64,000 nt of DNA. Source: Dehalococcoidia bacterium (GTDB lineage Bacteria; Chloroflexota; Dehalococcoidia; Lucifugimonadales; CBDEGW01). The position numbers and the translations under genes are program-made. The notes beneath the pieces were generated by a model. It was not told the origin of the DNA. It searched no databases and saw nothing but the letters and a program-made list of their open reading frames with translations. Positions 1 to 64,000 of the stretch are shown piece by piece; positions within the stretch are counted from its first letter, which is position 1, and every line of letters begins with the position of its first letter. The stretch is taken from positions 93,340 to 157,339 of the forward strand of contig CBDEGW010000004.1 in the NCBI GenBank assembly GCA_965237935.1, given 5' to 3'.

Positions 1-1
1 G

Positions 2-577
2 CTCGACAACTCCGCAGAGGGTGCCGTGGACGCCCTCGATCACCCAACCGGCGAAGGCTTTGGCCCAGCGCGCCGGGCTGAGGGCGGACAGAATCTTGTC
101 CCAGATGCGGCCCGGCTGGTGGATGGGGACGACGGCGTAGAAGTCGCCCCTCCTGCCGTCCCCGGCCTCGGCCAGCATGACCAGCAGGTAGGCCCGGTCC
201 CGGTCGAGCTCGGGGTGCTCGTCCAGGGCCGGGTACTCCCAGGAGTACTCCCAGCCGTCGCTTCGGTCCTTCTCGCCGCCCTTGACCCGGTACATGGCGG
301 TTATCCAGTCGCCGGTGTCGGCGTCGCGGACGGCGTAGAAGAGGTTTGCGATCTCCCGGTCGAAGGCGGGGCGGGCGACGAACTCGCCGCCGCCCTTGCG
401 CTCCACGAACTCCCGGTCGGCGTTGACGAGGGTTAGCTCGTTACCGGGCGGGGCTTGGGCTTGGGCGATGTTGCTTGCGGGGATTGCCAGAAGCGCTGCC
501 AGCAGCAGCGCGGCGGCCAGGGGCATCAGCCTCCTGGCTCTGCCAAGGGACCTTCGGACCGTCGATTGCGCTCCCAC
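2..577 (-). CDS. Secreted/exported hypothetical protein, 3' end runs off the window
   Basis: Absent from the ORF track. GAGGAGG RBS then GTG at 577. Reads MGAQSTVRRSLGRARRLMPLAAALLLAALLAIPASNIAQAQAPPGNELTLVNADREF..., a basic and hydrophobic signal peptide with AQA cleavage motif. Open to the window edge. Confidence 0.75.
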   Translation of the reverse strand, partial: MGAQSTVRRSLGRARRLMPLAAALLLAALLAIPASNIAQAQAPPGNELTLVNADREFVERKGGGEFVARPAFDREIANLFYAVRDADTGDWITAMYRVKGGEKDRSDGWEYSWEYPALDEHPELDRDRAYLLVMLAEAGDGRRGDFYAVVPIHQPGRIWDKILSALSPARWAKAFAGWVIEGVHGTLCGVVE

Positions 578-932
578 GATTCGCCTCCTCTTCGCTGATG
601 GGGCCGTCTGTTCTGCCATCGAGTCTGGGAAGTCGCGGGGCCGGACACCATGCCTTATATGGGAGGACTCGCGCGTCCTCCCTTTTAGGGCATGGGAAGG
701 AATGGGCCGGATGTGGTGTCATACCCGTGTACAGGGATTTGCTTCGGTGCCCAGAAGGGAAGTTTTGGGCTGTGGGCAACGTGAAACGGGCGTGAAGGAA
801 GGGAAGTGAGGCCGAGCCTGCGAGCACTTTGGTGAAAGGGGTGGTTCCGACAGCGGCCCAAAAGGGAAGTCGGGGGTGGCGTGACATCGGAGCGAGCAAT
901 TGGACGGGGAGGTTGGAATCGGGGGTCGAACC

Positions 933-960
933 CCCCTACAGGACAGCCCCCTACAGGACA
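933..960 (+). repeat. Tandem direct repeat CCCCTACAGGACA x2 (15-bp period) upstream of HTH gene
   Basis: Copies at 933-945 and 948-960, just before the GAGGAGG RBS of 982. Confidence 0.8.
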
Positions 961-981
961 TGACTGCGAGGAGGTGCGACC

Positions 982-1386
982 ATGAATGAGCGGGATGTGG
1001 ACGGCAACGGGAGCGTGGACGCGGAGAGGCTTCGGCGGCTCAGGCTGAGCGAGTTCCTGCGGGACCTGGTTCGGCAGGAGGGCAAGATGGAGGCCGCCGA
1101 GCTGCTGGGGGTCAACCACAAGACCCTGACGCGGGCCGAGGAGTCGGGTGAGATCACGGGGCGCATGGGCGATGCGCTGGAGCGTCTGCTCGTGCTGGAG
1201 CTGGCTATGCTGGAGGAGCACGGGCTGACCCTGCCCCCGGAGACCCAGGCCCTGCGGGGCTTCGGACGCAAGGGTCAGATCAACCATCGCTGGAAGGCGC
1301 TGGCCGACACTCGGGTGGCGCTGAGGAAGCGGAAGCTGCTGCGCTGGGTGCGGACGGTCCTCACCCTGTGGCTGTGGCGGAAGTAG
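982..1386 (+). CDS. Hypothetical protein with N-terminal HTH-like segment (putative regulator)
   Basis: GAGGAGG RBS; EAAELLGVNHKTLTRAE resembles a helix-turn-helix. Confidence 0.65.
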   Translation: MNERDVDGNGSVDAERLRRLRLSEFLRDLVRQEGKMEAAELLGVNHKTLTRAEESGEITGRMGDALERLLVLELAMLEEHGLTLPPETQALRGFGRKGQINHRWKALADTRVALRKRKLLRWVRTVLTLWLWRK

Positions 1387-1409
1387 GCCCCGGAGCCGTC
1401 TCCGGGGCC
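1386..1409 (+). terminator. GC hairpin after the HTH gene, probable terminator
   Basis: GGCCCCGGAG-CCGT-CTCCGGGGCC followed by GGTTTT. Confidence 0.55.
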
Positions 1410-2143
1410 GGTTTTCGGCGGTTGCTACATCGGAGCGAAGTGGGCGCTAAATCGGTGCGAGCAATTTAGGTTGCGTTGGGCCGAAACAGGGTTTTGGGCC
1501 TTCCATTCGCTCGGTTGTTCGGGCGATAATTGACGCAGTTTCTGGCTTTTTCCAGTGTTTCCTGCCTAGAAACCTGGAGGATTCCCGTCCCCCGAATCCG
1601 GGACCGGCTGCATAGGATCGAGCCTTGCTCTCCGAACAGCCACCCAGGGGTCAAACCGGAAGGATTGAGCCTCGCTCTCCCGAAGGCCGCCCCGGAGGAC
1701 ACATTCGCAGCGGTTGGAGCGTCTCTCGCTTCGGCCCCTCGGACACCCTGGTCGGAGTGCGCCCTGCACACTGGCCGGTTCCTCGCGTCTGCGGCATGGT
1801 TCCTGTGGAACTGGTCGCAGCTTCACCACGCGCCGGTCTGCCATTGCAAGCTGGCTGGCCGCTTCCCTCGCGCAGCATCCCAGGACGTTACCGACGTAGC
1901 TCCCGGGTCTCGCTGCGTCTCTCACCGGGCCGTTCTGTGGTTGATCCGCAGGCCGGTCGGTTCTCCCCCACTTCATAGCAGCTCCCCCTGAGTCCGTTCC
2001 TCTGAGTTGACTCTGGGCCGAGCTGCGTCTTCTTTCAACACGGCGTCTCCCTCGTTCGGCTCACTGTCGGACTGCTGGCGTCGTCGGCACGGCAACACGG
2101 ATTCAACGGCAACGGCATGAGATTCAGCAAGGAGGTAGCACAC

Positions 2144-2665
2144 ATGGACAGGCAAGTTGGTCGGTATCAGAAGGGCGAACGGCAGGTGATCGGCGACCGC
2201 GTGGTCCTCAACCCACGGACCCGCCTCTGCTCCCTGCGAGACGCCGAGGGCAACGTCTTCGACACGTTCAGGTTGTCTCTCGAGGTCTGCGGCTGCGGGT
2301 ATTCCTTCGCGCGGGCGGGGGTGGGCTACAGAGGCTCGGACGGCTGGTACTGCAAGAGATGCGGGCAGCTGCACACATTGGACGCGAAGCAATCCGCGAG
2401 CGACCCGACCCGCCTGAAGCCCGATTCATCGCGGGTAAGAGAGTTCGACGTGGGCATCCGGGTATCCCCCGACTGGTCCACGCCCAGCGACCTGGAGGCC
2501 GGCATGGGTCAACAACGGAAAGGAGGCGTCAATGCACGTCAAGGAACTGGTTCCAAAGGTCAAGGGACTCGCGGTCAAGGCGGGCGGATTCATGCGGCGG
2601 CGCAAGCGGTTGACGATAGCGGTCGTGGTCGCGGCGCTGCTGCTCGGGCCGCTCGTGACGACTGA
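2144..2665 (+). CDS. Hypothetical Cys-containing (Zn-finger-like) protein
   Basis: AAGGAGG RBS before ATG 2144; CGC and CKRC motifs; 3' end overlaps the next gene so the true end is uncertain. Confidence 0.55.
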   Translation: MDRQVGRYQKGERQVIGDRVVLNPRTRLCSLRDAEGNVFDTFRLSLEVCGCGYSFARAGVGYRGSDGWYCKRCGQLHTLDAKQSASDPTRLKPDSSRVREFDVGIRVSPDWSTPSDLEAGMGQQRKGGVNARQGTGSKGQGTRGQGGRIHAAAQAVDDSGRGRGAAARAARDD

Positions 2666-2921
2666 CGGCGAGCTGGTCTTCCTGAACGCGGTCGGCCTCG
2701 GCCTCGGTGCGCTGCTGCTCAGGCGGTTCATCAAGCCCGGAGGCAGGCGGCGAACGGGACGGACGCAACAGGCACAACGGCAACCGAAGGCAAAGGCAAC
2801 ACAACACGAAGGAGGACACGATGACGACGCAAGCAACGACGATTGGTGGGACTGGGACAAGGCCACGGCCAAGCCTCGAAGAGCTGGTCGACCGGCTGAT
2901 GGCGGCGCTGTTCAGGGCTGA
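2532..2921 (+). CDS. Hypothetical membrane protein (2 TM)
   Basis: AAAGGAGG RBS; hydrophobic LTIAVVVAALLLGPLV and VFLNAVGLGLGALLL. Confidence 0.6.
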   Translation: MHVKELVPKVKGLAVKAGGFMRRRKRLTIAVVVAALLLGPLVTTDGELVFLNAVGLGLGALLLRRFIKPGGRRRTGRTQQAQRQPKAKATQHEGGHDDDASNDDWWDWDKATAKPRRAGRPADGGAVQG

Positions 2922-3285
2922 GCCGGAGACGGCGCCGAAGACGGAAACCCCCAGCGTGGCCCGCAGCGTCCACGAGGCGCGGCGGCTGCGGCAGGCGGGA
3001 GACCTCGACGGGGCGCTGGCGGTCTTCGCCGGCGTGGACACGGCAAGGGCGGAGACCAGGGAGGCTCGGTGGGCCTACGCCGAGTGGACGGACCTGGCGC
3101 GGAGGCGCTTCGGCGACCGGGACGCGCTGGTCTACAGCCAGGGCGCGGGACGGGCCGCCGCCCTGGTTCCCAGGGGCGACGGGACGCTTGAGGTCGCGGC
3201 GGCGCTGGGGATGCGCTGGGAGCCGGGCAAGGCCGTCTCGCGGCGAAGCCTGCGGGGTCTGCGGCCCCTGAGCGGGGGTGCGTGA
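2821..3285 (+). CDS. Hypothetical protein
   Basis: AAGGAGG RBS before ATG 2821; stop overlaps the primase start (GTGA). Confidence 0.7.
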   Translation: MTTQATTIGGTGTRPRPSLEELVDRLMAALFRAEPETAPKTETPSVARSVHEARRLRQAGDLDGALAVFAGVDTARAETREARWAYAEWTDLARRRFGDRDALVYSQGAGRAAALVPRGDGTLEVAAALGMRWEPGKAVSRRSLRGLRPLSGGA

Positions 3286-4334
3286 TGGTCGTAGCCAACG
3301 CCTCCGTTGACATCCCGGCGCTGAAGGCCCGTCACCCCCTGGGGGACACGGTTGAGGCGTCGGGGGTGCGGCTCAGGGGAAGGGGCAGGGTCCGCCAGGG
3401 CGGCTGTCCCTTCCACGACGAGATTGAGGGCAGCTTCACGGTGTACGCCGATTCTGAACGCTGGTACTGCTTCGGCTGCGGCTTGGGCGGCGACGTGCTG
3501 GACTTCATCCGGCGGGTCGAGAACCTGAGCCTGCCCGATGCGATCAAGCGGCTGGACGGCGGCCCAGGGCTTGCTGCCGGGGCCGCCCCTCGTCCGGTTT
3601 CGGCCAGGCGTCCCGGGGCAAGCCCGTTGCCCCCACGGGACCCGGCCCTGCTGACGGCGGCGGTCCGGTTCTACGCCGGGCAGCTCCGGCGCAGCCCGGC
3701 GGCAAGGGAGTACCTGGCCTCGCGGGGCGTCGCTCTTGACGCCTCCTTGCATCTCGGCCTCGGCTACTCGCCGGGGAGCGGGCTGCGGGAGGCCCTTGTG
3801 TCGGACGGCTTCAATGCCGGACGGCTCAGGGACTGCGGGCTGTTCACCGAGCGCGGTGAGCGGTTCGCAGGGATGGTGGTCATTCCCGACGCCTCCGGCG
3901 GTCTTGTCCGCTGGCTTGTCGGGCGGGCCATAGACCCCGACCGGACGCCCCGGTTCCAGGCGCTTCCCGGCTCCAAGCCGGTGCTTGGGCTTGGGCGTCT
4001 CGGCCCCGCGCCGCCCTTCGCGGTCGTGGCCGAGGGCGTCTTCGACTGGCTTGCCCTTGCGCAGTGGGGCGTCCCCGGCGTCGCTGCCCTGGGCACCCAG
4101 GGGGTCGAGAAGGTGGCGGAGGGCTTGCGGGGCTGCCCCCGGGTCTTCCTCGCCTTCGACTCGGACGACGCTGGACTTGAGGCCACGGAGCGGCTTGCGG
4201 GCTTGCTTGGACGCAGGGCCGCCGCCGTCACCCTTCCCCAGGGCGTCGGCGACGTGGCCGACCTTGCGGCCCTTCCCCACGGCCGCGCCGTCTTCCTCCG
4301 CCTGCTGGCTCAGGCGGCACGCTCCGCCCGCTAG
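3282..4334 (+). CDS. DnaG-like primase (CHC2 zinc finger + TOPRIM)
   Basis: CPFH...WYCFGC zinc finger; VAEGVFD and AFDSDDAG TOPRIM motifs. Confidence 0.9.
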   Translation: MMVVANASVDIPALKARHPLGDTVEASGVRLRGRGRVRQGGCPFHDEIEGSFTVYADSERWYCFGCGLGGDVLDFIRRVENLSLPDAIKRLDGGPGLAAGAAPRPVSARRPGASPLPPRDPALLTAAVRFYAGQLRRSPAAREYLASRGVALDASLHLGLGYSPGSGLREALVSDGFNAGRLRDCGLFTERGERFAGMVVIPDASGGLVRWLVGRAIDPDRTPRFQALPGSKPVLGLGRLGPAPPFAVVAEGVFDWLALAQWGVPGVAALGTQGVEKVAEGLRGCPRVFLAFDSDDAGLEATERLAGLLGRRAAAVTLPQGVGDVADLAALPHGRAVFLRLLAQAARSAR

Positions 4335-4562
4335 CGGCTTCTTCCCAGCTTCCCACTCCCCCGGACCACTTCCCCTCTACCGGAGCTTGACCCGCTCTGG
4401 CCTTGCTTGCGGGACTCCCTCCCGCTCCACCCCATCCCCACTCTCACCGCCCAGGAGGACCTATGCCCAATTCACGACGGGCCTTGCCCGCGCACGGCCT
4501 CCCGTAGGGGAGTCCGCACCGGCCATTCGCTACAGGAACGACACCACAAGAAGGAGACAGAC

Positions 4563-5366
4563 ATGGTGAACAGGAACGGAAGCAACAACGGCGTCCACAA
4601 GGACACCGCCATAGTCGCCAGGAACGGCAACGGGGCGCACAACGACCCCGCCATCATCGACGGGCACGAGCTGCTCTGGGACGGGCTGCCGCCCGCAGTC
4701 ACCAACGCCCTGGGGCAGCCCATCGACCCCGCGCTGGTCTCCCAGCGCAAGGGGCGCGGAGGCAGGGTCTTCGACTACCTCGAAGGCCACGCCGTCATTG
4801 ACCAGGCAAACCGCATCTTCGGCTACGGCGGGTGGGGCTATGAGTTGGTTGGGGACGTGACGCTGCGCCAGATCGAGACCGTCGATCCCCAGACCGGCGA
4901 GATCAAGACGACCTGCGCCTACAGCGCGCCGGTGCGAGTCACCGTTGCGGGCGCTCTGCCCCGCACCGACACCGGCGTTCACCCGGTGGCTGAAGACACC
5001 CTGGACGGCCACGACACGGCCATCAAGGGCGCGGTGACGGACGGCATGAAGCGGGCCTTCAGGAGCTTCGGTGTTCAGTTTGGCAACGGATTCTATGGAG
5101 ACCATGCCCCGGCCAGCGGCCCGCCCCGACCGGACCGGGCGCCCGTCCAGCCCAGGGCGGTGTCCGCCCCGGCGAACGTGGCGACGCTGCGCAAGCGGCT
5201 CGTCGAGCTGGCCGCCGAGCAGGGCTTCGACGAGGACCAGGTGCGGACCGCCGTGGTGGACCGGCTGGGCAAGAGCCTGGACGACCTGACGGCGGCGGAG
5301 CTGACGCCCCTCATCGAGGGGGCGACCGAGAAGCTCCAGCAGATGCGGCAGGCGCAGGCGGCCTAG
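4563..5366 (+). CDS. Rad52/Rad22-family single-strand annealing protein
   Basis: AAGGAG RBS at ATG 4563; YLEGHAVIDQANRIFGYGGWGY and AIKGAVTDGMKRAFRSFG are Rad52 signatures. Confidence 0.85.
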   Translation: MVNRNGSNNGVHKDTAIVARNGNGAHNDPAIIDGHELLWDGLPPAVTNALGQPIDPALVSQRKGRGGRVFDYLEGHAVIDQANRIFGYGGWGYELVGDVTLRQIETVDPQTGEIKTTCAYSAPVRVTVAGALPRTDTGVHPVAEDTLDGHDTAIKGAVTDGMKRAFRSFGVQFGNGFYGDHAPASGPPRPDRAPVQPRAVSAPANVATLRKRLVELAAEQGFDEDQVRTAVVDRLGKSLDDLTAAELTPLIEGATEKLQQMRQAQAA

Positions 5367-5458
5367 CCCGTCCTGCCCATCGGGACACGCAATCGAGCGG
5401 GGTCGTCTCTTCGAGGGCGGCCCCGCTTCTCATCTACAGGAAAAGGAGGACACGACCG

Positions 5459-5797
5459 ATGACGACGATGCACACACCCTGGGGGCCTCCCCAGGACATC
5501 GAGGAGCTGGCCGAGGGCGTCCTGCGGGTGTCCACCGCCAGCCACGGCGGGCTGAAGCTCAGCCGGGAGCGGTGGGCCGAAATCCCCGCCGCCGTCCGGC
5601 GGACCATGTTCACACCGACGTTCGCCGAAGAGGACTGCGAGGAACCCATCGTGAGTACGCTGCTGGGCCTGGGCGACGACCGGGAGAGGGAGATGGCGGT
5701 CAGGGTGGCGGAATACTTCGAGCGGTACGCTCCCGCGCTGCCCTATCTCCAGGGAAAGGGGGTGGGCCATGAGCATGAGCACGACCACGCGGCCTAG
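5459..5797 (+). CDS. Conserved mobile-element hypothetical protein (DUF7007-like)
   Basis: TPWG...STASHGGLKLS motif; strong RBS. Confidence 0.6.
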   Translation: MTTMHTPWGPPQDIEELAEGVLRVSTASHGGLKLSRERWAEIPAAVRRTMFTPTFAEEDCEEPIVSTLLGLGDDREREMAVRVAEYFERYAPALPYLQGKGVGHEHEHDHAA

Positions 5798-6188
5798 ACC
5801 CCGCAGCCTTCCCAGCACCACCACCAAGCTCCAGACGGAGTACGGGAACCTCTACGTCACCGTCTCTACGGACGAGGACGGAGAGCCGTTCGAGGTCTTC
5901 GGCTGGCTGGGCAAGGGCGGCTCATTCCAGCACGGGGTAACCGAGCTGGCTTGCCGCCTCATCTCGCTGCACATGCGGCGGGGTACGCCTCTCGAAGAAG
6001 TGATTGACCAGTGCCAGGGCATCCAGGAGATGCAGCCGTTCTTCAACACCATGCCCGACGGCAGGAGCGTGGCCGTCCTGGGACTCGGCGACGGGATAGC
6101 CCACATCCTCAAGGCCCACGTGAAGGCCGGGGAGGAGAGGGAGGCGGCGGAGACGGCGGAAGCGGTGGAAGCGAAGGCCGCTGCATGA
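5769..6188 (+). CDS. Stand-alone TSCPD-domain protein (class II RNR C-terminal/NrdJb-like)
   Basis: TEYGNLYVTV...PFEVF..GKGG...RLISLHMRRG.PLEEVIDQCQGI matches the NrdJ C-terminal domain pattern. Confidence 0.7.
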   Translation: MSMSTTTRPRPRSLPSTTTKLQTEYGNLYVTVSTDEDGEPFEVFGWLGKGGSFQHGVTELACRLISLHMRRGTPLEEVIDQCQGIQEMQPFFNTMPDGRSVAVLGLGDGIAHILKAHVKAGEEREAAETAEAVEAKAAA

Positions 6189-6281
6189 GCGGTCTGAACA
6201 ATCGAGAGCTTGGAATCCAGGCGGGGCCGTCTCCAACAGGGGCCGCCCCGCTTCCCATTACAGGACAAAGGAGGAATCGAC

Positions 6282-7406
6282 ATGACGACAGACATTGACC
6301 GGGCGGAGGTCTTCTCCCGCCCCGCTGCGCGGTTCGACGAGGACGGGCAGCTTGAGATACGGGCCTCGTCGGCCCTGGGCTGCCGCCGCGCCCTGTGGTA
6401 CGCGGCTACCGGATACGAATCGACGAATCCCCCCAGCGAGGACTCGCTGACGGCGATGGAGGCGGGCAACGCCCTCGAACCCGTCGTCCTGCGGGCGATG
6501 GAGCGGGCGGGCTGGCGGGTCGATCCCGCCGACCCCCGTAACCCCGAATCGGTGTCCATGCGGCTCCGCCCCTCCCTGGTCGTGACGGGACACCCCGACG
6601 CTACCGGGCGGATGCCCCCCGTATCAAGTACGGGGCAGGCTCTGGACGGAGACGAAGCGGTCTCCGAGGTCCAGACGTTCCTGTTCGGGGACGGGCCGCA
6701 GGCTCCCCGCTACGGCGACGAGATGGTCGTCGAGGTCAAGACCAGGGGGCCGGAGGCGTTCAAACGCTGGCGCACCCTAGGAGCGGAGCGCAGCCACCCG
6801 GCGTCGGTTGCCCAAGCCGCCTTCTACACCTATGGGAAGTTCGGAGGATGGCCCCGCGATGCGGTGATTGCCACGATGGACACGGGCGGCAGAACGTGGG
6901 ACTACGAAATCATCCCCGCCGACCGGCTGGAACGGGCCTTGGACGACGCCTGCAAATGGCTGGGCGAGCTTGCCGCCCACCATGTCCAGAACGGGCCTGA
7001 CCCCGACGCGCTGCCCGACCGGGATTTTTCCGCAGGTAGCTGGCAATGCCGGTCCTGCCCCTTCCTGGCGGTCTGCCTGCCGGGTGCGGCGGAAGCGGAC
7101 GACGAGACGGAGATGGAGGGAGAGGAGGTTAGCGACCAGGAGGCGCGGGACGCGGTGGCGGCCTACGCGGAAGCCCAGGAGTCAATCAAGGAGCCTGAAA
7201 AGGTCAAGCGCACTGCGCTGGACACACTCAAGGCGTGGATGCGCCGCCAGGGGGACTCCAAGGCGACCGTGAACGGAAAGACGGTCAGCCTAGTGCAGTC
7301 CACGAGGTACTCGGTCAACTACCGCAAGCTCAACGCCGTCCTCGACCCGGAAGTCCGGGCCGAGATCGTAACGGAGAGCGAGTCGGAGTACGTCCGGGTC
7401 AGCTAG
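6282..7406 (+). CDS. PD-(D/E)XK exonuclease, Cas4/AddB-like with 4-Cys Fe-S motif
   Basis: LGCRRALWY, GHPDA, VVEVKT, QAAFY, CRSCPFLAVC; AAAGGAGG RBS at ATG 6282. Confidence 0.8.
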   Translation: MTTDIDRAEVFSRPAARFDEDGQLEIRASSALGCRRALWYAATGYESTNPPSEDSLTAMEAGNALEPVVLRAMERAGWRVDPADPRNPESVSMRLRPSLVVTGHPDATGRMPPVSSTGQALDGDEAVSEVQTFLFGDGPQAPRYGDEMVVEVKTRGPEAFKRWRTLGAERSHPASVAQAAFYTYGKFGGWPRDAVIATMDTGGRTWDYEIIPADRLERALDDACKWLGELAAHHVQNGPDPDALPDRDFSAGSWQCRSCPFLAVCLPGAAEADDETEMEGEEVSDQEARDAVAAYAEAQESIKEPEKVKRTALDTLKAWMRRQGDSKATVNGKTVSLVQSTRYSVNYRKLNAVLDPEVRAEIVTESESEYVRVS

Positions 7407-7497
7407 ACGCTCCTGGCGGAGCGCACAACGGGGCCTGTTCCTCATCTACCGGTACGGCCCCGCCGAGTCCCATCAACCGAGCATGAAAGGAGACACC

Positions 7498-7869
7498 ATG
7501 CCCAACGCAACAGGGACCACGACGACCTGGCAGGACAACCACAGCGGACTGCGCAGGCACAAGCTCATGACCAAGGAGCTGGGGGACACCATCCCCGCGC
7601 TCGGAGCCAACGAGAACGTCGAGGACTACGACGACGTTCTCGCTCCAGCCAAACTTTTCAGCCCCTACAGCAACTGGACCTGGTACGTCACCGAGTGGGA
7701 CGCCGAGACCGGGGTGTGCTTCGGCCTCGTCGAGGGGTTCGAGACGGAGCTTGGCTACTTCTCCCTCGACGAGCTGGCGGAGGCGACCGTGTTCGGCAGC
7801 GTCCCCGCCGTGGAGCGCGACCTGTACTGGAAGCCGATGACCATCGGCGAGATCAGGAGGGGAGGATAG
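7498..7869 (+). CDS. DUF2958-like protein
   Basis: KLFSPYSNWTWYVTEWD...FGLVEGFETELGYFSLDEL. Confidence 0.75.
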   Translation: MPNATGTTTTWQDNHSGLRRHKLMTKELGDTIPALGANENVEDYDDVLAPAKLFSPYSNWTWYVTEWDAETGVCFGLVEGFETELGYFSLDELAEATVFGSVPAVERDLYWKPMTIGEIRRGG

Positions 7870-7923
7870 CGCCCTGGTACTCGGCGGTCACAAACGCAAT
7901 CAGAGAGGAAAAAAGGAGGACAG

Positions 7924-8283
7924 ATGAGCAGATTCGCGCCGAAGACGCTGCGGAGGATGCCGCCCGCCGCCCGCGAGATCGCGCGGCTGGCCAACGAGCT
8001 GGCCTCAGTGCAGACCCGCCTGGGCAACCGCATCGGGGGGCTGGTAAGCACGGAGATGATGGCGAGGGCGTCGGAGCGGGTGTTCTGTAGCAACGCCGCG
8101 CACGCCGAGGTGGTGGACGCCGCCCTGGGCTACTTCAGGGCGGTGGACAACCCGAAGGCCCACGCGGGCGAAGCCGTGGACGCCCTGGCAAGGCTCAGGC
8201 GCTCGGTCGAAGCCTTCGACCCCGACCGGCTCTTCGACGACGACGAGCCGGGGCCTGAGCCGCAGCACATCGAGTTCAGCTAG
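7924..8283 (+). CDS. Hypothetical protein
   Basis: AAAGGAGG RBS; lies between repeat-flanked genes. Confidence 0.7.
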   Translation: MSRFAPKTLRRMPPAAREIARLANELASVQTRLGNRIGGLVSTEMMARASERVFCSNAAHAEVVDAALGYFRAVDNPKAHAGEAVDALARLRRSVEAFDPDRLFDDDEPGPEPQHIEFS

Positions 8284-8399
8284 ACGCTCCGAAGCGGGAG
8301 CGCCGGACGGGGCCGCTTCCCTCTACAGGGATTCGCGGCCCCGCTCTCATTCAACCGGGCGCGGCAACGTCCGCGCCACACCATTCAGGAGGAATCGAA

Positions 8400-8801
8400 A
8401 TGGCACGCACCATCAACAAGGTAGAGCTCTTGGGACGGGTCGGTACCGAGCCGGAGATGCAGTACACCCCGAACGGCACAGCCGTCACCAAGCTGCGGCT
8501 GGCGACGGACCGCCGCAGCCAGGACGGGGAGGTCGAGGCCGACTGGCACAACGTCGTGATCTGGAGCAAGACCGCCGAAGCCGTCAACGAATACATCGGC
8601 AAGGGCGACCGCATCTACGTCGCCGGACGCCTGGTGAACAACACCTGGGAGGGCGACGACGGGCAGCGGCGCTACCGCACCGAGATTCACGCCTCCGAGG
8701 TCGTCTTCCTCGACTCTCGCAACGGCAACGGGAACGGCGGGCAGGTCAACGACGGCGACGCCTCGGACGTCGAGCAGACGGTCGCCGCTTCTCCCTTCTA
8801 G
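8400..8801 (+). CDS. ssb: Single-stranded DNA-binding protein
   Basis: INKVELLGRVGTEPE, WHNVVIW, IYVAGRL, TEIHA; C-terminal PF. Confidence 0.95.
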   Translation: MARTINKVELLGRVGTEPEMQYTPNGTAVTKLRLATDRRSQDGEVEADWHNVVIWSKTAEAVNEYIGKGDRIYVAGRLVNNTWEGDDGQRRYRTEIHASEVVFLDSRNGNGNGGQVNDGDASDVEQTVAASPF

Positions 8802-8917
8802 CCCGCTCAGTCCACAACCGCATAGCGACGCCTCACTGAAGGCGCACCACGGGGCCGCTCCCAACCTACAGGGGGCGGCCCCGCTCCTGTTTCTAACCGA
8901 AAACGAAGGAGGCCGAC

Positions 8918-9424
8918 ATGACCAGGAAGAAGACCCTCACCAAGGACGCCGCGCTGCTTGAGGCGCTGCGCAGCAACCTGCACCTGCTGGGCGAGATAGC
9001 CATGCGCTACGAGGTCGAGACCCAGCCGAAACGCCCGGAGGATCCGCCCTCCATCAACTGCCCCGACGACGTGTGCAGGCTGCTGGGGCCGGAGATGGCG
9101 CAACTGGCCCAAGAGCAGCTTCGGGTGCTGCTATTGGACACCAAGAACAACGTCGTGGGCCAGAGGGTGGTCTACCAAGGGAACGTATCGTCGGCCATCG
9201 TCAGGCCCGCCGAGGTGCTGCGCCCCGCCGTCATCGAAGCCGTCCCCAGCATCATCATCAGCCACAACCACCCCAGCGGCGACCCGACGCCCAGCCCGGA
9301 GGACGTGGCCATCACGAGGGAGCTGACGCAGGCGGCCAAGCTGCTGGGCATCGAGCTGCTCGATCACGTCGTCATCGGCGGGGAGAAGTTCGTCAGCCTC
9401 AAGGAGCGGGGCCTCATGGCCTGA
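8918..9424 (+). CDS. radC: RadC-like JAB/MPN domain protein
   Basis: EQLRVLLLD, HNHPSGDPTPSPED, LLDHVVI. Confidence 0.9.
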   Translation: MTRKKTLTKDAALLEALRSNLHLLGEIAMRYEVETQPKRPEDPPSINCPDDVCRLLGPEMAQLAQEQLRVLLLDTKNNVVGQRVVYQGNVSSAIVRPAEVLRPAVIEAVPSIIISHNHPSGDPTPSPEDVAITRELTQAAKLLGIELLDHVVIGGEKFVSLKERGLMA

Positions 9425-9522
9425 TGCTCCACAAGTCCTGACGGCCCTCGCCGTCCGGCTCTCACGCAGGGGCAACCGTCCCTGCGCATCTCCTCGACAC
9501 ATACACCGAAAGGAGACATGAC

Positions 9523-10152
9523 ATGCTCGCAACTCACACCATCGACCCCGAAGACCTCTACACCATCACGTCAGGCGGCTTCAGCGCCACCGCCGACGCC
9601 TTCGCCCGCGACGACAACACCGACGGCCTCTGGTTCGTCTCGATGGTCGGCTCCCAGACGGCGCTCAAGGCGATCTGGGCCTCGCTCCTCAAGCAGCCCC
9701 CCGACACCGCCCACATCATCCGTGGCGCGGACGGCATGGCGCTCTCGGGCGGCTACCAGCGGTGCCAGATTCCCTACGAGACCATCGGGACGTGGACGAC
9801 CAAGATCGCCCGCCTGCCGGTGTCGGGAGGCTGGCACGCCCTCGTGTACACCAAAACCGCCGAGTACGGATTCGAAAAGGGCAGCTTCCTCCTGCTGGCG
9901 CAGGCCGAGGATGAGGCCCCCGCGCTGCACCACCGCTTCCTGGACAAGCGCAGCCCGCTCCCCCTGCACGGCTCCTGGGCGGACTGGCTCTGGCGGCGGG
10001 GCCTGGACAACGGGGAGATAGTCCCCCTCCAGTCCGTCGGCGTCTCCGCCTACAGGTGCTCCCCCAAGGCCGACAAGCTCCGGGAAGACCTCTCCGACGC
10101 CGTGGCGTCGGGCTGGCTCACCCTGCCCACTGAGGAGGTTTCCGATGGATAG
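9523..10152 (+). CDS. Hypothetical protein
   Basis: AAAGGAG RBS; 209-aa globular-looking ORF coupled to the next gene. Confidence 0.75.
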   Translation: MLATHTIDPEDLYTITSGGFSATADAFARDDNTDGLWFVSMVGSQTALKAIWASLLKQPPDTAHIIRGADGMALSGGYQRCQIPYETIGTWTTKIARLPVSGGWHALVYTKTAEYGFEKGSFLLLAQAEDEAPALHHRFLDKRSPLPLHGSWADWLWRRGLDNGEIVPLQSVGVSAYRCSPKADKLREDLSDAVASGWLTLPTEEVSDG

Positions 10153-10552
10153 GACGCTGAAGACGGCCAAGCGCAAGAACAAGCGCAGGCAGAACCGGAA
10201 CGGGAGCGCCTGGCGGCGCTTCTCCCCGGACGGGACGACCTGCCGCTACTGCAAGCACGACCACACCACGCACCTGACAAGCTCAGGCCAACCCCACTTC
10301 TACCGGCCCGCCACGGAAGCGGAGAAGCGCGACCCCTCGGTCATGTTCTACCGCCACACCCTGGCCCAGGGCGGCTCCGTGCTGGTGCGGCGGATGGTCG
10401 TCGCCAACCACGCCGAGCTCGTCACCGCCTTCTGCACCGCCTGCGCGGAGAGCATCGGGACTCACCAAGTCCTCTGCTACCAGCGCAACGTGGGCGTCGG
10501 AGAGGTGGTCGGGGTGCAGACCGGCCACAGGGACATGGCAATCGCCGCCTGA
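10145..10552 (+). CDS. Hypothetical Cys/His-rich protein
   Basis: GAGGAGG RBS; CRYCKH and CTAC motifs. Confidence 0.7.
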   Translation: MDRTLKTAKRKNKRRQNRNGSAWRRFSPDGTTCRYCKHDHTTHLTSSGQPHFYRPATEAEKRDPSVMFYRHTLAQGGSVLVRRMVVANHAELVTAFCTACAESIGTHQVLCYQRNVGVGEVVGVQTGHRDMAIAA

Positions 10553-10585
10553 CGCGGCGCAAGACACAGGAAAGGAGAGGAGACC

Positions 10586-10855
10586 ATGCCAACGGAACAG
10601 ACGCTGTTCTTCACCTGCCCCCACTGCGACGAGCGGTTCGCGCAGGTCGAGGAGCCTGACAGGGACATCCACACCGGGGAGACCTACCACTGCGGCTCGT
10701 GCGGCATCCAGGTGGTCTTCCAGGCGGTGACCGTCGAGGACTACGTGCCGCCCCCCAGGGCGAGAAGGGACTGCCACTTCTGCAACCCCGAACCCTGCCG
10801 GTTCGGGCCGTCAACGGACACAATAGACGACACAGAGAAAGGAGAGACGACATGA
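10586..10855 (+). CDS. Small zinc-ribbon protein
   Basis: CPHC, CGSC, CHFC; strong RBS; ATGA overlap with the methyltransferase. Confidence 0.7.
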   Translation: MPTEQTLFFTCPHCDERFAQVEEPDRDIHTGETYHCGSCGIQVVFQAVTVEDYVPPPRARRDCHFCNPEPCRFGPSTDTIDDTEKGETT

Positions 10856-13800
10856 GACTTGCAGCACAGGCAAAAGGCGGGTTTTACCCCACGCCGGAGC
10901 GGGTCGTCGACCTGCTCGCGGAGCTGATTCACACCCCCACCGGCTACTACCACAGGGACCGGGAGACGCTGCGCATCCTCGACCCCTGCTGCGGGGCTGG
11001 GGAGGCGCTGGCGCAGCTGGCCGAGCGCATGGACGCGCCCAACGCCATCCCCATCGAGACCTACGGCGTCGAGCTGCACCGGGACCGGGCGGAGGAGGCG
11101 GAGAAGCGGCTCGGGCGCGCCCTGGCCTCGGACCTGTTCGCCACGTCCGTAGCGAACGGGGCCTTCGGGCTGCTCCTTTTGAATCCGCCGTATGACCATG
11201 ACTCGGAAGACAAGCGGACGGAGCACGCCTTCCTGACCCAGACCACGCGCTACCTGGCCGAGGGCGGGCTGCTGGTGTTCATCGTCCCCAGACAGCGCCT
11301 CGCGGTCTCGGCCCGCTACCTCTCCACCCACTACGGGCGGATGCGCTGCTGGGCGTGCGCCGCTTAACGCGGTATAGAATCCCCGACTCAATCGGGAGAA
11401 ACTCGGAGTACGTTTCTGGGTCAACCAACCTACCTCAAGGCGAAAGCCAAGGGGGAAAACAGCATGTTGGTAAAGCGGCTACGGTCTGAAAGCGTTGTAA
11501 GACCGGTTCCGCAAGACCCGCGCTATATGGTGAAAGCTACACTGCCTGAACCTCAGTATCCGATCGGAGATTAGCGCCTCCCTCTGGTATAACGCTTGAA
11601 ACCCAGAGCCACTCATTACCTCAAGTTGGGTCCAGCCTTGCTGTAACTCCGATGAGTGGGCGTTGGCCAATGAGGCCAGTTAAGGGTACGAACGAGGCAC
11701 CTAAGTAGCGCTATCACGTTCTATACCGACGGAATGCGGGATTCCCTAATGGGGGCGACCCCTATGGGAACGGAGCCACCGTAGTAGTCCGAGGACGGGA
11801 AAGCCGTCCACATGGCGAAGGGTGGCAGGTGTCAATCGAGACTCAGAAAAGGAGGTGCGCGAGATGCGCAACGCCGAAACCATACTGGGAATCATTCGCA
11901 ACAGAGGTACACGGGGACTGCCCGTGAACGACCTTTACCGCCAACTCTGGAACCCGAACCCGTACCTGATGGCCTACGGGCGCATCGCCAAGAACGACGG
12001 CGCGCTCACCCCAGGCGCAACACCGGAAACCGCAGACGGGACGAAGATGGACGACATCCACGCGATCATCGAGGCCCTCCGCTTCGAGCGCCACCGATGG
12101 ACTCCGGCCCGCCGCGTATACATCCCGAAAGCCAACGGGAAGCGGCGGCCACTCGGACTCCCCGCGTGGTCGGACAAGCTGCTGCAAGAAGTGATGCGTC
12201 TCCTATTGGAGGCGTACTACGAACCGCAGTTCAGCGACCGGTCGCACGGCTTCCGGCCCAACCGTGGATGCCACACGGCCTTCACGGAGATAACCCGCAC
12301 CTGGACGGGCACAACATGGTTCATCGAAGGAGATATCGCCGGTTGCTTCGACAACATCGACCATAAGGTGTTGATGGAAATACTTGGTGAGAACATCCAG
12401 GACAACCGCTTCCTGCGGCTCGTCTCCAATCTCCTCCGGGCTGGCTACCTTGAGGACTGGAAGCTCAACGCCACCTACAGTGGCACCCCGCAGGGGGGTG
12501 TGGTGAGTCCCATACTCGCCAACGTCTACCTAGACCGGTTGGACAGGTTCGTGGAGGGAGTGCTTTTGCCCGATTACAACCGTGGCATGAAGCGGAAGCG
12601 CAACCAAGAGTACCAAAGGTTGGAAAGCAGGGCCAGATACTTTCTGAGTGCTGGACGTGGCAAAGAGGCGGCGGCTCTCCGCCCCCTCATGCGGTCGTTG
12701 CCTGCCAACGACACCCACGACCCTGCCTACCGCCGCCTGCGGTACATACGGTACCCCGACGACTTCCTGCTCGGCTTTGCGGGGCCAAAGGATGAGGCCG
12801 ATGAGATCAAGGCTAGGATAGGTATGTTCCTGCGAGATAATCTCAAGCTGGAGCTATCCGACGCCAAAACCCTGGTCACCCACGGCCGAACCCAAGCAGC
12901 ACGGTTCCTCGGCTATGAGGTCGTCGTTCAAGGGAACGACACCAAGCTCGACGCCAGTGGCCGTCGGTCGGTCAACGGCATCATCGGGCTGCGCGTTCCA
13001 CAAGACGTAGTACGCGCCAAGAGCGCCGCATACATGCGAGACGGCAAACCGCAGCAACGCGGGGAACGGCTTCACGACTCGCCATACAGCATCGTGGAGC
13101 AATACCAGGCGGAGTTCCGGGGCGTCGTCAACTACTACCGGCGTGCAACCAACCTGAGCGCACTGAACCATCTACGCTGGGTCATGGAAATGTCTCTCGC
13201 CAAGACGCTTGCAAGCAAGCTGAAGATCAGCGTCTCGCAGGTGTTCAAGCGGTACAAGACCACGATTCAGACGGACAACGGGCCTCGCAAGGTCTTGATG
13301 GTGAAGGTGGACGAGCCGGGCAAAAAGCCGCTGGTGACGTACTGGGGCGGCGTTTCGCTTGCGCGGGACAACACGGCAACCCTGATCGACAAACACCCCC
13401 CGATACTCAACGGTCGGACGGAACTCGTGCAGCGCCTGCTGGCCGACACCTGCGAGCTTTGCGGCTCAACGGTCAAGGTACAGGTGCACCACATACGAGC
13501 AATGAAAGACCTGCGAAAGAAAGGGCGGGCCGAACGGCCCGCTTGGGTGGAGATGATGGCACAGCGGCGTCGAAAGACGCTCGTGGTCTGTGCGCCATGC
13601 CATGCGGACATCCATGCCGGACGACCGCTGAAGCAGATTGCACAGGCAGCCTAAGTATCCACGTTGCAAAGGTCGGTAGTGTCTCAACAGTGTTACACTA
13701 GGGATGACAGGCAAGACATGCATCGTATAAGCCGGAAACTGGTCAAGATCGGCATCATCCTTGTGGCCATCGGTGTCACAATGGCGCTGCTGTGTGGCCT

Positions 13801-14664
13801 GTCCGGTGGTGTGCTCTGGGCGGTAGGTGGACGTGACCACGTAAGCGACAGCGGTGTCAGATACATGCTGGTGGTCGCCTACATATCGTTTTACGCCTGC
13901 CTTGTTGCCAGTCTTGTCACCCTCGCCGGAGGCGTCGGCGCCGGTGCGCTTGGTTTGACGCTGAAGGGTGTTGTCCTAGGTACGGCATACTTCCATAGGC
14001 CCTAGACACTATCCACCACTTACGACACTAGAGAGCCGGATGCGGTGAAAGCCGCACGTCCGGTTCGGAAGGGGGCCGACGGAAAAGTGCTCCGGTAACA
14101 CGGGGTAACTCGCCGGCGGCCTACCTTACCTTCCCGCACCCGGAGCGCGAGGTCTTCGACCAGGTGGTGTTGATGGGCTACCGGAAGGCCGACCCCGTTC
14201 CCGACGCCCACGGCGAGAGCATGGTGCTGGAGTGGGCGGTGGGTGAGCCGGAGCCGATGCGCCCCGAACAGTACCCGCCGTTCACCCCGAAGACCACGCC
14301 GAGCGGCGACATCCTGTTCACCACCCGCACCGTCGATCCCGTCGCGGCTGCTGCTGAGGCGCGGCGGTCGGGGCTGTGGACGAGCACGGAGATAACCGAC
14401 ACCCTCTGGCCCGCCAGGGACACCCGCACCCGCCCGCTGATGCCCCTGCGAAGGGGACACATGGCGATGCTGGTGGCGGCGGGCTTCCTCGACAACCTCT
14501 GCCTGGAGGCGGAGGGGCGGCGCATCCTGGTCAAGGGCCGCACCAGCAAGGAGATGGTCATGGTGGAGGACAGCCCCGAGAAGGAGGTCCACCGGGAGAA
14601 GCTCAAGACCACGGTGGTCGCCCTGGACCTCAACGGCGGAGAGATCACCGACATCGCAGCATAG
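10852..14664 (+). CDS. SAM-dependent DNA methyltransferase (DUF6094-like), split by a group II intron; exons 10852-11354 and 14130-14664, 345 aa spliced
   Basis: FYPTP, LDPCCGAGE, NPPY motifs; joining the exons (503+535 nt) gives in-frame RCWA-FPHPEREVFDQVVL. Confidence 0.9.
11864..13654 (+). CDS. ltrA: Intron-encoded reverse transcriptase/maturase with C-terminal HNH endonuclease
   Basis: KRRPLG, GTPQGGVVSPILANVYL, YIRYPDD (variant of YADD), CELC..VHH...CAPCHADIH; AGGAGG RBS at 11864. Confidence 0.92.
   Translation: MRNAETILGIIRNRGTRGLPVNDLYRQLWNPNPYLMAYGRIAKNDGALTPGATPETADGTKMDDIHAIIEALRFERHRWTPARRVYIPKANGKRRPLGLPAWSDKLLQEVMRLLLEAYYEPQFSDRSHGFRPNRGCHTAFTEITRTWTGTTWFIEGDIAGCFDNIDHKVLMEILGENIQDNRFLRLVSNLLRAGYLEDWKLNATYSGTPQGGVVSPILANVYLDRLDRFVEGVLLPDYNRGMKRKRNQEYQRLESRARYFLSAGRGKEAAALRPLMRSLPANDTHDPAYRRLRYIRYPDDFLLGFAGPKDEADEIKARIGMFLRDNLKLELSDAKTLVTHGRTQAARFLGYEVVVQGNDTKLDASGRRSVNGIIGLRVPQDVVRAKSAAYMRDGKPQQRGERLHDSPYSIVEQYQAEFRGVVNYYRRATNLSALNHLRWVMEMSLAKTLASKLKISVSQVFKRYKTTIQTDNGPRKVLMVKVDEPGKKPLVTYWGGVSLARDNTATLIDKHPPILNGRTELVQRLLADTCELCGSTVKVQVHHIRAMKDLRKKGRAERPAWVEMMAQRRRKTLVVCAPCHADIHAGRPLKQIAQAA
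13718..14005 (+). CDS. Passenger small membrane protein inside intron domain IV
   Basis: 95-aa ORF with 2-3 hydrophobic helices between the IEP stop and domain V. Confidence 0.55.
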   Translation: MHRISRKLVKIGIILVAIGVTMALLCGLSGGVLWAVGGRDHVSDSGVRYMLVVAYISFYACLVASLVTLAGGVGAGALGLTLKGVVLGTAYFHRP

Positions 14665-14767
14665 ACGGCTCGCCCCAAGAGCCGCGCCACAAGGCCCCGC
14701 CATCCCTCTACCGGGAAACGGCGGGGCCTCGCTTCGTCTGGACGCAACACCATTATAAAGGAAGGTC

Positions 14768-14968
14768 GTGAAGATGCAGATAACCATGACGCTGGAAGCC
14801 TGCGCCCGGTGCGGGCAGCCCATCGCCCCCGGCGAACCCGCCATGCAGACCGCCTCAGTGGACATCATCGGCGGAAGGGCGGTCTCCTCCCCGGTGAAGT
14901 CCTACCACCTGAAGGGCCGCTGCTACAACGACGTGCACCGGCGGGAGTCCCTTCCGAACGCAGCATAG
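14768..14968 (+). CDS. Small Zn-binding hypothetical protein
   Basis: AAAGGAAGG RBS, GTG start, CARC and YHLKGRC; flanked by repeat units. Confidence 0.6.
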   Translation: MKMQITMTLEACARCGQPIAPGEPAMQTASVDIIGGRAVSSPVKSYHLKGRCYNDVHRRESLPNAA

Positions 14969-15070
14969 ACGGCTCACACGAGCCGCTCACGAGGCCCCGT
15001 CGGTCCCATCGACTGGCGGGACTCGCTTATCGCCCAACCCCAAGCACTCTCATAAAGGAAGGAGAAAGAC

Positions 15071-16441
15071 ATGAACCTCGGACAGTTCATCGACACATTC
15101 AAGGACGCCATCGCCCAGCGGGTGGTGGCGTCCTACCCGCCCCTCTACAGGCCCTCGGAGAACGGCCACAGGCTCCCCCGCCTGCTCCGCAAGCCCCTGG
15201 GGGCGCAGGCCGACGCCATACGGGGCGCGGCCCTCTCCCTCGAAGCCCACCGGGGCACCACCGTCGTCGGCGAGATGGGCACCGGCAAGACCTTCATCGC
15301 CGCCGCCGCCGCACATGGCGGGCTTCAAGCGGGTCCTGGTCCTCTGCCCGCCCCACCTGGTGCCCAAGTGGAAGCGGGAGGTGGAGATGACGGTGCCCGG
15401 CGCCCGCGCCGTCATCGTCAAGTCCATCACCGACCTGGAGCGGCTGCGCATCTCCGCCGGCTCCGGCCCCCTCTTCGCGGTGATGAGCCGTGAGAAGGCC
15501 AAGCTGTCCTACCGCTGGATGCCCGCCGTGATACAGCGGTGGGCTGTGTCCAAGGGCAGTTTGTTGCGGGACGAGGAGACGGGCGAGCCGTTCCGGGTTC
15601 CCTGATGCCCCGACTGCACGGCTCAGATCGTGGACAAGGACGGCGTTCCCCTCACCGACGAGGACCTGAACCGCAGGAAGCACACTTGCGCCAACTGCGG
15701 CTCCCCCCTCTGGCAGGCCGACAAGTCCGGCCCCGCCCGCTACCCTCTGGCCGACTACGTGAAGCACCACATGAAGGGGTTCTTCGACCTGCTGGTCGGG
15801 GACGAGGTGCACGAGTACAAGGGAAGAGGCTCGGCCCAGGGCATCGCCGCCGGAGTCCTAGCCGACGTCTGCGGCAAGTCCCTCAGCCTGAGTGGAACCC
15901 TCATGGGAGGGTATAGCTCGACGCTCTTCCACCTGCTCTACCGGTTCTCGCCTGAGATCAGGACGGAGTTCGGGCGCTCCGACGAGCACCGCTGGATTCA
16001 GCGATACGGCTTCGAGGAGCACACCGTCGGCAAGACGGACGACGAGGCGGTGGAGGACGGGCGCAACAGCAGACGGCGCAAGTACCGCAAGGTGGTCAGG
16101 GAGCGGCCGGGACTGGTGCCCAGCGCCCTCTTCCACATCATCGGCAACACCGTCTTCCTGCGCCTCGCCGACGTGGCCTCGGGCCTGCCCCCCTACGAGG
16201 AGCAGGTGATGCTCTCCTCGATGGACTCGGAGGAGGATGCGACGGGCTACTCCCAGCGCAGCGCCTACAACACCGTGTACGAGGAGCTGCGGCTGAAGCT
16301 GGCTGAGGCTCTCAAGGCTGGCTCGAAGCGGCTGCTGGCGACCTACCTGCAAACCCTGTTGGCCTACCCTGACGGCTGCACCAGGGGGGAGACGGTCTTC
16401 GACCCCAGGAGCGGGGACGTGATCGTGCAGGTGCCGCCCCT
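15071..16441 (+). pseudogene. SF2 (SNF2/DEAD-like) helicase pseudogene
   Basis: GEMGTGKT and DEVHE motifs; 2-bp deletion near 15314, in-frame TGA at 15603-05, 3' end cut by IS3. Confidence 0.85.
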
Positions 16442-16458
16442 TAAGGTGGACCCCATTA

Positions 16459-17394
16459 TTAAGACAGCACGAGGGCTAAATTAAGAGAGTCTCCCACCCC
16501 TGCGCTAGGTTTCACCAAGCCCGATGGCAGCCCTGCTTCTTCAGCTGCTGCTCCCCTTTCTTCCTGGCCATGTTGGTACACCTCTGCTGGGGTCCGGTAG
16601 CCCAAAGCCTGGTGAGGCCTCTGCCGGTTGTAGAACTCCAGGTAGGCATTGATCCCAGTTCGGGCCTCGGCGACGGTCTGGTAAGCTTTCAGATACACCT
16701 CCTCGTACTTGATGCTCCGCCACAGCCGCTCCACGAAGATGTTGTCCAGGTACCTACCCTTACCATCCATGCTGACCTGGACCCTCTGCTCCTGCAACGT
16801 CTGGGTAAAGGCCTCACTGGTGAACTGACTCCCTTGGTCGGTGTTGAATATCTCCGGTCGTCCCTTACCCAGGGCTTCCTCCAACGCCGCCACGCAGAAG
16901 CTGGTGTCCATGGTGTTGGAGAGCTTCCAGGCCAGCACGTGCCGGCTGTGCCAGTCCATGATGGCCACCAGGTACAGGAAGCCCTTCGCCATGGGGATGT
17001 AGGTGATGTCCGCGGCCCAGACCTGGTCGACCCGATTAACCTCCACTCCCTTCAGCAGATAGGGAAAGATCCGGTGTCCCGGCGCTGGTTTGCTGGTGTT
17101 GGGACGCCGGTAGATCGCTTCCAGACCCATCAACCGCATCAGCCTTCGAACCCTTTTTCGGCTCACCAGATAGCCCTGTTGCAGCAGCCAGGCCTTCATC
17201 TTCCTGGAGCCGTAGAAGGGGGTCTTCAAATACTGACGGTCCATCAGGGCCATCAACTCCAGGTCTTCTGCCCTGGTCGGTACCGGCCGGTAGTACACCG
17301 AGGCCCGGCTGACGTCCAGCAGGATACATTGACGCACCAAAGACAGCTGCTGGTGGTCTCGGTCTATCATGGCTCGCCGTATGCTGCGACTCAT
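16459..17394 (-). CDS. IS3 transposase OrfB (DDE integrase core)
   Basis: [32 protein letters not shown]. Confidence 0.95.
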
Positions 17395-17675
17395 AGACCG
17401 GACCTTTCCGACAAAAAATCGCGTTCCACCTTCAGCTGGCCGATGTGCCGGTAGAGGTGGTTAATCTGAGCTTCCTTGGCTTTCTCCTGGGATTTCTGAT
17501 TGGTGGCAAATAGCTCCGGGGCTCCTTCCACCAGGGCCCTTTTCCAGGCGTGAATCTGACTGGGATGGACCTCAAATCGGCTGGCCAGCTGGGCGATGGT
17601 CTCTTCCCCCGCAAGGGCGGCCAGGGCCACCTTGGCCTTGAACGCCGGACTGTGCTTATTCCTCGTCTGCTTCAT
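17391..17675 (-). CDS. IS3 transposase OrfA (HTH)
   Basis: [15 protein letters not shown]...[11 protein letters not shown]. Confidence 0.92.
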
Positions 17676-17711
17676 GTCCTGCTCCTCCACGTCGGTTAGT
17701 TGCCGGTTATT

Positions 17712-18629
17712 TTAGGAGCTGGACTCTCTCTTAGCCAGTTGTCTAGTTTTTGGGTACCACCTCAATGCCTTCTTAAGAAATGTCAGGTCCACCATTTCCT
17801 CAAAGGCTGGCATCCTGAGGCTTCCCGTCCCCGCCCCCAGCACCTCCGCCATGTACCTGGCCCCGGGAGGTTCTATCTCGCAAGTAAGCTGCTCCCTCAT
17901 GGCGTCGTACTCAGACTGGATACCGTCCCTGTCTATGTAGGGTATCCACTTCTGGCCGATGCGGATGGCTGCCTCTCGGTCCGTCTTGACGAACTCCATG
18001 GCCTTCACTATTGCGTTGACCACCCTCTGCGCCACGTCGGGGTTCCTGCCGATGTAGTCGTCGGTAGCGCATATACCGCCACTGTAAAAGGCTATGCCCT
18101 TGGGATAGGGCAACGGCTTGAAGCCTTCCTGCTGTCCCCATGCCATGAACTGGGCCCTGGCGAAGACGGCAGTGATGGATGGGTCCCTGAAAGCTTTGAT
18201 GCGGTCCTCGGCGTCGCCCTGCACCACCTCGACATCCACCCCTGGCTGCCAGCTATTCTGCCGGCAAATGTACATCATCTCATCCTTGGAGCGTCCTCCT
18301 CCCACCATCACCTTCCCACCCTTCAGGTCGGCCACCGACCGAATATGAGGCCGGGCGATACCACCGTGAACTGCCGCAACAGAGCCACATAGGGCCTTGG
18401 CCTTTCCCCAACCTCTTACCGCGGCTTCCACAGCCAGGTAGGCCGCCGTGAAGAAGGTCACATCGCCGTCCTGGGCCAGCCGGAACATCCTCTCCTTGCC
18501 GTCAGTTGCATGAATACAGTGGACTTTGACCCCTTCCTTCTCGAAGAAACCCTCCTCTTCTGCCGCATACAAGGGTAAAAAGGTCATCGTAGGATAAGCC
18601 ACGGTCACAAGCATTTTTCGCTCCTCCAA
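17712..18629 (-). CDS. NMT1/THI5-like ABC substrate-binding-fold protein; last ~14 residues come from the IS3
   Basis: FLPLYAAEEEGFFEKEGV, DLKGGKV; reads into the IS IR at KKAL|RWYPK. Confidence 0.8.
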   Translation of the reverse strand: MEERKMLVTVAYPTMTFLPLYAAEEEGFFEKEGVKVHCIHATDGKERMFRLAQDGDVTFFTAAYLAVEAAVRGWGKAKALCGSVAAVHGGIARPHIRSVADLKGGKVMVGGGRSKDEMMYICRQNSWQPGVDVEVVQGDAEDRIKAFRDPSITAVFARAQFMAWGQQEGFKPLPYPKGIAFYSGGICATDDYIGRNPDVAQRVVNAIVKAMEFVKTDREAAIRIGQKWIPYIDRDGIQSEYDAMREQLTCEIEPPGARYMAEVLGAGTGSLRMPAFEEMVDLTFLKKALRWYPKTRQLAKRESSS

Positions 18630-18724
18630 TATCGTTGCTAGAGAAGAGTCCCTTACAGTTTTAGGTAGCCTTAGTTTGTGCTAATGCACTTGTCACGGGA
18701 AACGCGGGACCAGGAGGGGTATCG

Positions 18725-19050
18725 ATGTTTGCGAGGCTTTACACTGGAGAGGATGGACAGTCCCACTTCGAGGACCTTGAGCCGTCCATGGGGCCGGTAG
18801 ACCAGTTGCCCGGCGCGACTGTTGCCCTCCGTCGTGCTGAGCCGGGCTTCCATCTCGACTGGCACAACGCGCCGTGCCGGGAGTACCTGGTCACGCTGGG
18901 CGGCAAGTTAGACATAAGCACCGGAGATGGTACGATAATGCGCTTCAGCCCTGGAGATGTGATGCTGTCTGAAGACTGACGGGCCAGGGGCATACCACAC
19001 TGGTCGTGGGCAGCGAAGCAAGGGTGGCCCTGGTCATACCGCTGGCTTGA
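18725..19050 (+). pseudogene. Small cupin-like protein with a -1 frameshift near 18977
   Basis: LDWHNAP...GDVMLSED, then the shifted frame gives LTGQGHTT...VIPLA*. Confidence 0.75.
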
Positions 19051-20185
19051 CGGGCTTCTCCTCCCCCAGCTCACGGATGGCCGGATAGACCTCCTCTGCA
19101 AACAGCTTCAAACTCTTGCGGGTGTGCTCAGGGGGCATGAAGCCCGCCTGCATCATCATCATTAGATGGCCGACCTGGCAACGCTCGTGCAGATAGCGGA
19201 TCTTCTTGATTACGGTGTCGGGGCTGCCCCAGATAGCGATGCCAGTCTCGTTTAGCTCCTCCCAGTTCCCCAGGGCCGGCCGTATGGTCCCGCTCATATT
19301 AATGCGGGCAGCCACTTCTGGTGGATTGTAGCCCGGCGGATTCATGAAGCCTGGATGTCGCACCGATTCCAGGTACCACATCAAGGCTCGGCCTTCTTCC
19401 TCGGCCTGCTCGTCCGTCTCGGCCACATACAACAGACAGAGGAAGGCGAATTTGTCTGATCCCGGCTCTGGGAGGCCCTTCTCGGCGCAGCGATCCCGAT
19501 AGATCTGGTGCTGCTTCTCCTGGCTCTCGTAGGACTGGAGGAAGTTTGCGTGTACATACTGATGGTCCGCAATCCAATTGAGGTTGAAGTTGCTGGTCCC
19601 TGTGATCCAGATGGGCGGGTGCGGCTGCTGGTAGGGCCTGGGCCAGGGGTTGACATAACGGTAGTGCCAAAACTTTCCCTCCCAGTTGAAGGGCTCATGA
19701 GTCGACCATGCCTTCATTATGAGGTCATGGGACTCCTCAAAGCGCTCGCGGGTCAGAGCAGGGTTGGTGTTGGCCGGGTGGATCTCGGTCGGCACGCCCC
19801 GCACAAACCCGCTGATGATCCGTCCGTGAGACAGGCAGTCCAGGAAGGCCAACTCCTCAGACACCCGGATCGGGTTGTCCCGGTGCGCCAGAGGGGAGCC
19901 CAACATCAGGAGCTTGGCCTCTTTAGTGCGCCGGGCCAGGGTCGCTGCGGTCAGGGGCATCACGGAGTCTATGCAGGTAACGGTCTGGTGATGCTCGTTC
20001 AGCATTAGGTCCAGGCCGAGGTCAGCGGCGTATTCATGGTCGTCCAGATACCGGTTGTACAGATCGCCTGCGACCTGGGGATCGCAGTGGGCGCTGGGCA
20101 CAATGACTCGCTGGGAACCGAGCTGTTCAGCCACCTCCGGCGGATAATAGGGGTAGGGCATCTCCGTGAAGAAGTAAGCGCGCAT
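19034..20185 (-). CDS. Luciferase-like (LLM) flavin-dependent monooxygenase
   Basis: NEHHQT, NPIRVSEELAFLDCLSHGRIISGFVRG, PYQQPHPPIWI. Confidence 0.92.
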   Translation of the reverse strand: MRAYFFTEMPYPYYPPEVAEQLGSQRVIVPSAHCDPQVAGDLYNRYLDDHEYAADLGLDLMLNEHHQTVTCIDSVMPLTAATLARRTKEAKLLMLGSPLAHRDNPIRVSEELAFLDCLSHGRIISGFVRGVPTEIHPANTNPALTRERFEESHDLIMKAWSTHEPFNWEGKFWHYRYVNPWPRPYQQPHPPIWITGTSNFNLNWIADHQYVHANFLQSYESQEKQHQIYRDRCAEKGLPEPGSDKFAFLCLLYVAETDEQAEEEGRALMWYLESVRHPGFMNPPGYNPPEVAARINMSGTIRPALGNWEELNETGIAIWGSPDTVIKKIRYLHERCQVGHLMMMMQAGFMPPEHTRKSLKLFAEEVYPAIRELGEEKPVKPAV

Positions 20186-20206
20186 CTATTCCCTCCTCCT
20201 CTGGTG

Positions 20207-21007
20207 TTAGCTCAAAAAAGCGGTTACGGCGTCGACGAACTCCTCGGGCCGCTCCAGGTACGGGTAGTGGCCTGCTTCTGGGATGGCCTGGAATTTGGCT
20301 CCTGGGATAGCCTGCTGAAAGGCGCGCCCGTAGTCGGGACGCACAATACGGTCGTTTTCTCCCCAGAGCACAAGAGTTGGGACGGTGATGCGGTGTAGCC
20401 ACTGCCGTAGCTTGGGATTGTGCATAAAGGGCTTCCAGCCAAAGCGTATCGCCGATTCCCGATTTCGGGCCATCGGGACCACCTCTTCATAGGTCAGGTC
20501 GGGCGTGTAGGCAAGCTTCATGCGTTGGGCGCCCAGGGCTTGGTCATGCCAGCTGGCCTCTAATAGCTGCTTGCCGGTTAGAATGAAGGTGTCCAGGATA
20601 TCTACTTCCGTGGGACCGGAGATTTTAATGCCTACTGCGTCAGCCAGGACCAGTCGCCGGATTGAGTGGCTAGAGCGAATTGCCACCTCGGCGGCAATCC
20701 ATCCGCCCATGCCCATACCGAGTATATCGACGGGCTCTGCCCCCAGTCCCTCCAGGTAGTCCAGGTAGAGGTAGGCCAGGTCATCGATGTTTTCGATGTT
20801 CTCGGGACGCTCAGAGGCACCAAATCCAGGATGAGAGGGGGCTATCACCGAGAATCTTTGTGCTAAGGCTGCGTGGTACGGTAGCCATTCGGTTACCACC
20901 TCGTAATCATGGAGCACCAGTAGGGTTGGGCCTTGGCCCCCACGAAACACCTGGAGCGGCACCCCTTGAATAGTAATGTGCTCCTCTTGAGGAGTAACGG
21001 ACGTCAT
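20207..21007 (-). CDS. Alpha/beta hydrolase
   Basis: PSHPGFGAS, GMGMGG nucleophile elbow without Ser, LVLWGENDRIV, AGHYPYLE. Confidence 0.88.
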   Translation of the reverse strand: MTSVTPQEEHITIQGVPLQVFRGGQGPTLLVLHDYEVVTEWLPYHAALAQRFSVIAPSHPGFGASERPENIENIDDLAYLYLDYLEGLGAEPVDILGMGMGGWIAAEVAIRSSHSIRRLVLADAVGIKISGPTEVDILDTFILTGKQLLEASWHDQALGAQRMKLAYTPDLTYEEVVPMARNRESAIRFGWKPFMHNPKLRQWLHRITVPTLVLWGENDRIVRPDYGRAFQQAIPGAKFQAIPEAGHYPYLERPEEFVDAVTAFLS

Positions 21008-21032
21008 CTCAGGCCGTTTCCCTTTCTGTCTC

Positions 21033-22445
21033 CTACAGGTGGAAGACCACCATCTTCGTGTCTAGCATTTCCTGGACGGCATAGCGAGGCCCCTCCTTCC
21101 CCATGCCGCTCTCCTTCAGCCCTCCGTAGGGCATCATGTCGGCGCGCCACTGGGGGCCCCAGTTGATCATCAAATTGCCCGAGTGTACCTCTCGAGCGAA
21201 CCCGCATGGCCCAGTCGATGTTCTCGGTGAAGATGCCGGCGCTGAGGCCGTAATTGGAGTCATTGCCAAGGCAATGGCCTCGTCGATGGAGTCGAAGCGG
21301 GTTACAGCGACGGCTGGTCCAAACAGCTCGTCGCGGGAGATACGCATATCGGGGTCCACGTCGGCCACGATGGTTGTAGCGTACATCGCACCGTTACGAT
21401 CGCCGCCCGTGACGATCCGGGCGCCGCCGGCCACTGCCTCCTGTATCCACTCACCCACGCGAACCGCATCTGCCTCACGGACCATTGGACCCATGGCTAT
21501 GCCATCCTGCAAGGGGTTGCCAGAGACAATCGCCTCCACCTTGGGTTTGAGGACCTCCAAAAAGTCTCCGTAGACCTTGTTCGACGTCAGGACCCGCTGG
21601 GCGGAGATACAGGTTTGGCCCGCGTTGGAGTAGCCGCTTGCTACTGTGGCGGCCACCACTTTCTCCAGGTCGGCATCTGGCATGACGATGAGGGGGGCGT
21701 TGGAGCCCAGCTCCATTGTCACTTTCTTCAGTCCGGCGACCTTGGTGATGTGCTCGCCAACGTCACGGCTTCCGGTGAAGGTGATCTTACGCACGCGCGG
21801 GTCCGAGCAGAGGGCGTTGCCCACCGCGCTGCCGGGTCCCGTGATGCACTGTACGCCCTCAGGCGGTACACCGGCCTCCAGCAAGAGCCCCGTCAGCTTT
21901 AGGGCCGAGAGGGGCGTGTCGGTAGCGGGCTTGATGATCACGGCGTTGCCCGCCGCAAGTGCGGGGCCTACCTTGTGCATGACCAGGTTTAGCGGGAAGT
22001 TGAAGGGGCTAATGGCCACGACAACGCCGCAGGGCACTTTTATGGTAAATCCAAACTGCCGAGTCGTGCCTGGAGCCGCGTCCAGGGGCACCGTCTCGCC
22101 GTAGATGCGCTTGGCCTCTTCAGCCGAGAGGGTCAGCGTTTCGACGGCCCGCATCACCTCAGCTCGCCCTTCAGTGATGGGCTTGCCCTCCTCCTGGGTA
22201 ATGGTGCGGGCGAAGTCCTCGGCCTGGGCCTCCAACAGATCGGCGGCCTTGCGAAGGAGGGTGTAACGTTTATGGGCCGGCATCGCACCCATGACCTTGG
22301 CGCCGCGCACAGCCGTGGCAAGTGCCATCTCCACATCTTCGGCGTTGGCCTTGGGCACCGTGTCCAACGTGGAACCATCGTAAGGGTTCAGCACAGGGAT
22401 CTTTTCGGCTTTGTCCACCCACTCGCCACCTACAAACATCCGCAT
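21033..22445 (-). CDS. Aldehyde dehydrogenase with an internal compensated frameshift segment
   Basis: ISPFNFP, FTGS, MELGSN, GQTCIS, ELFGP, PYGGLKESG. Confidence 0.92.
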   Translation of the reverse strand: MRMFVGGEWVDKAEKIPVLNPYDGSTLDTVPKANAEDVEMALATAVRGAKVMGAMPAHKRYTLLRKAADLLEAQAEDFARTITQEEGKPITEGRAEVMRAVETLTLSAEEAKRIYGETVPLDAAPGTTRQFGFTIKVPCGVVVAISPFNFPLNLVMHKVGPALAAGNAVIIKPATDTPLSALKLTGLLLEAGVPPEGVQCITGPGSAVGNALCSDPRVRKITFTGSRDVGEHITKVAGLKKVTMELGSNAPLIVMPDADLEKVVAATVASGYSNAGQTCISAQRVLTSNKVYGDFLEVLKPKVEAIVSGNPLQDGIAMGPMVREADAVRVGEWIQEAVAGGARIVTGGDRNGAMYATTIVADVDPDMRISRDELFGPAVAVTRFDSIDEAIALAMTPITASAPASSPRTSTGPCGFAREVHSGNLMINWGPQWRADMMPYGGLKESGMGKEGPRYAVQEMLDTKMVVFHL

Positions 22446-22658
22446 GATTTACCCCCTAGTTAATTTCCCGGGGCCAACCGTTGAGCCACCTACTGTTGGA
22501 CGCATGGATTTCTTTACGCCCCAAAGAATTGCACTCGCCTCTTATAAAGTCAAGCAACACCCTGGATTTGGCTATCTCCCTACCACAACTGGTTAGTTGA
22601 AACCAAGCCATGTTAATATCCCCATGTCTCCATTCCGTGCACGATGAGGAGGTAGGAC

Positions 22659-23885
22659 ATGCAAGCGTTTATCGGAGCGACCCTCATAGACGGCACGGGC
22701 GCAACCCCAATCGAAAACGCAACCGTCCTGGTTAGCGACGATCGCATTCAGGCCGTGGGAACTAACCAGACGGTTTCACTACCTTCAGATGCGGAGGTGG
22801 TTGATGTCTCCGGCATGACCCTGCTTCCGGGCCTGATTGATTGCCACGACCACCTGGCCTCCTTCGGTTATGACCTCGCCAGTCGCTGGGGGTTGAACGA
22901 GCCAAGGAGCCTGCGCCATATGCGGATAGCTGCCGTTCTCAAGCAGACCCTGGAGTCGGGTTATACAACGGTTCGTGATGCTGGAGGACTGGATGCCGGG
23001 TTCAGACAGGCAGTGGAGGAGGGGCTGATCCCCGGACCTCGGCTCCTGGTGTCCTTGGGCATAATCACGCCTACTGGTGGCATTGGAGAGCGTACCAGCC
23101 CCTCGGGCTACGGCCACCCGGCGCCCCCAGACCCCAGCCTCCCTAGCAGTGTGGCCAATGGCCCCGAGGCGATGAGGGCCAAGGTGAGGGAAATGGTGCT
23201 AGCTGGTGCGGACTTCGTTAAGTTTGCTACCACGGGAGGAGCCAGCTCCAGGCCGGGGCTCGGCACCAAGGACATGCTCATCACCCGTGAAGAGGTAGAG
23301 GCGCTGGTTGACGAGGCCCACAGTCTTGGTAAACGTGTCATGTGTCACGCCCTGGGAGGGCCAGGGCTGCGAGCAGGCGTCGAGGCGGGGGTCGACTCCA
23401 TCGAGCACGGGACCTATGTGGACGAAGCCCCGGACCTCATCCAGCTAATGGCGGAGAGGAACATCTACTACGTACCCACCTTTAGCGTATATGTCTATCA
23501 CGCCGAAAGAGGGACCCCTCATGGCAGGGCTCGCGCGGCCGACCTCAAGCCGCACCATACCGAGAGTTTGCGGCTGGCGCTGCAGGCGGGCGTAAAGGTG
23601 GTGGCTGGCACCGATGCCGGCGGATGGGTCCACGGCAATAACGCTCAGGAGCTCAGCTGCCTGGTCGATAACGGCATGACCGCCATGCAGGCCATACAGG
23701 CGGCCACGGGCCACGCCGCGGAATGCCTGGGCCTTGAGGCCGACATTGGGACCATAACGCCCGGGAAGAAGGCCGACCTTTTACTGGTGGACGGAGACCC
23801 ATTGAGGGATATAGGCATCCTGGAGTATGGGAAAAGCGTTAAGCTGGTTATGAAGGACGGCCAGGTTATCCTGGACCGGCGTTAG
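22659..23885 (+). CDS. Metal-dependent amidohydrolase (prolidase-like subtype)
   Basis: PGLIDCHDH, TTVRDAGG, DSIEHG, AGTDAG, GKKADLL. Confidence 0.92.
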   Translation: MQAFIGATLIDGTGATPIENATVLVSDDRIQAVGTNQTVSLPSDAEVVDVSGMTLLPGLIDCHDHLASFGYDLASRWGLNEPRSLRHMRIAAVLKQTLESGYTTVRDAGGLDAGFRQAVEEGLIPGPRLLVSLGIITPTGGIGERTSPSGYGHPAPPDPSLPSSVANGPEAMRAKVREMVLAGADFVKFATTGGASSRPGLGTKDMLITREEVEALVDEAHSLGKRVMCHALGGPGLRAGVEAGVDSIEHGTYVDEAPDLIQLMAERNIYYVPTFSVYVYHAERGTPHGRARAADLKPHHTESLRLALQAGVKVVAGTDAGGWVHGNNAQELSCLVDNGMTAMQAIQAATGHAAECLGLEADIGTITPGKKADLLLVDGDPLRDIGILEYGKSVKLVMKDGQVILDRR

Positions 23886-24130
23886 CCCCGGTTCTCAGCC
23901 CCCTGGGCTAGGTATGTCGTCGTAGCTGCGGCGAGTTTGACAGGCGCAGGGGCGGTTCATTCTCTATCACCACCCCCCGCCGATTTTGCCTAACGAGCCC
24001 ATTTGGAAAGTTCGATGAGATGCTAATATGTTAACCGTGATCGCCTGAGGCCGAGTCCTACACGGGGAACGAAGGGATACGTTCTACTACGGTGTCCTTC
24101 GCGATGAATGGCAGGGGTGATACCGATCAA

Positions 24131-24724
24131 ATGATTACCTATTGGCAACCCGGAGAACAGATCGTAGTTCGCTCGGTGTGGGACCGGAGGATCCGAGGCG
24201 CGTGGCCGGACATTGTGGTAAGTGATTCTGAACAACTCTTAGCCATGTATCTCTCGGGAGGCACCCGATTCAAGATGACGAAAAGGCGACTGCCACTGGG
24301 ATCCTGGTCTTTGATAGACGAGACATGGAACGCAGACTTGTTAATACTCATGGTCCCGGGTGAGGCCCACTCGCTACTATTGTTCTGGGAAGGCCCCGAT
24401 CGGGCCTTTGATCGTTGGTACGTTAACCTTCAGACGCCCTTTACACGGACCCCCTTGGGTATTGACTTCACCGACCACTTTCTAGACATAGTGGCGAGTC
24501 CTGATCTGTCTTCTTGGAAGTGGAAGGACGAAGATGAATTGAAGGAGGCAATATCCCTCGGCCTGGTCACGTCGGCCATGGAACGGGAGATTCGGGCGGA
24601 AGGGGAAAGTGTCGTTCGACAAATGGCCGCTCGTGCTTCTCCATTCAGCGATGGCTGGGAAAGGTGGCGGCCAGATCCTGCATGGCCCATTCCGGAGCTG
24701 CCGCCTGGGTGGGACGATATCTAA
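24131..24724 (+). CDS. DUF402-family protein
   Basis: WYVNLQTP, DHFLDIV, WKDEDE. Confidence 0.8.
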   Translation: MITYWQPGEQIVVRSVWDRRIRGAWPDIVVSDSEQLLAMYLSGGTRFKMTKRRLPLGSWSLIDETWNADLLILMVPGEAHSLLLFWEGPDRAFDRWYVNLQTPFTRTPLGIDFTDHFLDIVASPDLSSWKWKDEDELKEAISLGLVTSAMEREIRAEGESVVRQMAARASPFSDGWERWRPDPAWPIPELPPGWDDI

Positions 24725-24853
24725 GTTGACGTCGCCGACCGCCTGCTCTTCTTCCGTAACCACGACGGCTCACTCGAGGAGCGCTCTGGCTTCCAGCATA
24801 GGAGTGCACAAAAACTTTTCGAAATAACTTAATCAGTTTGCGGGAGGACTTCC

Positions 24854-25369
24854 ATGAGCACGCAAGAGAAAACAGAGCCGGTAAAGACCTGGGAGCACAG
24901 GGGATACATAGCCCTGTACCGCGATCGGACACCTGACTGGCACGCCTTCGCCGATGCTCAGACCGAAGGCTTCCGGCGGGCGCAGCACCGGTTCATCGGC
25001 TCCGGCGCCTCGGGCAAAGGGGACCCCATGGCCATTCCCCCAGGCAACTTCACTCTGAGCATCATGTACGTGCCTGTAGGCCAGGGGAACGCTCCCCACT
25101 CCCACGAAGTCGAGGAGGTGTTTTTCGTCCTCCGGGGACACCTCCGGGTATTCTGGGATGACGCCGAGGGTCAACACCACGAAACCCGGTTGGGGCCCTG
25201 GGACTGCGCCCTTGCTCCTCCCGACGTGGTCCACGGATTTCATAACGACGGCCTGGAGCCGTGTTACCTTCAGGTGATGCTGGGGAAGGCGGCTCCTGAC
25301 CTGATGACCTATGCGGATGCCTCCCTACAGCAGCAACGTGACGCCCATCTGAAGCCTACTGGAGGCTGA
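24854..25369 (+). CDS. Cupin-domain protein
   Basis: PHSHEVEEVFFVLRG, PPDVVHGFHN. Confidence 0.9.
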   Translation: MSTQEKTEPVKTWEHRGYIALYRDRTPDWHAFADAQTEGFRRAQHRFIGSGASGKGDPMAIPPGNFTLSIMYVPVGQGNAPHSHEVEEVFFVLRGHLRVFWDDAEGQHHETRLGPWDCALAPPDVVHGFHNDGLEPCYLQVMLGKAAPDLMTYADASLQQQRDAHLKPTGG

Positions 25370-25396
25370 GAGGATAGCTTTTGCCACCTGTATGAC

Positions 25397-27742
25397 CTAC
25401 CGCTGCCGGGACCCTCGCCTCACCAGATCCCTCACCCGGTTGGGGCTCAGGGGCAGCTCCCTGACCTCGACTCCCAGGGAGCTCAGGGCATTGGAAACCG
25501 CATTGGCTAGGACCGCGCCCGTCGCCACTATACCCACCTCGCCCGCTCCTTTGACCCCCAGCGGGTTGCGAGGCGATGGGGCCTCCTCCAGGATTATGCT
25601 ATCTATGGGAGGGATATCCGTGCTGGTGGGAAGAAGATAGTCCATAAGTGTAGTCGCCAGTAGCTGCCCGTTCTCATCGTAGGCCAGGTCTTCCAGGATG
25701 GTCCCGCCGATCCCCTGGGCGACGGCTCCTATGGTCTGCCCCTTCACCAGTAGCGGATTAATGCATCGCCCCACGTCAACGGCTGCGACATAGCGGATAA
25801 TATCCACCTTGCCCGTCTCCGGGTCCACCGCCACGTGAGCTACGTGGGTGCCGTAGGGGTAAACATAGTCGTCGCACTCAAAGTAGGCGGTCTCTTCGAT
25901 GCTCGGCTCTCCGGTTCCACGGTCGCCCTCTTGTGCCAGCTCCACAAGGTCGCTGAGGTCTAGCAGCGGCTGCTCCATAGCGCCCTTTCGGTAAATCCGC
26001 CCATTCTGCATCTCCAGGTCCGCCTCCGCGATCCCCAGGTGCGCTCCAGCTATAGAGAGGACCTTCCTTTTGAGGTTTTGGGAGGTCAGATGGACGGCAT
26101 TGCCCCCCATTACGGTGCCCCGGCTGGCGTAGGTGCCGCCACCGGTAGGCATCAGGTCGGTGCTGCCGTGTAACACCCGTATGCTCTCCATGGGCACTCC
26201 CAGGGCGTCGGCGCAGATCTGGGCCAGAATGGTCTCGTGACCCTGCCCCAGGGAGGCGATACCTACGTAGACGGAGACTCTGTTGCCGGCGGTAATCGTC
26301 ACCCTGGCTCCCTCGGTGGGGAACTCGCCGGGGCCGAAGCCGGTGTGCTTGATGAAGCATGCCAGACCGATGCCGTGATACCTGCCGTCCTGGTACTTGC
26401 CCTGGAGAGATTTCAGGTTTTCGTAGTCTATCTTCTCCAGGGCCTGGCTCAGTGCCGACGGATAGTCGCCGCTATCGTAGACCGTGGGTGGGCTCCCAGC
26501 CAGGGCCTTGCCCACATCATAGGGCATTTCCCAGGGCTGGACGAGGTTCTTCAAGCGTATCTCCACCGGACTCAGACCCAGGTCCAAGGCGATCATGTCG
26601 AGGAGCCTCTCCCAGGCGAAGGTTGCCTCATAGGCCCCTGGCGCCCGGAAGGTCCCCATGCCGGTCTTGTTGGTGATCACGCAACGTATCTGGCACTGGT
26701 AGTTGGGTATACGATAGGGGCCCAGTAGGGCCTTCGCTGCGTTCACGGGAACGATGCCGCCGTGGGTGCGGATATAGGCTCCCATGTTGCCGTAGACTTG
26801 CGCTTTAACGCCCAGCAGCGTCCCGTCTCGCTTGGCGGCAACCTCTACCTCCCACAGGATCTCTCGGGAGTGATTGGCCGCCATGAGGTGCTCGCGGCGG
26901 TCTTCGATCCACTTTACCGGTCGCCCCAGCTTGATGGCAGCAAAGGGCAGTAGATAGTCCTCCGGGTAGAACTCGCCGCGTATCCCGAAGCCGCCGCCGA
27001 CGTCGGGCTCGATGAAGTGTATCTTCTCCTCGGGCAAATCCAGGAGGGAAGCTGTCAGGCCGCGATTGACGTGGGGGATCTTGGTAGCGCCCCAGACGGT
27101 GAGCTCCTCCGTATCGGCGTCATAGGAGGCCACTATGCCACGGGTCTCCAGGGGGTTGCCCGTGTGACGATGGATCTTGAGCTCCTCCTTGCGCGTGTAC
27201 TCGGCGCTGCGAAAGGCCTCCTCCACGTCCCCGATGGATACGCCCTGATTGGCGGCCAGGTTTGTGCCGGCATCCTCGTGGATAATCACTTCGTCCCGCA
27301 TTGCCTCCCTGGTATCAACTACAGCCTGCAAGGGTTCATACGTCACCTGGATAGCGTCCAGGGCATCCTCCGCAAGATACCGGCTCTCAGCTATGGCTAT
27401 CGCGATGGGCTCTCCCACATAGCGCACCTTATCCCTGGCCAGGGGGTACTGAAGGAAGCGCTCCAGACCGGGCAGCCGGTGCATCCTCATGGGGATGGGC
27501 TTGGCGTTGGAAGCGATGTCCTCAAATGTGTATACCGCCACGACGCCGGGAATCTCCAGCGCTCCGGCGATATCTATAGACGTGATGCGAGCATGAGCGT
27601 GGGGACTGCGCAAGATGGCCGCATGTAGCAGCCCTTGGGGTTTGATATCGTCCACGAAGGTCCCAGTCCCCGTGAGGAGTCGCTGGTCCTCCGTTCGTCT
27701 GATGGGCGCACCTACATTAGCTTGTTGCATCTTTCTCTCCAC
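25397..27742 (-). CDS. Xanthine dehydrogenase/CoxL-family molybdopterin-binding subunit
   Basis: RTEDQRLLTG, GGGFG, GQGHET, GTYASR, KGAGE; active-site loop TFRAPG. Confidence 0.95.
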   Translation of the reverse strand: MERKMQQANVGAPIRRTEDQRLLTGTGTFVDDIKPQGLLHAAILRSPHAHARITSIDIAGALEIPGVVAVYTFEDIASNAKPIPMRMHRLPGLERFLQYPLARDKVRYVGEPIAIAIAESRYLAEDALDAIQVTYEPLQAVVDTREAMRDEVIIHEDAGTNLAANQGVSIGDVEEAFRSAEYTRKEELKIHRHTGNPLETRGIVASYDADTEELTVWGATKIPHVNRGLTASLLDLPEEKIHFIEPDVGGGFGIRGEFYPEDYLLPFAAIKLGRPVKWIEDRREHLMAANHSREILWEVEVAAKRDGTLLGVKAQVYGNMGAYIRTHGGIVPVNAAKALLGPYRIPNYQCQIRCVITNKTGMGTFRAPGAYEATFAWERLLDMIALDLGLSPVEIRLKNLVQPWEMPYDVGKALAGSPPTVYDSGDYPSALSQALEKIDYENLKSLQGKYQDGRYHGIGLACFIKHTGFGPGEFPTEGARVTITAGNRVSVYVGIASLGQGHETILAQICADALGVPMESIRVLHGSTDLMPTGGGTYASRGTVMGGNAVHLTSQNLKRKVLSIAGAHLGIAEADLEMQNGRIYRKGAMEQPLLDLSDLVELAQEGDRGTGEPSIEETAYFECDDYVYPYGTHVAHVAVDPETGKVDIIRYVAAVDVGRCINPLLVKGQTIGAVAQGIGGTILEDLAYDENGQLLATTLMDYLLPTSTDIPPIDSIILEEAPSPRNPLGVKGAGEVGIVATGAVLANAVSNALSSLGVEVRELPLSPNRVRDLVRRGSRQR

Positions 27743-27756
27743 CCTGGGCCTAAACC

Positions 27757-28251
27757 CTAGCTCTCCCTTAGCTTTTGCGCCGCCTCCATGATGGCTTCAA
27801 TGATGGGCAAGTATCCGGTGCACCGGCATATGTTCCCAGAGATGGCCTTTCGCACCTGCTCTTCCGAAGGGTTGGGGGTCTCTTTCAGGAAAGAGTAAGC
27901 AGTTATGAGGAATCCTGGCGTGCAGAACCCGCACTGAAGGGCGTGCTTCTCATTGAACGCCCGCTGCAGAGGGTGCAGGCTATCGCCTGTCACACCTGTG
28001 TCCGGAGCGATTCCCTCTACGGTCATTAGACTGCCGCCATCGGCCTGAACGGCCAGCATCAGGCAGGAGCGCACGGCGGCACCGTTGAAAATGATTGTGC
28101 ACGCTCCACAAACGCCGTGCTCGCATCCCAGGTGGGTGCCGGTGAGGTCCAACTCGTTCCGAAGGAAGTCGGCCAGAGTCATCCTCACCTCAACGGAGCG
28201 CTCCTGTTTTACACCGTTCACCGTCAAGCTAATGTCCCGCTTGGCGCTCAT
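27757..28251 (-). CDS. [2Fe-2S] subunit (CoxS-like)
   Basis: [26 protein letters not shown]. Confidence 0.95.
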   Translation of the reverse strand: MSAKRDISLTVNGVKQERSVEVRMTLADFLRNELDLTGTHLGCEHGVCGACTIIFNGAAVRSCLMLAVQADGGSLMTVEGIAPDTGVTGDSLHPLQRAFNEKHALQCGFCTPGFLITAYSFLKETPNPSEEQVRKAISGNICRCTGYLPIIEAIMEAAQKLRES

Positions 28252-29132
28252 GGCCGGCTCCCCTCTCGGGCTTTGGCAGAAGCTGCCTCCAGGGTCCTCC
28301 GAGCCAGCACCCCGGCTACCTCCTTTCGATACTCGTCGGAGGCGTGTAGGTCGGACGGAGGGTCTATTTCTTCCGCTACCAGTTTGCCGACCTCTTCCAG
28401 GGCTTCCTGGTCCATTCTTCTACCCATCAGCATCTCTTCGACGGCGGTCATACGGACGGGAGCCCCATCCACGCCAAAGAGGACGATACGGGACCCATCG
28501 CAAGCCTGGTTTTCGTCCAGATGCAGCATTGTGATGGCGCCCACAAGGGCGAAATCTCCATCGCGTCGGCACACCTCCTCAAATCCCCACTCCCAACCCT
28601 CTGGCCAGGCTGGCAACCTGACCTCTGTGAGGACCTCTGTTGGCTCTATGGCCGTAGTGAAGTAGGTCATGAAGAAATCTTCGGCCTGCACCAGCCTCTG
28701 CGATTGACTGCTCTTTAGGACAAGTTCCGCCTGAAGTGCCAGGCTCAGGGCAGGCAGCTCCGCCGCCGGGTCTGCGTGAGCAATGCTGCCCCCGATGGTG
28801 CCTCGATTGCGAATCTGGAAGTGCCCAATGAAGGGCATGGCGGCGCTCAGTAAGGGAGTCCGCTCCTGGACCAGATCCGACAGTTCCACAGCACGCTCGC
28901 GGGTGAGGGCCCCGATGCTCAGGCCACCATCGTCGGATAGTGAGATGTGCTCAAGCTCCGAGACGCGGTTGATATCGATGACCACGGAGGGACGGGCGAG
29001 CCGCATGTTCATAAGGGGCATCAGGCTCTGGCCGCCAGCCAGGATCTTGGCATCGTCCCCGTACTGCTGGAGCAGGTTTAGGGCTTCTTCCAGGCTGGAT
29101 GGGGCATAGTAGTCGAAGTTCGCGGGCTTCAC
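28248..29132 (-). CDS. FAD-binding subunit (CoxM-like)
   Basis: LAGGQSL, QIRNRGTIGGSIAHADPAAE. Confidence 0.95.
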   Translation of the reverse strand: MKPANFDYYAPSSLEEALNLLQQYGDDAKILAGGQSLMPLMNMRLARPSVVIDINRVSELEHISLSDDGGLSIGALTRERAVELSDLVQERTPLLSAAMPFIGHFQIRNRGTIGGSIAHADPAAELPALSLALQAELVLKSSQSQRLVQAEDFFMTYFTTAIEPTEVLTEVRLPAWPEGWEWGFEEVCRRDGDFALVGAITMLHLDENQACDGSRIVLFGVDGAPVRMTAVEEMLMGRRMDQEALEEVGKLVAEEIDPPSDLHASDEYRKEVAGVLARRTLEAASAKAREGSRP

Positions 29133-29599
29133 CGGGCCTCACCCTTGAGGCTTTCACCCTGGAGGGAGTTGGCCTCTCGCTCTATTGCATCGAAGAACCT
29201 CTTCAATAGCAACTTGGTGATCCCTCCTATGACTCTCTGGCCTATGCCGGCGATCTTTCCGCCTATTTGAGCATCAATGCTGTAGGACAAACGCGTTTTC
29301 TCTTCCACGGGCTGAAGGGATACAAGGCCTTCCGCCTGAACGAAGCCGGTCAAGCCATCGCCCGTAAACCTCATCCTATATGAGGTGTTGGGCACCTTGT
29401 CGTATAACGCGACTTTCCCCTCGTACCGTCCTTTTACGGCGGCGATGTCCATTTCCAGGATCACCCGGTACTCCGACTCCCCAATGGGCTCGAAGAGACG
29501 GCAGCCCGGGGCGCACTTGGCCAACACACTGGGGTCATTAAGCGCAAGCCACACCTGCTCTGGTGGGCTATTCAGAAGAATATCGCTCTTAATATCCAT
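29129..29599 (-). CDS. coxG: CoxG/SRPBCC-family protein
   Basis: VWLALNDPSVLAKCAPGC, IGGKIAGIGQR. Confidence 0.88.
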   Translation of the reverse strand: MDIKSDILLNSPPEQVWLALNDPSVLAKCAPGCRLFEPIGESEYRVILEMDIAAVKGRYEGKVALYDKVPNTSYRMRFTGDGLTGFVQAEGLVSLQPVEEKTRLSYSIDAQIGGKIAGIGQRVIGGITKLLLKRFFDAIEREANSLQGESLKGEAR

Positions 29600-29646
29600 C
29601 GTTTGCCTGGGGTTTCTCCACAAACAACTTCGAGGACAAGGCTGGC

Positions 29647-31428
29647 TTATGAGTTCTGGGTGACCACGTCCACCAGGGCGCAACGCTTATCCTCAACTAC
29701 CACCCGAAGGGCCCGCTCCAGGGCAGGCCGTAGCTCCTCAGGGTGCTCAACGGGGCCTTCGCCATGGACGCCGAAGGAGCGGGCCATGGAAGCGAAGTCC
29801 ACCTCCGGGTTCTCGATGCGAATGCCCACCACCCTGTTCTCTACGGAGCGCCCCCTATGGGCTGCTACGTCTGCCTGGTGCTCCTCGTCGTTGTAGTAGG
29901 AGCGATTGTTGTACATGACCGCCAGGAAGGGGATCTGGTGGTGCGCCGCCGTCCACAGAGCACTGGGAGTGAATAGAAGGTCGCCGTCGGCCTGGAAAGC
30001 GACGGAGAGGCGGCCTCTGGCGCGGTTGGCCAGAGCTATCCCCATGGAGCGGCCGAAGGCTCTGCCGAGGCCGCCCCCACCGCGACTGGCCAGGTACTGG
30101 TAGGGCTGCTTAATGTCCCAGAGACGCCGGGCCCATCCCCTGACGTCGCTGGACAGCACCCAGTCATGGCCCTGGACAACCTCCCAGACCTGCTGGGCTA
30201 GGAATGAAAGGGCGACGGGACTCTCGGTGGCCGCTCCATAGGCTTTCTCCTTTGACGCCTGGGACAGGGCATCATGTCGGCCTCTTAGACGGTCCGCTCT
30301 CTGCTGAATTTTAGACGCTGCATCAGGCCGCCCCGCCAGCCTGCGCTGGCAGAGGTCGGCCAGGGCCGGCACTGCTAGGGCGGTATCGGCGGCGATGGGG
30401 AGGTCTACGGGTTGCAGTCTTCCAAAGTCGCTTACCCAGCTCCTCACGGAGTACTGACGCAGGGATACGTCGATGATCCGGGCCTCATCTGGAATACGCT
30501 CTATGGCTCGCCGGGTCACCCGGTCCACGGTGGTGATGGCCTGTTGGAGGTCGTAGACGTCCAGGGCCAGGATTACATCCGCCTCGTCCAGGAGCTCGCC
30601 GGCGGCTTCTGTCAGGTTCAATGGATGTCGGCTGGGGAAGTTGAACAGGTCTCCCATGTCGATTACCGGCAGAGCCAGGGTCTCCGCCAGGCGGACCAGC
30701 CCATCGACGGCCAGAGGGGCCTTGCCCAGGTAGGAGGCCAGAACGACTGGGCGCTCGGCATCCAGAAGCAACTCTGCGGCGTGGATCAAGGCTTCGGGGT
30801 CGGCCTGAACGCGGCTGGGCTTGTTATAACGAGACATGTCCGGCAGGGACACGGGTTCATCCAGCTTTTGCTCCTGCAGGGCGGCGTCGAAGCAGACGTA
30901 CACTGGGCCCTGGGGCTCTGACGTCGCGATCTGATAGGCCCGCAGGAGGGAGTCCACGAAGCCCTGGATGCTTGCTGGCTGGTCGTCCCACTTGACGAAG
31001 TCACGTACCACTTCTCCCTGGACCAGGGCCGTGTGAATCCAGTCGATCCAGGGCCGCCGCTGCTCTACGGCCATGGGGCCCGTGCCGCCAAGAATCAGCG
31101 GGCCGGACCGGTCCGCCCAGGCGTTGAAAATGGCCATGGAGCTGTGAAGAAGCCCGACGATGTTGTGGACGGCGGCGGCCATGGGCTTACCGGCGGCTCT
31201 GCCGTAACCATCGGCCAATGCCACGGCCACCTCTTCGTGAGGACAGAGGATGGTCTCTGGGCCACTGTTTTCGCCGTAGTTGACCAGAGAGTCGTGAAGG
31301 CCCCGAAAGGTGGCTCCCGGATTGAGGGAGACGTACTCAATACCCAGGGCCCTGAGCATATCGACAATGACATCGGAGCCGTATTCCGCCTTGGTGGTGC
31401 GGGCTACCGCTTCTCGTGCGACGGCCAT
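29647..31428 (-). CDS. Thiamine pyrophosphate-binding enzyme
   Basis: LNPGATFRGLHDS, HEEVAV, GDGD-like ADGDLLF...NN. Confidence 0.92.
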   Translation of the reverse strand: MAVAREAVARTTKAEYGSDVIVDMLRALGIEYVSLNPGATFRGLHDSLVNYGENSGPETILCPHEEVAVALADGYGRAAGKPMAAAVHNIVGLLHSSMAIFNAWADRSGPLILGGTGPMAVEQRRPWIDWIHTALVQGEVVRDFVKWDDQPASIQGFVDSLLRAYQIATSEPQGPVYVCFDAALQEQKLDEPVSLPDMSRYNKPSRVQADPEALIHAAELLLDAERPVVLASYLGKAPLAVDGLVRLAETLALPVIDMGDLFNFPSRHPLNLTEAAGELLDEADVILALDVYDLQQAITTVDRVTRRAIERIPDEARIIDVSLRQYSVRSWVSDFGRLQPVDLPIAADTALAVPALADLCQRRLAGRPDAASKIQQRADRLRGRHDALSQASKEKAYGAATESPVALSFLAQQVWEVVQGHDWVLSSDVRGWARRLWDIKQPYQYLASRGGGGLGRAFGRSMGIALANRARGRLSVAFQADGDLLFTPSALWTAAHHQIPFLAVMYNNRSYYNDEEHQADVAAHRGRSVENRVVGIRIENPEVDFASMARSFGVHGEGPVEHPEELRPALERALRVVVEDKRCALVDVVTQNS

Positions 31429-31464
31429 AACCCTCCTCCTTGACCAGCGATGGTTTTAAGAATT

Positions 31465-32727
31465 CTACTCTTTAGCTTTCAGTGCTCCCAGACGGTGCAG
31501 CTCCTCCCGGCTCTTGGTGCAGATGTCCAGGGCGGCCAGGGCGTACACCTTGGTACAGGTTAGCAGGTTCTGGATGCCCACGCCTCGCCGCGTTCCTCCG
31601 GCGGTGTCCCAGGCCTCTGCCACCTCCTTCTTTGGCTCCGTTGGGTCCGTGAGGTGGGTGCCGAAACCTGGGCCATAGGTGATGGTGGGCACGCCATAAG
31701 GGGCGATGCGCGCGCCATCGCTGGTGATGCTGTAGCGGATCGGCGCTGGCCAGGGCACATCCTGCCCGGTGACCTCCTGGTGGGCCTTAGCCATGGTCTG
31801 AACCACGTATTCCTCTTTGCTTATCTCATAGCCCGGGGTGGACATATACAGCTCCACCTCGTAGGAGAAGGTGGGGTCCTCCCCACGCACCTGGGCGCAG
31901 ACCGATTCCAGCATGCGCCTGATCTCCAGAGGGGGTGTATCAGGAATGGTCCGAGCGACCACAAACAGCTTTCCCACGGGCCAGATGCCGGGCTTGAAGG
32001 GATAGCCCCCTTCCAGGGCCCCTATACGGAGCAGGGGAAGCATCAGATGGTGTGGGTAGCGCTCCTGGTAGCGGGGCTCGTAGTCGGCGATGGCCTTCGC
32101 CGTCTGGAAGGTCTTCTCCACCCAGTTCGTGCTGCTGGCGCTTACGGTAATCTGGGCCAGGACGTAGCCCGCATTGCCAACCTGGAGCTGTAGGCCCGTA
32201 GGCTCCCCGATGATGCACATGTCGGCGGTGACACCATGGTCCATCATGTATGCGGCGCCCACGCCGCCTCCGCGGTAGGTCTTACCATGGTAGCCGCTCA
32301 CCTGGGCCTTCTCTATCTCCCCAACAACGCCCGAAATAATGATGGTGCCCTCCAGAGGTACCTGGGCCTTCTGCAGGGCCTCAACGGCTCCAAGATATAC
32401 CGGGAAGGCCGCCTTCATGTTGACCAGTCCCCGTCCGTAGATGCGGTCGCCGACTACCTGGGTGGGCTCCGGCGTATCAAAGTGGTCCAGGTGGCCGCAG
32501 AACATGAGGGTGGCGCCTTTGCCCGATCCCCTCAGCTCCCCGATGACGTTGGGCCGACCCTCCTCCACCTCCTGATACCTGACCCTCATCCCCAGGGCCT
32601 CAAGCTGACGGCCCAGGTACTCGGCCAGGGGCTGCTCCTCGCCGGTCATGCTGACGATGTTGGCCAGATCCACGGCCCACTGTACCAGGTGGTCTCGGTC
32701 TACGGCGGCTAGGACGGCGTCCTTCAT
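31465..32727 (-). CDS. M20/ArgE-like peptidase/deacylase
   Basis: FCGHLDH, YGRGLVNMK, VVGEIE, IIGEPT. Confidence 0.88.
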   Translation of the reverse strand: MKDAVLAAVDRDHLVQWAVDLANIVSMTGEEQPLAEYLGRQLEALGMRVRYQEVEEGRPNVIGELRGSGKGATLMFCGHLDHFDTPEPTQVVGDRIYGRGLVNMKAAFPVYLGAVEALQKAQVPLEGTIIISGVVGEIEKAQVSGYHGKTYRGGGVGAAYMMDHGVTADMCIIGEPTGLQLQVGNAGYVLAQITVSASSTNWVEKTFQTAKAIADYEPRYQERYPHHLMLPLLRIGALEGGYPFKPGIWPVGKLFVVARTIPDTPPLEIRRMLESVCAQVRGEDPTFSYEVELYMSTPGYEISKEEYVVQTMAKAHQEVTGQDVPWPAPIRYSITSDGARIAPYGVPTITYGPGFGTHLTDPTEPKKEVAEAWDTAGGTRRGVGIQNLLTCTKVYALAALDICTKSREELHRLGALKAKE

Positions 32728-32760
32728 GGCGAAACTTCTCCTACCACTATGGTTCGCTCC

Positions 32761-33783
32761 TCAGCTAAGATCGCCGTAGAGCCGCTTGGCGTTCTCGAAG
32801 AGGATCTTCTGCTTCAACTCAGGAGACACGTCTTCCCGAGCCTCCAGCGTGCGTATGTTGTCGGGATACGCATGGTCCCAGTGGGGCCAGTCGGAGGCGT
32901 ACAACAGAACATCCTCACCCAGAAAGGCCGCTGCCTGTGGCAGCAGCTCCTCCTCGGTCTCGACGCTGATGAATACACGTCCGCTCTTTACGTGGTCGCT
33001 GGGCTTCTGCTTGCATAGGGGGGCCTCCACCGGGCCGCGGTGCTCCCACTCTTCGTCCATGCGACCTACCCAGTAGGGTACCCAGGTACAACCCGCCTCC
33101 ATAAAGGCGATCTTCAGTTTGGGGAACCTGTCCAATACCCCACGGAAGATGATGTTGGTTATCTGCATCATCTGGGCAAAGGAGTGGGAGAGGGTGTGGA
33201 CGTCGATGAAGTGGTCGAACAGGTCTGCGGCGAAATAGTGGGGGCCCCGGACCGTAGCGTGGACCGCTAGCACGGTGCCCAGGCGCTCCGCCTCCTCGTA
33301 CACGGGCCAGTAGTCAGGATGGCCCAGAGGCTTCCGCAACCCCACCGCCGGAAGCATGGCGCCCACGAGCTTGAGCTCGGTGACGGCGCGGCGCAGCTCC
33401 TTGACCGCCTCCGGGACGTCCTGGAGGGGCACCAGGGCGACGCCGTTGAGGCGTGGGCTGGCCTTGAGGAACTTCTCCGACAGGAAGTTATTGTAAGCCT
33501 GTGCCGTCGCTACGGCAAAGTCGGGCTCCCGGATCCAGCCATGAGCCAGGCCGCTGGTGGGATACAGGATGGCCTTCTCCAGACCACCGGCATCCATGGT
33601 GTTCAACCAGCTCTCGGCATCTGGCCCCTTGGTCCCAAGGGTCCCGTACAACGAACGGTCCCACGCATCGCTGACGTAAATATCTACCTGGCGGTTGCGG
33701 TAGGGGGCCTCCATGTACTCTCGTATCTGGGCGTCGCTCTCGGTAATGTGGCCGTCGGCGTCTATTACTCTTGTCTGGCTCAT
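32761..33783 (-). CDS. Amidohydrolase_2-family protein
   Basis: IDADGHITE, FMEAGCTW, YASDWPHWD. Confidence 0.92.
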   Translation of the reverse strand: MSQTRVIDADGHITESDAQIREYMEAPYRNRQVDIYVSDAWDRSLYGTLGTKGPDAESWLNTMDAGGLEKAILYPTSGLAHGWIREPDFAVATAQAYNNFLSEKFLKASPRLNGVALVPLQDVPEAVKELRRAVTELKLVGAMLPAVGLRKPLGHPDYWPVYEEAERLGTVLAVHATVRGPHYFAADLFDHFIDVHTLSHSFAQMMQITNIIFRGVLDRFPKLKIAFMEAGCTWVPYWVGRMDEEWEHRGPVEAPLCKQKPSDHVKSGRVFISVETEEELLPQAAAFLGEDVLLYASDWPHWDHAYPDNIRTLEAREDVSPELKQKILFENAKRLYGDLS

Positions 33784-33859
33784 ACTGAATCCTCCTGTAT
33801 TTTTAGCCAACCGCTTCTTTCCCGCCCCTGGCGTTTATGTTTGAGGAGTGTCCCCGGTC

Positions 33860-33984
33860 TTGCACAAAAAGTCCAACGCTTCTTTCCCACCCACCCGCCC
33901 AGAGGCTTTATCCAAGGGGGTCACCCCCTTGAACCCCCGACAGGGAACCCAAGTTCCCTGTACCCTCCTAGGGTTTTTGTGCAA
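33860..33984. repeat. MITE-like structured repeat, copy 1
   Basis: 11-bp TIR TTGCACAAAAA...TTTTTGTGCAA enclosing two hairpins; homologous to 40237-40370. Confidence 0.8.
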
Positions 33985-34080
33985 AGCTATGTATCCCTTC
34001 AAGCTCCTTGGCAGGGGGCGATGCCTCCGGCACCCCTATGTCGTCAGGTAGAGGACTACCGCTATATCTAAATAGTTAAG

Positions 34081-35142
34081 TCACAAATTCCTGGGGAAGC
34101 GTTCCACCCAGATCGGTATGGCTTCCTTATTGAAGACGTTGTCGGGCACCTCGCCCCTGAGAGCCTTGAGCACAGACTCGGTTGCCCATCTGATGCCTGG
34201 GCCCAGCCCGCTTCCCACGTTGCTGGACACCATGTGAGGCGAGAGCAACACCTTACTTCCAAGCTGTCTCAGAGGGCTTTCCTGGAGCAGTGGCTCATCT
34301 TCAAAGACGTCCAGGGCTGCGCTGGCGATGGCCCCCTCTTTGAGGGCCGAGGCCAGGGTCTTCTCGTCCACCACGGGGCCTCTCGATGTGTTTAGCAGAA
34401 TGGCCGAAGGCTTCATCATCGACAGCTCGGCCTCTCCCAGCATGTGGCGTGTCTCTCTGTTCAGGACCACGTGAAGGCTCACCACGTCCGAGTCTCGGAG
34501 GAGGGTGTGAAAGTCCACGGACTCGGCTCCGTGCTCATCAAACTGGGAAGACGGGATGTACGGGTCACAGGCCAGAACCTTGACCCGCCACGGCCTCAAC
34601 AGGTCGGCGAAACGGCCACCGACTCTCCCCAGGCCCACAATTCCAATGGTGATACCCTGGTAACCGTCGGCCCTGGCGCCAACATAGGTGCCCTGGAGGC
34701 TGTCGTCCCTCCAGCCGCCCTCTTTGACGTGGGCATCCCTTTCTCGCAGCTTCTTCAGTAGAGAGAGCATCGATGCCATGCAGCCTTCTGCCACTCCGCC
34801 CCAGTTCGACTCTGTCGGTGAGTGGGTCACCAGGATTCCAAGCTCCGTAGCGGCCTCCACGTCCACATCATCGACGCCAATGGTGTACTTGGCGATGATA
34901 CGCAGCCTGTCCGAGCTCTCCATGATCTTCCTGCTGATTGGCGAGCTTCTGATGGATGTTCCAGTCAGGGCATCACAGTCCTTGGCCAAGGCGCACATCT
35001 CTTCTTCATTGTTCCCTTGGGGGGTTGCCCACGACGCATTGCCAAGAACCAGCTCGCAGCCGGCATTCTCAAGAATGCGGTGAGTCTCTCCTTCCCTGTC
35101 GGCGGGAGCAAAGATAAAGACTTTATTTTGCGGCGTTGTCAT
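34081..35142 (-). CDS. D-2-hydroxyacid/phosphoglycerate dehydrogenase-like NAD oxidoreductase
   Basis: GIVGLGRVG, LNTSRGPVVD, LDVFEDEP, LSPH. Confidence 0.92.
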   Translation of the reverse strand: MTTPQNKVFIFAPADREGETHRILENAGCELVLGNASWATPQGNNEEEMCALAKDCDALTGTSIRSSPISRKIMESSDRLRIIAKYTIGVDDVDVEAATELGILVTHSPTESNWGGVAEGCMASMLSLLKKLRERDAHVKEGGWRDDSLQGTYVGARADGYQGITIGIVGLGRVGGRFADLLRPWRVKVLACDPYIPSSQFDEHGAESVDFHTLLRDSDVVSLHVVLNRETRHMLGEAELSMMKPSAILLNTSRGPVVDEKTLASALKEGAIASAALDVFEDEPLLQESPLRQLGSKVLLSPHMVSSNVGSGLGPGIRWATESVLKALRGEVPDNVFNKEAIPIWVERFPRNL

Positions 35143-35191
35143 GTCGTACCTCACTGGCGGCGATGTATTTTCCCATTTCAGGCCAACGCGG

Positions 35192-35518
35192 TTAAAAGTC
35201 CTCCCTGGGGAAGACCGGCGGCACCGGGTCGAGCGTTTCCAGCTGGGGGCCCAGCTCCTGATCGATCTCCTCTATGGCGCTGAGGAGAGCCGAGAGGCGG
35301 TTCACCACGTCGTTGATGTCCGGCTCCGGGATGTACAGGCTTACGGCCTGGGCCACGGAGTGCTCGGCGCACACGGTGATGTAGGCGTTCAGAGCGGGAT
35401 TCCAGCGCTCGATGCGCTCCAGGTATGCCCGCACCAGCTCCACCGGGGACAGCTCTCGCCTGGCAATGAGACGCCCTTGCTGGGCGACGCTCATGTACGT
35501 AAGCTCCTGGCTGCTCAT
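35192..35518 (-). pseudogene. Deletion chimera: amidase N-terminus fused to a GatC-like C-terminus
   Basis: First ~58 aa are a typical amidase start (SPVELVRAYLERIERWNPALNAYITV); the remainder is an unrelated small helical protein. Confidence 0.7.
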
Positions 35519-35553
35519 TACCCTCCTCCTGGGATGGCGCTAGGCCAGGCCCT

Positions 35554-37331
35554 TTAGCGAGAGATGCGCATGTCCAAAACCACGGACTGGCCCGCCCGTA
35601 CTCGCTCCAACCCTCGCCTGATGGCGGGCATGACCTCCCCGGGGTCTTCCACCTTCTCCCCGTACCCTCTACATACTTGGACGAGGAGGTGATAGTCGGG
35701 GGAGGGGTCTATGTCCACCCCAACGTAGTTGCCTGTGCGCTTGGCGGCGCTGTCCGGGATGTTGTTATTCCAGTTATTCACCGTGGCCCGGTGCTGGGAG
35801 TTGTTGAAGATGACGGTCAGGACCGGCGCATCGTACTTCTCTGCGGCCCAGAACACCGAGGTTGGCCGCCCAAAGACGAAGGCGCCATCGCCCTGCAGGG
35901 CGACCGCGTCTCTGGCGGGGTTGGCCAGCTTGGCCCCGAAGGCCGCACCCAGGGCCCAGCCCAGGCTGGCGCCGCCGCTGCCGAAGAAGGTGTTGGGCAG
36001 GGTCCGCCTCAGCAGCGACGTTACTGCTTCTGCGTTGGTCACCGTCTCGTTCATAACTATGGCATCCTCAGGCAAAACCTGAGACAGACAGTGGGCGACC
36101 CATGCGGGACTTATGGGCTTCTCCTTAGCGGTGGCTTCAGCCGCTGCCACGGCTCGTTGCCGTCTCGCCTCCGATTCTTCTGCGATCTGGGCGGCCCGCT
36201 CCTCGATGCTTTTACTGTCTCGCTGCGCTCCCTCACCGCTTCGACCAGAGCAGGTAGGGCCTGCTGTGAGGCGGCGTGAATCAGGAGGTCTGCCGGGAAG
36301 GTCCACAAGGGAATGGTGTCCTTGGTGGGGTCAATATCTATCCAGGCGATTTTCGCTTTGGGCTCCAGAGTATCCTCGTCCGGCACCCACGGAACGTCAT
36401 GGTCGATGACCAGGATGACATCTGCCTCTTTGATCATAGCGGCATCGGCCCCCCCAGCGTTCATCGGGTGGTCGGTTGGCAGGTTGAGGCGGGTGCTCAG
36501 GCCACCGAGGACTCGAGCGCCCACGGCCTCCGCCAGAGCCGCCAGGTGGGGCACCGTTTCAGGATGTCGGCCTGGCGTCCCAGCTATAATTAGGGGATAC
36601 CTGGCCCCGATCAGCCAGTCTGCCAGAGTGCGTAAAGCCTCGGCGTCGGCTGCGGGGGCGATGGGTGGGGAGTGGCGGCTGACGGGCGGCACCTCCAGGC
36701 GGTCTATCTTCTCCAGCAGGTTGGCCAGCAGGTTCTCCCTGGGCAAGGTCAGGTAGACTAGGCCGGCGGGTTCTGATGTAGCCACTTGGAAGGCCTTCTG
36801 CACCACCCAGTTCAGACTCTCGTTGCGTCGCAGCTCATAGTCCCACTTGGTAAAGGTGCGGACGATGCCGTTCTGGTCGGGCTGCTCCTGAATCCAGTGG
36901 ATAGACCTGTCCTTGGCGCCGGGGAGGGCGCCGCCGATAGTCATGGGAGCGCGGCCCGCGCAGACCACCACCGCGGAATGGTCGCGCTGGACGTTGTGGT
37001 ACGCTCCACCAAGCTGGGCCGTGCCGGCATCTACGTGGACTAGGACCACCTGGGGGCGTCCGGTTAGCTGGTAGAAGCCGTGGGCCGCGAATATGCCGGT
37101 GGCCTCGTCTATGCAGAGGATGGCCTTGGGGGTCTTCCGGCCCTGCTCCATCATCCGAGACATTGCTTCCAGGATGGGGAAGGTATCGGTGCCCGAGTTC
37201 AGGAAAAGGTACTCCACTTCATTGCTATTGAGCATTTCGACAAGGCCCTCGGCGCCGTCTTGGACGGATATTGTGACAAGCCCAGGCGAGGGTTGCGCCG
37301 TCTCCACTGGTGAGCTAACTCGGATGGCCAT
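35554..37331 (-). pseudogene. TPP-binding enzyme with a -1 frameshift in an A4 run near 36210
   Basis: N part FLNSGTD...DEATG, C part GDGAF...NN; adding one A joins them (ETVKSIEERAA). Confidence 0.85.
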
Positions 37332-37417
37332 GGCTTCCTCCTAGCTGTCACTGGGGTTGAGGTCCATAAGCGCGCTTCTGCGTCCCAAAGTGTCAGAACT
37401 AAGAAGTTGGGAGTGAG

Positions 37418-38500
37418 TCACTTCAGGTTATAGAACCGAACCGCGGCGCCTCGTAGGATATTGTACTTCTGCTGATCGGACAGGTCAGTGCGGCTCTGCA
37501 TCTCGTGAAGGGATTCGGGGTAGTCGCCGTCCCAATGGGGCCAGTCAGTGGCGTACATGATTAAGTCGTCGCCTATGAGGCTCATGGTCTGGCTTAGCAT
37601 ACGCTCCTCGGCCTCGCAGCCGAAGAAGAGGTTGCCCCCTTGGTGGACGTACTCGCTGGGCCTTTTGCTCAGCAGAGGCGCCTCTACTTTGCCCCGATGC
37701 TCGTACTCTTCATCCATTCGGTCCAGGTACCAGGGCACCCAGGTGGCGCCGGCCTCCAGGAACCCAAAGCGGACGGTGGGGAACTTCTCGAACATCCCTT
37801 CGAACATCATGCTGGTGAACTGGCGCAGTATGCCGAAGGGATGAGAGGTGGTGTGGGCCTGGATAAACTTGGGGAACATCTCTATGCCGGCGCCGCCCAT
37901 GTGGGAGCCGGAGGCATGTATGCCTATGGCGACGTCTAGCTCCGCCGCTGCCCTGAACACGGGGTCGTAGCTCTTGTGGCCCAGTAGGTGGGAGCCGTCT
38001 GCGCACAACATGGCCGCAGAAAAGCCCATCTCCGTCTTGGCGCGGCGTAGCTCCTTGGTGGCCTCCTCCGGGTCCTGTATCGGCAGCAGGGCTGCTCCTA
38101 AGATACGGCCGCCGCTGGGCTTGCACACCTCTAGAGCCAGCCAGTTGTTGTATGCCCTGCTGTAGGCTGCGGCGTAGTCAGGGTCCTTGATGAAGCCGGC
38201 GAACAGCCCTCCCGTTGGGTAAAGCACTGCCATCTCCAAGTCGCCCCACTCCAGGGCCTCCAGCCAGTCCTCAATCTTGTCGCCGCGGCTCCCGTGTCGC
38301 GGGCGATCGAAGCGGCTGCGGTTCCAACCGTCGTGAGGGGCCAGGCCGCCCAGACCGGAGCCGGTATTGTAATGCTCCTGGTAGGGCATCTCAAGGTACT
38401 CAAGGAGCTTGGCCTTGGGTTCAACGATATGGCCGTCGCCGTCAATTGGCCTGAAGTCGACCTCCCGCCTCTCCCTCCCTGCCCTCTGCGTCTGAACCAT
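37418..38500 (-). CDS. Amidohydrolase_2-family protein
   Basis: IDGDGHIVE, FLEAGATW, YATDWPHWD. Confidence 0.92.
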   Translation of the reverse strand: MVQTQRAGRERREVDFRPIDGDGHIVEPKAKLLEYLEMPYQEHYNTGSGLGGLAPHDGWNRSRFDRPRHGSRGDKIEDWLEALEWGDLEMAVLYPTGGLFAGFIKDPDYAAAYSRAYNNWLALEVCKPSGGRILGAALLPIQDPEEATKELRRAKTEMGFSAAMLCADGSHLLGHKSYDPVFRAAAELDVAIGIHASGSHMGGAGIEMFPKFIQAHTTSHPFGILRQFTSMMFEGMFEKFPTVRFGFLEAGATWVPWYLDRMDEEYEHRGKVEAPLLSKRPSEYVHQGGNLFFGCEAEERMLSQTMSLIGDDLIMYATDWPHWDGDYPESLHEMQSRTDLSDQQKYNILRGAAVRFYNLK

Positions 38501-38616
38501 AGGCGGCCTCCTTCGAATCTGCAGCGTGGCATCACACTACCATAGTGCAGGTGATTTGGGAATACGAGCCTTCCAGTCTCCCATATCTCTGAGCGGCCCA
38601 CGCATAACGTAAGAGT

Positions 38617-39915
38617 CTAAGGTGGAGCCGGCTCCTTTTGGGGCTTGGGAGTTACCGCAAAAATCACTGCTCCTAAAATCAGCAGCGCTATACCTACCGA
38701 CCAGATGGAGGTATAGCTGCCGGTGGCGTCTTGAACGTATCCCGCTAACGGAGCCCCTAAGGCGCCAACAATCAGGGTCAACGGCATCACGATACCTCGG
38801 ATGCTGCCAAGATACTGGCGACCAAAGTAGTCGGCCCAAAGAAAGCTCTGGAGCAGGATCAGCCCTCCAATGGCCGTACCGAAGGTGGCCATCGCCAGAA
38901 ACAGCATTAGAGGCGTGTCCGCGTTGATGGTAAGGAGGACTGCTACAGCGGCCAGCAGGTAGGAGGCGGCTCCAACAAAACGCACTTGGACCCTCTCTAT
39001 AAGGAGGCCCATGGCGAAGGCGCTGGCAGCAGCGACTGCCGACTCCACACCTACAGCAAAGGCCACTAGCCGGGCGTCAAGCCCCTGATCTATGAAATGG
39101 GGAATGCGATGCAGCCCCGTGCTTGTCATCACCAGCATTACTATGGTGAAAGCGAGCACCAGCCGCCAGAAGGCGGAAGACCGGATGGCCTCTTCTAGAG
39201 TCCATGAGATCTCCAACATACCAGGCGACACCTCTGCTCTACGGGTCTCAGGCGTGGTCGTAGTAGAAGCGGTATCAGCTTGGGAGGCGCCATCGGGGGC
39301 CAGCCCCATATCCTCTGGCTGCCTTCGGACCAGCACCAGGGAGAGGGGGATGATGATGCCTGCCCCTATGCCTGCCAGGATCATCCACGCGTTTCTCCAC
39401 CCGTTGGTATCTATCAGTACCTGTGTCAGGGGCAGGAAAATCAGGCCGCCCAAGGAGTTTCCCATAACCACAAAGGCCAGGGCCCTCCCACGCCGGCGGA
39501 CAAACCATTTGGCAACAGGGACCGTCGTTAGGAGGGTAGCGGGGCCTCCAATGGCTATGACACCCATTAGGGCAAAGAGGCCCACTAGTTGCCAGGCCTG
39601 GGACACGTGGGCCACGCCGACAAGGGCGGCGCCGGTTATCGCAGCGGCCAACGCCAGAAGGACCCTGGACCCAAAGCGGTCTATCCAGCTGCCGACCAGC
39701 GGGCTTGTTACGGCGCTGGTCACGAACCGCGCAGTCAAGGCCCACCCAAAATTGGCCCGGCCTATGCCCAACTGATTCTCCATGGGCTTGATAAACAGGC
39801 CAAAGTTAAGGGTGCCCAAGGCCATGCTAAGGGCGCCTGCCGCCGCCATGACCCCTACTATGACCCAGCCATAGTAGAGATGCTTCTGGCGGCCTGTCGC
39901 TGTTTCCTCTGTCAA
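38617..39915 (-). CDS. MFS transporter (OFA-like)
   Basis: YYGWVIV, DRFGSR, ~12 TM, ADYFGRQYLG; likely TTG start after GGAGG. Confidence 0.9.
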   Translation of the reverse strand: MTEETATGRQKHLYYGWVIVGVMAAAGALSMALGTLNFGLFIKPMENQLGIGRANFGWALTARFVTSAVTSPLVGSWIDRFGSRVLLALAAAITGAALVGVAHVSQAWQLVGLFALMGVIAIGGPATLLTTVPVAKWFVRRRGRALAFVVMGNSLGGLIFLPLTQVLIDTNGWRNAWMILAGIGAGIIIPLSLVLVRRQPEDMGLAPDGASQADTASTTTTPETRRAEVSPGMLEISWTLEEAIRSSAFWRLVLAFTIVMLVMTSTGLHRIPHFIDQGLDARLVAFAVGVESAVAAASAFAMGLLIERVQVRFVGAASYLLAAVAVLLTINADTPLMLFLAMATFGTAIGGLILLQSFLWADYFGRQYLGSIRGIVMPLTLIVGALGAPLAGYVQDATGSYTSIWSVGIALLILGAVIFAVTPKPQKEPAPP

Positions 39916-40010
39916 GCTCCTCCCTCGCTGTAGCTGTGGGAGACAACGTAACTCACAACCCCCTAGTTGAGCAACTGGGGTTCGCCTGCTTATCGCCCTA
40001 TCGTGCAGTT

Positions 40011-40039
40011 TTGCGCCTTGAAATCCATGCACGTATAAT
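40011..40039 (+). promoter_or_regulatory. Sigma70-like promoter
   Basis: TTGCGC-17 bp-TATAAT upstream of a GAGGAGG RBS. Confidence 0.55.
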
Positions 40040-40078
40040 CGGCCTCCAACCGACTGTACATAACTAGAGGAGGCCGTC

Positions 40079-40199
40079 ATTACCCGCAAGCAACGAGTCC
40101 TTGGGCTTCGTGCAGTCCATCACCTGGGTGCTGCTGGGAGGGGTGATTCTGGCGGGCCTGTTTATCGGTCTGCGCCTGAGTAGCGCTTCGAGGAGGTAG
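40079..40199 (+). pseudogene. Degraded ~39-aa single-TM peptide gene (ATT start, +1 frameshift)
   Basis: RBS, ATT ACC CGC AAG CAA CGA GTC CTT GGG C, then frame FVQSITWVLLGGVILAGLFIGLRLSSASRR*. Confidence 0.4.
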
Positions 40200-40236
40200 A
40201 CATACTGCCAGGCCCCCTCCCCGACTCTCCCAGGCC

Positions 40237-40370
40237 TTGCACAAAAAGTCCAACAGCAGACGTTTTCTTTCCCGCCCACCCACCCGATATGTCTAATTCC
40301 TGAGGGGACACCCCTCAGACTCCCTGGCAGAGAACCTGGGTTCTCTGCACTCTCCTGGGTTTTTGTGCAA
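40237..40370. repeat. MITE-like structured repeat, copy 2
   Basis: Same TIRs and two internal hairpins as 33860-33984. Confidence 0.8.
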
Positions 40371-40609
40371 AGCTGACTCTCCCCAGCAAGGGGGAGAGGG
40401 GAACCCCCCTCCCCCTTCAATGTGGGAGGGTAAGGGTGGTGGCGTGCCCTGTCGGCCCAGATCGACGCTACCTGTGACCTCTCCCGGCACGCCATTGACG
40501 CCTAGGCGGTAAGAAGAGAGCTGACCTATGTAGGGATATTTGTAGGGATAATGGGGGTATAATCTATAGGAGCCCCTCAAGGCCTCCAACCAGTTCTAAG
40601 AGGAGGGTC

Positions 40610-41191
40610 ATGACTGCCAGGAGCTACCGAATCGAAGATTTTGTCCAGGACATGACGGCCTTGCTGGAGCGGGTGCCCGACCAGCAGGAGCTCTTCGACC
40701 GGGGGTCGTCGTACCTGGAGCGGCTGGTCCGGAATCCCGACTGCATTCCACCCCAGTACCTGAAGCCTATCGATAGAGGCGGTGGCAGATACCACGGCAC
40801 CTACCTTCTGCATCGCGGCGAGGATGGCCTATCGGTGACCGCCGTGGTCTGGGGGCCCGGCGACCACGCGGCGCCCCACGACCATCACACCTGGGGCATG
40901 ATCGGTGTGCTGGAGAACTCCCTGGCCGAGACGCGGTTCCGTCGCCTGGACGACCGCTCCAACCCGGAGTACGCCCGTCTGGAGAAGGACAGGGTGATGG
41001 ACAACAGGCCGGGAGAAGTTACGTTGCTTATCCCGGATGTGGACGAGATACACCAGATGGACAACTTGACGGACCGCCCCACGGTGGAGATTCACGTCTA
41101 CGGCAGAGACCTGTTGGGCCTGGAGCGGTGCCGGTTTGACCCTGAGACGGGAAGGGTGAGCTCCTTCGTTACCGCCAAGTACGATAACTAG
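40610..41191 (+). CDS. Cysteine dioxygenase-family cupin
   Basis: VWGPGDHAAPHDHHTWG, IHQMDN, VEIHVYG. Confidence 0.85.
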   Translation: MTARSYRIEDFVQDMTALLERVPDQQELFDRGSSYLERLVRNPDCIPPQYLKPIDRGGGRYHGTYLLHRGEDGLSVTAVVWGPGDHAAPHDHHTWGMIGVLENSLAETRFRRLDDRSNPEYARLEKDRVMDNRPGEVTLLIPDVDEIHQMDNLTDRPTVEIHVYGRDLLGLERCRFDPETGRVSSFVTAKYDN

Positions 41192-41234
41192 ACCTTGATG
41201 CTCGCCTCCAGGGCCACCGTCAGATCTACTTTAG

Positions 41235-42938
41235 CCCGAATCCACCGAAGGACGTCCTTGGGGACAGCCCTTGAAGAAGGCAGAGGGTGCTCCTCTGAAT
41301 CTGGGATAATGGTTTTGGAACAGAAACCCGCCCGGAAACAAGGAGCACCCAATAGATGCTGCCACAGAACAAACCCGACCGTATCCGCATCCTCTTTGAC
41401 GACCATCGCCTGGTGGCCAATGCCGGCCTGCTCCTGCCGGCCACCCTAGCCCGGCACCTGGGCCTGCGGGAACTCGTCGACCATCACCTTGACCTCGGCG
41501 GAGCGCCGGGACGGGCGAACACTGGGGACAAGATGCTGACGCTGGTCGCTTCCGCGCTGGCAGGCGGCGACTGCATCGACGACGCCGATGCGCTGCGCGC
41601 TGGTGGGACGGTCGGTGTTCTAGGCTGCGTGGTCAAGGCGCCATCCACCCTGGGGACCTTCCTGCGCAGCTTCCGGTGGGGGCATGTCCGTCAACTCGAC
41701 CGCGTGAGCCGCCAGTTGTTGGCCCGGGCCTGGGCCGCTGGGGCCGGACCCGGCGACTCGCCCCTGACCATCGACCTGGACTCGACCATCTGCGAGACCT
41801 ATGGACTGGCCAAGGAGGGAGCGCGCCACCACGGCTATACCGGCGCCCGCGGCTATCACCCACTGCTGGCCATTGCCGCCGGCACCGGCGAAGTGCTGAT
41901 GTCCCGGCTGCGCGAGGGCCGGGCCAACACCGCCCGTGGCGCCGCCCACTTCCTGCGTGAGACGGTGGGGCGGGTGCGCTACGGCGGGGCCAGGGGACAA
42001 CTCACGGTGCGGGCCGACAGCGGCTTCTACGCCCACACTGTCGTTGCCGCCTGCCGGGAAATGGATGTCCGCTTCTCTATCACCATCCGCCAGCGCGCCA
42101 GCCTGCGGGACCTGATCGAGGCGATACCAGAGGAGGACTGGACTCCCATTCCCTACTGGATGGACGGTGCCGCCGATGTCGCCGAGACGACTTACACCCC
42201 GTTCCAGACCAAGCCGGACGCCGCGCCGGTGCGGCTCATTGTCCGGCGGGTGAAGCCGACGCCCGGTTCCCAGCTCGCCCTCTTCGCCAGATACAGCTAT
42301 CACGCCTTCATCACCGACCGCGATGGGGAGACGCTGGAACTGGAGGCCGATCATCGCCGCCACACCGAGGTCGAGAACGCCATACGCGACCTCAAGTACG
42401 GCGTCGGGCTGAACCACATGCCGTCGGCGCGCTTCGCCGCCAACGGCGCCTGGCTGGCGGTCCAGGTGATGGCGCATAACCTGGCCCGCTGGACGGCGCG
42501 GATTGGTCTGGGCGAGCGGACCGTGATCACCAAGACCCTCAGGCGGCGGGTCTTCGCTCTGGTGGGACGGATCACCCGCTCGGCGCGCCGCCTCACTTTG
42601 CATCTCCCCCGGCGCTGGCCTTGGGAAACCCAGTTCAGTCGCGCCTTGGCCCGGCTGCAAGCCATTCCGTTCCCGGCCTGACGGCCAGCCTGCAACTGAC
42701 CCAACGTCCCCGCAATCTCGCGCCACCCCGGTCGCGAGAGTCCCCTGCTGCGTATCCTCTCGCCATCCCGCGCATCGCAACTCCCGCATAGGGCCTTAGG
42801 GGCCCTGTGCGGCGACTGAAGACCGTCCGCCGGCCTCCCATCTACCCCAAGACCCCAGGCCATCTCCCCTGTAGCTCCCTCACCCACCCCCTTCCGCTGT
42901 CCTCACGCCGTCCATCGGTGTCCTTCGGTGGATTCGGG
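41235..42938 (+). mobile_element. IS1380-family element (1704 bp)
   Basis: Perfect 19-bp IRs CCCGAATCCACCGAAGGAC (41235-53 / 42920-38); 5-bp TSD TTTAG (41230-34 / 42939-43). Confidence 0.92.
41356..42681 (+). CDS. IS1380 DDE transposase
   Basis: LTIDLDST, GYHPLL, VRADSGF, ENAIRDLK. Confidence 0.95.
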   Translation: MLPQNKPDRIRILFDDHRLVANAGLLLPATLARHLGLRELVDHHLDLGGAPGRANTGDKMLTLVASALAGGDCIDDADALRAGGTVGVLGCVVKAPSTLGTFLRSFRWGHVRQLDRVSRQLLARAWAAGAGPGDSPLTIDLDSTICETYGLAKEGARHHGYTGARGYHPLLAIAAGTGEVLMSRLREGRANTARGAAHFLRETVGRVRYGGARGQLTVRADSGFYAHTVVAACREMDVRFSITIRQRASLRDLIEAIPEEDWTPIPYWMDGAADVAETTYTPFQTKPDAAPVRLIVRRVKPTPGSQLALFARYSYHAFITDRDGETLELEADHRRHTEVENAIRDLKYGVGLNHMPSARFAANGAWLAVQVMAHNLARWTARIGLGERTVITKTLRRRVFALVGRITRSARRLTLHLPRRWPWETQFSRALARLQAIPFPA

Positions 42939-43007
42939 TTTAGCCATAGTCCGCCTCTGCTTCCAGGACTACTACTCAGTTGCGTAAGTTCGCTCGGACA
43001 AGGTTAG

Positions 43008-43064
43008 CCCTTCCTGTACAGGAAGGGCCGCTCGTGGTTCGAGCAGGCTCGAACCACGAGCGGC
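43008..43064. repeat. Back-to-back palindromes (REP-like/terminator)
   Basis: 20-bp perfect palindrome CCCTTCCTGTACAGGAAGGG and an 18-bp-stem hairpin GCCGCTCGTGGTTCGAGC-AG-GCTCGAACCACGAGCGGC. Confidence 0.75.
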
Positions 43065-43095
43065 TTTTCATGCCACGCTTTTTCGCAAGGAAATA

Positions 43096-44088
43096 CTAGA
43101 CCCCCAACCGGGGGAAAACAACTCGCCGAAAGGCATCTATCTCCCGCTCCGGCATCTGGTATCCTCCCGCTATCGTGTGAGAGGGGAAGATGAAGACGTG
43201 GTCTACCCCCGCCTCCTCTGCTGCTCTCTGCAGGCGCTCCGCACACTCCTCAGGGGAGCCGAAGAGGCCAAAGGCGTCACAGATTTGCCTGGCCAGGGTG
43301 TCCGAGACCTGCTCTGGAAGGACATCGTCCGGCAGGTCTATCCCGGCCTCCCGCAGCCAGATGAGGTTGGAGTTGCTGGGGTAGGTGAGGAAGGGGAGGC
43401 CCGGCCCCAGCCATCGCTGGGGCCATCGCCAGGCCTCTTCGCCCTCATCGTTAAGGCCCAGGGGGGTGATGAAGATAACGGGGAAATCCCTCAGGTCACG
43501 TCCGGCTCGGCGAGCTCCAACCTCAAGTCGCTGGCGGGCTGCGGCCACAGCCTTGGCGTCCAGCCCAACCAGCAGCATGGCGCCGTCGGCAACCTCCCCC
43601 GCCAGCTCAATCATCCGAGGCCCGGCGGCGGTTATGAACACCGGAGTGGGAGGGTTTGTAAGATTGTGCAAGCGCGACTCGATGCGGTCAAAGGTAAGGC
43701 TTTCGCCTGCCAGCAGCCGCCGGATCGTGGTGATGGCCTCTCGCATGGCCTCGACTGTGGCCCTGGGGCGACCGATGTTGCCCACCGAGAGGAATCCTGG
43801 ACCCACGGAGATGCGTATTCGTCCGGGGGCGATCTCCTCCAGGGTATGTGCCAGAGAGGCCAATACCATGGGGTGTCTGGTCACGGGATTGGTAGTGACT
43901 GGGTAAAGCTCCAGGCGGGAGGTCCGCTCTGCCGCCAGCGCCAGAGTGACGTACACGTCCCGGCCGCTATGTTGATGGTCGTGGACGCCCACGCCGGAGA
44001 AACCCGCCTCCTCGCATCGCTGAATGAAGGCCGCCGTCTCGGGCACCGGCAGGCCCACGGGCACTCGGATGTCCACCTTAAGGGGCAT
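43096..44088 (-). CDS. LLM-class (probably F420-dependent) oxidoreductase
   Basis: TTNPVTRHPMVLAS, AAGPRMIELAGEVADG. Confidence 0.9.
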   Translation of the reverse strand: MPLKVDIRVPVGLPVPETAAFIQRCEEAGFSGVGVHDHQHSGRDVYVTLALAAERTSRLELYPVTTNPVTRHPMVLASLAHTLEEIAPGRIRISVGPGFLSVGNIGRPRATVEAMREAITTIRRLLAGESLTFDRIESRLHNLTNPPTPVFITAAGPRMIELAGEVADGAMLLVGLDAKAVAAARQRLEVGARRAGRDLRDFPVIFITPLGLNDEGEEAWRWPQRWLGPGLPFLTYPSNSNLIWLREAGIDLPDDVLPEQVSDTLARQICDAFGLFGSPEECAERLQRAAEEAGVDHVFIFPSHTIAGGYQMPEREIDAFRRVVFPRLGV

Positions 44089-44239
44089 GCTTTATTATTC
44101 TCCTACCTCAGTCTATCTCCGGGAAACGCGATGCCCGCCAATTCTAGCACAAGGCTGCTGTACCCCCTATCATATGTATATATCAAATCTGTAAAATAGA
44201 CTGGTAACTCAGGTCACCGTGCGAAGGAGAGGATAGGAG

Positions 44240-44659
44240 ATGCTTTCAGGGGAAGTCCAATCGTTCCTTAAGGAAAACCATCGAGGGGTGCTAACCACCT
44301 TTCGCAAGAACGGCGCCGGTCAGATGAGCGTCGTTAGCTGTGGCCTGCACGGGGATGGCGTCGCTTTCACCACTCCAGGCAACAGGGCTAAGCTGATGAA
44401 TCTGAAGAGGGACCCGCGCTGTACGTTGCTGGTGTCCCAGCCGGACTGGTGGGGCTACGTGGTACTGGAGGGCTCCGCGCGGTTGATGTCCCCTGAGAGC
44501 ACGGATGCCGAGGAGCTACGGCTGGCCCTTCGCGACGTATATAAGGCCGCCGGCGGCGGAGAGCACCCTGACTGGGAGGAGTACGACCAGGCCATGCGGG
44601 ACGATCGCCGCTCTGCGGTCACGGTAGTGCCGGAACGCGTCTACGGCACAAGAGTATAA
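44240..44659 (+). CDS. PPOX-class F420-dependent oxidoreductase
   Basis: GVLTTFRKNG, AKLMNLKRDPRCTL, YVVLEG. Confidence 0.88.
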   Translation: MLSGEVQSFLKENHRGVLTTFRKNGAGQMSVVSCGLHGDGVAFTTPGNRAKLMNLKRDPRCTLLVSQPDWWGYVVLEGSARLMSPESTDAEELRLALRDVYKAAGGGEHPDWEEYDQAMRDDRRSAVTVVPERVYGTRV

Positions 44660-44740
44660 TTGAAAGCGTATAACCCCGCTATGACTGGCTAGGTCGCTAA
44701 TCCTTGCGCATCTAGCTAGCGTACGAAGTTTGGAGGATAC

Positions 44741-46576
44741 GTGGGATATCAACCTATAGAAGACTACGGAATCATAGGAGATATGCACACGGCGGCCCTG
44801 GTGGGAAAGAACGGCTCCATCGACTGGCTGTGCTTCCCCCACTTTAACTCTCCCAGCGTATTTGGGGCCATTCTGGACGAGAATAAAGGTGGCCACTTTA
44901 AGATCGCTCCCGTCGGAAGTGGGATCAATCACAAGCAGCTCTACTGGCCCGAGACCAACGTCCTGGTCACTCGTTTCCTCTCACCGGATGGTGTGGGGGA
45001 GGTCACGGACTTTATGCCCGTGGGCGCTCCTGCAGGGGGGCATGGATATCATCAGCTCCTCCGTCGAGTGAACGTGGTCCGGGGGGCCATGGCCTTTCGC
45101 ATGGAGTGTCATCCAGCCTTCAACTACGCCCAGGACCCCCATGAGACGAATATCACCCCCAATGGGGCGTGCTTCTATTCCAAGGACCTGAGTCTGGGGC
45201 TGGAGTCGAGCATCCCGCTGGAGCCCTCCGACAACGGAGCCGTCGCGGAGTTCACCCTGAACGAAGGGCAAGCCGCAGTCTTCGTGGTGGGAGAAATCGA
45301 GCGAGGCGCCGCCTGCGGTGTGCCCCCTTCCGAGAAGGAGGCCAGGGACCTCTTTGAGAAGACCGTGGACTTCTGGCGTCGCTGGCTCTCCAAGTGTACC
45401 TACCGGGGTAGGTGGCGAGAGATGGTCCAGCGCTCGGCCCTGGTGCTGAAGCTTCTCACGTATGAGCCGACGGGCGCCATTGTGGCGTCTCCGACCTGTA
45501 GCCTGCCGGAGCACATGGGAGGCCAGCGCAACTGGGACTACCGGCACACCTGGATCCGGGACGCCGCCTTCACTCTGTACGCCCTTCTGCGAATCGGCTT
45601 CACTGACGAGGCGGCCCACTTCATGAACTGGATTGAGGCTCGCAGCCACGAGCCCCGGCCCGACGGGTCCCTTCAGATAATGTACGGTATAGACGGCCGA
45701 CATGACCTCACTGAGACTGTCCTGGAACATCTGGAGGGCTATAGGGGCTCCCGCCCCGTTCGCATCGGCAATGGCGCCGCCGACCAGATGCAGCTTGACA
45801 TCTACGGCGAGCTGATGGACTCAGTGTACCTCTACAACAAGTACGGCACGCCCATCTCTTACGAGCTCTGGACCCACCTGCGAAGGCTGGTTGACTGGGT
45901 CTGCGAAAATTGGCGACAGAAGGACCACGGAATCTGGGAGATCCGCGGCGGACCGCAACAGTTTGTGTACTCAAAAGTCATGTGTTGGGTCGCGGTAGAC
46001 CGCGCCCTTCGACTGGCCGAGAAGCGGTCCTTCCCAGCCGACCGCGATAAGTGGCTTAAGGTCCGCGACCAGATATACGAAGAGATAATGGCACAGGGGT
46101 GGAATTCCACGCGACAGGCCTTCGTTCAGGCCTTCGGTAGCGATACTCTGGATGCCTCTAGCCTGATTATGCCCCTGGTGTTCTTCCTTTCGCCCACGGA
46201 TCCACGTATGCTCAAGACCCTGGATGCCATCATGCAGTCTCCCAAAGATGGAGGCCTGCTCTCCAACAGCCTGGTATACCGCTATAACCTGCGAGAGTAT
46301 GAGGACGGCCTGGAGGGAAGCGAGGGCACCTTTAACATCTGTACCTTCTGGCTGGTGGAGGCGATGACCCGGGCTGGCCGGGTCCATCGGGAGCGCCTGG
46401 ATGAGGCCAGGCTCATCTTTGAGCAGATGCTGGGCTACGCCAACCACCTGGGTTTGTACGCGGAGCAGACGGGCCACAGCGGCGAAGCCCTGGGCAACTT
46501 CCCTCTAGCGCTAACCCACCTGGCGCTGATCAGCGCCGCCTTTAACCTGGACAGGGCCCTTGGAACTGGTAACTAA
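44741..46576 (+). CDS. Glycoside hydrolase family 15 (glucoamylase/trehalase-like)
   Basis: [47 protein letters not shown]. Confidence 0.93.
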
Positions 46577-46586
46577 CGGGAGGCCC

Positions 46587-47963
46587 TTAGGAAGCGTCAT
46601 CATCCATGCCCATTGATAGCTGTTTGGGTTCCGAGGCTTCCTTCAGGGACACATATATCCGGTACGAGGCTTCATCTTTGGAGGGATCGTCACGCTTCTC
46701 CAGCCTAGCCTCAGCGACCTCGGGAATCTCCTCCAGGATCTCAATCATGGGGAAAGGTCTGCGCAAGGCCAGTGATATAGACGCTCCCTCTTCCCAGGAG
46801 CCAATGCTCTGAGTGACCTCCCCCCCGACAACTTGCTCCAGCCGTCGGTAAAAAGCTATCAATCGGCCGGCCTCCACGGGAGGGGCAATGAATAGCTCTA
46901 GCTCTGTCCGCTCGCTTAGGTCTGCCGCGCCGCCAAGGGCTCCCGATTCCTGTGGTAGGCCCATGAGGGAGTCGTCCAGGGGAACAGCTTGCGTCTCCTC
47001 CTGGGGCATCACCTCACCTACCTCAAGCTCTTGTGGCTGAGCGCTCCAGGTTTCGATGTCCGCAGCCGGCAGCGAGCCGGATGCGGCAGGCCACGACTGA
47101 CTTTGGACCAATATCTCTGGCCTTCCCTCCTGCTCTTGGTAGTCCTGGTTTGACTGCCCAGGGGCTTCATCAAGTGCTGGGGTAGAGCCGGGGGTAATAT
47201 CTGGCGGCTGGCCAGGCAGCGGGTAGACGCCGTTGGCCCCTATAGCGGAATGCCCTGTGCGGGGTGTATAGCCGTTGGGCTGAATATTCCCCCGCTGTTC
47301 GATGATATTCACCGACGCCTGGGGTGTAACGGGAGGAGTTGGCAAAGGACCCGGAGGTTCCAGGGATTCTGCCTCCAGCATTCCAACCTCCCCCACGATA
47401 GGGGTGGTGGAGAGGTCTGGTTCATCCTGAGTGGCTCGGGGCTGGGTATTCTCTGCTGGTTCGCCAGTGGAGGCCTTCGGCTCATCGGAGGGCTCTGGGT
47501 TCTCCGAGGGTGTGACTCTTATCATTTTCCTGAGCTGGGCCAGGGCCTGTTCGACAACGTAGGGGGTTTGCAGCAACCCGCCGCCCACCACCGTTTCGCC
47601 CTGGAAGACTCGTCGTATGGCGCTCACCAGTTCAGGCTGCTTCACATCCTTGATCAAGTAACCGGATGCCCCCATCTCCAGGGCCTGGCCCATATACTCC
47701 TCATACAGGCTAAGCATTATGACCTCGCCTGGGATCTGGCGCTCTTTTAGCCGGCGAGTGGCCTCCAGCCCGTTGATGTTGGGCATCTTGATATCCATCA
47801 GGATGATGTCTGGGGAGAACTGAGGCACCTGGGCGAGGGCCTCCTCAGCGTCGGAGGCCTCGCCAACCACCTCCAGGCCTGGGTCCAGCTCCAACATGCG
47901 CCGAAGGCCATGGCGAGCCATTTCATGATCATCCACCAAAAACACTCGGATTGCTCGTGGCAT
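46587..47963 (-). CDS. NarL-type receiver domain + long disordered linker + small C-terminal domain
   Basis: LVDDH, LMDIKMP, GYLIKD; residues ~150-370 are P/E/Q-rich; no LuxR HTH. Confidence 0.8.
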   Translation of the reverse strand: MPRAIRVFLVDDHEMARHGLRRMLELDPGLEVVGEASDAEEALAQVPQFSPDIILMDIKMPNINGLEATRRLKERQIPGEVIMLSLYEEYMGQALEMGASGYLIKDVKQPELVSAIRRVFQGETVVGGGLLQTPYVVEQALAQLRKMIRVTPSENPEPSDEPKASTGEPAENTQPRATQDEPDLSTTPIVGEVGMLEAESLEPPGPLPTPPVTPQASVNIIEQRGNIQPNGYTPRTGHSAIGANGVYPLPGQPPDITPGSTPALDEAPGQSNQDYQEQEGRPEILVQSQSWPAASGSLPAADIETWSAQPQELEVGEVMPQEETQAVPLDDSLMGLPQESGALGGAADLSERTELELFIAPPVEAGRLIAFYRRLEQVVGGEVTQSIGSWEEGASISLALRRPFPMIEILEEIPEVAEARLEKRDDPSKDEASYRIYVSLKEASEPKQLSMGMDDDAS

Positions 47964-48162
47964 TCCCTTACCCTCTTATGATGAACTGGTAGTGGCTAAC
48001 TTCTCCTGATAAGGACCCCGGTTAACCATACCGTTTGCGACCTACCATACAGATTTTGGGCAATTGCTTAAACTGGTAAAGAGGCCAATACAGAGGCACA
48101 AAGAGACCAGGATGTGGCCTTAAGGGGCAATTCCCACAGGAGGATGGAGCGGCTGGACCTGG

Positions 48163-48780
48163 CTAGATCAGGTTTCTTCGGATGGCTTCTGCCACCGCTT
48201 CAGAGCGATTGTGCACGCCCATCTTCTCCAGGACGTCTCGAATGGTCCTCTTAACCGTGGTTTCGCTGAAGGAGAGCTGTCGGGCGATCTCATGGGTGGT
48301 GACCCCTTTGGCTACCAGGCGCAGGGTGTCCTGTTCTCGCTCGGAAAGGGAGGAAGCGCCGCCCGATGCCAAAGACTCCAGACGGTCTCGCTGCATCGAG
48401 AGGTGTAATGGAGAGCGCCCCTCGCGGATTGAGTGAATGGCGCTTACCAGCTCCTCTCGCCGGATGTCTTTAAGGAGATAGCCCACGGCTCCTGCCTGGA
48501 GGGCGGGCGCAAAATACTCATCGTACATAGTCAGTACCAGGACCTCGCATCCGGGCTGCTCCTGCTTCACCCGGCGGGTAAACTCGATGCCATCCATTGT
48601 CGGCATCTGAATGTCGGTAATGACTATATCAGGAGTCAACTCCTCTAGCTGTTCAAGGGCCTCCTGTCCATTGGAGGCCTCGCCCACTACTCGCAGATCG
48701 GGTTCCAGCTCCAGCATTCGCCGGAGCCCGGCCCTGACGATCTGGTGGTCCTCTACTAGAAAGATGCGAATGGTGTCCAT
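48163..48780 (-). CDS. NarL/LuxR-family response regulator
   Basis: LVEDH, ITDIQMP, LSEREQDTL...FSETTVK. Confidence 0.95.
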   Translation of the reverse strand: MDTIRIFLVEDHQIVRAGLRRMLELEPDLRVVGEASNGQEALEQLEELTPDIVITDIQMPTMDGIEFTRRVKQEQPGCEVLVLTMYDEYFAPALQAGAVGYLLKDIRREELVSAIHSIREGRSPLHLSMQRDRLESLASGGASSLSEREQDTLRLVAKGVTTHEIARQLSFSETTVKRTIRDVLEKMGVHNRSEAVAEAIRRNLI

Positions 48781-50283
48781 GGCGCTCTCACCCTAGAGTT
48801 GTTCGGATGGAATGGGCACGCGTATCTTTAGGCTGGTTCCCTCTCCCTCTCGCGTATCTAGCTGAAGGGAGCCTCCCAGCCATTCAGCCCGCTGCTGCAT
48901 ACTCATTAACCCCATGTGGCCAACCGAGACGGCACTGGCCATGGTTTGAGACGCATTGAACCCCTTACCATTATCGGTCACTTCGATGAACAGATCGCTC
49001 TCCTGATAATGCAGTCGTAGATCTACCCTAGTTGCCTTGGCGTGCCTGCGTACATTATTAAGGGCTTCCTGGACTATGCGAAAGACAGTGATCTCCATGG
49101 AGGGGTCCAGGCGTATTTGGGAGCCCTCGGTTTCAAAGAAGCATTCGATGTTCTCTTTTTCCAAGGTCTCTGCGGCTTTAGAGAGGGCGTGGTTCAGCCC
49201 CAGCTCATCAAGAGACGGAGGCCGAAGTCCAGCCATGACCATTCTGAGCTCTCGCAGGCTTTCATCAACGGCGTCTTCCAGGGCCTCCAGGTCTTCGCGG
49301 AGATTGGCATAGTTCCTCTGGGCTAGCAGGGCGTTGCAGATTTGAGCCTGGTAGGAAGCCCTCACCAGCCACTGGGCCACGCTGTCGTGGAGCTCCACTG
49401 TCATCCGCTCTCGCTCCTGCTCCTGGGCCTGTACTACCTGAGCCAGCAACTGCTCGGCTCGCTGCTGCTGCTGACGCAGACTATCCAGCATGCGGGCATT
49501 GTCTACGGCCAGGGCGGCGCCACTGGCCATAGTTAGAAGGAGGTCCACCTCCTCCTCGGTGTAATCTGTTCCCCGGCGCTTCTCTCCCAGGGCCAGGATT
49601 CCGGTGAAAGTGCCCCGGCTCAGCATGGGACAGAGAAGATTCACCCCTAGAGCTCTAAGGGAATTCATCTCCGACTCCCAGAGCCCCGCTCCTTCCGGAA
49701 AGGTGTCCAGGTATTGCACCCGCAGCGCCTGCTTCTCCTCCACCATTAGCGTAACCAGGGGGCTGTCGCGGTGCAGCATCAGGTCTAAGGAGGTTTCGCC
49801 CCAAATTTCCCCGGCCGAGAAGCGCGCTTGGAACTCGCCCGTCGTCCCGTCGAGTATGAGGAGCGTTGCCCATTGGGCGTGGAGCCCTTGCAGTAGGACA
49901 TCCAGCATATCCCGGGAAAGCCGCTCCAGGTCCAGGGCATTGCTTAAGCTGGCACGGAAGTCGGCCAGTCTCTGGCGGAACTCATAGGTGCTGCGGAAGA
50001 AGAGCCTGTCCATGCGTTCCTGAGTAAGGTTTCGCAGGGGGGTAAACGTTATCGCCATCATCAGCGCCAGGGCGGCGGCGACTACCGGTCCGGAATACCC
50101 GCTGGATACAGGGAAGATGTTTTGGAGCCCATAGAGGACCATGAGGAATGCAGCGGTCAGCACCACTGTCAGGGCGGAGTAGGGCAAGCTCCGCTGGATC
50201 ACCACGCGTATATCCATCAGATTGTACTTGAGGATGGCGTAGCTAATTATTGGGAATTATATACCAGTTTACCCCAGGCCCCA

Positions 50284-50445
50284 TTATGAGGCGGCTTGGT
50301 CTGCCCGCTTGCGCAGCGTATCCCGTTCTGGCTTGGGGCGAGTCTTTAGCAGCGACTTGATGGCATTCTCAGCCGTGTCTGGGATTGGCTCCGGCGGCTT
50401 GCGCTCCACAGGACGGCCCCGCTTGGGATTAGCTTTGTCTGACAT
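50284..50445 (-). CDS. Small basic protein at the IS1595 3' end (53 aa)
   Basis: AGGAG RBS; MSDKANPKRGRPVERKPPEPIPDTAENAIKSLL... Confidence 0.6.
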   Translation of the reverse strand: MSDKANPKRGRPVERKPPEPIPDTAENAIKSLLKTRPKPERDTLRKRADQAAS

Positions 50446-50507
50446 ACCTATCCTCCTTTTTCTCCGAGTCCTAGGTCATGCGCAGTGCTACTACTGCTGT
50501 TTCTCCA

Positions 50508-51623
50508 TTATCTACTGGATGCAGCAGCATCCGGCGACTCAGGTCTGGCGTTGATGCAATTCCCTGAGACGAACTGTCGCAAGGCATCCGTGTGGGCGTA
50601 AAGATCGTATATCTGCTCGACGTGTATGGGCGTCATGCCGGTCGCTACCAAACGGACAGATTCGGGCCGCCTCGCGTACAACTGGAACAGGACACCCCCA
50701 TAATCTTCTCTTTCGGGACTGTCATACAACACCACCGAGCAGTAGCGTTTGGTTTGTCGCAAATCGAGACGGCGTACGTCCACCAGACCGCCCAGTATCG
50801 CCTTTATTACGTTTAGGGCTTCGATCTCCGTCGCGACGAACGGAGGCTCGTCTTTTTCCGCTTGTTCTTCAGCGACGTGTGATGATGGTGCATCGCCCTC
50901 CTGTTTTAGCGCATTCGTCAAGCGGTCTTGTATTTTGCCACTGATGAACTGGTTGAATGCAGAATAGGTCAAGCCTTGGAACATTCGACGCGCCCCGATG
51001 GAATTTGTTCCTTCATAAACTTGGCGAGTGACAAATCGCACAAAGTCATCAGAAGGTTTTGCTAACTCTCTGGCGAGCAGACGTTTGATCTCCGCCGTGT
51101 ATCTTAATTCCCTTGCCGCGTCTATGATCGTCGTTTGGTCGAACGCCTCCTTGGTAAACCTCTTTAACTCCTGTACCTCCTGCTCCGTAAAGTTGAGCAT
51201 GTCGAATGTGAAAAATGGCCGGGGGTCCATGACATTCGACTGATCGAGGTCGGAAAAGAAAAGATAACGGATGCCGTCCGTCAATATACCGACGCGTGAT
51301 GCGGTAACGCCAAAATACCGGAGCAACTGTGACACGACATGGTCATCGAGTTTAGTTCCTAATTTTTTGCACTCGACAAGAATCGCGGGCATCCCTGACT
51401 GGATTAGTGCGTAATCTACCTTCTCGCCTTTCTTGGAACCGATGTCGGCGGTAAATTCGGGAACTACTTCAACCGGATCGAATATGTCATAGCCCAGCAT
51501 CTGAATGAACGGTAAAACCAGCGAAGTCTTTGTTGCCTCCTCCGTGGACTCCGAATTGTCCATTTGAGCGATCCGCTTGGCGAAGCGACTAGACCGGCTG
51601 CGAACTTCGTCAATAAAATCCAT
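50508..51623 (-). CDS. HsdR N-terminal-like PD-(D/E)XK nuclease protein (IS passenger)
   Basis: TEEATKTSLVLPF, EKVDYAL, ILVECK, ILTDG; no helicase motifs. Confidence 0.82.
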   Translation of the reverse strand: MDFIDEVRSRSSRFAKRIAQMDNSESTEEATKTSLVLPFIQMLGYDIFDPVEVVPEFTADIGSKKGEKVDYALIQSGMPAILVECKKLGTKLDDHVVSQLLRYFGVTASRVGILTDGIRYLFFSDLDQSNVMDPRPFFTFDMLNFTEQEVQELKRFTKEAFDQTTIIDAARELRYTAEIKRLLARELAKPSDDFVRFVTRQVYEGTNSIGARRMFQGLTYSAFNQFISGKIQDRLTNALKQEGDAPSSHVAEEQAEKDEPPFVATEIEALNVIKAILGGLVDVRRLDLRQTKRYCSVVLYDSPEREDYGGVLFQLYARRPESVRLVATGMTPIHVEQIYDLYAHTDALRQFVSGNCINARPESPDAAASSR

Positions 51624-51647
51624 GCTGCCTCCTTGTATCCAAACCCC

Positions 51648-52586
51648 CTATGTTCTTACCAAATCCGCGTACCGCAAACGCTTCCCACCCATGTTCTGAG
51701 CCATAGCCGCCATCTGTGCCTCAGTGTCCATCGGGCGGTCGTTGTGGCGTCCAGAAAACTCCGTTACGTACCGGCCCAGGTGCTTGACGCTCATGTGGTG
51801 GTATACCCCGACGTATCCACGTTTCAGCATCGCCCAATGGCTCTCTATCCCGTTGGTATGGGCCATCCCGTGCACGTATTCGCGGGCGGAGTGCTTGACC
51901 GTCTCGTGTGGCCGCCTAAGCCCGCCATAGGCTAATGCGTCATCGGTGTAGACCTGAGCGTCCTTCTCGGTGTGCTGGTAGACAAAGCCCTGCAACGTGG
52001 GAGCATCAGTTGAGTGAGCGACCTGGGCAGTGACTTGGCCGGTCTCCCGGTCCTTTGCGCCCACAACCGCCGTCTTGCCCACAGGCCCTCGACCGGCATG
52101 GAGCCGCTTGGCCTCGTGCTTGTTGCGCTCCTTCCCGCCGATGTACGTCTCGTCTACTTCGACCGGGCCTGCGAACGGAGCGTTATCGTGTGCCCACGCT
52201 TGGCGGATGCGGTGACCCAAGTGCCAGGCCGTCTTTTGGGTGACGCCAAGGTCGCGGTGTAGCTTCATGCTCGACACTCCCTTAAGGTTCGTAACCAGGA
52301 GATAGAGGGCCATGCCCCACGCCTTCAACGGCAGCTTCGAGGCGCGCATGATGGAGTCGGACTTGATGCTGAAGTCCTTGCGGCAGCCGTTGCACCGGAA
52401 GGGCTGGGGCTTGCGGGTGGTGCGGTGCTGGATGTCTTGGGAGTTGCAAGCCGGGCACTCTACGCCATCGGGCCAGCGTTGCTCTACAAACCACGCCTCG
52501 GTGAAGTCGGGGTCTGAGAACATCTCCACAGCCTCTATGAGGCTGATTCCCTTGCGGTAGTGCTTCCCTGGTGCGTTGCTAGCCAT
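51648..52586 (-). CDS. IS1595 (ISXO2-like) transposase
   Basis: Zn ribbon CPAC/CNGC; VEVDETYIGG, YTDD, HTNGIESHW. Confidence 0.95.
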   Translation of the reverse strand: MASNAPGKHYRKGISLIEAVEMFSDPDFTEAWFVEQRWPDGVECPACNSQDIQHRTTRKPQPFRCNGCRKDFSIKSDSIMRASKLPLKAWGMALYLLVTNLKGVSSMKLHRDLGVTQKTAWHLGHRIRQAWAHDNAPFAGPVEVDETYIGGKERNKHEAKRLHAGRGPVGKTAVVGAKDRETGQVTAQVAHSTDAPTLQGFVYQHTEKDAQVYTDDALAYGGLRRPHETVKHSAREYVHGMAHTNGIESHWAMLKRGYVGVYHHMSVKHLGRYVTEFSGRHNDRPMDTEAQMAAMAQNMGGKRLRYADLVRT

Positions 52587-52616
52587 CTGTCTAAACCCCT
52601 CTTGCTTTATAAGAGA

Positions 52617-52645
52617 AGTTTACCCCAAGCGGCTGCGGTTGTCAA
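52617..52645 (-). promoter_or_regulatory. Probable transposase promoter
   Basis: TTGACA-17 bp-TAAACT on the minus strand. Confidence 0.6.
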
Positions 52646-52872
52646 GGACCTCCGTTGCCTGTTTCTAGGGCGCGCACCAATATCACGACAACGGGCGTTA
52701 ACGACGTGCCGATGGTCAGTGCTGGGGCAACGACCAGGGCGATCAAAGGTAGTGCTTCCTGCGTAGTCTTGTCCTTCGACAGTGATAATCCCGTGCGCAA
52801 CGCCAGAAATGCCAGCAAAGCTTGCACACCTACAACTAAGACCGTCAGCACCAGAACAATGTAGGTGCTCAA
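52642..52872 (-). CDS. Small 2-TM passenger protein
   Basis: Hydrophobic 76 aa; TTG start overlaps the stop of a 33-aa hydrophobic ORF (52869-52970). Confidence 0.5.
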   Translation of the reverse strand: MSTYIVLVLTVLVVGVQALLAFLALRTGLSLSKDKTTQEALPLIALVVAPALTIGTSLTPVVVILVRALETGNGGP

Positions 52873-53778
52873 GCAAACACCACCATAGCCGTCACCGCAA
52901 GGGTGATGATAGCGGAGGCTATGAGGGGGCCTGCGATTGCAACAATTGTAACCTTGGAGTCCATGTCCATATTATACTGCCTCCGGGGTAATTTGGTATA
53001 TAATTCCCTAATTATTAGGGCGTTGAACAGGTTGCCCAGGTGGTCAATGGGGTATTTGGACAGGTCTTGACTGATGTTGGTCAGGAGGTAAGGGGTCACT
53101 ATTAAGAGGCCAATCAGCAGGTAAGTGATCCTGGAGCTGGCCAGGGGAGTGGTCACCTCCTTTCGATACTGCACCAGCGAAAAGGCGATGGCTCCCACCA
53201 GGGCTAAGCCAAAGGGCACCATGAGATAGAGGGAGAAGCCGAATTCTACGTAGAGGAAGCCGTCCTATACACGAGAGTTCTGGGGTACGTGGCCCAGGGC
53301 GGCCAGTATGGCCATTACCAACAGGAAGGCGGATCCCAGATATACTCCTACACCCGAAGGCTTGCGGACAAAGACGCGCACAAAGTGGTAGTAGGTGATT
53401 GCCATCCATATAGTGGCCAGAATTATGAGGCGATTAATGGCCAGGGTGTTCTCTTGAAGGAAGGAGGTCTCCAAGCGAATGAGGAAGGAGAAGAAGCTCC
53501 AGAGGCCCGCAGCCACCAGGTATAGTATGAAAGCCCTGCGCTCCAGCATCCGAGGATGACGCTGAGCCAGGACTATCAGCGTGCCGTAGGCGAAAAAGCC
53601 TAGTAGGGGGATTAGCGCTAAGACACTCAAGACAGCCTCAGCCGAAGTTTGAGTCAACTTGTTGCCAGATAGACCTTGGTCAGTATGGCGCGGTTATGTC
53701 AAAGCTGTCAAGTTGACCCTTGCGTGCCGAAGCCGGCCCAGCATTGATAAGGCTTGCAAAGAAGCGACAGGCGATGGA

Positions 53779-55497
53779 TTACTCGGCTTTAGTGGGTAAA
53801 CTGCCATTCATGTGGAAGCCGTTTCCATTGACGTGGGGGTAGTTTCCATTCATCAGGAGACGGACCTCCTGGTCGGAGGGGTTGATGCGGCGGGGCGCCA
53901 GGCGCGAGAGCTCAGCCCCGTTCGCCCGTTGTTCCCCAGCGTATCTATGGAAAGCGCCACAGGGCAGGATGGTAACCCTCAAGGGTTCCAGGTGCAGCAT
54001 CTCCTCCAGGTCGGCATAGGGGGCGTCCAGGCGCTTGAGATGATAGTGAATTGCCTCCCTGGCTGCCTTGGGACCCTTGTCATCTGGAGTCGACCCATTC
54101 TCTTTTAGCTCCAGATACAGGTGCAGTACGGGGTTATCCTGACCCTCTTTCCTGGGGACCCATTCCTGACAGGCCACTCCCGAGCGCTGAATGGCCTCGC
54201 CTATGACCCTCTCAGTTAGACGTGTAAAGCCAGCCAGGTCAAGAAAGCCATCGGACCGGGAGTGGAAGACCATCTGGGGGAGGTCTATGTCCAGCTTCTC
54301 GTTCCGCACAGCGGTGAACCTGACCAGGTCTCCCATGCGGTACCGTACAAAGGCGCCCCCCAGCAGATTTGTGATCACCACCTCGTAGCTCTGGCCGGGG
54401 GTCACCTCGTTCAGTAGGCAGGTCTTGGGTTGATAGCCGGGACTGAGGGAGGCTTTCAAGCGCTCCTCCTCCGGGATAAACTCCAGGAAGTTCAGGTTCG
54501 GTAGGAAGGTCATCCCTTCTCGGTCCCAAGTTTGCACTGCGATCAGTAATCCTTCGGTGGAGCCATACCCATCCAGAGGGTCCTTACCCCACATCTCCTT
54601 GATCTTCTGACGGTAGATGGAGGATTCTGCGCCACCTATGGCCACGCCTCGCAGGTTCCACAGGTCCTTGGGCAGCAGAGAACGCCGGGCCAGCTTGCTC
54701 TTCAGCAGCCCCTTGGCCAGACGCATAAAGAGTCGAGGCTGGCCCAGCATCGAGAGCAAGCTGAGCCCCTTGCCTCCCTGGCTTAACTGCTCTCCCAGGG
54801 CCACCAACACACTGGGCAGTCCGAAGACAAAGTCCAGCCCATCGGTAAGGGCCTGCTGTAAGCCCCGCTGAATACGCTCTTCGAAGGACATCTCCTCGGC
54901 ATCCTCCAGGGGAGGCAGAAACCGCAGTGGCAGCTCCTCATTGGCGCGTCGTGCCCAGCAACCGGTGGCATAGGGCGGAGGCGCGAGGGCGTAGAGGATC
55001 TTCTCCTCATCGCCCAGGCTGATGTCGTACTTGCGTTTGCAGGTGGCCAGAATCAGTGCCGCGAAGAGGGCCGAGCCCATCTCCTGGTACATGCGCTCCG
55101 ACATAGGGGCCCACTTGCATTCGTGCTCTCCCCAAATGCCGGAGGTACGCTGCCACAGCAGAGGCTTGGCTGGAAGGGCCTCCTCCCGTTGCTCCTGCAG
55201 GTAGGGAGCATAATCGCTATAGGTGGTCAGGGGCACCTGTTCCCTGAATTCTGCTAAAGTCTTGGGCTGGGCGCCTGCCATGACTTTTCGCCCCATCTCG
55301 CAATTGGCCAGAAGCTCCAGTTGTTCCAAGAGCAGGTGCCGCTGAATGTTCATAAACCTCGGTAGGCTGAGGTCCAGAAAGCCGCAGTACTTTCTCCATA
55401 GCTCCTTATACCGATGCTCTCTGAGAAGGTCTTTTCCGGTGGTTCTCTCCACAACATCGGAGCGGCGCTCCAACAGCTCTTCTAGTTTAATAGTCAT
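53779..55497 (-). CDS. GH3-family acyl-adenylate/amido synthetase
   Basis: VPLTTYSDY, RTSG...KWAP, YGSTEG, YRMGDLV motifs. Confidence 0.9.
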   Translation of the reverse strand: MTIKLEELLERRSDVVERTTGKDLLREHRYKELWRKYCGFLDLSLPRFMNIQRHLLLEQLELLANCEMGRKVMAGAQPKTLAEFREQVPLTTYSDYAPYLQEQREEALPAKPLLWQRTSGIWGEHECKWAPMSERMYQEMGSALFAALILATCKRKYDISLGDEEKILYALAPPPYATGCWARRANEELPLRFLPPLEDAEEMSFEERIQRGLQQALTDGLDFVFGLPSVLVALGEQLSQGGKGLSLLSMLGQPRLFMRLAKGLLKSKLARRSLLPKDLWNLRGVAIGGAESSIYRQKIKEMWGKDPLDGYGSTEGLLIAVQTWDREGMTFLPNLNFLEFIPEEERLKASLSPGYQPKTCLLNEVTPGQSYEVVITNLLGGAFVRYRMGDLVRFTAVRNEKLDIDLPQMVFHSRSDGFLDLAGFTRLTERVIGEAIQRSGVACQEWVPRKEGQDNPVLHLYLELKENGSTPDDKGPKAAREAIHYHLKRLDAPYADLEEMLHLEPLRVTILPCGAFHRYAGEQRANGAELSRLAPRRINPSDQEVRLLMNGNYPHVNGNGFHMNGSLPTKAE

Positions 55498-55502
55498 ATC
55501 GC

Positions 55503-56120
55503 TTACCTCTCTTGGAGACTCCGCTCCAGGGCTCTCGGCAAGTGGAGGCCTTTTAGGAAGACAGCCACGCTTCGCCGATTGGGAATCAGCATAGGGGTGG
55601 CCTGCCGATACTGCTCATATCCCGGCAGAACCTTGCCCAGCACAAGTCTCTCCTGCAGGACTACCCACAGGACGTCCAAGGCGATCCAAAGGGGTAGCGC
55701 AAGTAGCAGAGGCTTGGCCTGGAAGGCCAGAAGAAGAGAGACTATGAAGAGGGCGTACCAGGCAACTGTGGGGTGTCTTACCAGGGCGTAAGTCCCCGTG
55801 GTCACCAGGTGCGGTGTGTCGTGGGAGTTTCGATAGGTCGCTGAAAAGGGGAGCTCTACAAACAGGGAGTAGAAAAGCAACAGGGCCGATCCAGGCAGTA
55901 GGATCCATCCCACTCCCTGAAGCCAGCCTGGCAGCCAGAACCGCTCCGACGTAAGGCAGACCATTGTCGTGGCGTAGAGCAGAAGACCGCCCGCCAATAT
56001 CCACATCATCGTCTTGGCTCCTGGGAACCTCTTTACGAAAGGCAGCTCGAAAGCGTACCCCGCTATGAACCCCAGGATGCCTATTAGGGCATAGTACAGG
56101 CAGTATGGCCTGACCAGCAC
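55503..56120 (-). CDS. ICMT/PEMT-like integral membrane methyltransferase
   Basis: LVTTGTYALVRHP, ERLVLGKVLPGYEQYRQATPMLIP. Confidence 0.75.
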   Translation of the reverse strand: MLVRPYCLYYALIGILGFIAGYAFELPFVKRFPGAKTMMWILAGGLLLYATTMVCLTSERFWLPGWLQGVGWILLPGSALLLFYSLFVELPFSATYRNSHDTPHLVTTGTYALVRHPTVAWYALFIVSLLLAFQAKPLLLALPLWIALDVLWVVLQERLVLGKVLPGYEQYRQATPMLIPNRRSVAVFLKGLHLPRALERSLQER

Positions 56121-56181
56121 TAAGCGGGAAGTGACTTAGTTCTAGAACAAAGTTCTATCAGCGCAGGGCGATAGCTAAATT

Positions 56182-56210
56182 AGAAGGGGCTCCAAAAAGG
56201 AGCCCCTTCT
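56182..56210. terminator. Hairpin terminator
   Basis: AGAAGGGGCTCC-AAAAA-GGAGCCCCTTCT with AT-rich flanks. Confidence 0.7.
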
Positions 56211-56247
56211 TTAAACTAACGAGAAGACCTGTTTTCGAGCTGGGGAG

Positions 56248-56598
56248 TTACTTCGCAGGCGTCTTCTTGAGCTGTCGAGAGGATTCCTTGGCGACGCCCA
56301 GCTCATCCAGCTTTTTCGTAAGGCTTGCTAAATCGTTGTTGCCCCTGCGGGGCCCCAGCTCCAGACCATAGCTGACGACAAAGTCCAGGACACTTCTCAG
56401 GAGGCCCTTGATGTCCTCTTCCACCTCGGTCAGGGCCTCCTGGGTGGCGTATCGCTCATCGGCGGTTTTCTGCTCCAGGCGACTATCAATAAGAAACTCT
56501 ATGAATTCCGCTATGCTAAGGTCCCCACGGTTCTCGTCGATCTTTTGCAGCAGGTTGCCGGGGATAATGAGCATTCTTTTATCGGCCACAGTCAACAC
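56248..56598 (-). CDS. Hypothetical protein (possible ribbon-helix-helix N-terminus)
   Basis: AAGGAG RBS; LLQKIDENRGDLSIAEFIEFLIDSRL. Confidence 0.7.
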   Translation of the reverse strand: MLTVADKRMLIIPGNLLQKIDENRGDLSIAEFIEFLIDSRLEQKTADERYATQEALTEVEEDIKGLLRSVLDFVVSYGLELGPRRGNNDLASLTKKLDELGVAKESSRQLKKTPAK

Positions 56599-56656
56599 TC
56601 CTTAGCCAGCCATGGCGGGGAGGTCCATTGGCGGACTAACTTTTTAAGGCACACCT

Positions 56657-56932
56657 TTACTGAGACGCACCCAAAGCCGATAGCACGGCGTCTATGCTAT
56701 TGAGTAGCTGTGCCCCTCGCGGAGTGACCAGGTATTTTACGCCTGGATTGGGCACTATTTTCGCCTCCAGAAAACCCTCTTGAACCAGATAGCTCAGGTA
56801 CTTCTGGAGCTGGCGGAAGCTCAAGTTGGCGCTGTACATTATCTCCGTTTTCCCGGCCTCGCCCAAGCGCAGGATGTCGGCGATAACCTCCATGCTGGAC
56901 CTTCGGCTGTTCACTCCATTCTTCATCCCCAC
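56657..56932 (-). CDS. Winged-helix regulator (HTH_45/COG3432-like)
   Basis: RRSSMEVIADIL...KTEIMYSANLSFRQLQKYL...VTPRG. Confidence 0.82.
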   Translation of the reverse strand: MGMKNGVNSRRSSMEVIADILRLGEAGKTEIMYSANLSFRQLQKYLSYLVQEGFLEAKIVPNPGVKYLVTPRGAQLLNSIDAVLSALGASQ

Positions 56933-57152
56933 CCCCAGTCCATTGGGCTACACCATGCCTTAGAGCTTTCCACAACATAACATTATGGTGCATTTTCTAG
57001 ATTCGTCAAGGCCAGGGGCAGATTTGAGCCGTAGCCTGGCTCTTGTCTAGCCAGCATTTAGCACACCACGGTGTCTTGACGAAAGCGGGGCAGGAGGGAA
57101 CAGGGAAGAGGGCAGCGTCTGATAGGCTTACTAGAGGGATGCCAGCGCGCTG

Positions 57153-57563
57153 TCAAATCAGGGTCAAGGTGAAATTATTGACCACGGCGGCGAAAGCCGT
57201 TAAAGCATATGGCACCAGCACGGCGACGTAGGCCGCCCGAGCGAAGGCTGTGAGGCCAACCCTGTCGTAGAATAGGCGGGTGGCACCGGCTATCACGCAC
57301 AGGAGACCCACGGCCACCACGTCCATAATGTACAGTCCGTTCCAACCGCCTCTCTTTAACGCCCAGCTTGCCAGGGGGCCGCTTTCATACACCTCCGCCT
57401 TTCCGCTGATCTCCAGGAGGACGAAGGTGCTGATATGGTCTAACGCTCCGAGAAGGCAGACGAGAGGTAACAGCCAGCCAAGATGATATGGCCAGATGGC
57501 CCTTGATAGCGTCCATACATGGCGTTCTAGGGACTTGTGGCGTTGAAGGACCTCCTCTGTCAT
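57153..57563 (-). CDS. Membrane protein (DUF5658-like)
   Basis: LDHIST...YESGPLA motif, 3-4 TM helices. Confidence 0.6.
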   Translation of the reverse strand: MTEEVLQRHKSLERHVWTLSRAIWPYHLGWLLPLVCLLGALDHISTFVLLEISGKAEVYESGPLASWALKRGGWNGLYIMDVVAVGLLCVIAGATRLFYDRVGLTAFARAAYVAVLVPYALTAFAAVVNNFTLTLI

Positions 57564-58032
57564 TGGCTCTGCCCTGGGAAGTATACGGCGAATCCCTGAT
57601 ACCGCTACGTTTGTGGCACTCCCCTTCTGGATTAGCATAGAGATGCAGTACTCCTTTGCGTCTTGCGTGAGGTCTGATAAGAGAAGGATAAACGGACGGA
57701 ACGTCCACGACATCACCCTTAAAGGTGAACTGGGGGCACTCATACAGGCGACTAGTGGATTAATCGCACCATGAGTCCATGTCGGAACGGCCCCTTTGGC
57801 TCTAGGCAATACTTAAGAATTGGAGGAGCTCACACTGGACCGATGATGGTTGACGGAGTCAGTAGCCTGGGGGTAACCTAAGCGCTGTCAGAAGCTCCTG
57901 ACACGGGATCCGCCTCATGAGAAGCCCGCCTGTTCTGACGTTCAAGGCGAAGAGGCCCTGCTCTAGATGGGGCCCTGGGGTTGGATGACGAGATTGGGCC
58001 GGTGGTCCACCCTTTACCAAGGAGATGTAGCC

Positions 58033-58509
58033 ATGGGACATGCTATTGAGGTCACCATTAACGGCGCTCGCTACACCCACGATGTGGAGTCTCGCCTGCT
58101 GTTGGTCCACTACATTCGCGATGTAGCGGGGCTCACCGGCACTCACATAGGTTGCGACACCAGCCAGTGTGGGGCCTGCACTATTCTGGTGGACGGCCTG
58201 GCGGTAAAGTCCTGTACCCTCTTCGCCGTGCAGGCCAACGGCTCTGACATCCTCACCATCGAGGGCCTGGCCAAGGATGGCAACCTTCACCCGTTGCAGG
58301 AAGGGTTCTGGGAGGAGCACGGCCTGCAATGCGGGTACTGCACTCCCGGAATGATCATGACTCTGCACCAGGTGCTGGAGCGGAACCCCAATCCCACTGA
58401 AGAGGAGATACGCCACGGCTTGGCCGGCAACATCTGCCGCTGCACCGGCTACCAGAACATCGTCAAGGCTGCCCAGTACGCCGCCCGCAAGTTGAGGGGA
58501 GAGGGGTAG
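58033..58509 (+). CDS. coxS: CoxS-like [2Fe-2S] subunit
   Basis: [26 protein letters not shown]. Confidence 0.95.
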
Positions 58510-58511
58510 TC

Positions 58512-58663
58512 ATGGTCACTGGCCAGGTATCTAAGATGATTGGGGCTGGCGTCAAGCGGAAGGAGGACCCTCGCCTCATCACCGGCGAGGGCAAGTACAC
58601 CGACGACGTGCATCTTCGGAGAGGGTGTGGCGCATTCTCAAGGAGAAGGGAGTGACGAGATGA
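58512..58663 (+). pseudogene. coxL: coxL remnant, about 2.2 kb deleted internally
   Basis: MVTGQVSKMIGAGVKRKEDPRLITGEGKYTDDVHL joined out of frame to ERVWRILKEKGVTR*. Confidence 0.88.
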
Positions 58664-59529
58664 TACCAGCCGCTTTCGAATATCACGCGCCTACCAGCTT
58701 GAAGGAGGTGCTTGCCCTGCTGCGTCGCTACCCGGACGAGGCCAAAGTGCTGGCCGGGGGCCACAGCCTGGTACCCATGATGAAGCTGCGGCTGGCCCAG
58801 CCGGCCCACGTGGTGGACCTGAGGCGAATCTCGGATTTAGCCTACGTTAAAGAGCAGGACGGTGGCCTGGCCATCGGCCCCATGACCAGCTACTACACCC
58901 TGATGACCTCTCCCCTTGTGCAGAGGCGTCTTCCCACGCTGGCGGAGGCTGCGGCTCAAGTTGCCGACGTCCAGGTGCGGAACAAGGGCACAATAGGCGG
59001 CTCTATTGCTCACGCAGACCCCGCCGGAGACCTGCCGGCCGTGGTCGTGGCGGTGGAGGCTCGCATCCAGACCGCCGGCGGCGGAAGGGCAAGAAATATC
59101 GCCGCCGACCGCTTCTTCGTGGATGCCTTCACCACTGCCCTCAAGGAGACGGAGGTCATCACGGAGATACGCATCCCTGCGCTACCTCCAGGCACTGGCA
59201 GCTCCTACCAGAAGTTCGCCAACAAGGCCTCCCACTTTGCCGTAGTGGGAGTGGCCGCCTTCGTCACCCTGGACCGCCAGGGCCTCTGTCAGAGGGTGCG
59301 CATCGGCGTAACGGGTGCGGGGCCGGTGGCAAAGCGGGCCAAGGTCGCCGAGCGATACCTGGAGGGCAGAGAGCCCTCAGAGGGCAACATGGAGCAGGCG
59401 GCCAGCCGAGCCGCCCGGGGTATCGAATTCCTGGCGGACCTGCATGGGTCGGCAGAGTACCGGGAGCACTTGACCAGGGTCTTCGCTCGCAGGGCGCTGG
59501 CTGAGGCTGTGCTAAGGGCGCGGGGCTGA
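58660..59529 (+). CDS. coxM: CoxM-like FAD subunit
   Basis: MIPAAFEY, LAGGHSL, QVRNKGTIGGSIAHADP; ATGA overlap with the coxL stop. Confidence 0.93.
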   Translation: MIPAAFEYHAPTSLKEVLALLRRYPDEAKVLAGGHSLVPMMKLRLAQPAHVVDLRRISDLAYVKEQDGGLAIGPMTSYYTLMTSPLVQRRLPTLAEAAAQVADVQVRNKGTIGGSIAHADPAGDLPAVVVAVEARIQTAGGGRARNIAADRFFVDAFTTALKETEVITEIRIPALPPGTGSSYQKFANKASHFAVVGVAAFVTLDRQGLCQRVRIGVTGAGPVAKRAKVAERYLEGREPSEGNMEQAASRAARGIEFLADLHGSAEYREHLTRVFARRALAEAVLRARG

Positions 59530-59774
59530 CTTCGGGACGCTAGAAACTCCAAACCCTTTATAAAGCGTGCATTACATCATCCGCTTGGAGACGTAGCGCC
59601 CCCGACCTTCCTCCTAGGTCTGCCTGTAGCGATAGATCCCTACGATGAGTAGTACGATCGGCGGGCCGATTAGGGAGAGGAAGAGGGTTAGACCAAATCC
59701 CGCCCCCAGCAACTGAGCTACTATAGCGATAGCGCTGCTAGCCACAAAGTAGAAGATCAGACGACCCATTATTT

Positions 59775-60818
59775 TTAGCCCCGCAGTTTCTCCGCAACCG
59801 GCACCACCCTACCCGTTCGGGCGGACTCGTAGATGGCCTCAGTGATGGCAATGTTGATCAGCCCCTCCTGCCCTGAGGTCATGGGCTCACCGTCACCCTG
59901 GATACAGCGATTGAACTGCTCGATCTCCTCCTTGTATGTTTGCACCTTTTCAAATATGCGGGTTGTCCTGCCGTCGGGGCTGATGCTCTCTAGCCGTGAC
60001 TCGCCCGTAAGGCCCTGATTTGCGGTGCGAAAGGTGTTGGCGCACACCAGGGTCCCTCTGGTGCCGTGCACGACAATATCCTCCTGGGCGAAGGGGGTGC
60101 GGCGACTAGCGAAGATGTAGGCGTAGCCGCCGCCTTCCAGCTTCATCATTGCCAGCGCCATCCTCTCGTTGGGGGAAATCTCCCGGGTGCTGTCCGTAAA
60201 GGCCACCACCTCTACGACCTCCTGGGCCGTGAAGTACCGCAATGTATCGTAGCAGTGGTCCCCGGAACCCATCATGGAGCCGCCGGGCCTCATGAGGGGG
60301 TCCCCCCTCCAGCTGGAGTCCCTCTGCTCCTGGGTCCCTCCACCCTGAAACGGCCAGGCCAGCTGCACACGAGTAAGCATTACCTCCCCGATCTCCCCGG
60401 ACTGCACCATGCGCCTCACTTCCTGGTGGGCCGGCTGATGCCTCTCCTGGAACACTGCTCCCAGCTTCACGCCATTGCGCTGGCACGCCTCGATGGATTG
60501 ACGGCACTCCTCAACGGAGATGGCCAGGGGCTTCTCCACCAGCACGTGCTTCCCTGCCGCGGCCGCCTGGAGGGTGTTGCTTATATGGAGCCCATCGGGG
60601 GTGGAGTCGTAGAGGGCGTCAACTTCAGGGTCTTTCAGCAGCTCCTCCAGAGAGTCGTAGGCTCTCAGGAAGCCGTGCTTCTCCGCGTAGGCCTCTCCCC
60701 TCTGGCGGTCGCGGCTCAGGACGGCCACCAGCCTGGTGTCGGCGGCCTCCTTCATCTCCGGGACCACATCTCGATCGGCGTGTCTGCCAGGGCCCAGCAG
60801 GGCCCATCCTATGGCCAT
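59775..60818 (-). CDS. Gfo/Idh/MocA oxidoreductase
   Basis: STPDGLH, GKHVLVEKP, GDHCYD. Confidence 0.92.
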   Translation of the reverse strand: MAIGWALLGPGRHADRDVVPEMKEAADTRLVAVLSRDRQRGEAYAEKHGFLRAYDSLEELLKDPEVDALYDSTPDGLHISNTLQAAAAGKHVLVEKPLAISVEECRQSIEACQRNGVKLGAVFQERHQPAHQEVRRMVQSGEIGEVMLTRVQLAWPFQGGGTQEQRDSSWRGDPLMRPGGSMMGSGDHCYDTLRYFTAQEVVEVVAFTDSTREISPNERMALAMMKLEGGGYAYIFASRRTPFAQEDIVVHGTRGTLVCANTFRTANQGLTGESRLESISPDGRTTRIFEKVQTYKEEIEQFNRCIQGDGEPMTSGQEGLINIAITEAIYESARTGRVVPVAEKLRG

Positions 60819-60875
60819 TTCGTCACTCCCTTTTATCCGAGGTTTAGCCTAATACGCTTCTGCCACGTCCGAGGG

Positions 60876-61265
60876 CTATTGAAGAGCTAAGGCGCTGGGC
60901 TCCAGGAGCACATGGGTATTGCCGTACAGGTCCTCGAAGACGGCCTGGATGCCCCAGGGAACCTCCTCTGGGCCCTGCGTAATGTTCACGCCGCGCTCCT
61001 TGAAGGTATCGACATCCTTACGGCAGTCGTCGGAGAAGAAGACGAAGCCGTGGATGTTGCTGCGCGCCTCTGAGTACCCTTCGAAGGGCTTGTGGAGCAC
61101 GATGTCGACGTCCTTTTGGCCTTTGACGCCTACCGTAAGAAAGCGGTAGTCGTCGCCCATGCTTCCGTCCATGCGTAGCTCCAGGCCCAGCTTTTCCGTG
61201 AACCAGTTAAGCGCCTCATCATAGTCCCTAACGACTAGGGAGACGTGGGCGAGGCTAGTGAGCAT
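60876..61265 (-). CDS. VOC/glyoxalase-family protein
   Basis: HVSLVVRDYDEAL, PWGIQAVFEDLYGN. Confidence 0.92.
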   Translation of the reverse strand: MLTSLAHVSLVVRDYDEALNWFTEKLGLELRMDGSMGDDYRFLTVGVKGQKDVDIVLHKPFEGYSEARSNIHGFVFFSDDCRKDVDTFKERGVNITQGPEEVPWGIQAVFEDLYGNTHVLLEPSALALQ

Positions 61266-61463
61266 ATCCTGTCCTCCAATGCTGGGAAGGTTATGAGGCT
61301 AAGGTGATACCCCCACACGCAATGATAGCCTCATATTGCGGCTTTTGCATCATCTTCCTAAGTTGAGGCGTTTAGGGGTGCCTTCATATCTCACTAGCGT
61401 GTATACTCTGTCAGTAAAAGCCGACCGGGTAATCGAATACCATCTGGACCAAGTAGGTGAATC

Positions 61464-62666
61464 ATGAAGTGGGCATCCGCAGTCTCCGATCTTCCGTCCC
61501 TGGACCAGGCCATCGACGAGTGTGTCTCAAGCATCCGTCATGAGCTAGACGAGGGAAGGCCTGACATAGCCATAGTCTTCGTCTCGGAGCATCATGCGTC
61601 CAGGTATGCCGAGGTCCCAGCATTATTGGAAGGGCATTTGAGCCCCAAGGTGTTGGTGGGCTGCTCGGCGGGAGGAGTCATCGGCAACGGGCGCGAGGTG
61701 GAGCACAGGCCGGGGGTGTCTCTGACGGCGGCTTACCTGCCGGGGGTCAGCCTGAACCCCTTTCACATTGATAGCGACGCCCTGCCGGACTTGGATTCCG
61801 GGCCCGATAAGTGGGAGGAGCTGGTCCGGGTCTCCGCCGACGAGCACCCTCACTTCCTTCTGCTGGCGGACCCCTTCTCCACTAGAGCAGACGACCTGCT
61901 AATGGGGCTGGACTTCGCCTTTGGCGGAAGCGTGAAAATAGGCGGGCTGGCCAGCGGCGCCCAGGGGCCAGGTGGCAACGTCCTCTACCTGGAGGGGCGA
62001 GCCTACTGGTCAGGAGCGGTGGGAGTCGCCATGCATGGAAACATCGTCGTAGACACCGTTGTAGCGCAGGGGTGCAGGCCCATCGGGACCCCCCTCCAAG
62101 TGACCAGTTGCCGCGAGAATCTGCTACTGGCTCTAGACGATGAGCCACCCGTGGAGTTGTTGCAGAGTATGATTGCAGGTCTGAACGAGAGGGACCAGGA
62201 GCTGGCCCGCCACTCCCTGCTTCTGGGCGTGGTCATGGACCCATTGAAGGAGGACGTGCAGCAGGGTGACTTCCTGATTCGCAACATCGTTGGGATGGAC
62301 CCCAGGAGCGGAGCCCTGGCCATTGGAGAGCGGCTGCGAGAGGGACAGACGGTCCAGTTCCATCTGCGGGACGCCCAAACCTCGGCGGAGGACCTGGATA
62401 CGCTGCTTAGCCGGTACGCCTCACAGATAGAGCCCGCCCCAGGATGGGGGGCCCTGCTCTTCTCCTGTTTGGGTAGAGGAGAGTCCCTCTTCGGCCGCCC
62501 GGACCACGACACTGGCCTCTTTCTGGACATCGTTGGGCAGTTACCCCTGGCAGGCTTCTTTTGCAACGGGGAGATCGGCCCCGTGGGAGGCAGCACCTTC
62601 CTCCACGGCTACACCAGCTCCTTCGGTATCTTCCGGCCCCTTCACGACGGTGAGCCCAGGGATTAG
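61464..62666 (+). CDS. FIST N/C domain protein
   Basis: GCSAGG, LLADPF, GGLASG, AQGCRPIG, FSCLGRG, GFFCNGEIGP. Confidence 0.92.
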   Translation: MKWASAVSDLPSLDQAIDECVSSIRHELDEGRPDIAIVFVSEHHASRYAEVPALLEGHLSPKVLVGCSAGGVIGNGREVEHRPGVSLTAAYLPGVSLNPFHIDSDALPDLDSGPDKWEELVRVSADEHPHFLLLADPFSTRADDLLMGLDFAFGGSVKIGGLASGAQGPGGNVLYLEGRAYWSGAVGVAMHGNIVVDTVVAQGCRPIGTPLQVTSCRENLLLALDDEPPVELLQSMIAGLNERDQELARHSLLLGVVMDPLKEDVQQGDFLIRNIVGMDPRSGALAIGERLREGQTVQFHLRDAQTSAEDLDTLLSRYASQIEPAPGWGALLFSCLGRGESLFGRPDHDTGLFLDIVGQLPLAGFFCNGEIGPVGGSTFLHGYTSSFGIFRPLHDGEPRD

Positions 62667-62682
62667 CGCAACGTTCGAAACT

Positions 62683-63102
62683 CTAGAGGGAGTCGGCGCC
62701 CGCCTTCGCGGCCTCCTCGTCTTTTTCCTCTCCACCGCCGTGGCAGCCCACTCCGCCAATGACCTCCTCGTCGCGCCAGATGGGCACTCCACCGGGGCTG
62801 AAGGTCATCTGGCCGCCCTCCTGCAGCATTAGGCCGCGCAGTAGGGGTCTGTCCTCTCCCGCCTGAAGCTCAGCGCTGGTCTCATGCTGTACCGCGGCGG
62901 CGAAAGCCTTCCCTCGGGCTAGATCCCCCGCCTCCCATCGAGAACCGTTCATCCGCAGGACGGTCATCGGGTCGCCTCGCTGATCAACCACGCATATGGA
63001 GCATGCTATGCCCAGGTCCTGGGCCTTCTTTTTGGCCGCTTGGAGGATTCGCTGGGCGTCTGCCAGTTTCATAAGAGGTACGTCGGTATTCAATGGGTCC
63101 AT
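62683..63102 (-). CDS. GlcG/HbpS-like heme-binding protein
   Basis: SICVVDQRG, ARGKAFAA, GGVPI, GGVGCHG. Confidence 0.88.
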   Translation of the reverse strand: MDPLNTDVPLMKLADAQRILQAAKKKAQDLGIACSICVVDQRGDPMTVLRMNGSRWEAGDLARGKAFAAAVQHETSAELQAGEDRPLLRGLMLQEGGQMTFSPGGVPIWRDEEVIGGVGCHGGGEEKDEEAAKAGADSL

Positions 63103-63149
63103 GATGTTACCTCCGTTGTGGGCTCATATAATGGTTTATAAGAATTGGC

Positions 63150-63587
63150 TTAGGGGGTGATGGAGCAGCCAATGGCTTCCACGCCAGCTTGGCTGGACCC
63201 CTCGTCCTCAAAAGCTCTGCCGCCGCTGCCACCTGCGCCTCCGATGAGTACGCCGTTGCGGAATACTGGAACGCCACCTTGGCTGGTGATTATGCGTCCT
63301 CCCTGTAGCACAACGAGACTGCGCACCAGGGCAGGGTTCTCTTCCTTTGATATCTCGGCGCTCTTTTTCTGGAAGGTGGCCGCAGCCCAGGCCTTGCCCC
63401 GGGACACGTCTATGGTGTTCCACCGGGCCCCGTCCATGCGGACCATCCCCAGCAGGTCGCCTCTGGCATCCACCACGGACAGGGAGCAGGCTGCGCCTAT
63501 CTCTGTCGCCTTTGCGTGGGCCACCTCCAGCATCTTCTCAACCTCCTCCATTGTCAGGGGTTGAACGTTGGTCTGACCGCTAGTCAT
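63150..63587 (-). CDS. GlcG/HbpS-like heme-binding protein (tandem paralog)
   Basis: SLSVVDARG, SRGKAWAA, GGVPV, GGAGGSG. Confidence 0.88.
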   Translation of the reverse strand: MTSGQTNVQPLTMEEVEKMLEVAHAKATEIGAACSLSVVDARGDLLGMVRMDGARWNTIDVSRGKAWAAATFQKKSAEISKEENPALVRSLVVLQGGRIITSQGGVPVFRNGVLIGGAGGSGGRAFEDEGSSQAGVEAIGCSITP

Positions 63588-63680
63588 GTTTCACCTCCGC
63601 CGAGTTTTTACCGATGTCGATAATGGCCTGGAGTCAGATTATACCCCAATTACGCGACGCTGCAACCCACTCCTTCGCCT

Positions 63681-63998
63681 CTAGCGCTGGTAGTGTTCCC
63701 TTGCCTCTATCTCCGCCTGATAGCAGGGTGCCTCTTCTGGGGTCTCTTTGGCGTAGAGGTTCCGCGATCTGACCCGGGCCCATAGCTGTCTGGGCATGTA
63801 CTTCAGCGACCCCCATTCCAGTATCTGCCTGACATGGCAGAACTCGTGGCGCAACAGGGCGATAGAAGGCCCGTCTTCAAGCTGGGACTCACCTCCATCC
63901 ACAGGCGGTTCGAACACCAGGTACTTCTTCTTGATGAAGATGGTGGGCCCAAGCAGGGGGATGGGCAGGGTGATGGCGGCGCCAAACTGCTGGTTAAA
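63681..63998 (-). CDS. HExxH (zincin/DUF4157-like) protein, 5' end outside the window
   Basis: Open frame to the edge: AITLPIPLLGPTIFI...LLRHEFCHVRQ...EEAPCY. Confidence 0.7.
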   Translation of the reverse strand, partial: FNQQFGAAITLPIPLLGPTIFIKKKYLVFEPPVDGGESQLEDGPSIALLRHEFCHVRQILEWGSLKYMPRQLWARVRSRNLYAKETPEEAPCYQAEIEAREHYQR

Positions 63999-64000
63999 GA

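What the first reader, a model, noticed from the sequence alone, without database searches (positions are those of the whole stretch)
46587..57563. Candidate signal-synthase/receptor cassette: GH3 ligase + membrane methyltransferase + 7TM kinase + two NarL-type receivers
Seen: co-oriented run of DUF5658-like protein, wHTH, small protein, ICMT-like methyltransferase, GH3 enzyme, 7TM-GAF kinase, LuxR regulator and REC-linker protein. Known: plant GH3 enzymes adenylate acids (auxin, jasmonate) and conjugate them to amino acids to make or inactivate hormones. Bacterial GH3 functions are poorly defined. Inference: GH3 and the methyltransferase make an N-acyl amino acid or methylated lipid signal that the adjacent membrane kinase senses, a quorum-sensing-like circuit.
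Basis: inference. Interest (0 to 1): 0.7.

Follow-up and report, generated by a model that had tools for sequence, protein, structure and literature searches.

The report
GH3 enzyme paired with membrane sensor
This is a damaged copy of a previously undescribed gene cassette, found in about 95% of the related Dehalococcoidia loci surveyed, that pairs a plant-hormone-type (GH3) amide-forming enzyme with its own multi-pass membrane sensor; here a nonsense codon and a transposon have killed the sensor gene.

Summary
The gene run is real: all genes lie on the minus strand, and the domain calls hold for the wHTH, the 116-aa protein, the ICMT/PEMT-like methyltransferase, GH3, the GAF-HisKA_3 kinase, the LuxR-type regulator and the REC-linker protein. 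Two corrections apply. "DUF5658-like" has no Pfam support. The kinase is a pseudogene, with an in-frame TAG at 53265-53267 and a 2,757-bp IS1595-family element at 50252-53008.

- GH3 to sensor: in 65 of 69 genome loci with enough flank, a multi-TM/GAF sensor follows GH3 on the same strand. Two more loci have it divergent.
- Sensor to GH3: in 58 of 61 metagenome loci seeded from the sensor, GH3 lies just upstream.

The conserved partner is the sensor's input module, not the kinase. Of 46 complete sensors, 32 end in GGDEF+HD-GYP and 14 in a histidine kinase. A natural methyltransferase-GH3 fusion exists. Ketoacyl synthase, ThiF, radical-SAM and methyltransferase genes are sometimes inserted between GH3 and the sensor.

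The best reading is a metabolite-synthase/sensor module, with an acyl-amide product sensed at the membrane. The chemistry, the direction of signalling and any quorum-sensing role are untested. The main rival is OlsH/OlsG-type aminolipid synthesis. No prior description of the cassette was found.

The parts
57153..57809 (-). Membrane ORF (218 aa from TTG; 136 aa if started at 57563). Lineage-specific neighbour, not part of the conserved cassette.
   Evidence: No Pfam or NCBIfam hit. No tblastn match in 80 GH3 loci. Present as a 184-aa gene in sister-strain contig L162.
56982..57009 (-). Promoter-like site upstream of the wHTH gene
   Evidence: TTGACG-16-CATAAT, 10 of 12 matches. This is a consensus match only.
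56657..56932 (-). 91-aa winged-helix protein (HTH_45 / Sso10a family); presumed transcription regulator of the cassette
   Evidence: Pfam HTH_45 at 73 bits. NCBIfam Sso10a_fam at 68 bits against a cut-off of 60. On the same strand upstream of GH3 in 47 of 68 loci with enough flank.
56248..56598 (-). 116-aa protein of an unannotated family ('sm116'), always next to the wHTH gene
   Evidence: 358 homologs, none with a Pfam domain. Present upstream of GH3 in 52 of 72 loci. The AF2 model is four helices at pLDDT 67, with no Foldseek match in the PDB.
55503..56120 (-). 205-aa membrane methyltransferase-like protein of the ICMT/PEMT superfamily
   Evidence: Weak PEMT and ICMT hits. The ortholog profile hits Ma-ICMT 4A2N at E=8e-6 over the cofactor-binding half. 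R115-H116-P117 are invariant. A 5-nt gap separates it from GH3. It is fused to GH3 in P0040. Present in 37 of 74 loci.
53779..55497 (-). 572-aa GH3-family adenylating amide synthetase, apparently intact
   Evidence: Pfam GH3, GH3_M and GH3_C. The profile hits plant GH3 structures (JAR1 4EPL, E=3e-15). The three nucleotide-binding motifs are kept and invariant in 27 sequences: T118-S-G...K128, Y311-G-S-T-E315 and G380...R-Y-R-M-G-D390. Motif definitions are from PMC12493201.
53682..53711 (-). Promoter-like site upstream of the sensor kinase gene
   Evidence: TTGACA-18-CATACT, 10 of 12 matches. This is a consensus match only.
53009..53657 (-). 5' part of the sensor kinase pseudogene (TM helices 1-7), with an in-frame TAG at 53265-53267
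   Evidence: ORFs 53265-53657 and 52869-53222 are in the same frame, separated by one TAG. 57% identical to residues 1-221 of intact ortholog P0244. Orthologs match Pfam HisKA_7TM (30 of 46); the window copy itself does not.
50252..53008 (-). IS1595-family insertion sequence with passenger genes, inserted in the sensor gene at the TM7/TM8 junction. Target duplications lie at 53009-53016 and 50244-50251.
   Evidence: 24-nt terminal inverted repeats, 22/24 matching, found nowhere else in the window. The 8-bp duplication AATAATTA was read directly. Transposase 51648-52586 scores NCBIfam IS1595 178 bits against a cut-off of 75. Passenger 50508-51623 has an HSDR_N domain.
48793..50243 (-). 3' part of the sensor kinase pseudogene: two TM helices, GAF, HisKA_3, HATPase_c
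   Evidence: Pfam. In frame with the 5' part after IS removal. 57% identical to residues 217-686 of P0244. The AF2 model of P0244 gives the domain order.
48163..48780 (-). NarL/LuxR-type response regulator (REC + GerE), now without a working cognate kinase
   Evidence: Pfam. Directly downstream of the sensor in 32 of 38 HisKA_3-type cassettes and in 0 of 105 others.
46587..47963 (-). Second response regulator: REC, a P/E/Q-rich linker, and a ~100-aa C-terminal domain of unknown family
   Evidence: Pfam finds REC only. The REC domain recurs in 34 of 38 HisKA_3-type cassettes and the C-terminal domain in 24 of 38, against 1 and 2 of 105 others.

Best explanation
The region is a decayed copy of a conserved cassette whose core is a GH3-family ATP-dependent amide synthetase plus a dedicated membrane sensor. 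The cassette is found mainly in Dehalococcoidia.

Cassette layout:
- The sensor has seven TM helices of the HisKA_7TM type, two further TM helices and a GAF domain.
- Usual accessories are a wHTH/116-aa protein pair upstream and, in about half of the loci, an ICMT/PEMT-like membrane methyltransferase translationally coupled to GH3.

Proposed mechanism:
- GH3 adenylates a hydrophobic carboxylic acid and joins it to an amine, probably an amino acid. This happens at the membrane surface (inferred).
- The methyltransferase, or in other genomes a ketoacyl synthase, ThiF-like enzyme, B12-radical-SAM enzyme or class-I methyltransferase, tailors the precursor or the product (inferred).
- The neighbouring TM/GAF module reads the level of this amphipathic metabolite (inferred).
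- It passes the information to whichever output it carries: a NarL-type two-component pathway (kinase, LuxR-type regulator and a REC-X protein) in the window's lineage, or c-di-GMP synthesis and breakdown (GGDEF+HD-GYP) in most others.

State in this genome: the sensor gene has been inactivated by a nonsense codon and an IS1595 insertion. The enzyme side is left intact and the two response regulators are orphaned.

What is shown and what is inferred:
- Shown: the anatomy, the pseudogenisation, the two-way linkage, the output swapping and the methyltransferase-GH3 fusion.
- Inferred: the substrate class, and that the sensor's ligand is the GH3 product. Whether the molecule acts inside one cell or between cells is unknown.
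For: Linkage, GH3 to sensor:
- Of 69 genome loci with at least 1.5 kb downstream of GH3, 64 have the TM module on the same strand within 3.5 kb.
- L062 adds a HisKA_7TM-3xGAF-HisKA sensor directly downstream, and two more loci (L058, L076) have the sensor divergent. Only L014 and L051 lack it.

Linkage, sensor to GH3:
- In an independent collection, of 61 metagenome loci with at least 1.2 kb upstream of the sensor, 58 have GH3 within 3.5 kb on the same strand. In 48 of these it lies within 500 nt.

Not simple inherited synteny:
- GH3 identity to the window falls to 46%.
- Window genes outside the cassette (GH15, CoxS, the membrane ORF) occur in 0-1 of 80 loci.
- 0-2 variable genes are inserted between GH3 and the sensor.
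- Rearranged loci (L058, L076, L080) keep the pair adjacent.
- MAGs labelled Calditrichales and Clostridia carry the same cassette.

Input conserved, output swapped:
- GAF is present in 46 of 46 complete sensors. GGDEF+HD is present in 32, HATPase in 14 (HisKA_3 in 8, HisKA in 6).
- In a rough NJ tree of GH3, HisKA_3-type partners appear in at least 4 places.
- Distant HisKA_7TM relatives are not next to GH3, so the link is specific to one subclade.

Enzyme competence and membrane association:
- All three GH3 nucleotide-binding motifs are invariant.
- A methyltransferase-GH3 fusion, P0040, exists.
- Accessory genes are of biosynthetic type: ketoacyl synthase, ThiF, B12-radical SAM, methyltransferase.
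- L019 and L069 carry tandem GH3 paralogs.

Precedent for the chemistry: bacterial GH3 OlsH makes N-acyl-ornithine from free fatty acid and ATP (PMC12493201).
Against: - No biochemical data exist for any member. The substrate class is inferred from very distant relatives: the window GH3 scores 29.6 bits on the OlsH model against a cut-off of 620.
- Gene adjacency cannot show whether the product is the sensor's ligand, whether the sensor controls the enzyme, or whether both respond to a third factor.
- The most conserved residues in the TM module are aromatic or hydrophobic, with no obvious polar binding site.
- The methyltransferase is absent from half of the cassettes.
- Nearly all loci come from one class, so phylogenetic non-independence inflates the counts.
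- The reverse survey was seeded with sensors taken from GH3 loci and kept only the 80 best of 172 hits.
- In this window the sensor is dead while GH3 looks intact, so GH3 can evidently be retained without its sensor.
Confidence: 0.45

Rival explanations
1. Membrane aminolipid synthesis under envelope-state control. GH3 and the methyltransferase are counterparts of OlsH and OlsG. They would make an N-acyl amino acid lipid and methylate its head group as a structural membrane component. The multi-TM sensor would monitor membrane state, in the manner of DesK, rather than the product as a signal. Linkage would then reflect homeostatic control of lipid remodelling.
For: - OlsH is the only characterised bacterial GH3. 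It sits in an operon with the lipid N-methyltransferase OlsG, which is related to phospholipid N-methyltransferases (PMC12493201; PMC12971839).
- The window has the same GH3-next-to-membrane-methyltransferase arrangement, and a fusion protein exists.
- Seven loci have a ketoacyl-synthase gene inserted.
- The kinase core is of the DesK (HisKA_3) class.
Against: - The window GH3 is far from the OlsH equivalog: 29.6 bits against a cut-off of 620.
- No OlsI-like alpha/beta-hydrolase acyltransferase is conserved in the neighbourhood.
- The methyltransferase is missing from half of the cassettes.
- Most sensors output c-di-GMP, which gives no direct route to transcription of the adjacent genes.
- Tandem GH3 paralogs and variable tailoring genes look more like specialised metabolism.
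Confidence: 0.27
2. Removal or inactivation of an external or toxic acid. As with plant GH3 enzymes that inactivate auxin, the enzyme would conjugate, and the methyltransferase would esterify, an incoming carboxylic acid such as a fatty or aromatic acid. The sensor would detect that same compound. The enzyme would be the sink for the signal, not its source.
For: Plant group II GH3 enzymes inactivate IAA by conjugation (PMC10747189 and PMC9322293 abstracts). The linkage data fit a sensor-plus-sink pair as well as a source-plus-sensor pair.
Against: Biosynthetic-type accessory genes in some cassettes (ketoacyl synthase, ThiF, radical SAM) suggest that a precursor is built rather than imported. 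No transporter is conserved in the cassette.
Confidence: 0.13
3. Part of a type IV pilus / surface-behaviour programme. GH3 would modify a pilus or envelope component, and the c-di-GMP sensor would control pilus function. Linkage with GH3 would then be secondary.
For: In about 20 of 80 loci a full type IV pilus gene set lies directly upstream of the wHTH gene on the same strand: PilD, pilin, PilB/T, PilC and PilM/N. c-di-GMP commonly governs pili (general knowledge).
Against: The window has no pilus genes, nor do most loci. The GH3-sensor pair persists without them and with kinase outputs.
Confidence: 0.05
4. No functional coupling. The adjacency is inherited gene order within one bacterial class.
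For: Nearly all loci are Dehalococcoidia MAGs, and the counts are not corrected for phylogeny.
Against: Flanking genes are not conserved, while the pair is kept at 46-60% GH3 identity, through insertions, inversions and output-domain swaps, and in MAGs assigned to other phyla.
Confidence: 0.05

Closest known systems
OlsH-OlsG-OlsI ornithine-lipid operon of Singulisphaera acidiphila (PMC12493201)
   Same: A bacterial GH3-family enzyme encoded next to a membrane-lipid-type methyltransferase. The three GH3 nucleotide-binding motifs are kept. The plausible chemistry is the same: free acid + ATP + amine gives an N-acyl amide.
   Different: - The window GH3 scores 29.6 bits on the NCBIfam OlsH model against a cut-off of 620.
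- There is no OlsI-type acyltransferase.
- The methyltransferase here looks ICMT/PEMT-like and is optional.
- The OlsH papers read here report only the olsH-olsG-olsI operon and no dedicated sensor, wHTH or sm116 partners.
- The taxon is different: Chloroflexota, not Planctomycetes or the FCB group.
Plant GH3 acyl acid amido synthetases (JAR1/GH3.11, GH3.12, GH3.5/6)
   Same: The same fold family: the profile hits 4EPL, 4EPM, 4B2G and others at E of 1e-10 to 3e-15, with the same nucleotide-binding motifs. Like JAR1, which makes JA-Ile, the enzyme is proposed to make or remove a ligand read by a dedicated receptor.
   Different: Only the C-terminal half aligns confidently. The receptor type is unrelated: a bacterial TM/GAF sensor rather than COI1/TIR1 F-box co-receptors. 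The substrates are unknown.
Bacterial signal-synthase/sensor gene pairs, e.g. PhcB (methyltransferase making 3-OH fatty acid methyl esters)/PhcS kinase of Ralstonia, and RpfF/RpfC (from general knowledge, not tested here)
   Same: A gene for an enzyme that acts on a lipid-like acid is adjacent to a membrane sensor kinase and response regulators. A methyl-ester or amide of a fatty-type acid would be the candidate ligand.
   Different: The enzyme and sensor families are unrelated to those systems. Most copies output c-di-GMP from the same polypeptide. There is no evidence of secretion, autoinduction or cell-density dependence.
DesK-DesR membrane-state sensing (HisKA_3 kinase + NarL-type regulator controlling a lipid-modifying enzyme)
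   Same: The kinase core is of the same class: the best Foldseek matches of the ortholog model are DesK structures. The sensing part is multi-TM, the regulator is NarL-type, and a lipid-type enzyme gene is nearby.
   Different: DesK has 5 TM helices and no GAF domain. The sensor here has 9 TM helices plus GAF, and in most genomes it is not a kinase at all.
IS1595-family insertion sequences
   Same: A zinc-ribbon + DDE transposase (178 bits against a cut-off of 75), terminal inverted repeats and an 8-bp target duplication.
   Different: It carries an HSDR_N-domain passenger gene and small ORFs, for a total of 2.76 kb. Its relation to named IS1595 subgroups was not examined.

Membership tests
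[quoted passage not shown] | Domain models matched above the curated cut-offs | tested here: met
   GH3 N domain 44.2 bits and GH3_M 52.6 bits, both above 23.6. GH3_C is 20.6 bits, just below cut-off in the window copy, but orthologs carry PF23572.
[quoted passage not shown] | Three nucleotide-binding motifs (SSGTSxGxxK, YGSSE, GLYRYRLGD in AtGH3.11) | tested here: met
   The window has RTSGIWGEHECK (117-128), YGSTE (311-315) and GGAFVRYRMGD (380-390). The key residues are invariant in 27 sequences. Motifs 2 and 3 align to JAR1. Motif definitions are from PMC12493201.
[quoted passage not shown] | ATP-dependent adenylation of a carboxylic acid and transfer to an amine | not testable with these tools
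   This requires an enzyme assay.
OlsH lyso-ornithine lipid synthetase (NCBIfam NF052613 equivalog) | Score at or above the equivalog cut-off | tested here: not met
   29.6 bits against a cut-off of 620.
OlsH lyso-ornithine lipid synthetase (NCBIfam NF052613 equivalog) | Operon with an OlsI alpha/beta-hydrolase O-acyltransferase | tested here: not met
   No such gene is in the window cassette or among the recurrent neighbours in 80 loci.
ICMT/PEMT membrane methyltransferase superfamily | Match to the family models or to a solved member over the cofactor-binding region | tested here: inconclusive
   The window protein is below the Pfam cut-offs: PEMT 21.9 against 25, ICMT 17.9 against 24. The ortholog profile hits Ma-ICMT 4A2N at E=8e-6 over residues 105-192. 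The methyltransferase part of fusion P0040 passes PEMT at 28.1 against 25. RHP is invariant, but the acidic pair of ICMT is replaced by Q-D.
ICMT/PEMT membrane methyltransferase superfamily | SAM-dependent methyl transfer, and whether it is O- or N-methylation | not testable with these tools
   This requires an assay.
HisKA_7TM sensor domain (Pfam PF16927) | Match to the 7TM model | tested here: inconclusive
   The reconstructed window N-terminus gives no hit. 30 of 46 orthologous sensors match. The AF2 model of ortholog P0244 shows 7 + 2 TM helices.
NarL-type two-component system | HisKA_3 + HATPase_c kinase with a REC + GerE regulator | tested here: met
   Pfam. The regulator is directly downstream in 32 of 38 HisKA_3-type cassettes.
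NarL-type two-component system | Intact sensor kinase reading frame | tested here: not met
   An in-frame TAG at 53265-53267 and an IS insertion at 50252-53008.
Cognate signal-synthase/receptor pair (quorum-sensing-like) | Conserved genetic coupling of enzyme and receptor | tested here: met
   65 (+2 divergent) of 69 loci forward, and 58 of 61 reverse.
Cognate signal-synthase/receptor pair (quorum-sensing-like) | The enzyme product is the receptor's ligand; the signal is released and accumulates with cell density | not testable with these tools
   No conserved exporter was seen in the neighbourhood. The rest requires experiments.
IS1595 family insertion sequence | IS1595-type DDE transposase, terminal inverted repeats, 8-bp target duplication | tested here: met
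   NCBIfam 178 bits against a cut-off of 75. 24-nt inverted repeats, 22/24 matching. AATAATTA is duplicated at both ends.

The most novel reading that the evidence does not exclude
Dehalococcoidia and some neighbours would use GH3-made acyl-amide molecules as dedicated chemical messengers, a bacterial counterpart of plant JA-Ile and auxin-conjugate signalling. A previously uncharacterised 9-TM/GAF receptor family would read them and feed either two-component or c-di-GMP pathways. Tailoring enzymes (ICMT-like methyltransferase, ketoacyl synthase, ThiF, radical SAM, extra GH3 paralogs) would diversify the signal between lineages.
Probability: 0.3. Interest if true: 0.85.

Novelty: new variant of a known kind. 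Interest (0 to 1): 0.62.

Why it matters
- Bacterial GH3 proteins number in the thousands, but only one, OlsH (2025), has a known function.
- The ligands of HisKA_7TM sensors are unknown.
- Dehalococcoidia are abundant, hard-to-culture subsurface bacteria whose signalling is essentially unstudied.
- A tight, two-way genetic coupling of one GH3 clade to one sensor clade, with interchangeable outputs, gives a concrete and testable enzyme-ligand-receptor hypothesis. It supplies both halves of the experiment: express the enzyme, identify the product, then add it to the sensor.
- If confirmed, it would be a new class of bacterial messenger made by the same enzyme family that plants use to make and inactivate hormones.
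- For this particular genome the finding is more modest: the cassette is broken by a transposon, which is a snapshot of loss of the sensing arm.

Tried and rejected
- 'DUF5658-like' first gene: no Pfam hit at E<=1 and no conservation with the cassette. Dropped from the cassette.
- sm116 as a ribbon-helix-helix DNA binder, suggested by eye from the N-terminal 'KRMLIVPAELVKKID...' pattern:
  - No RHH family among the Pfam hits of 34 members at E<=1; one member weakly hits VAPB_antitox.
  - The AF2 model has moderate confidence (pLDDT 67) with four helices.
  - Foldseek against the PDB gave nothing at E<2.
  - Left as unknown.
- The 7TM module as a PAQR-like membrane hydrolase with a metal site: the nearly invariant residues are aromatic or hydrophobic, and His/Asp are not conserved at 90% or more. 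Rejected.
- Foldseek of the full sensor model: dominated by kinase-core hits (DesK and others), with no information on the TM part.
- First attempt to seed the reverse survey with 36 sensors failed because no stretch was conserved enough. It was repeated with 12 sequences.
- Looking for an intact sister-strain kinase to date the TAG and the IS: contig L161 (GH3 93% identical) ends after 98 codons of the sensor, before both lesions. L162 ends in the methyltransferase.
- OlsG family assignment from the original paper: the paper (PMC4463453) is not held. Only the review statement 'related to phospholipid N-methyltransferases' could be cited.
- Literature searches for a prior description of a GH3-sensor cassette found none.
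- PADLOC on the IS passenger genes: only a weak IIG restriction-enzyme hit.

Full report
**1. What is in the window**

Pfam and NCBIfam confirm:
- an HTH_45/Sso10a-family winged-helix protein (56657-56932);
- a 116-aa protein without any family (56248-56598);
- a 205-aa membrane protein with weak PEMT/ICMT matches (55503-56120);
- a 572-aa GH3-family protein (53779-55497);
- a GAF-HisKA_3-HATPase_c protein (48793-50217);
- a REC-GerE regulator (48163-48780);
- a REC protein with a long low-complexity linker (46587-47963).

The 'DUF5658-like' label for the first gene found no support at E<=1.

The flanks are unrelated. A GH15 glucoamylase/trehalase-like gene lies on one side and divergent CoxS/CoxM-like genes on the other.

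**2. The kinase is a pseudogene**

About 3.4 kb of the 'run' is not cassette. It holds the N-terminal fragments of the kinase and a mobile element.
- ORFs 53265-53657 and 52869-53222 are in the same frame, separated by a single TAG at 53265-53267.
- At 53008 the reading frame runs into a 24-nt inverted repeat, GGGAATTATATACCAAATTACCCC. Its partner (22/24 matching) is at 50252-50275. The repeat occurs nowhere else in the window, and none is expected by chance.
- The 8 bases AATAATTA flank both ends, at 53009-53016 and 50244-50251.
- The 2,757-bp element encodes an IS1595-family transposase (178 bits, cut-off 75), an HSDR_N-domain passenger protein and small ORFs.
- Deleting the element and one duplication copy joins the two kinase parts in frame into a 699-codon gene.
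- That gene is collinear with an intact 688-aa ortholog, P0244, at about 57% identity over both halves.
- An AlphaFold model of P0244 (pLDDT 75) shows seven TM helices with a small beta-hairpin loop, two further TM helices, GAF, a HisKA_3 helical hairpin and the ATPase domain. The IS sits at the TM7/TM8 junction.

The receptor of the proposed circuit therefore carries two independent inactivating lesions in this genome. GH3, the methyltransferase, the wHTH, the 116-aa protein and both regulators look full-length against their orthologs.

**3. The synteny test**

*Homologs and loci.* The GH3 protein has thousands of homologs: 2,984 at E<=1e-5 among the candidates scored. One is 93% identical; the rest are 66% or less. 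A scan of one genome per species returned 80 loci, almost all Dehalococcoidia MAGs, with GH3 46-60% identical to the window.

*Raw tblastn counts.* Window proteins against these 80 loci gave:
- wHTH 52, the 116-aa protein 54, methyltransferase 42;
- the TM part of the kinase 69, the kinase C-part 65 (mostly only its TM+GAF portion);
- LuxR regulator 26, REC-linker protein 21;
- membrane ORF 0, GH15 0, CoxS 1.

*Gene order.* The order is constant: wHTH, 116-aa gene, (methyltransferase), GH3, 0-2 variable genes, sensor.

*Flank-aware counts, GH3 to sensor.*
- 64 of 69 loci with at least 1.5 kb downstream have the TM module on the same strand within 3.5 kb.
- L062 has a HisKA_7TM-3xGAF-HisKA sensor directly downstream that the tblastn query missed.
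- L058 and L076 have the sensor divergent upstream.
- Only L014 and L051 lack it.

*Reverse test, sensor to GH3.* I seeded a scan of metagenome contigs with the sensor's TM+GAF region only. Of 61 loci with at least 1.2 kb upstream, 58 have GH3 upstream on the same strand, 48 of them within 500 nt.

*Specificity.* Distant relatives of the TM module (23-34% identity, with SpoIIE or other outputs) are not next to GH3. The coupling is specific to one sensor subclade.

**4. What the conserved partner is**

Pfam on 46 complete sensors gave:
- GAF in 46;
- HisKA_7TM in 30;
- GGDEF plus HD (HD-GYP type) in 32;
- HATPase_c in 14 (HisKA_3 in 8, HisKA in 6).

The input module is therefore what stays with GH3, and the output is interchangeable.

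In a rough NJ tree of GH3, the HisKA_3-type partners fall in at least four places among the GGDEF/HD-GYP-type partners (no support values, so this is only indicative).

Cassettes of the window's type have their own fixed tail. Across both surveys, the 38 HisKA_3-type sensors compare with 105 others as follows:
- a LuxR-type regulator directly downstream: 32 of 38 against 0 of 105;
- a REC domain like that of the second regulator: 34 of 38 against 1 of 105;
- the second regulator's unassigned ~100-aa C-terminal domain: 24 of 38 against 2 of 105.

**5. The enzyme side**

*GH3.* It keeps the three GH3 nucleotide-binding motifs defined on AtGH3.11 and OlsH (PMC12493201): RTSGIWGEHECK, YGSTE and GGAFVRYRMGD. 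The key residues are invariant in 27 family members. The family profile matches plant GH3 crystal structures at E of 3e-15 to 4e-10.

*Methyltransferase.*
- It is separated from GH3 by 5 nt.
- It is present in 37 of 74 loci.
- It is fused to the N-terminus of GH3 in P0040 (PEMT 28 bits, cut-off 25; GH3 domains at 229-722).
- A profile of 32 orthologs hits the cofactor-binding half of Methanosarcina ICMT (4A2N, E=8e-6), with R-H-P invariant.

*Variable genes.* The genes inserted between GH3 and the sensor are ThiF-family (8 loci), FabF-like ketoacyl synthase (7), B12-binding radical SAM (5) and class-I methyltransferase (2). L019 and L069 have extra GH3 paralogs.

Together these features look like a small, variable biosynthetic cluster acting at the membrane.

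**6. The small proteins**

The wHTH passes the NCBIfam Sso10a-family cut-off.

The 116-aa family has only 358 detectable members, none annotated. Its N-terminus looks like a ribbon-helix-helix by eye. However, Pfam, an AF2 model (pLDDT 67, four helices) and Foldseek did not support any assignment.

Many orthologs end in a conserved '...IKWK' C-terminus that the window copy lacks.

**7. Mechanism and rivals**

*Preferred reading.* The facts that need explaining are the two-way coupling of one GH3 clade to one TM/GAF input module, the interchangeable outputs, the membrane association and the biosynthetic accessories. The simplest account is that GH3 controls the level of an amphipathic acyl-amide that the TM/GAF module reads. 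Output swapping favours this reading: a sensor whose job was to regulate transcription of its neighbours would be expected to keep a transcriptional output, yet two thirds of the sensors make or break c-di-GMP.

*Main rival.* GH3 and the methyltransferase make a structural aminolipid. The only characterised bacterial GH3, OlsH, makes N-acyl-ornithine and is encoded next to the lipid N-methyltransferase OlsG (PMC12493201; PMC12971839).
- Against membership: the OlsH model score is 29.6 against 620, and no OlsI-type acyltransferase is conserved.
- Against the rival itself the evidence is only circumstantial.

*Other readings.*
- A 'sink' reading, in which the enzyme inactivates the sensed acid as plant auxin-conjugating GH3s do, fits the linkage equally well.
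- A type IV pilus connection is suggested by pilus genes directly upstream in about 20 loci. It does not hold for the window or for most loci.
- Pure phylogenetic inertia is unlikely, given the non-conserved flanks, the insertions, the inversions and the domain swaps.
- Nothing tested bears on intercellular (quorum-sensing) use.

**8. Novelty**

Full-text searches found no description of a GH3-sensor cassette. They also found no ligand for HisKA_7TM, which is listed only as a sensor domain of unknown input (PMC5847659, PMC6944256).

The kind of system, an enzyme gene paired with a cognate membrane sensor, is known. The enzyme family, the receptor family and the output plasticity are new in combination, so I rate it a new variant of a known kind.

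**9. Verdict**

| Item | Verdict |
|---|---|
| Observation | Partly confirmed: right genes, one unsupported label, broken kinase and IS not described |
| Interpretation | Partly supported: linkage prediction passed strongly; chemistry, ligand relation and quorum sensing untested; circuit inactive here |

| Claim | Confidence |
|---|---|
| The cassette is a real functional unit | about 0.9 |
| It is a metabolite-synthase/sensor pair as stated | about 0.45 |
| It is an intercellular signal system | 0.15 or less |

Noticed in passing
window 11822-14129: Group II intron: a 610-aa ORF at 11822-13654 (+), followed by an Rfam Intron_gpII match (65.7 bits) at 14031-14129. The first ~16 kb of the window has higher GC (0.64-0.69) than the rest (~0.60).
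   Followed up: no
window 50508-51623 (inside the IS, 50252-53008): The IS1595-family element carries a 371-aa passenger protein with an HSDR_N (type I restriction R-subunit N-terminal, nuclease-like) domain. It also carries two small ORFs: 76 aa (TM-rich) and 53 aa. PADLOC gave only a weak type IIG hit.
   Followed up: partly
window 46587-47963; also L001, L003, L004, L047, L073 and many of L081-L160: The second response regulator ends in a conserved ~100-aa domain with no Pfam match. The domain recurs in 24 of 38 HisKA_3-type cassettes and is nearly absent elsewhere. It is possibly a new REC output domain.
   Followed up: partly
L006-L057 and others, alignment A4 columns ~160-167: Many orthologs of the 116-aa protein end in a conserved extreme C-terminal '...A(T/K)IKWK' motif. 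The window copy ends '...KKTPAK' instead.
   Followed up: no
about 20 loci, e.g. L023:7662-8438, L008:636-1847 and 7112-7522, L067:5204-6301, L071:4133-5602: A type IV pilus gene set lies directly upstream of the wHTH gene on the same strand in a subset of Dehalococcoidales: PilD prepilin peptidase, a pilin with an N_methyl motif, a PilB/T ATPase, PilC and PilM/N. The window has no such genes.
   Followed up: partly
L019:8316-13506; L069:10001-13310: Tandem GH3 paralogs (three in L019, two in L069) lie upstream of a single sensor gene.
   Followed up: no
P0040 (750 aa, JGI metagenome): A natural fusion of the ICMT/PEMT-like methyltransferase (N-terminal) with GH3 (C-terminal). The source annotated it only as a Ste14-type methyltransferase.
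   Followed up: yes
L001:11777-12462; L004:12344-13745: In two long-read MAG assemblies the orthologous kinase also appears split into pieces in different frames. These could be assembly frameshifts or further pseudogenes; the two cases were not distinguished.
   Followed up: no
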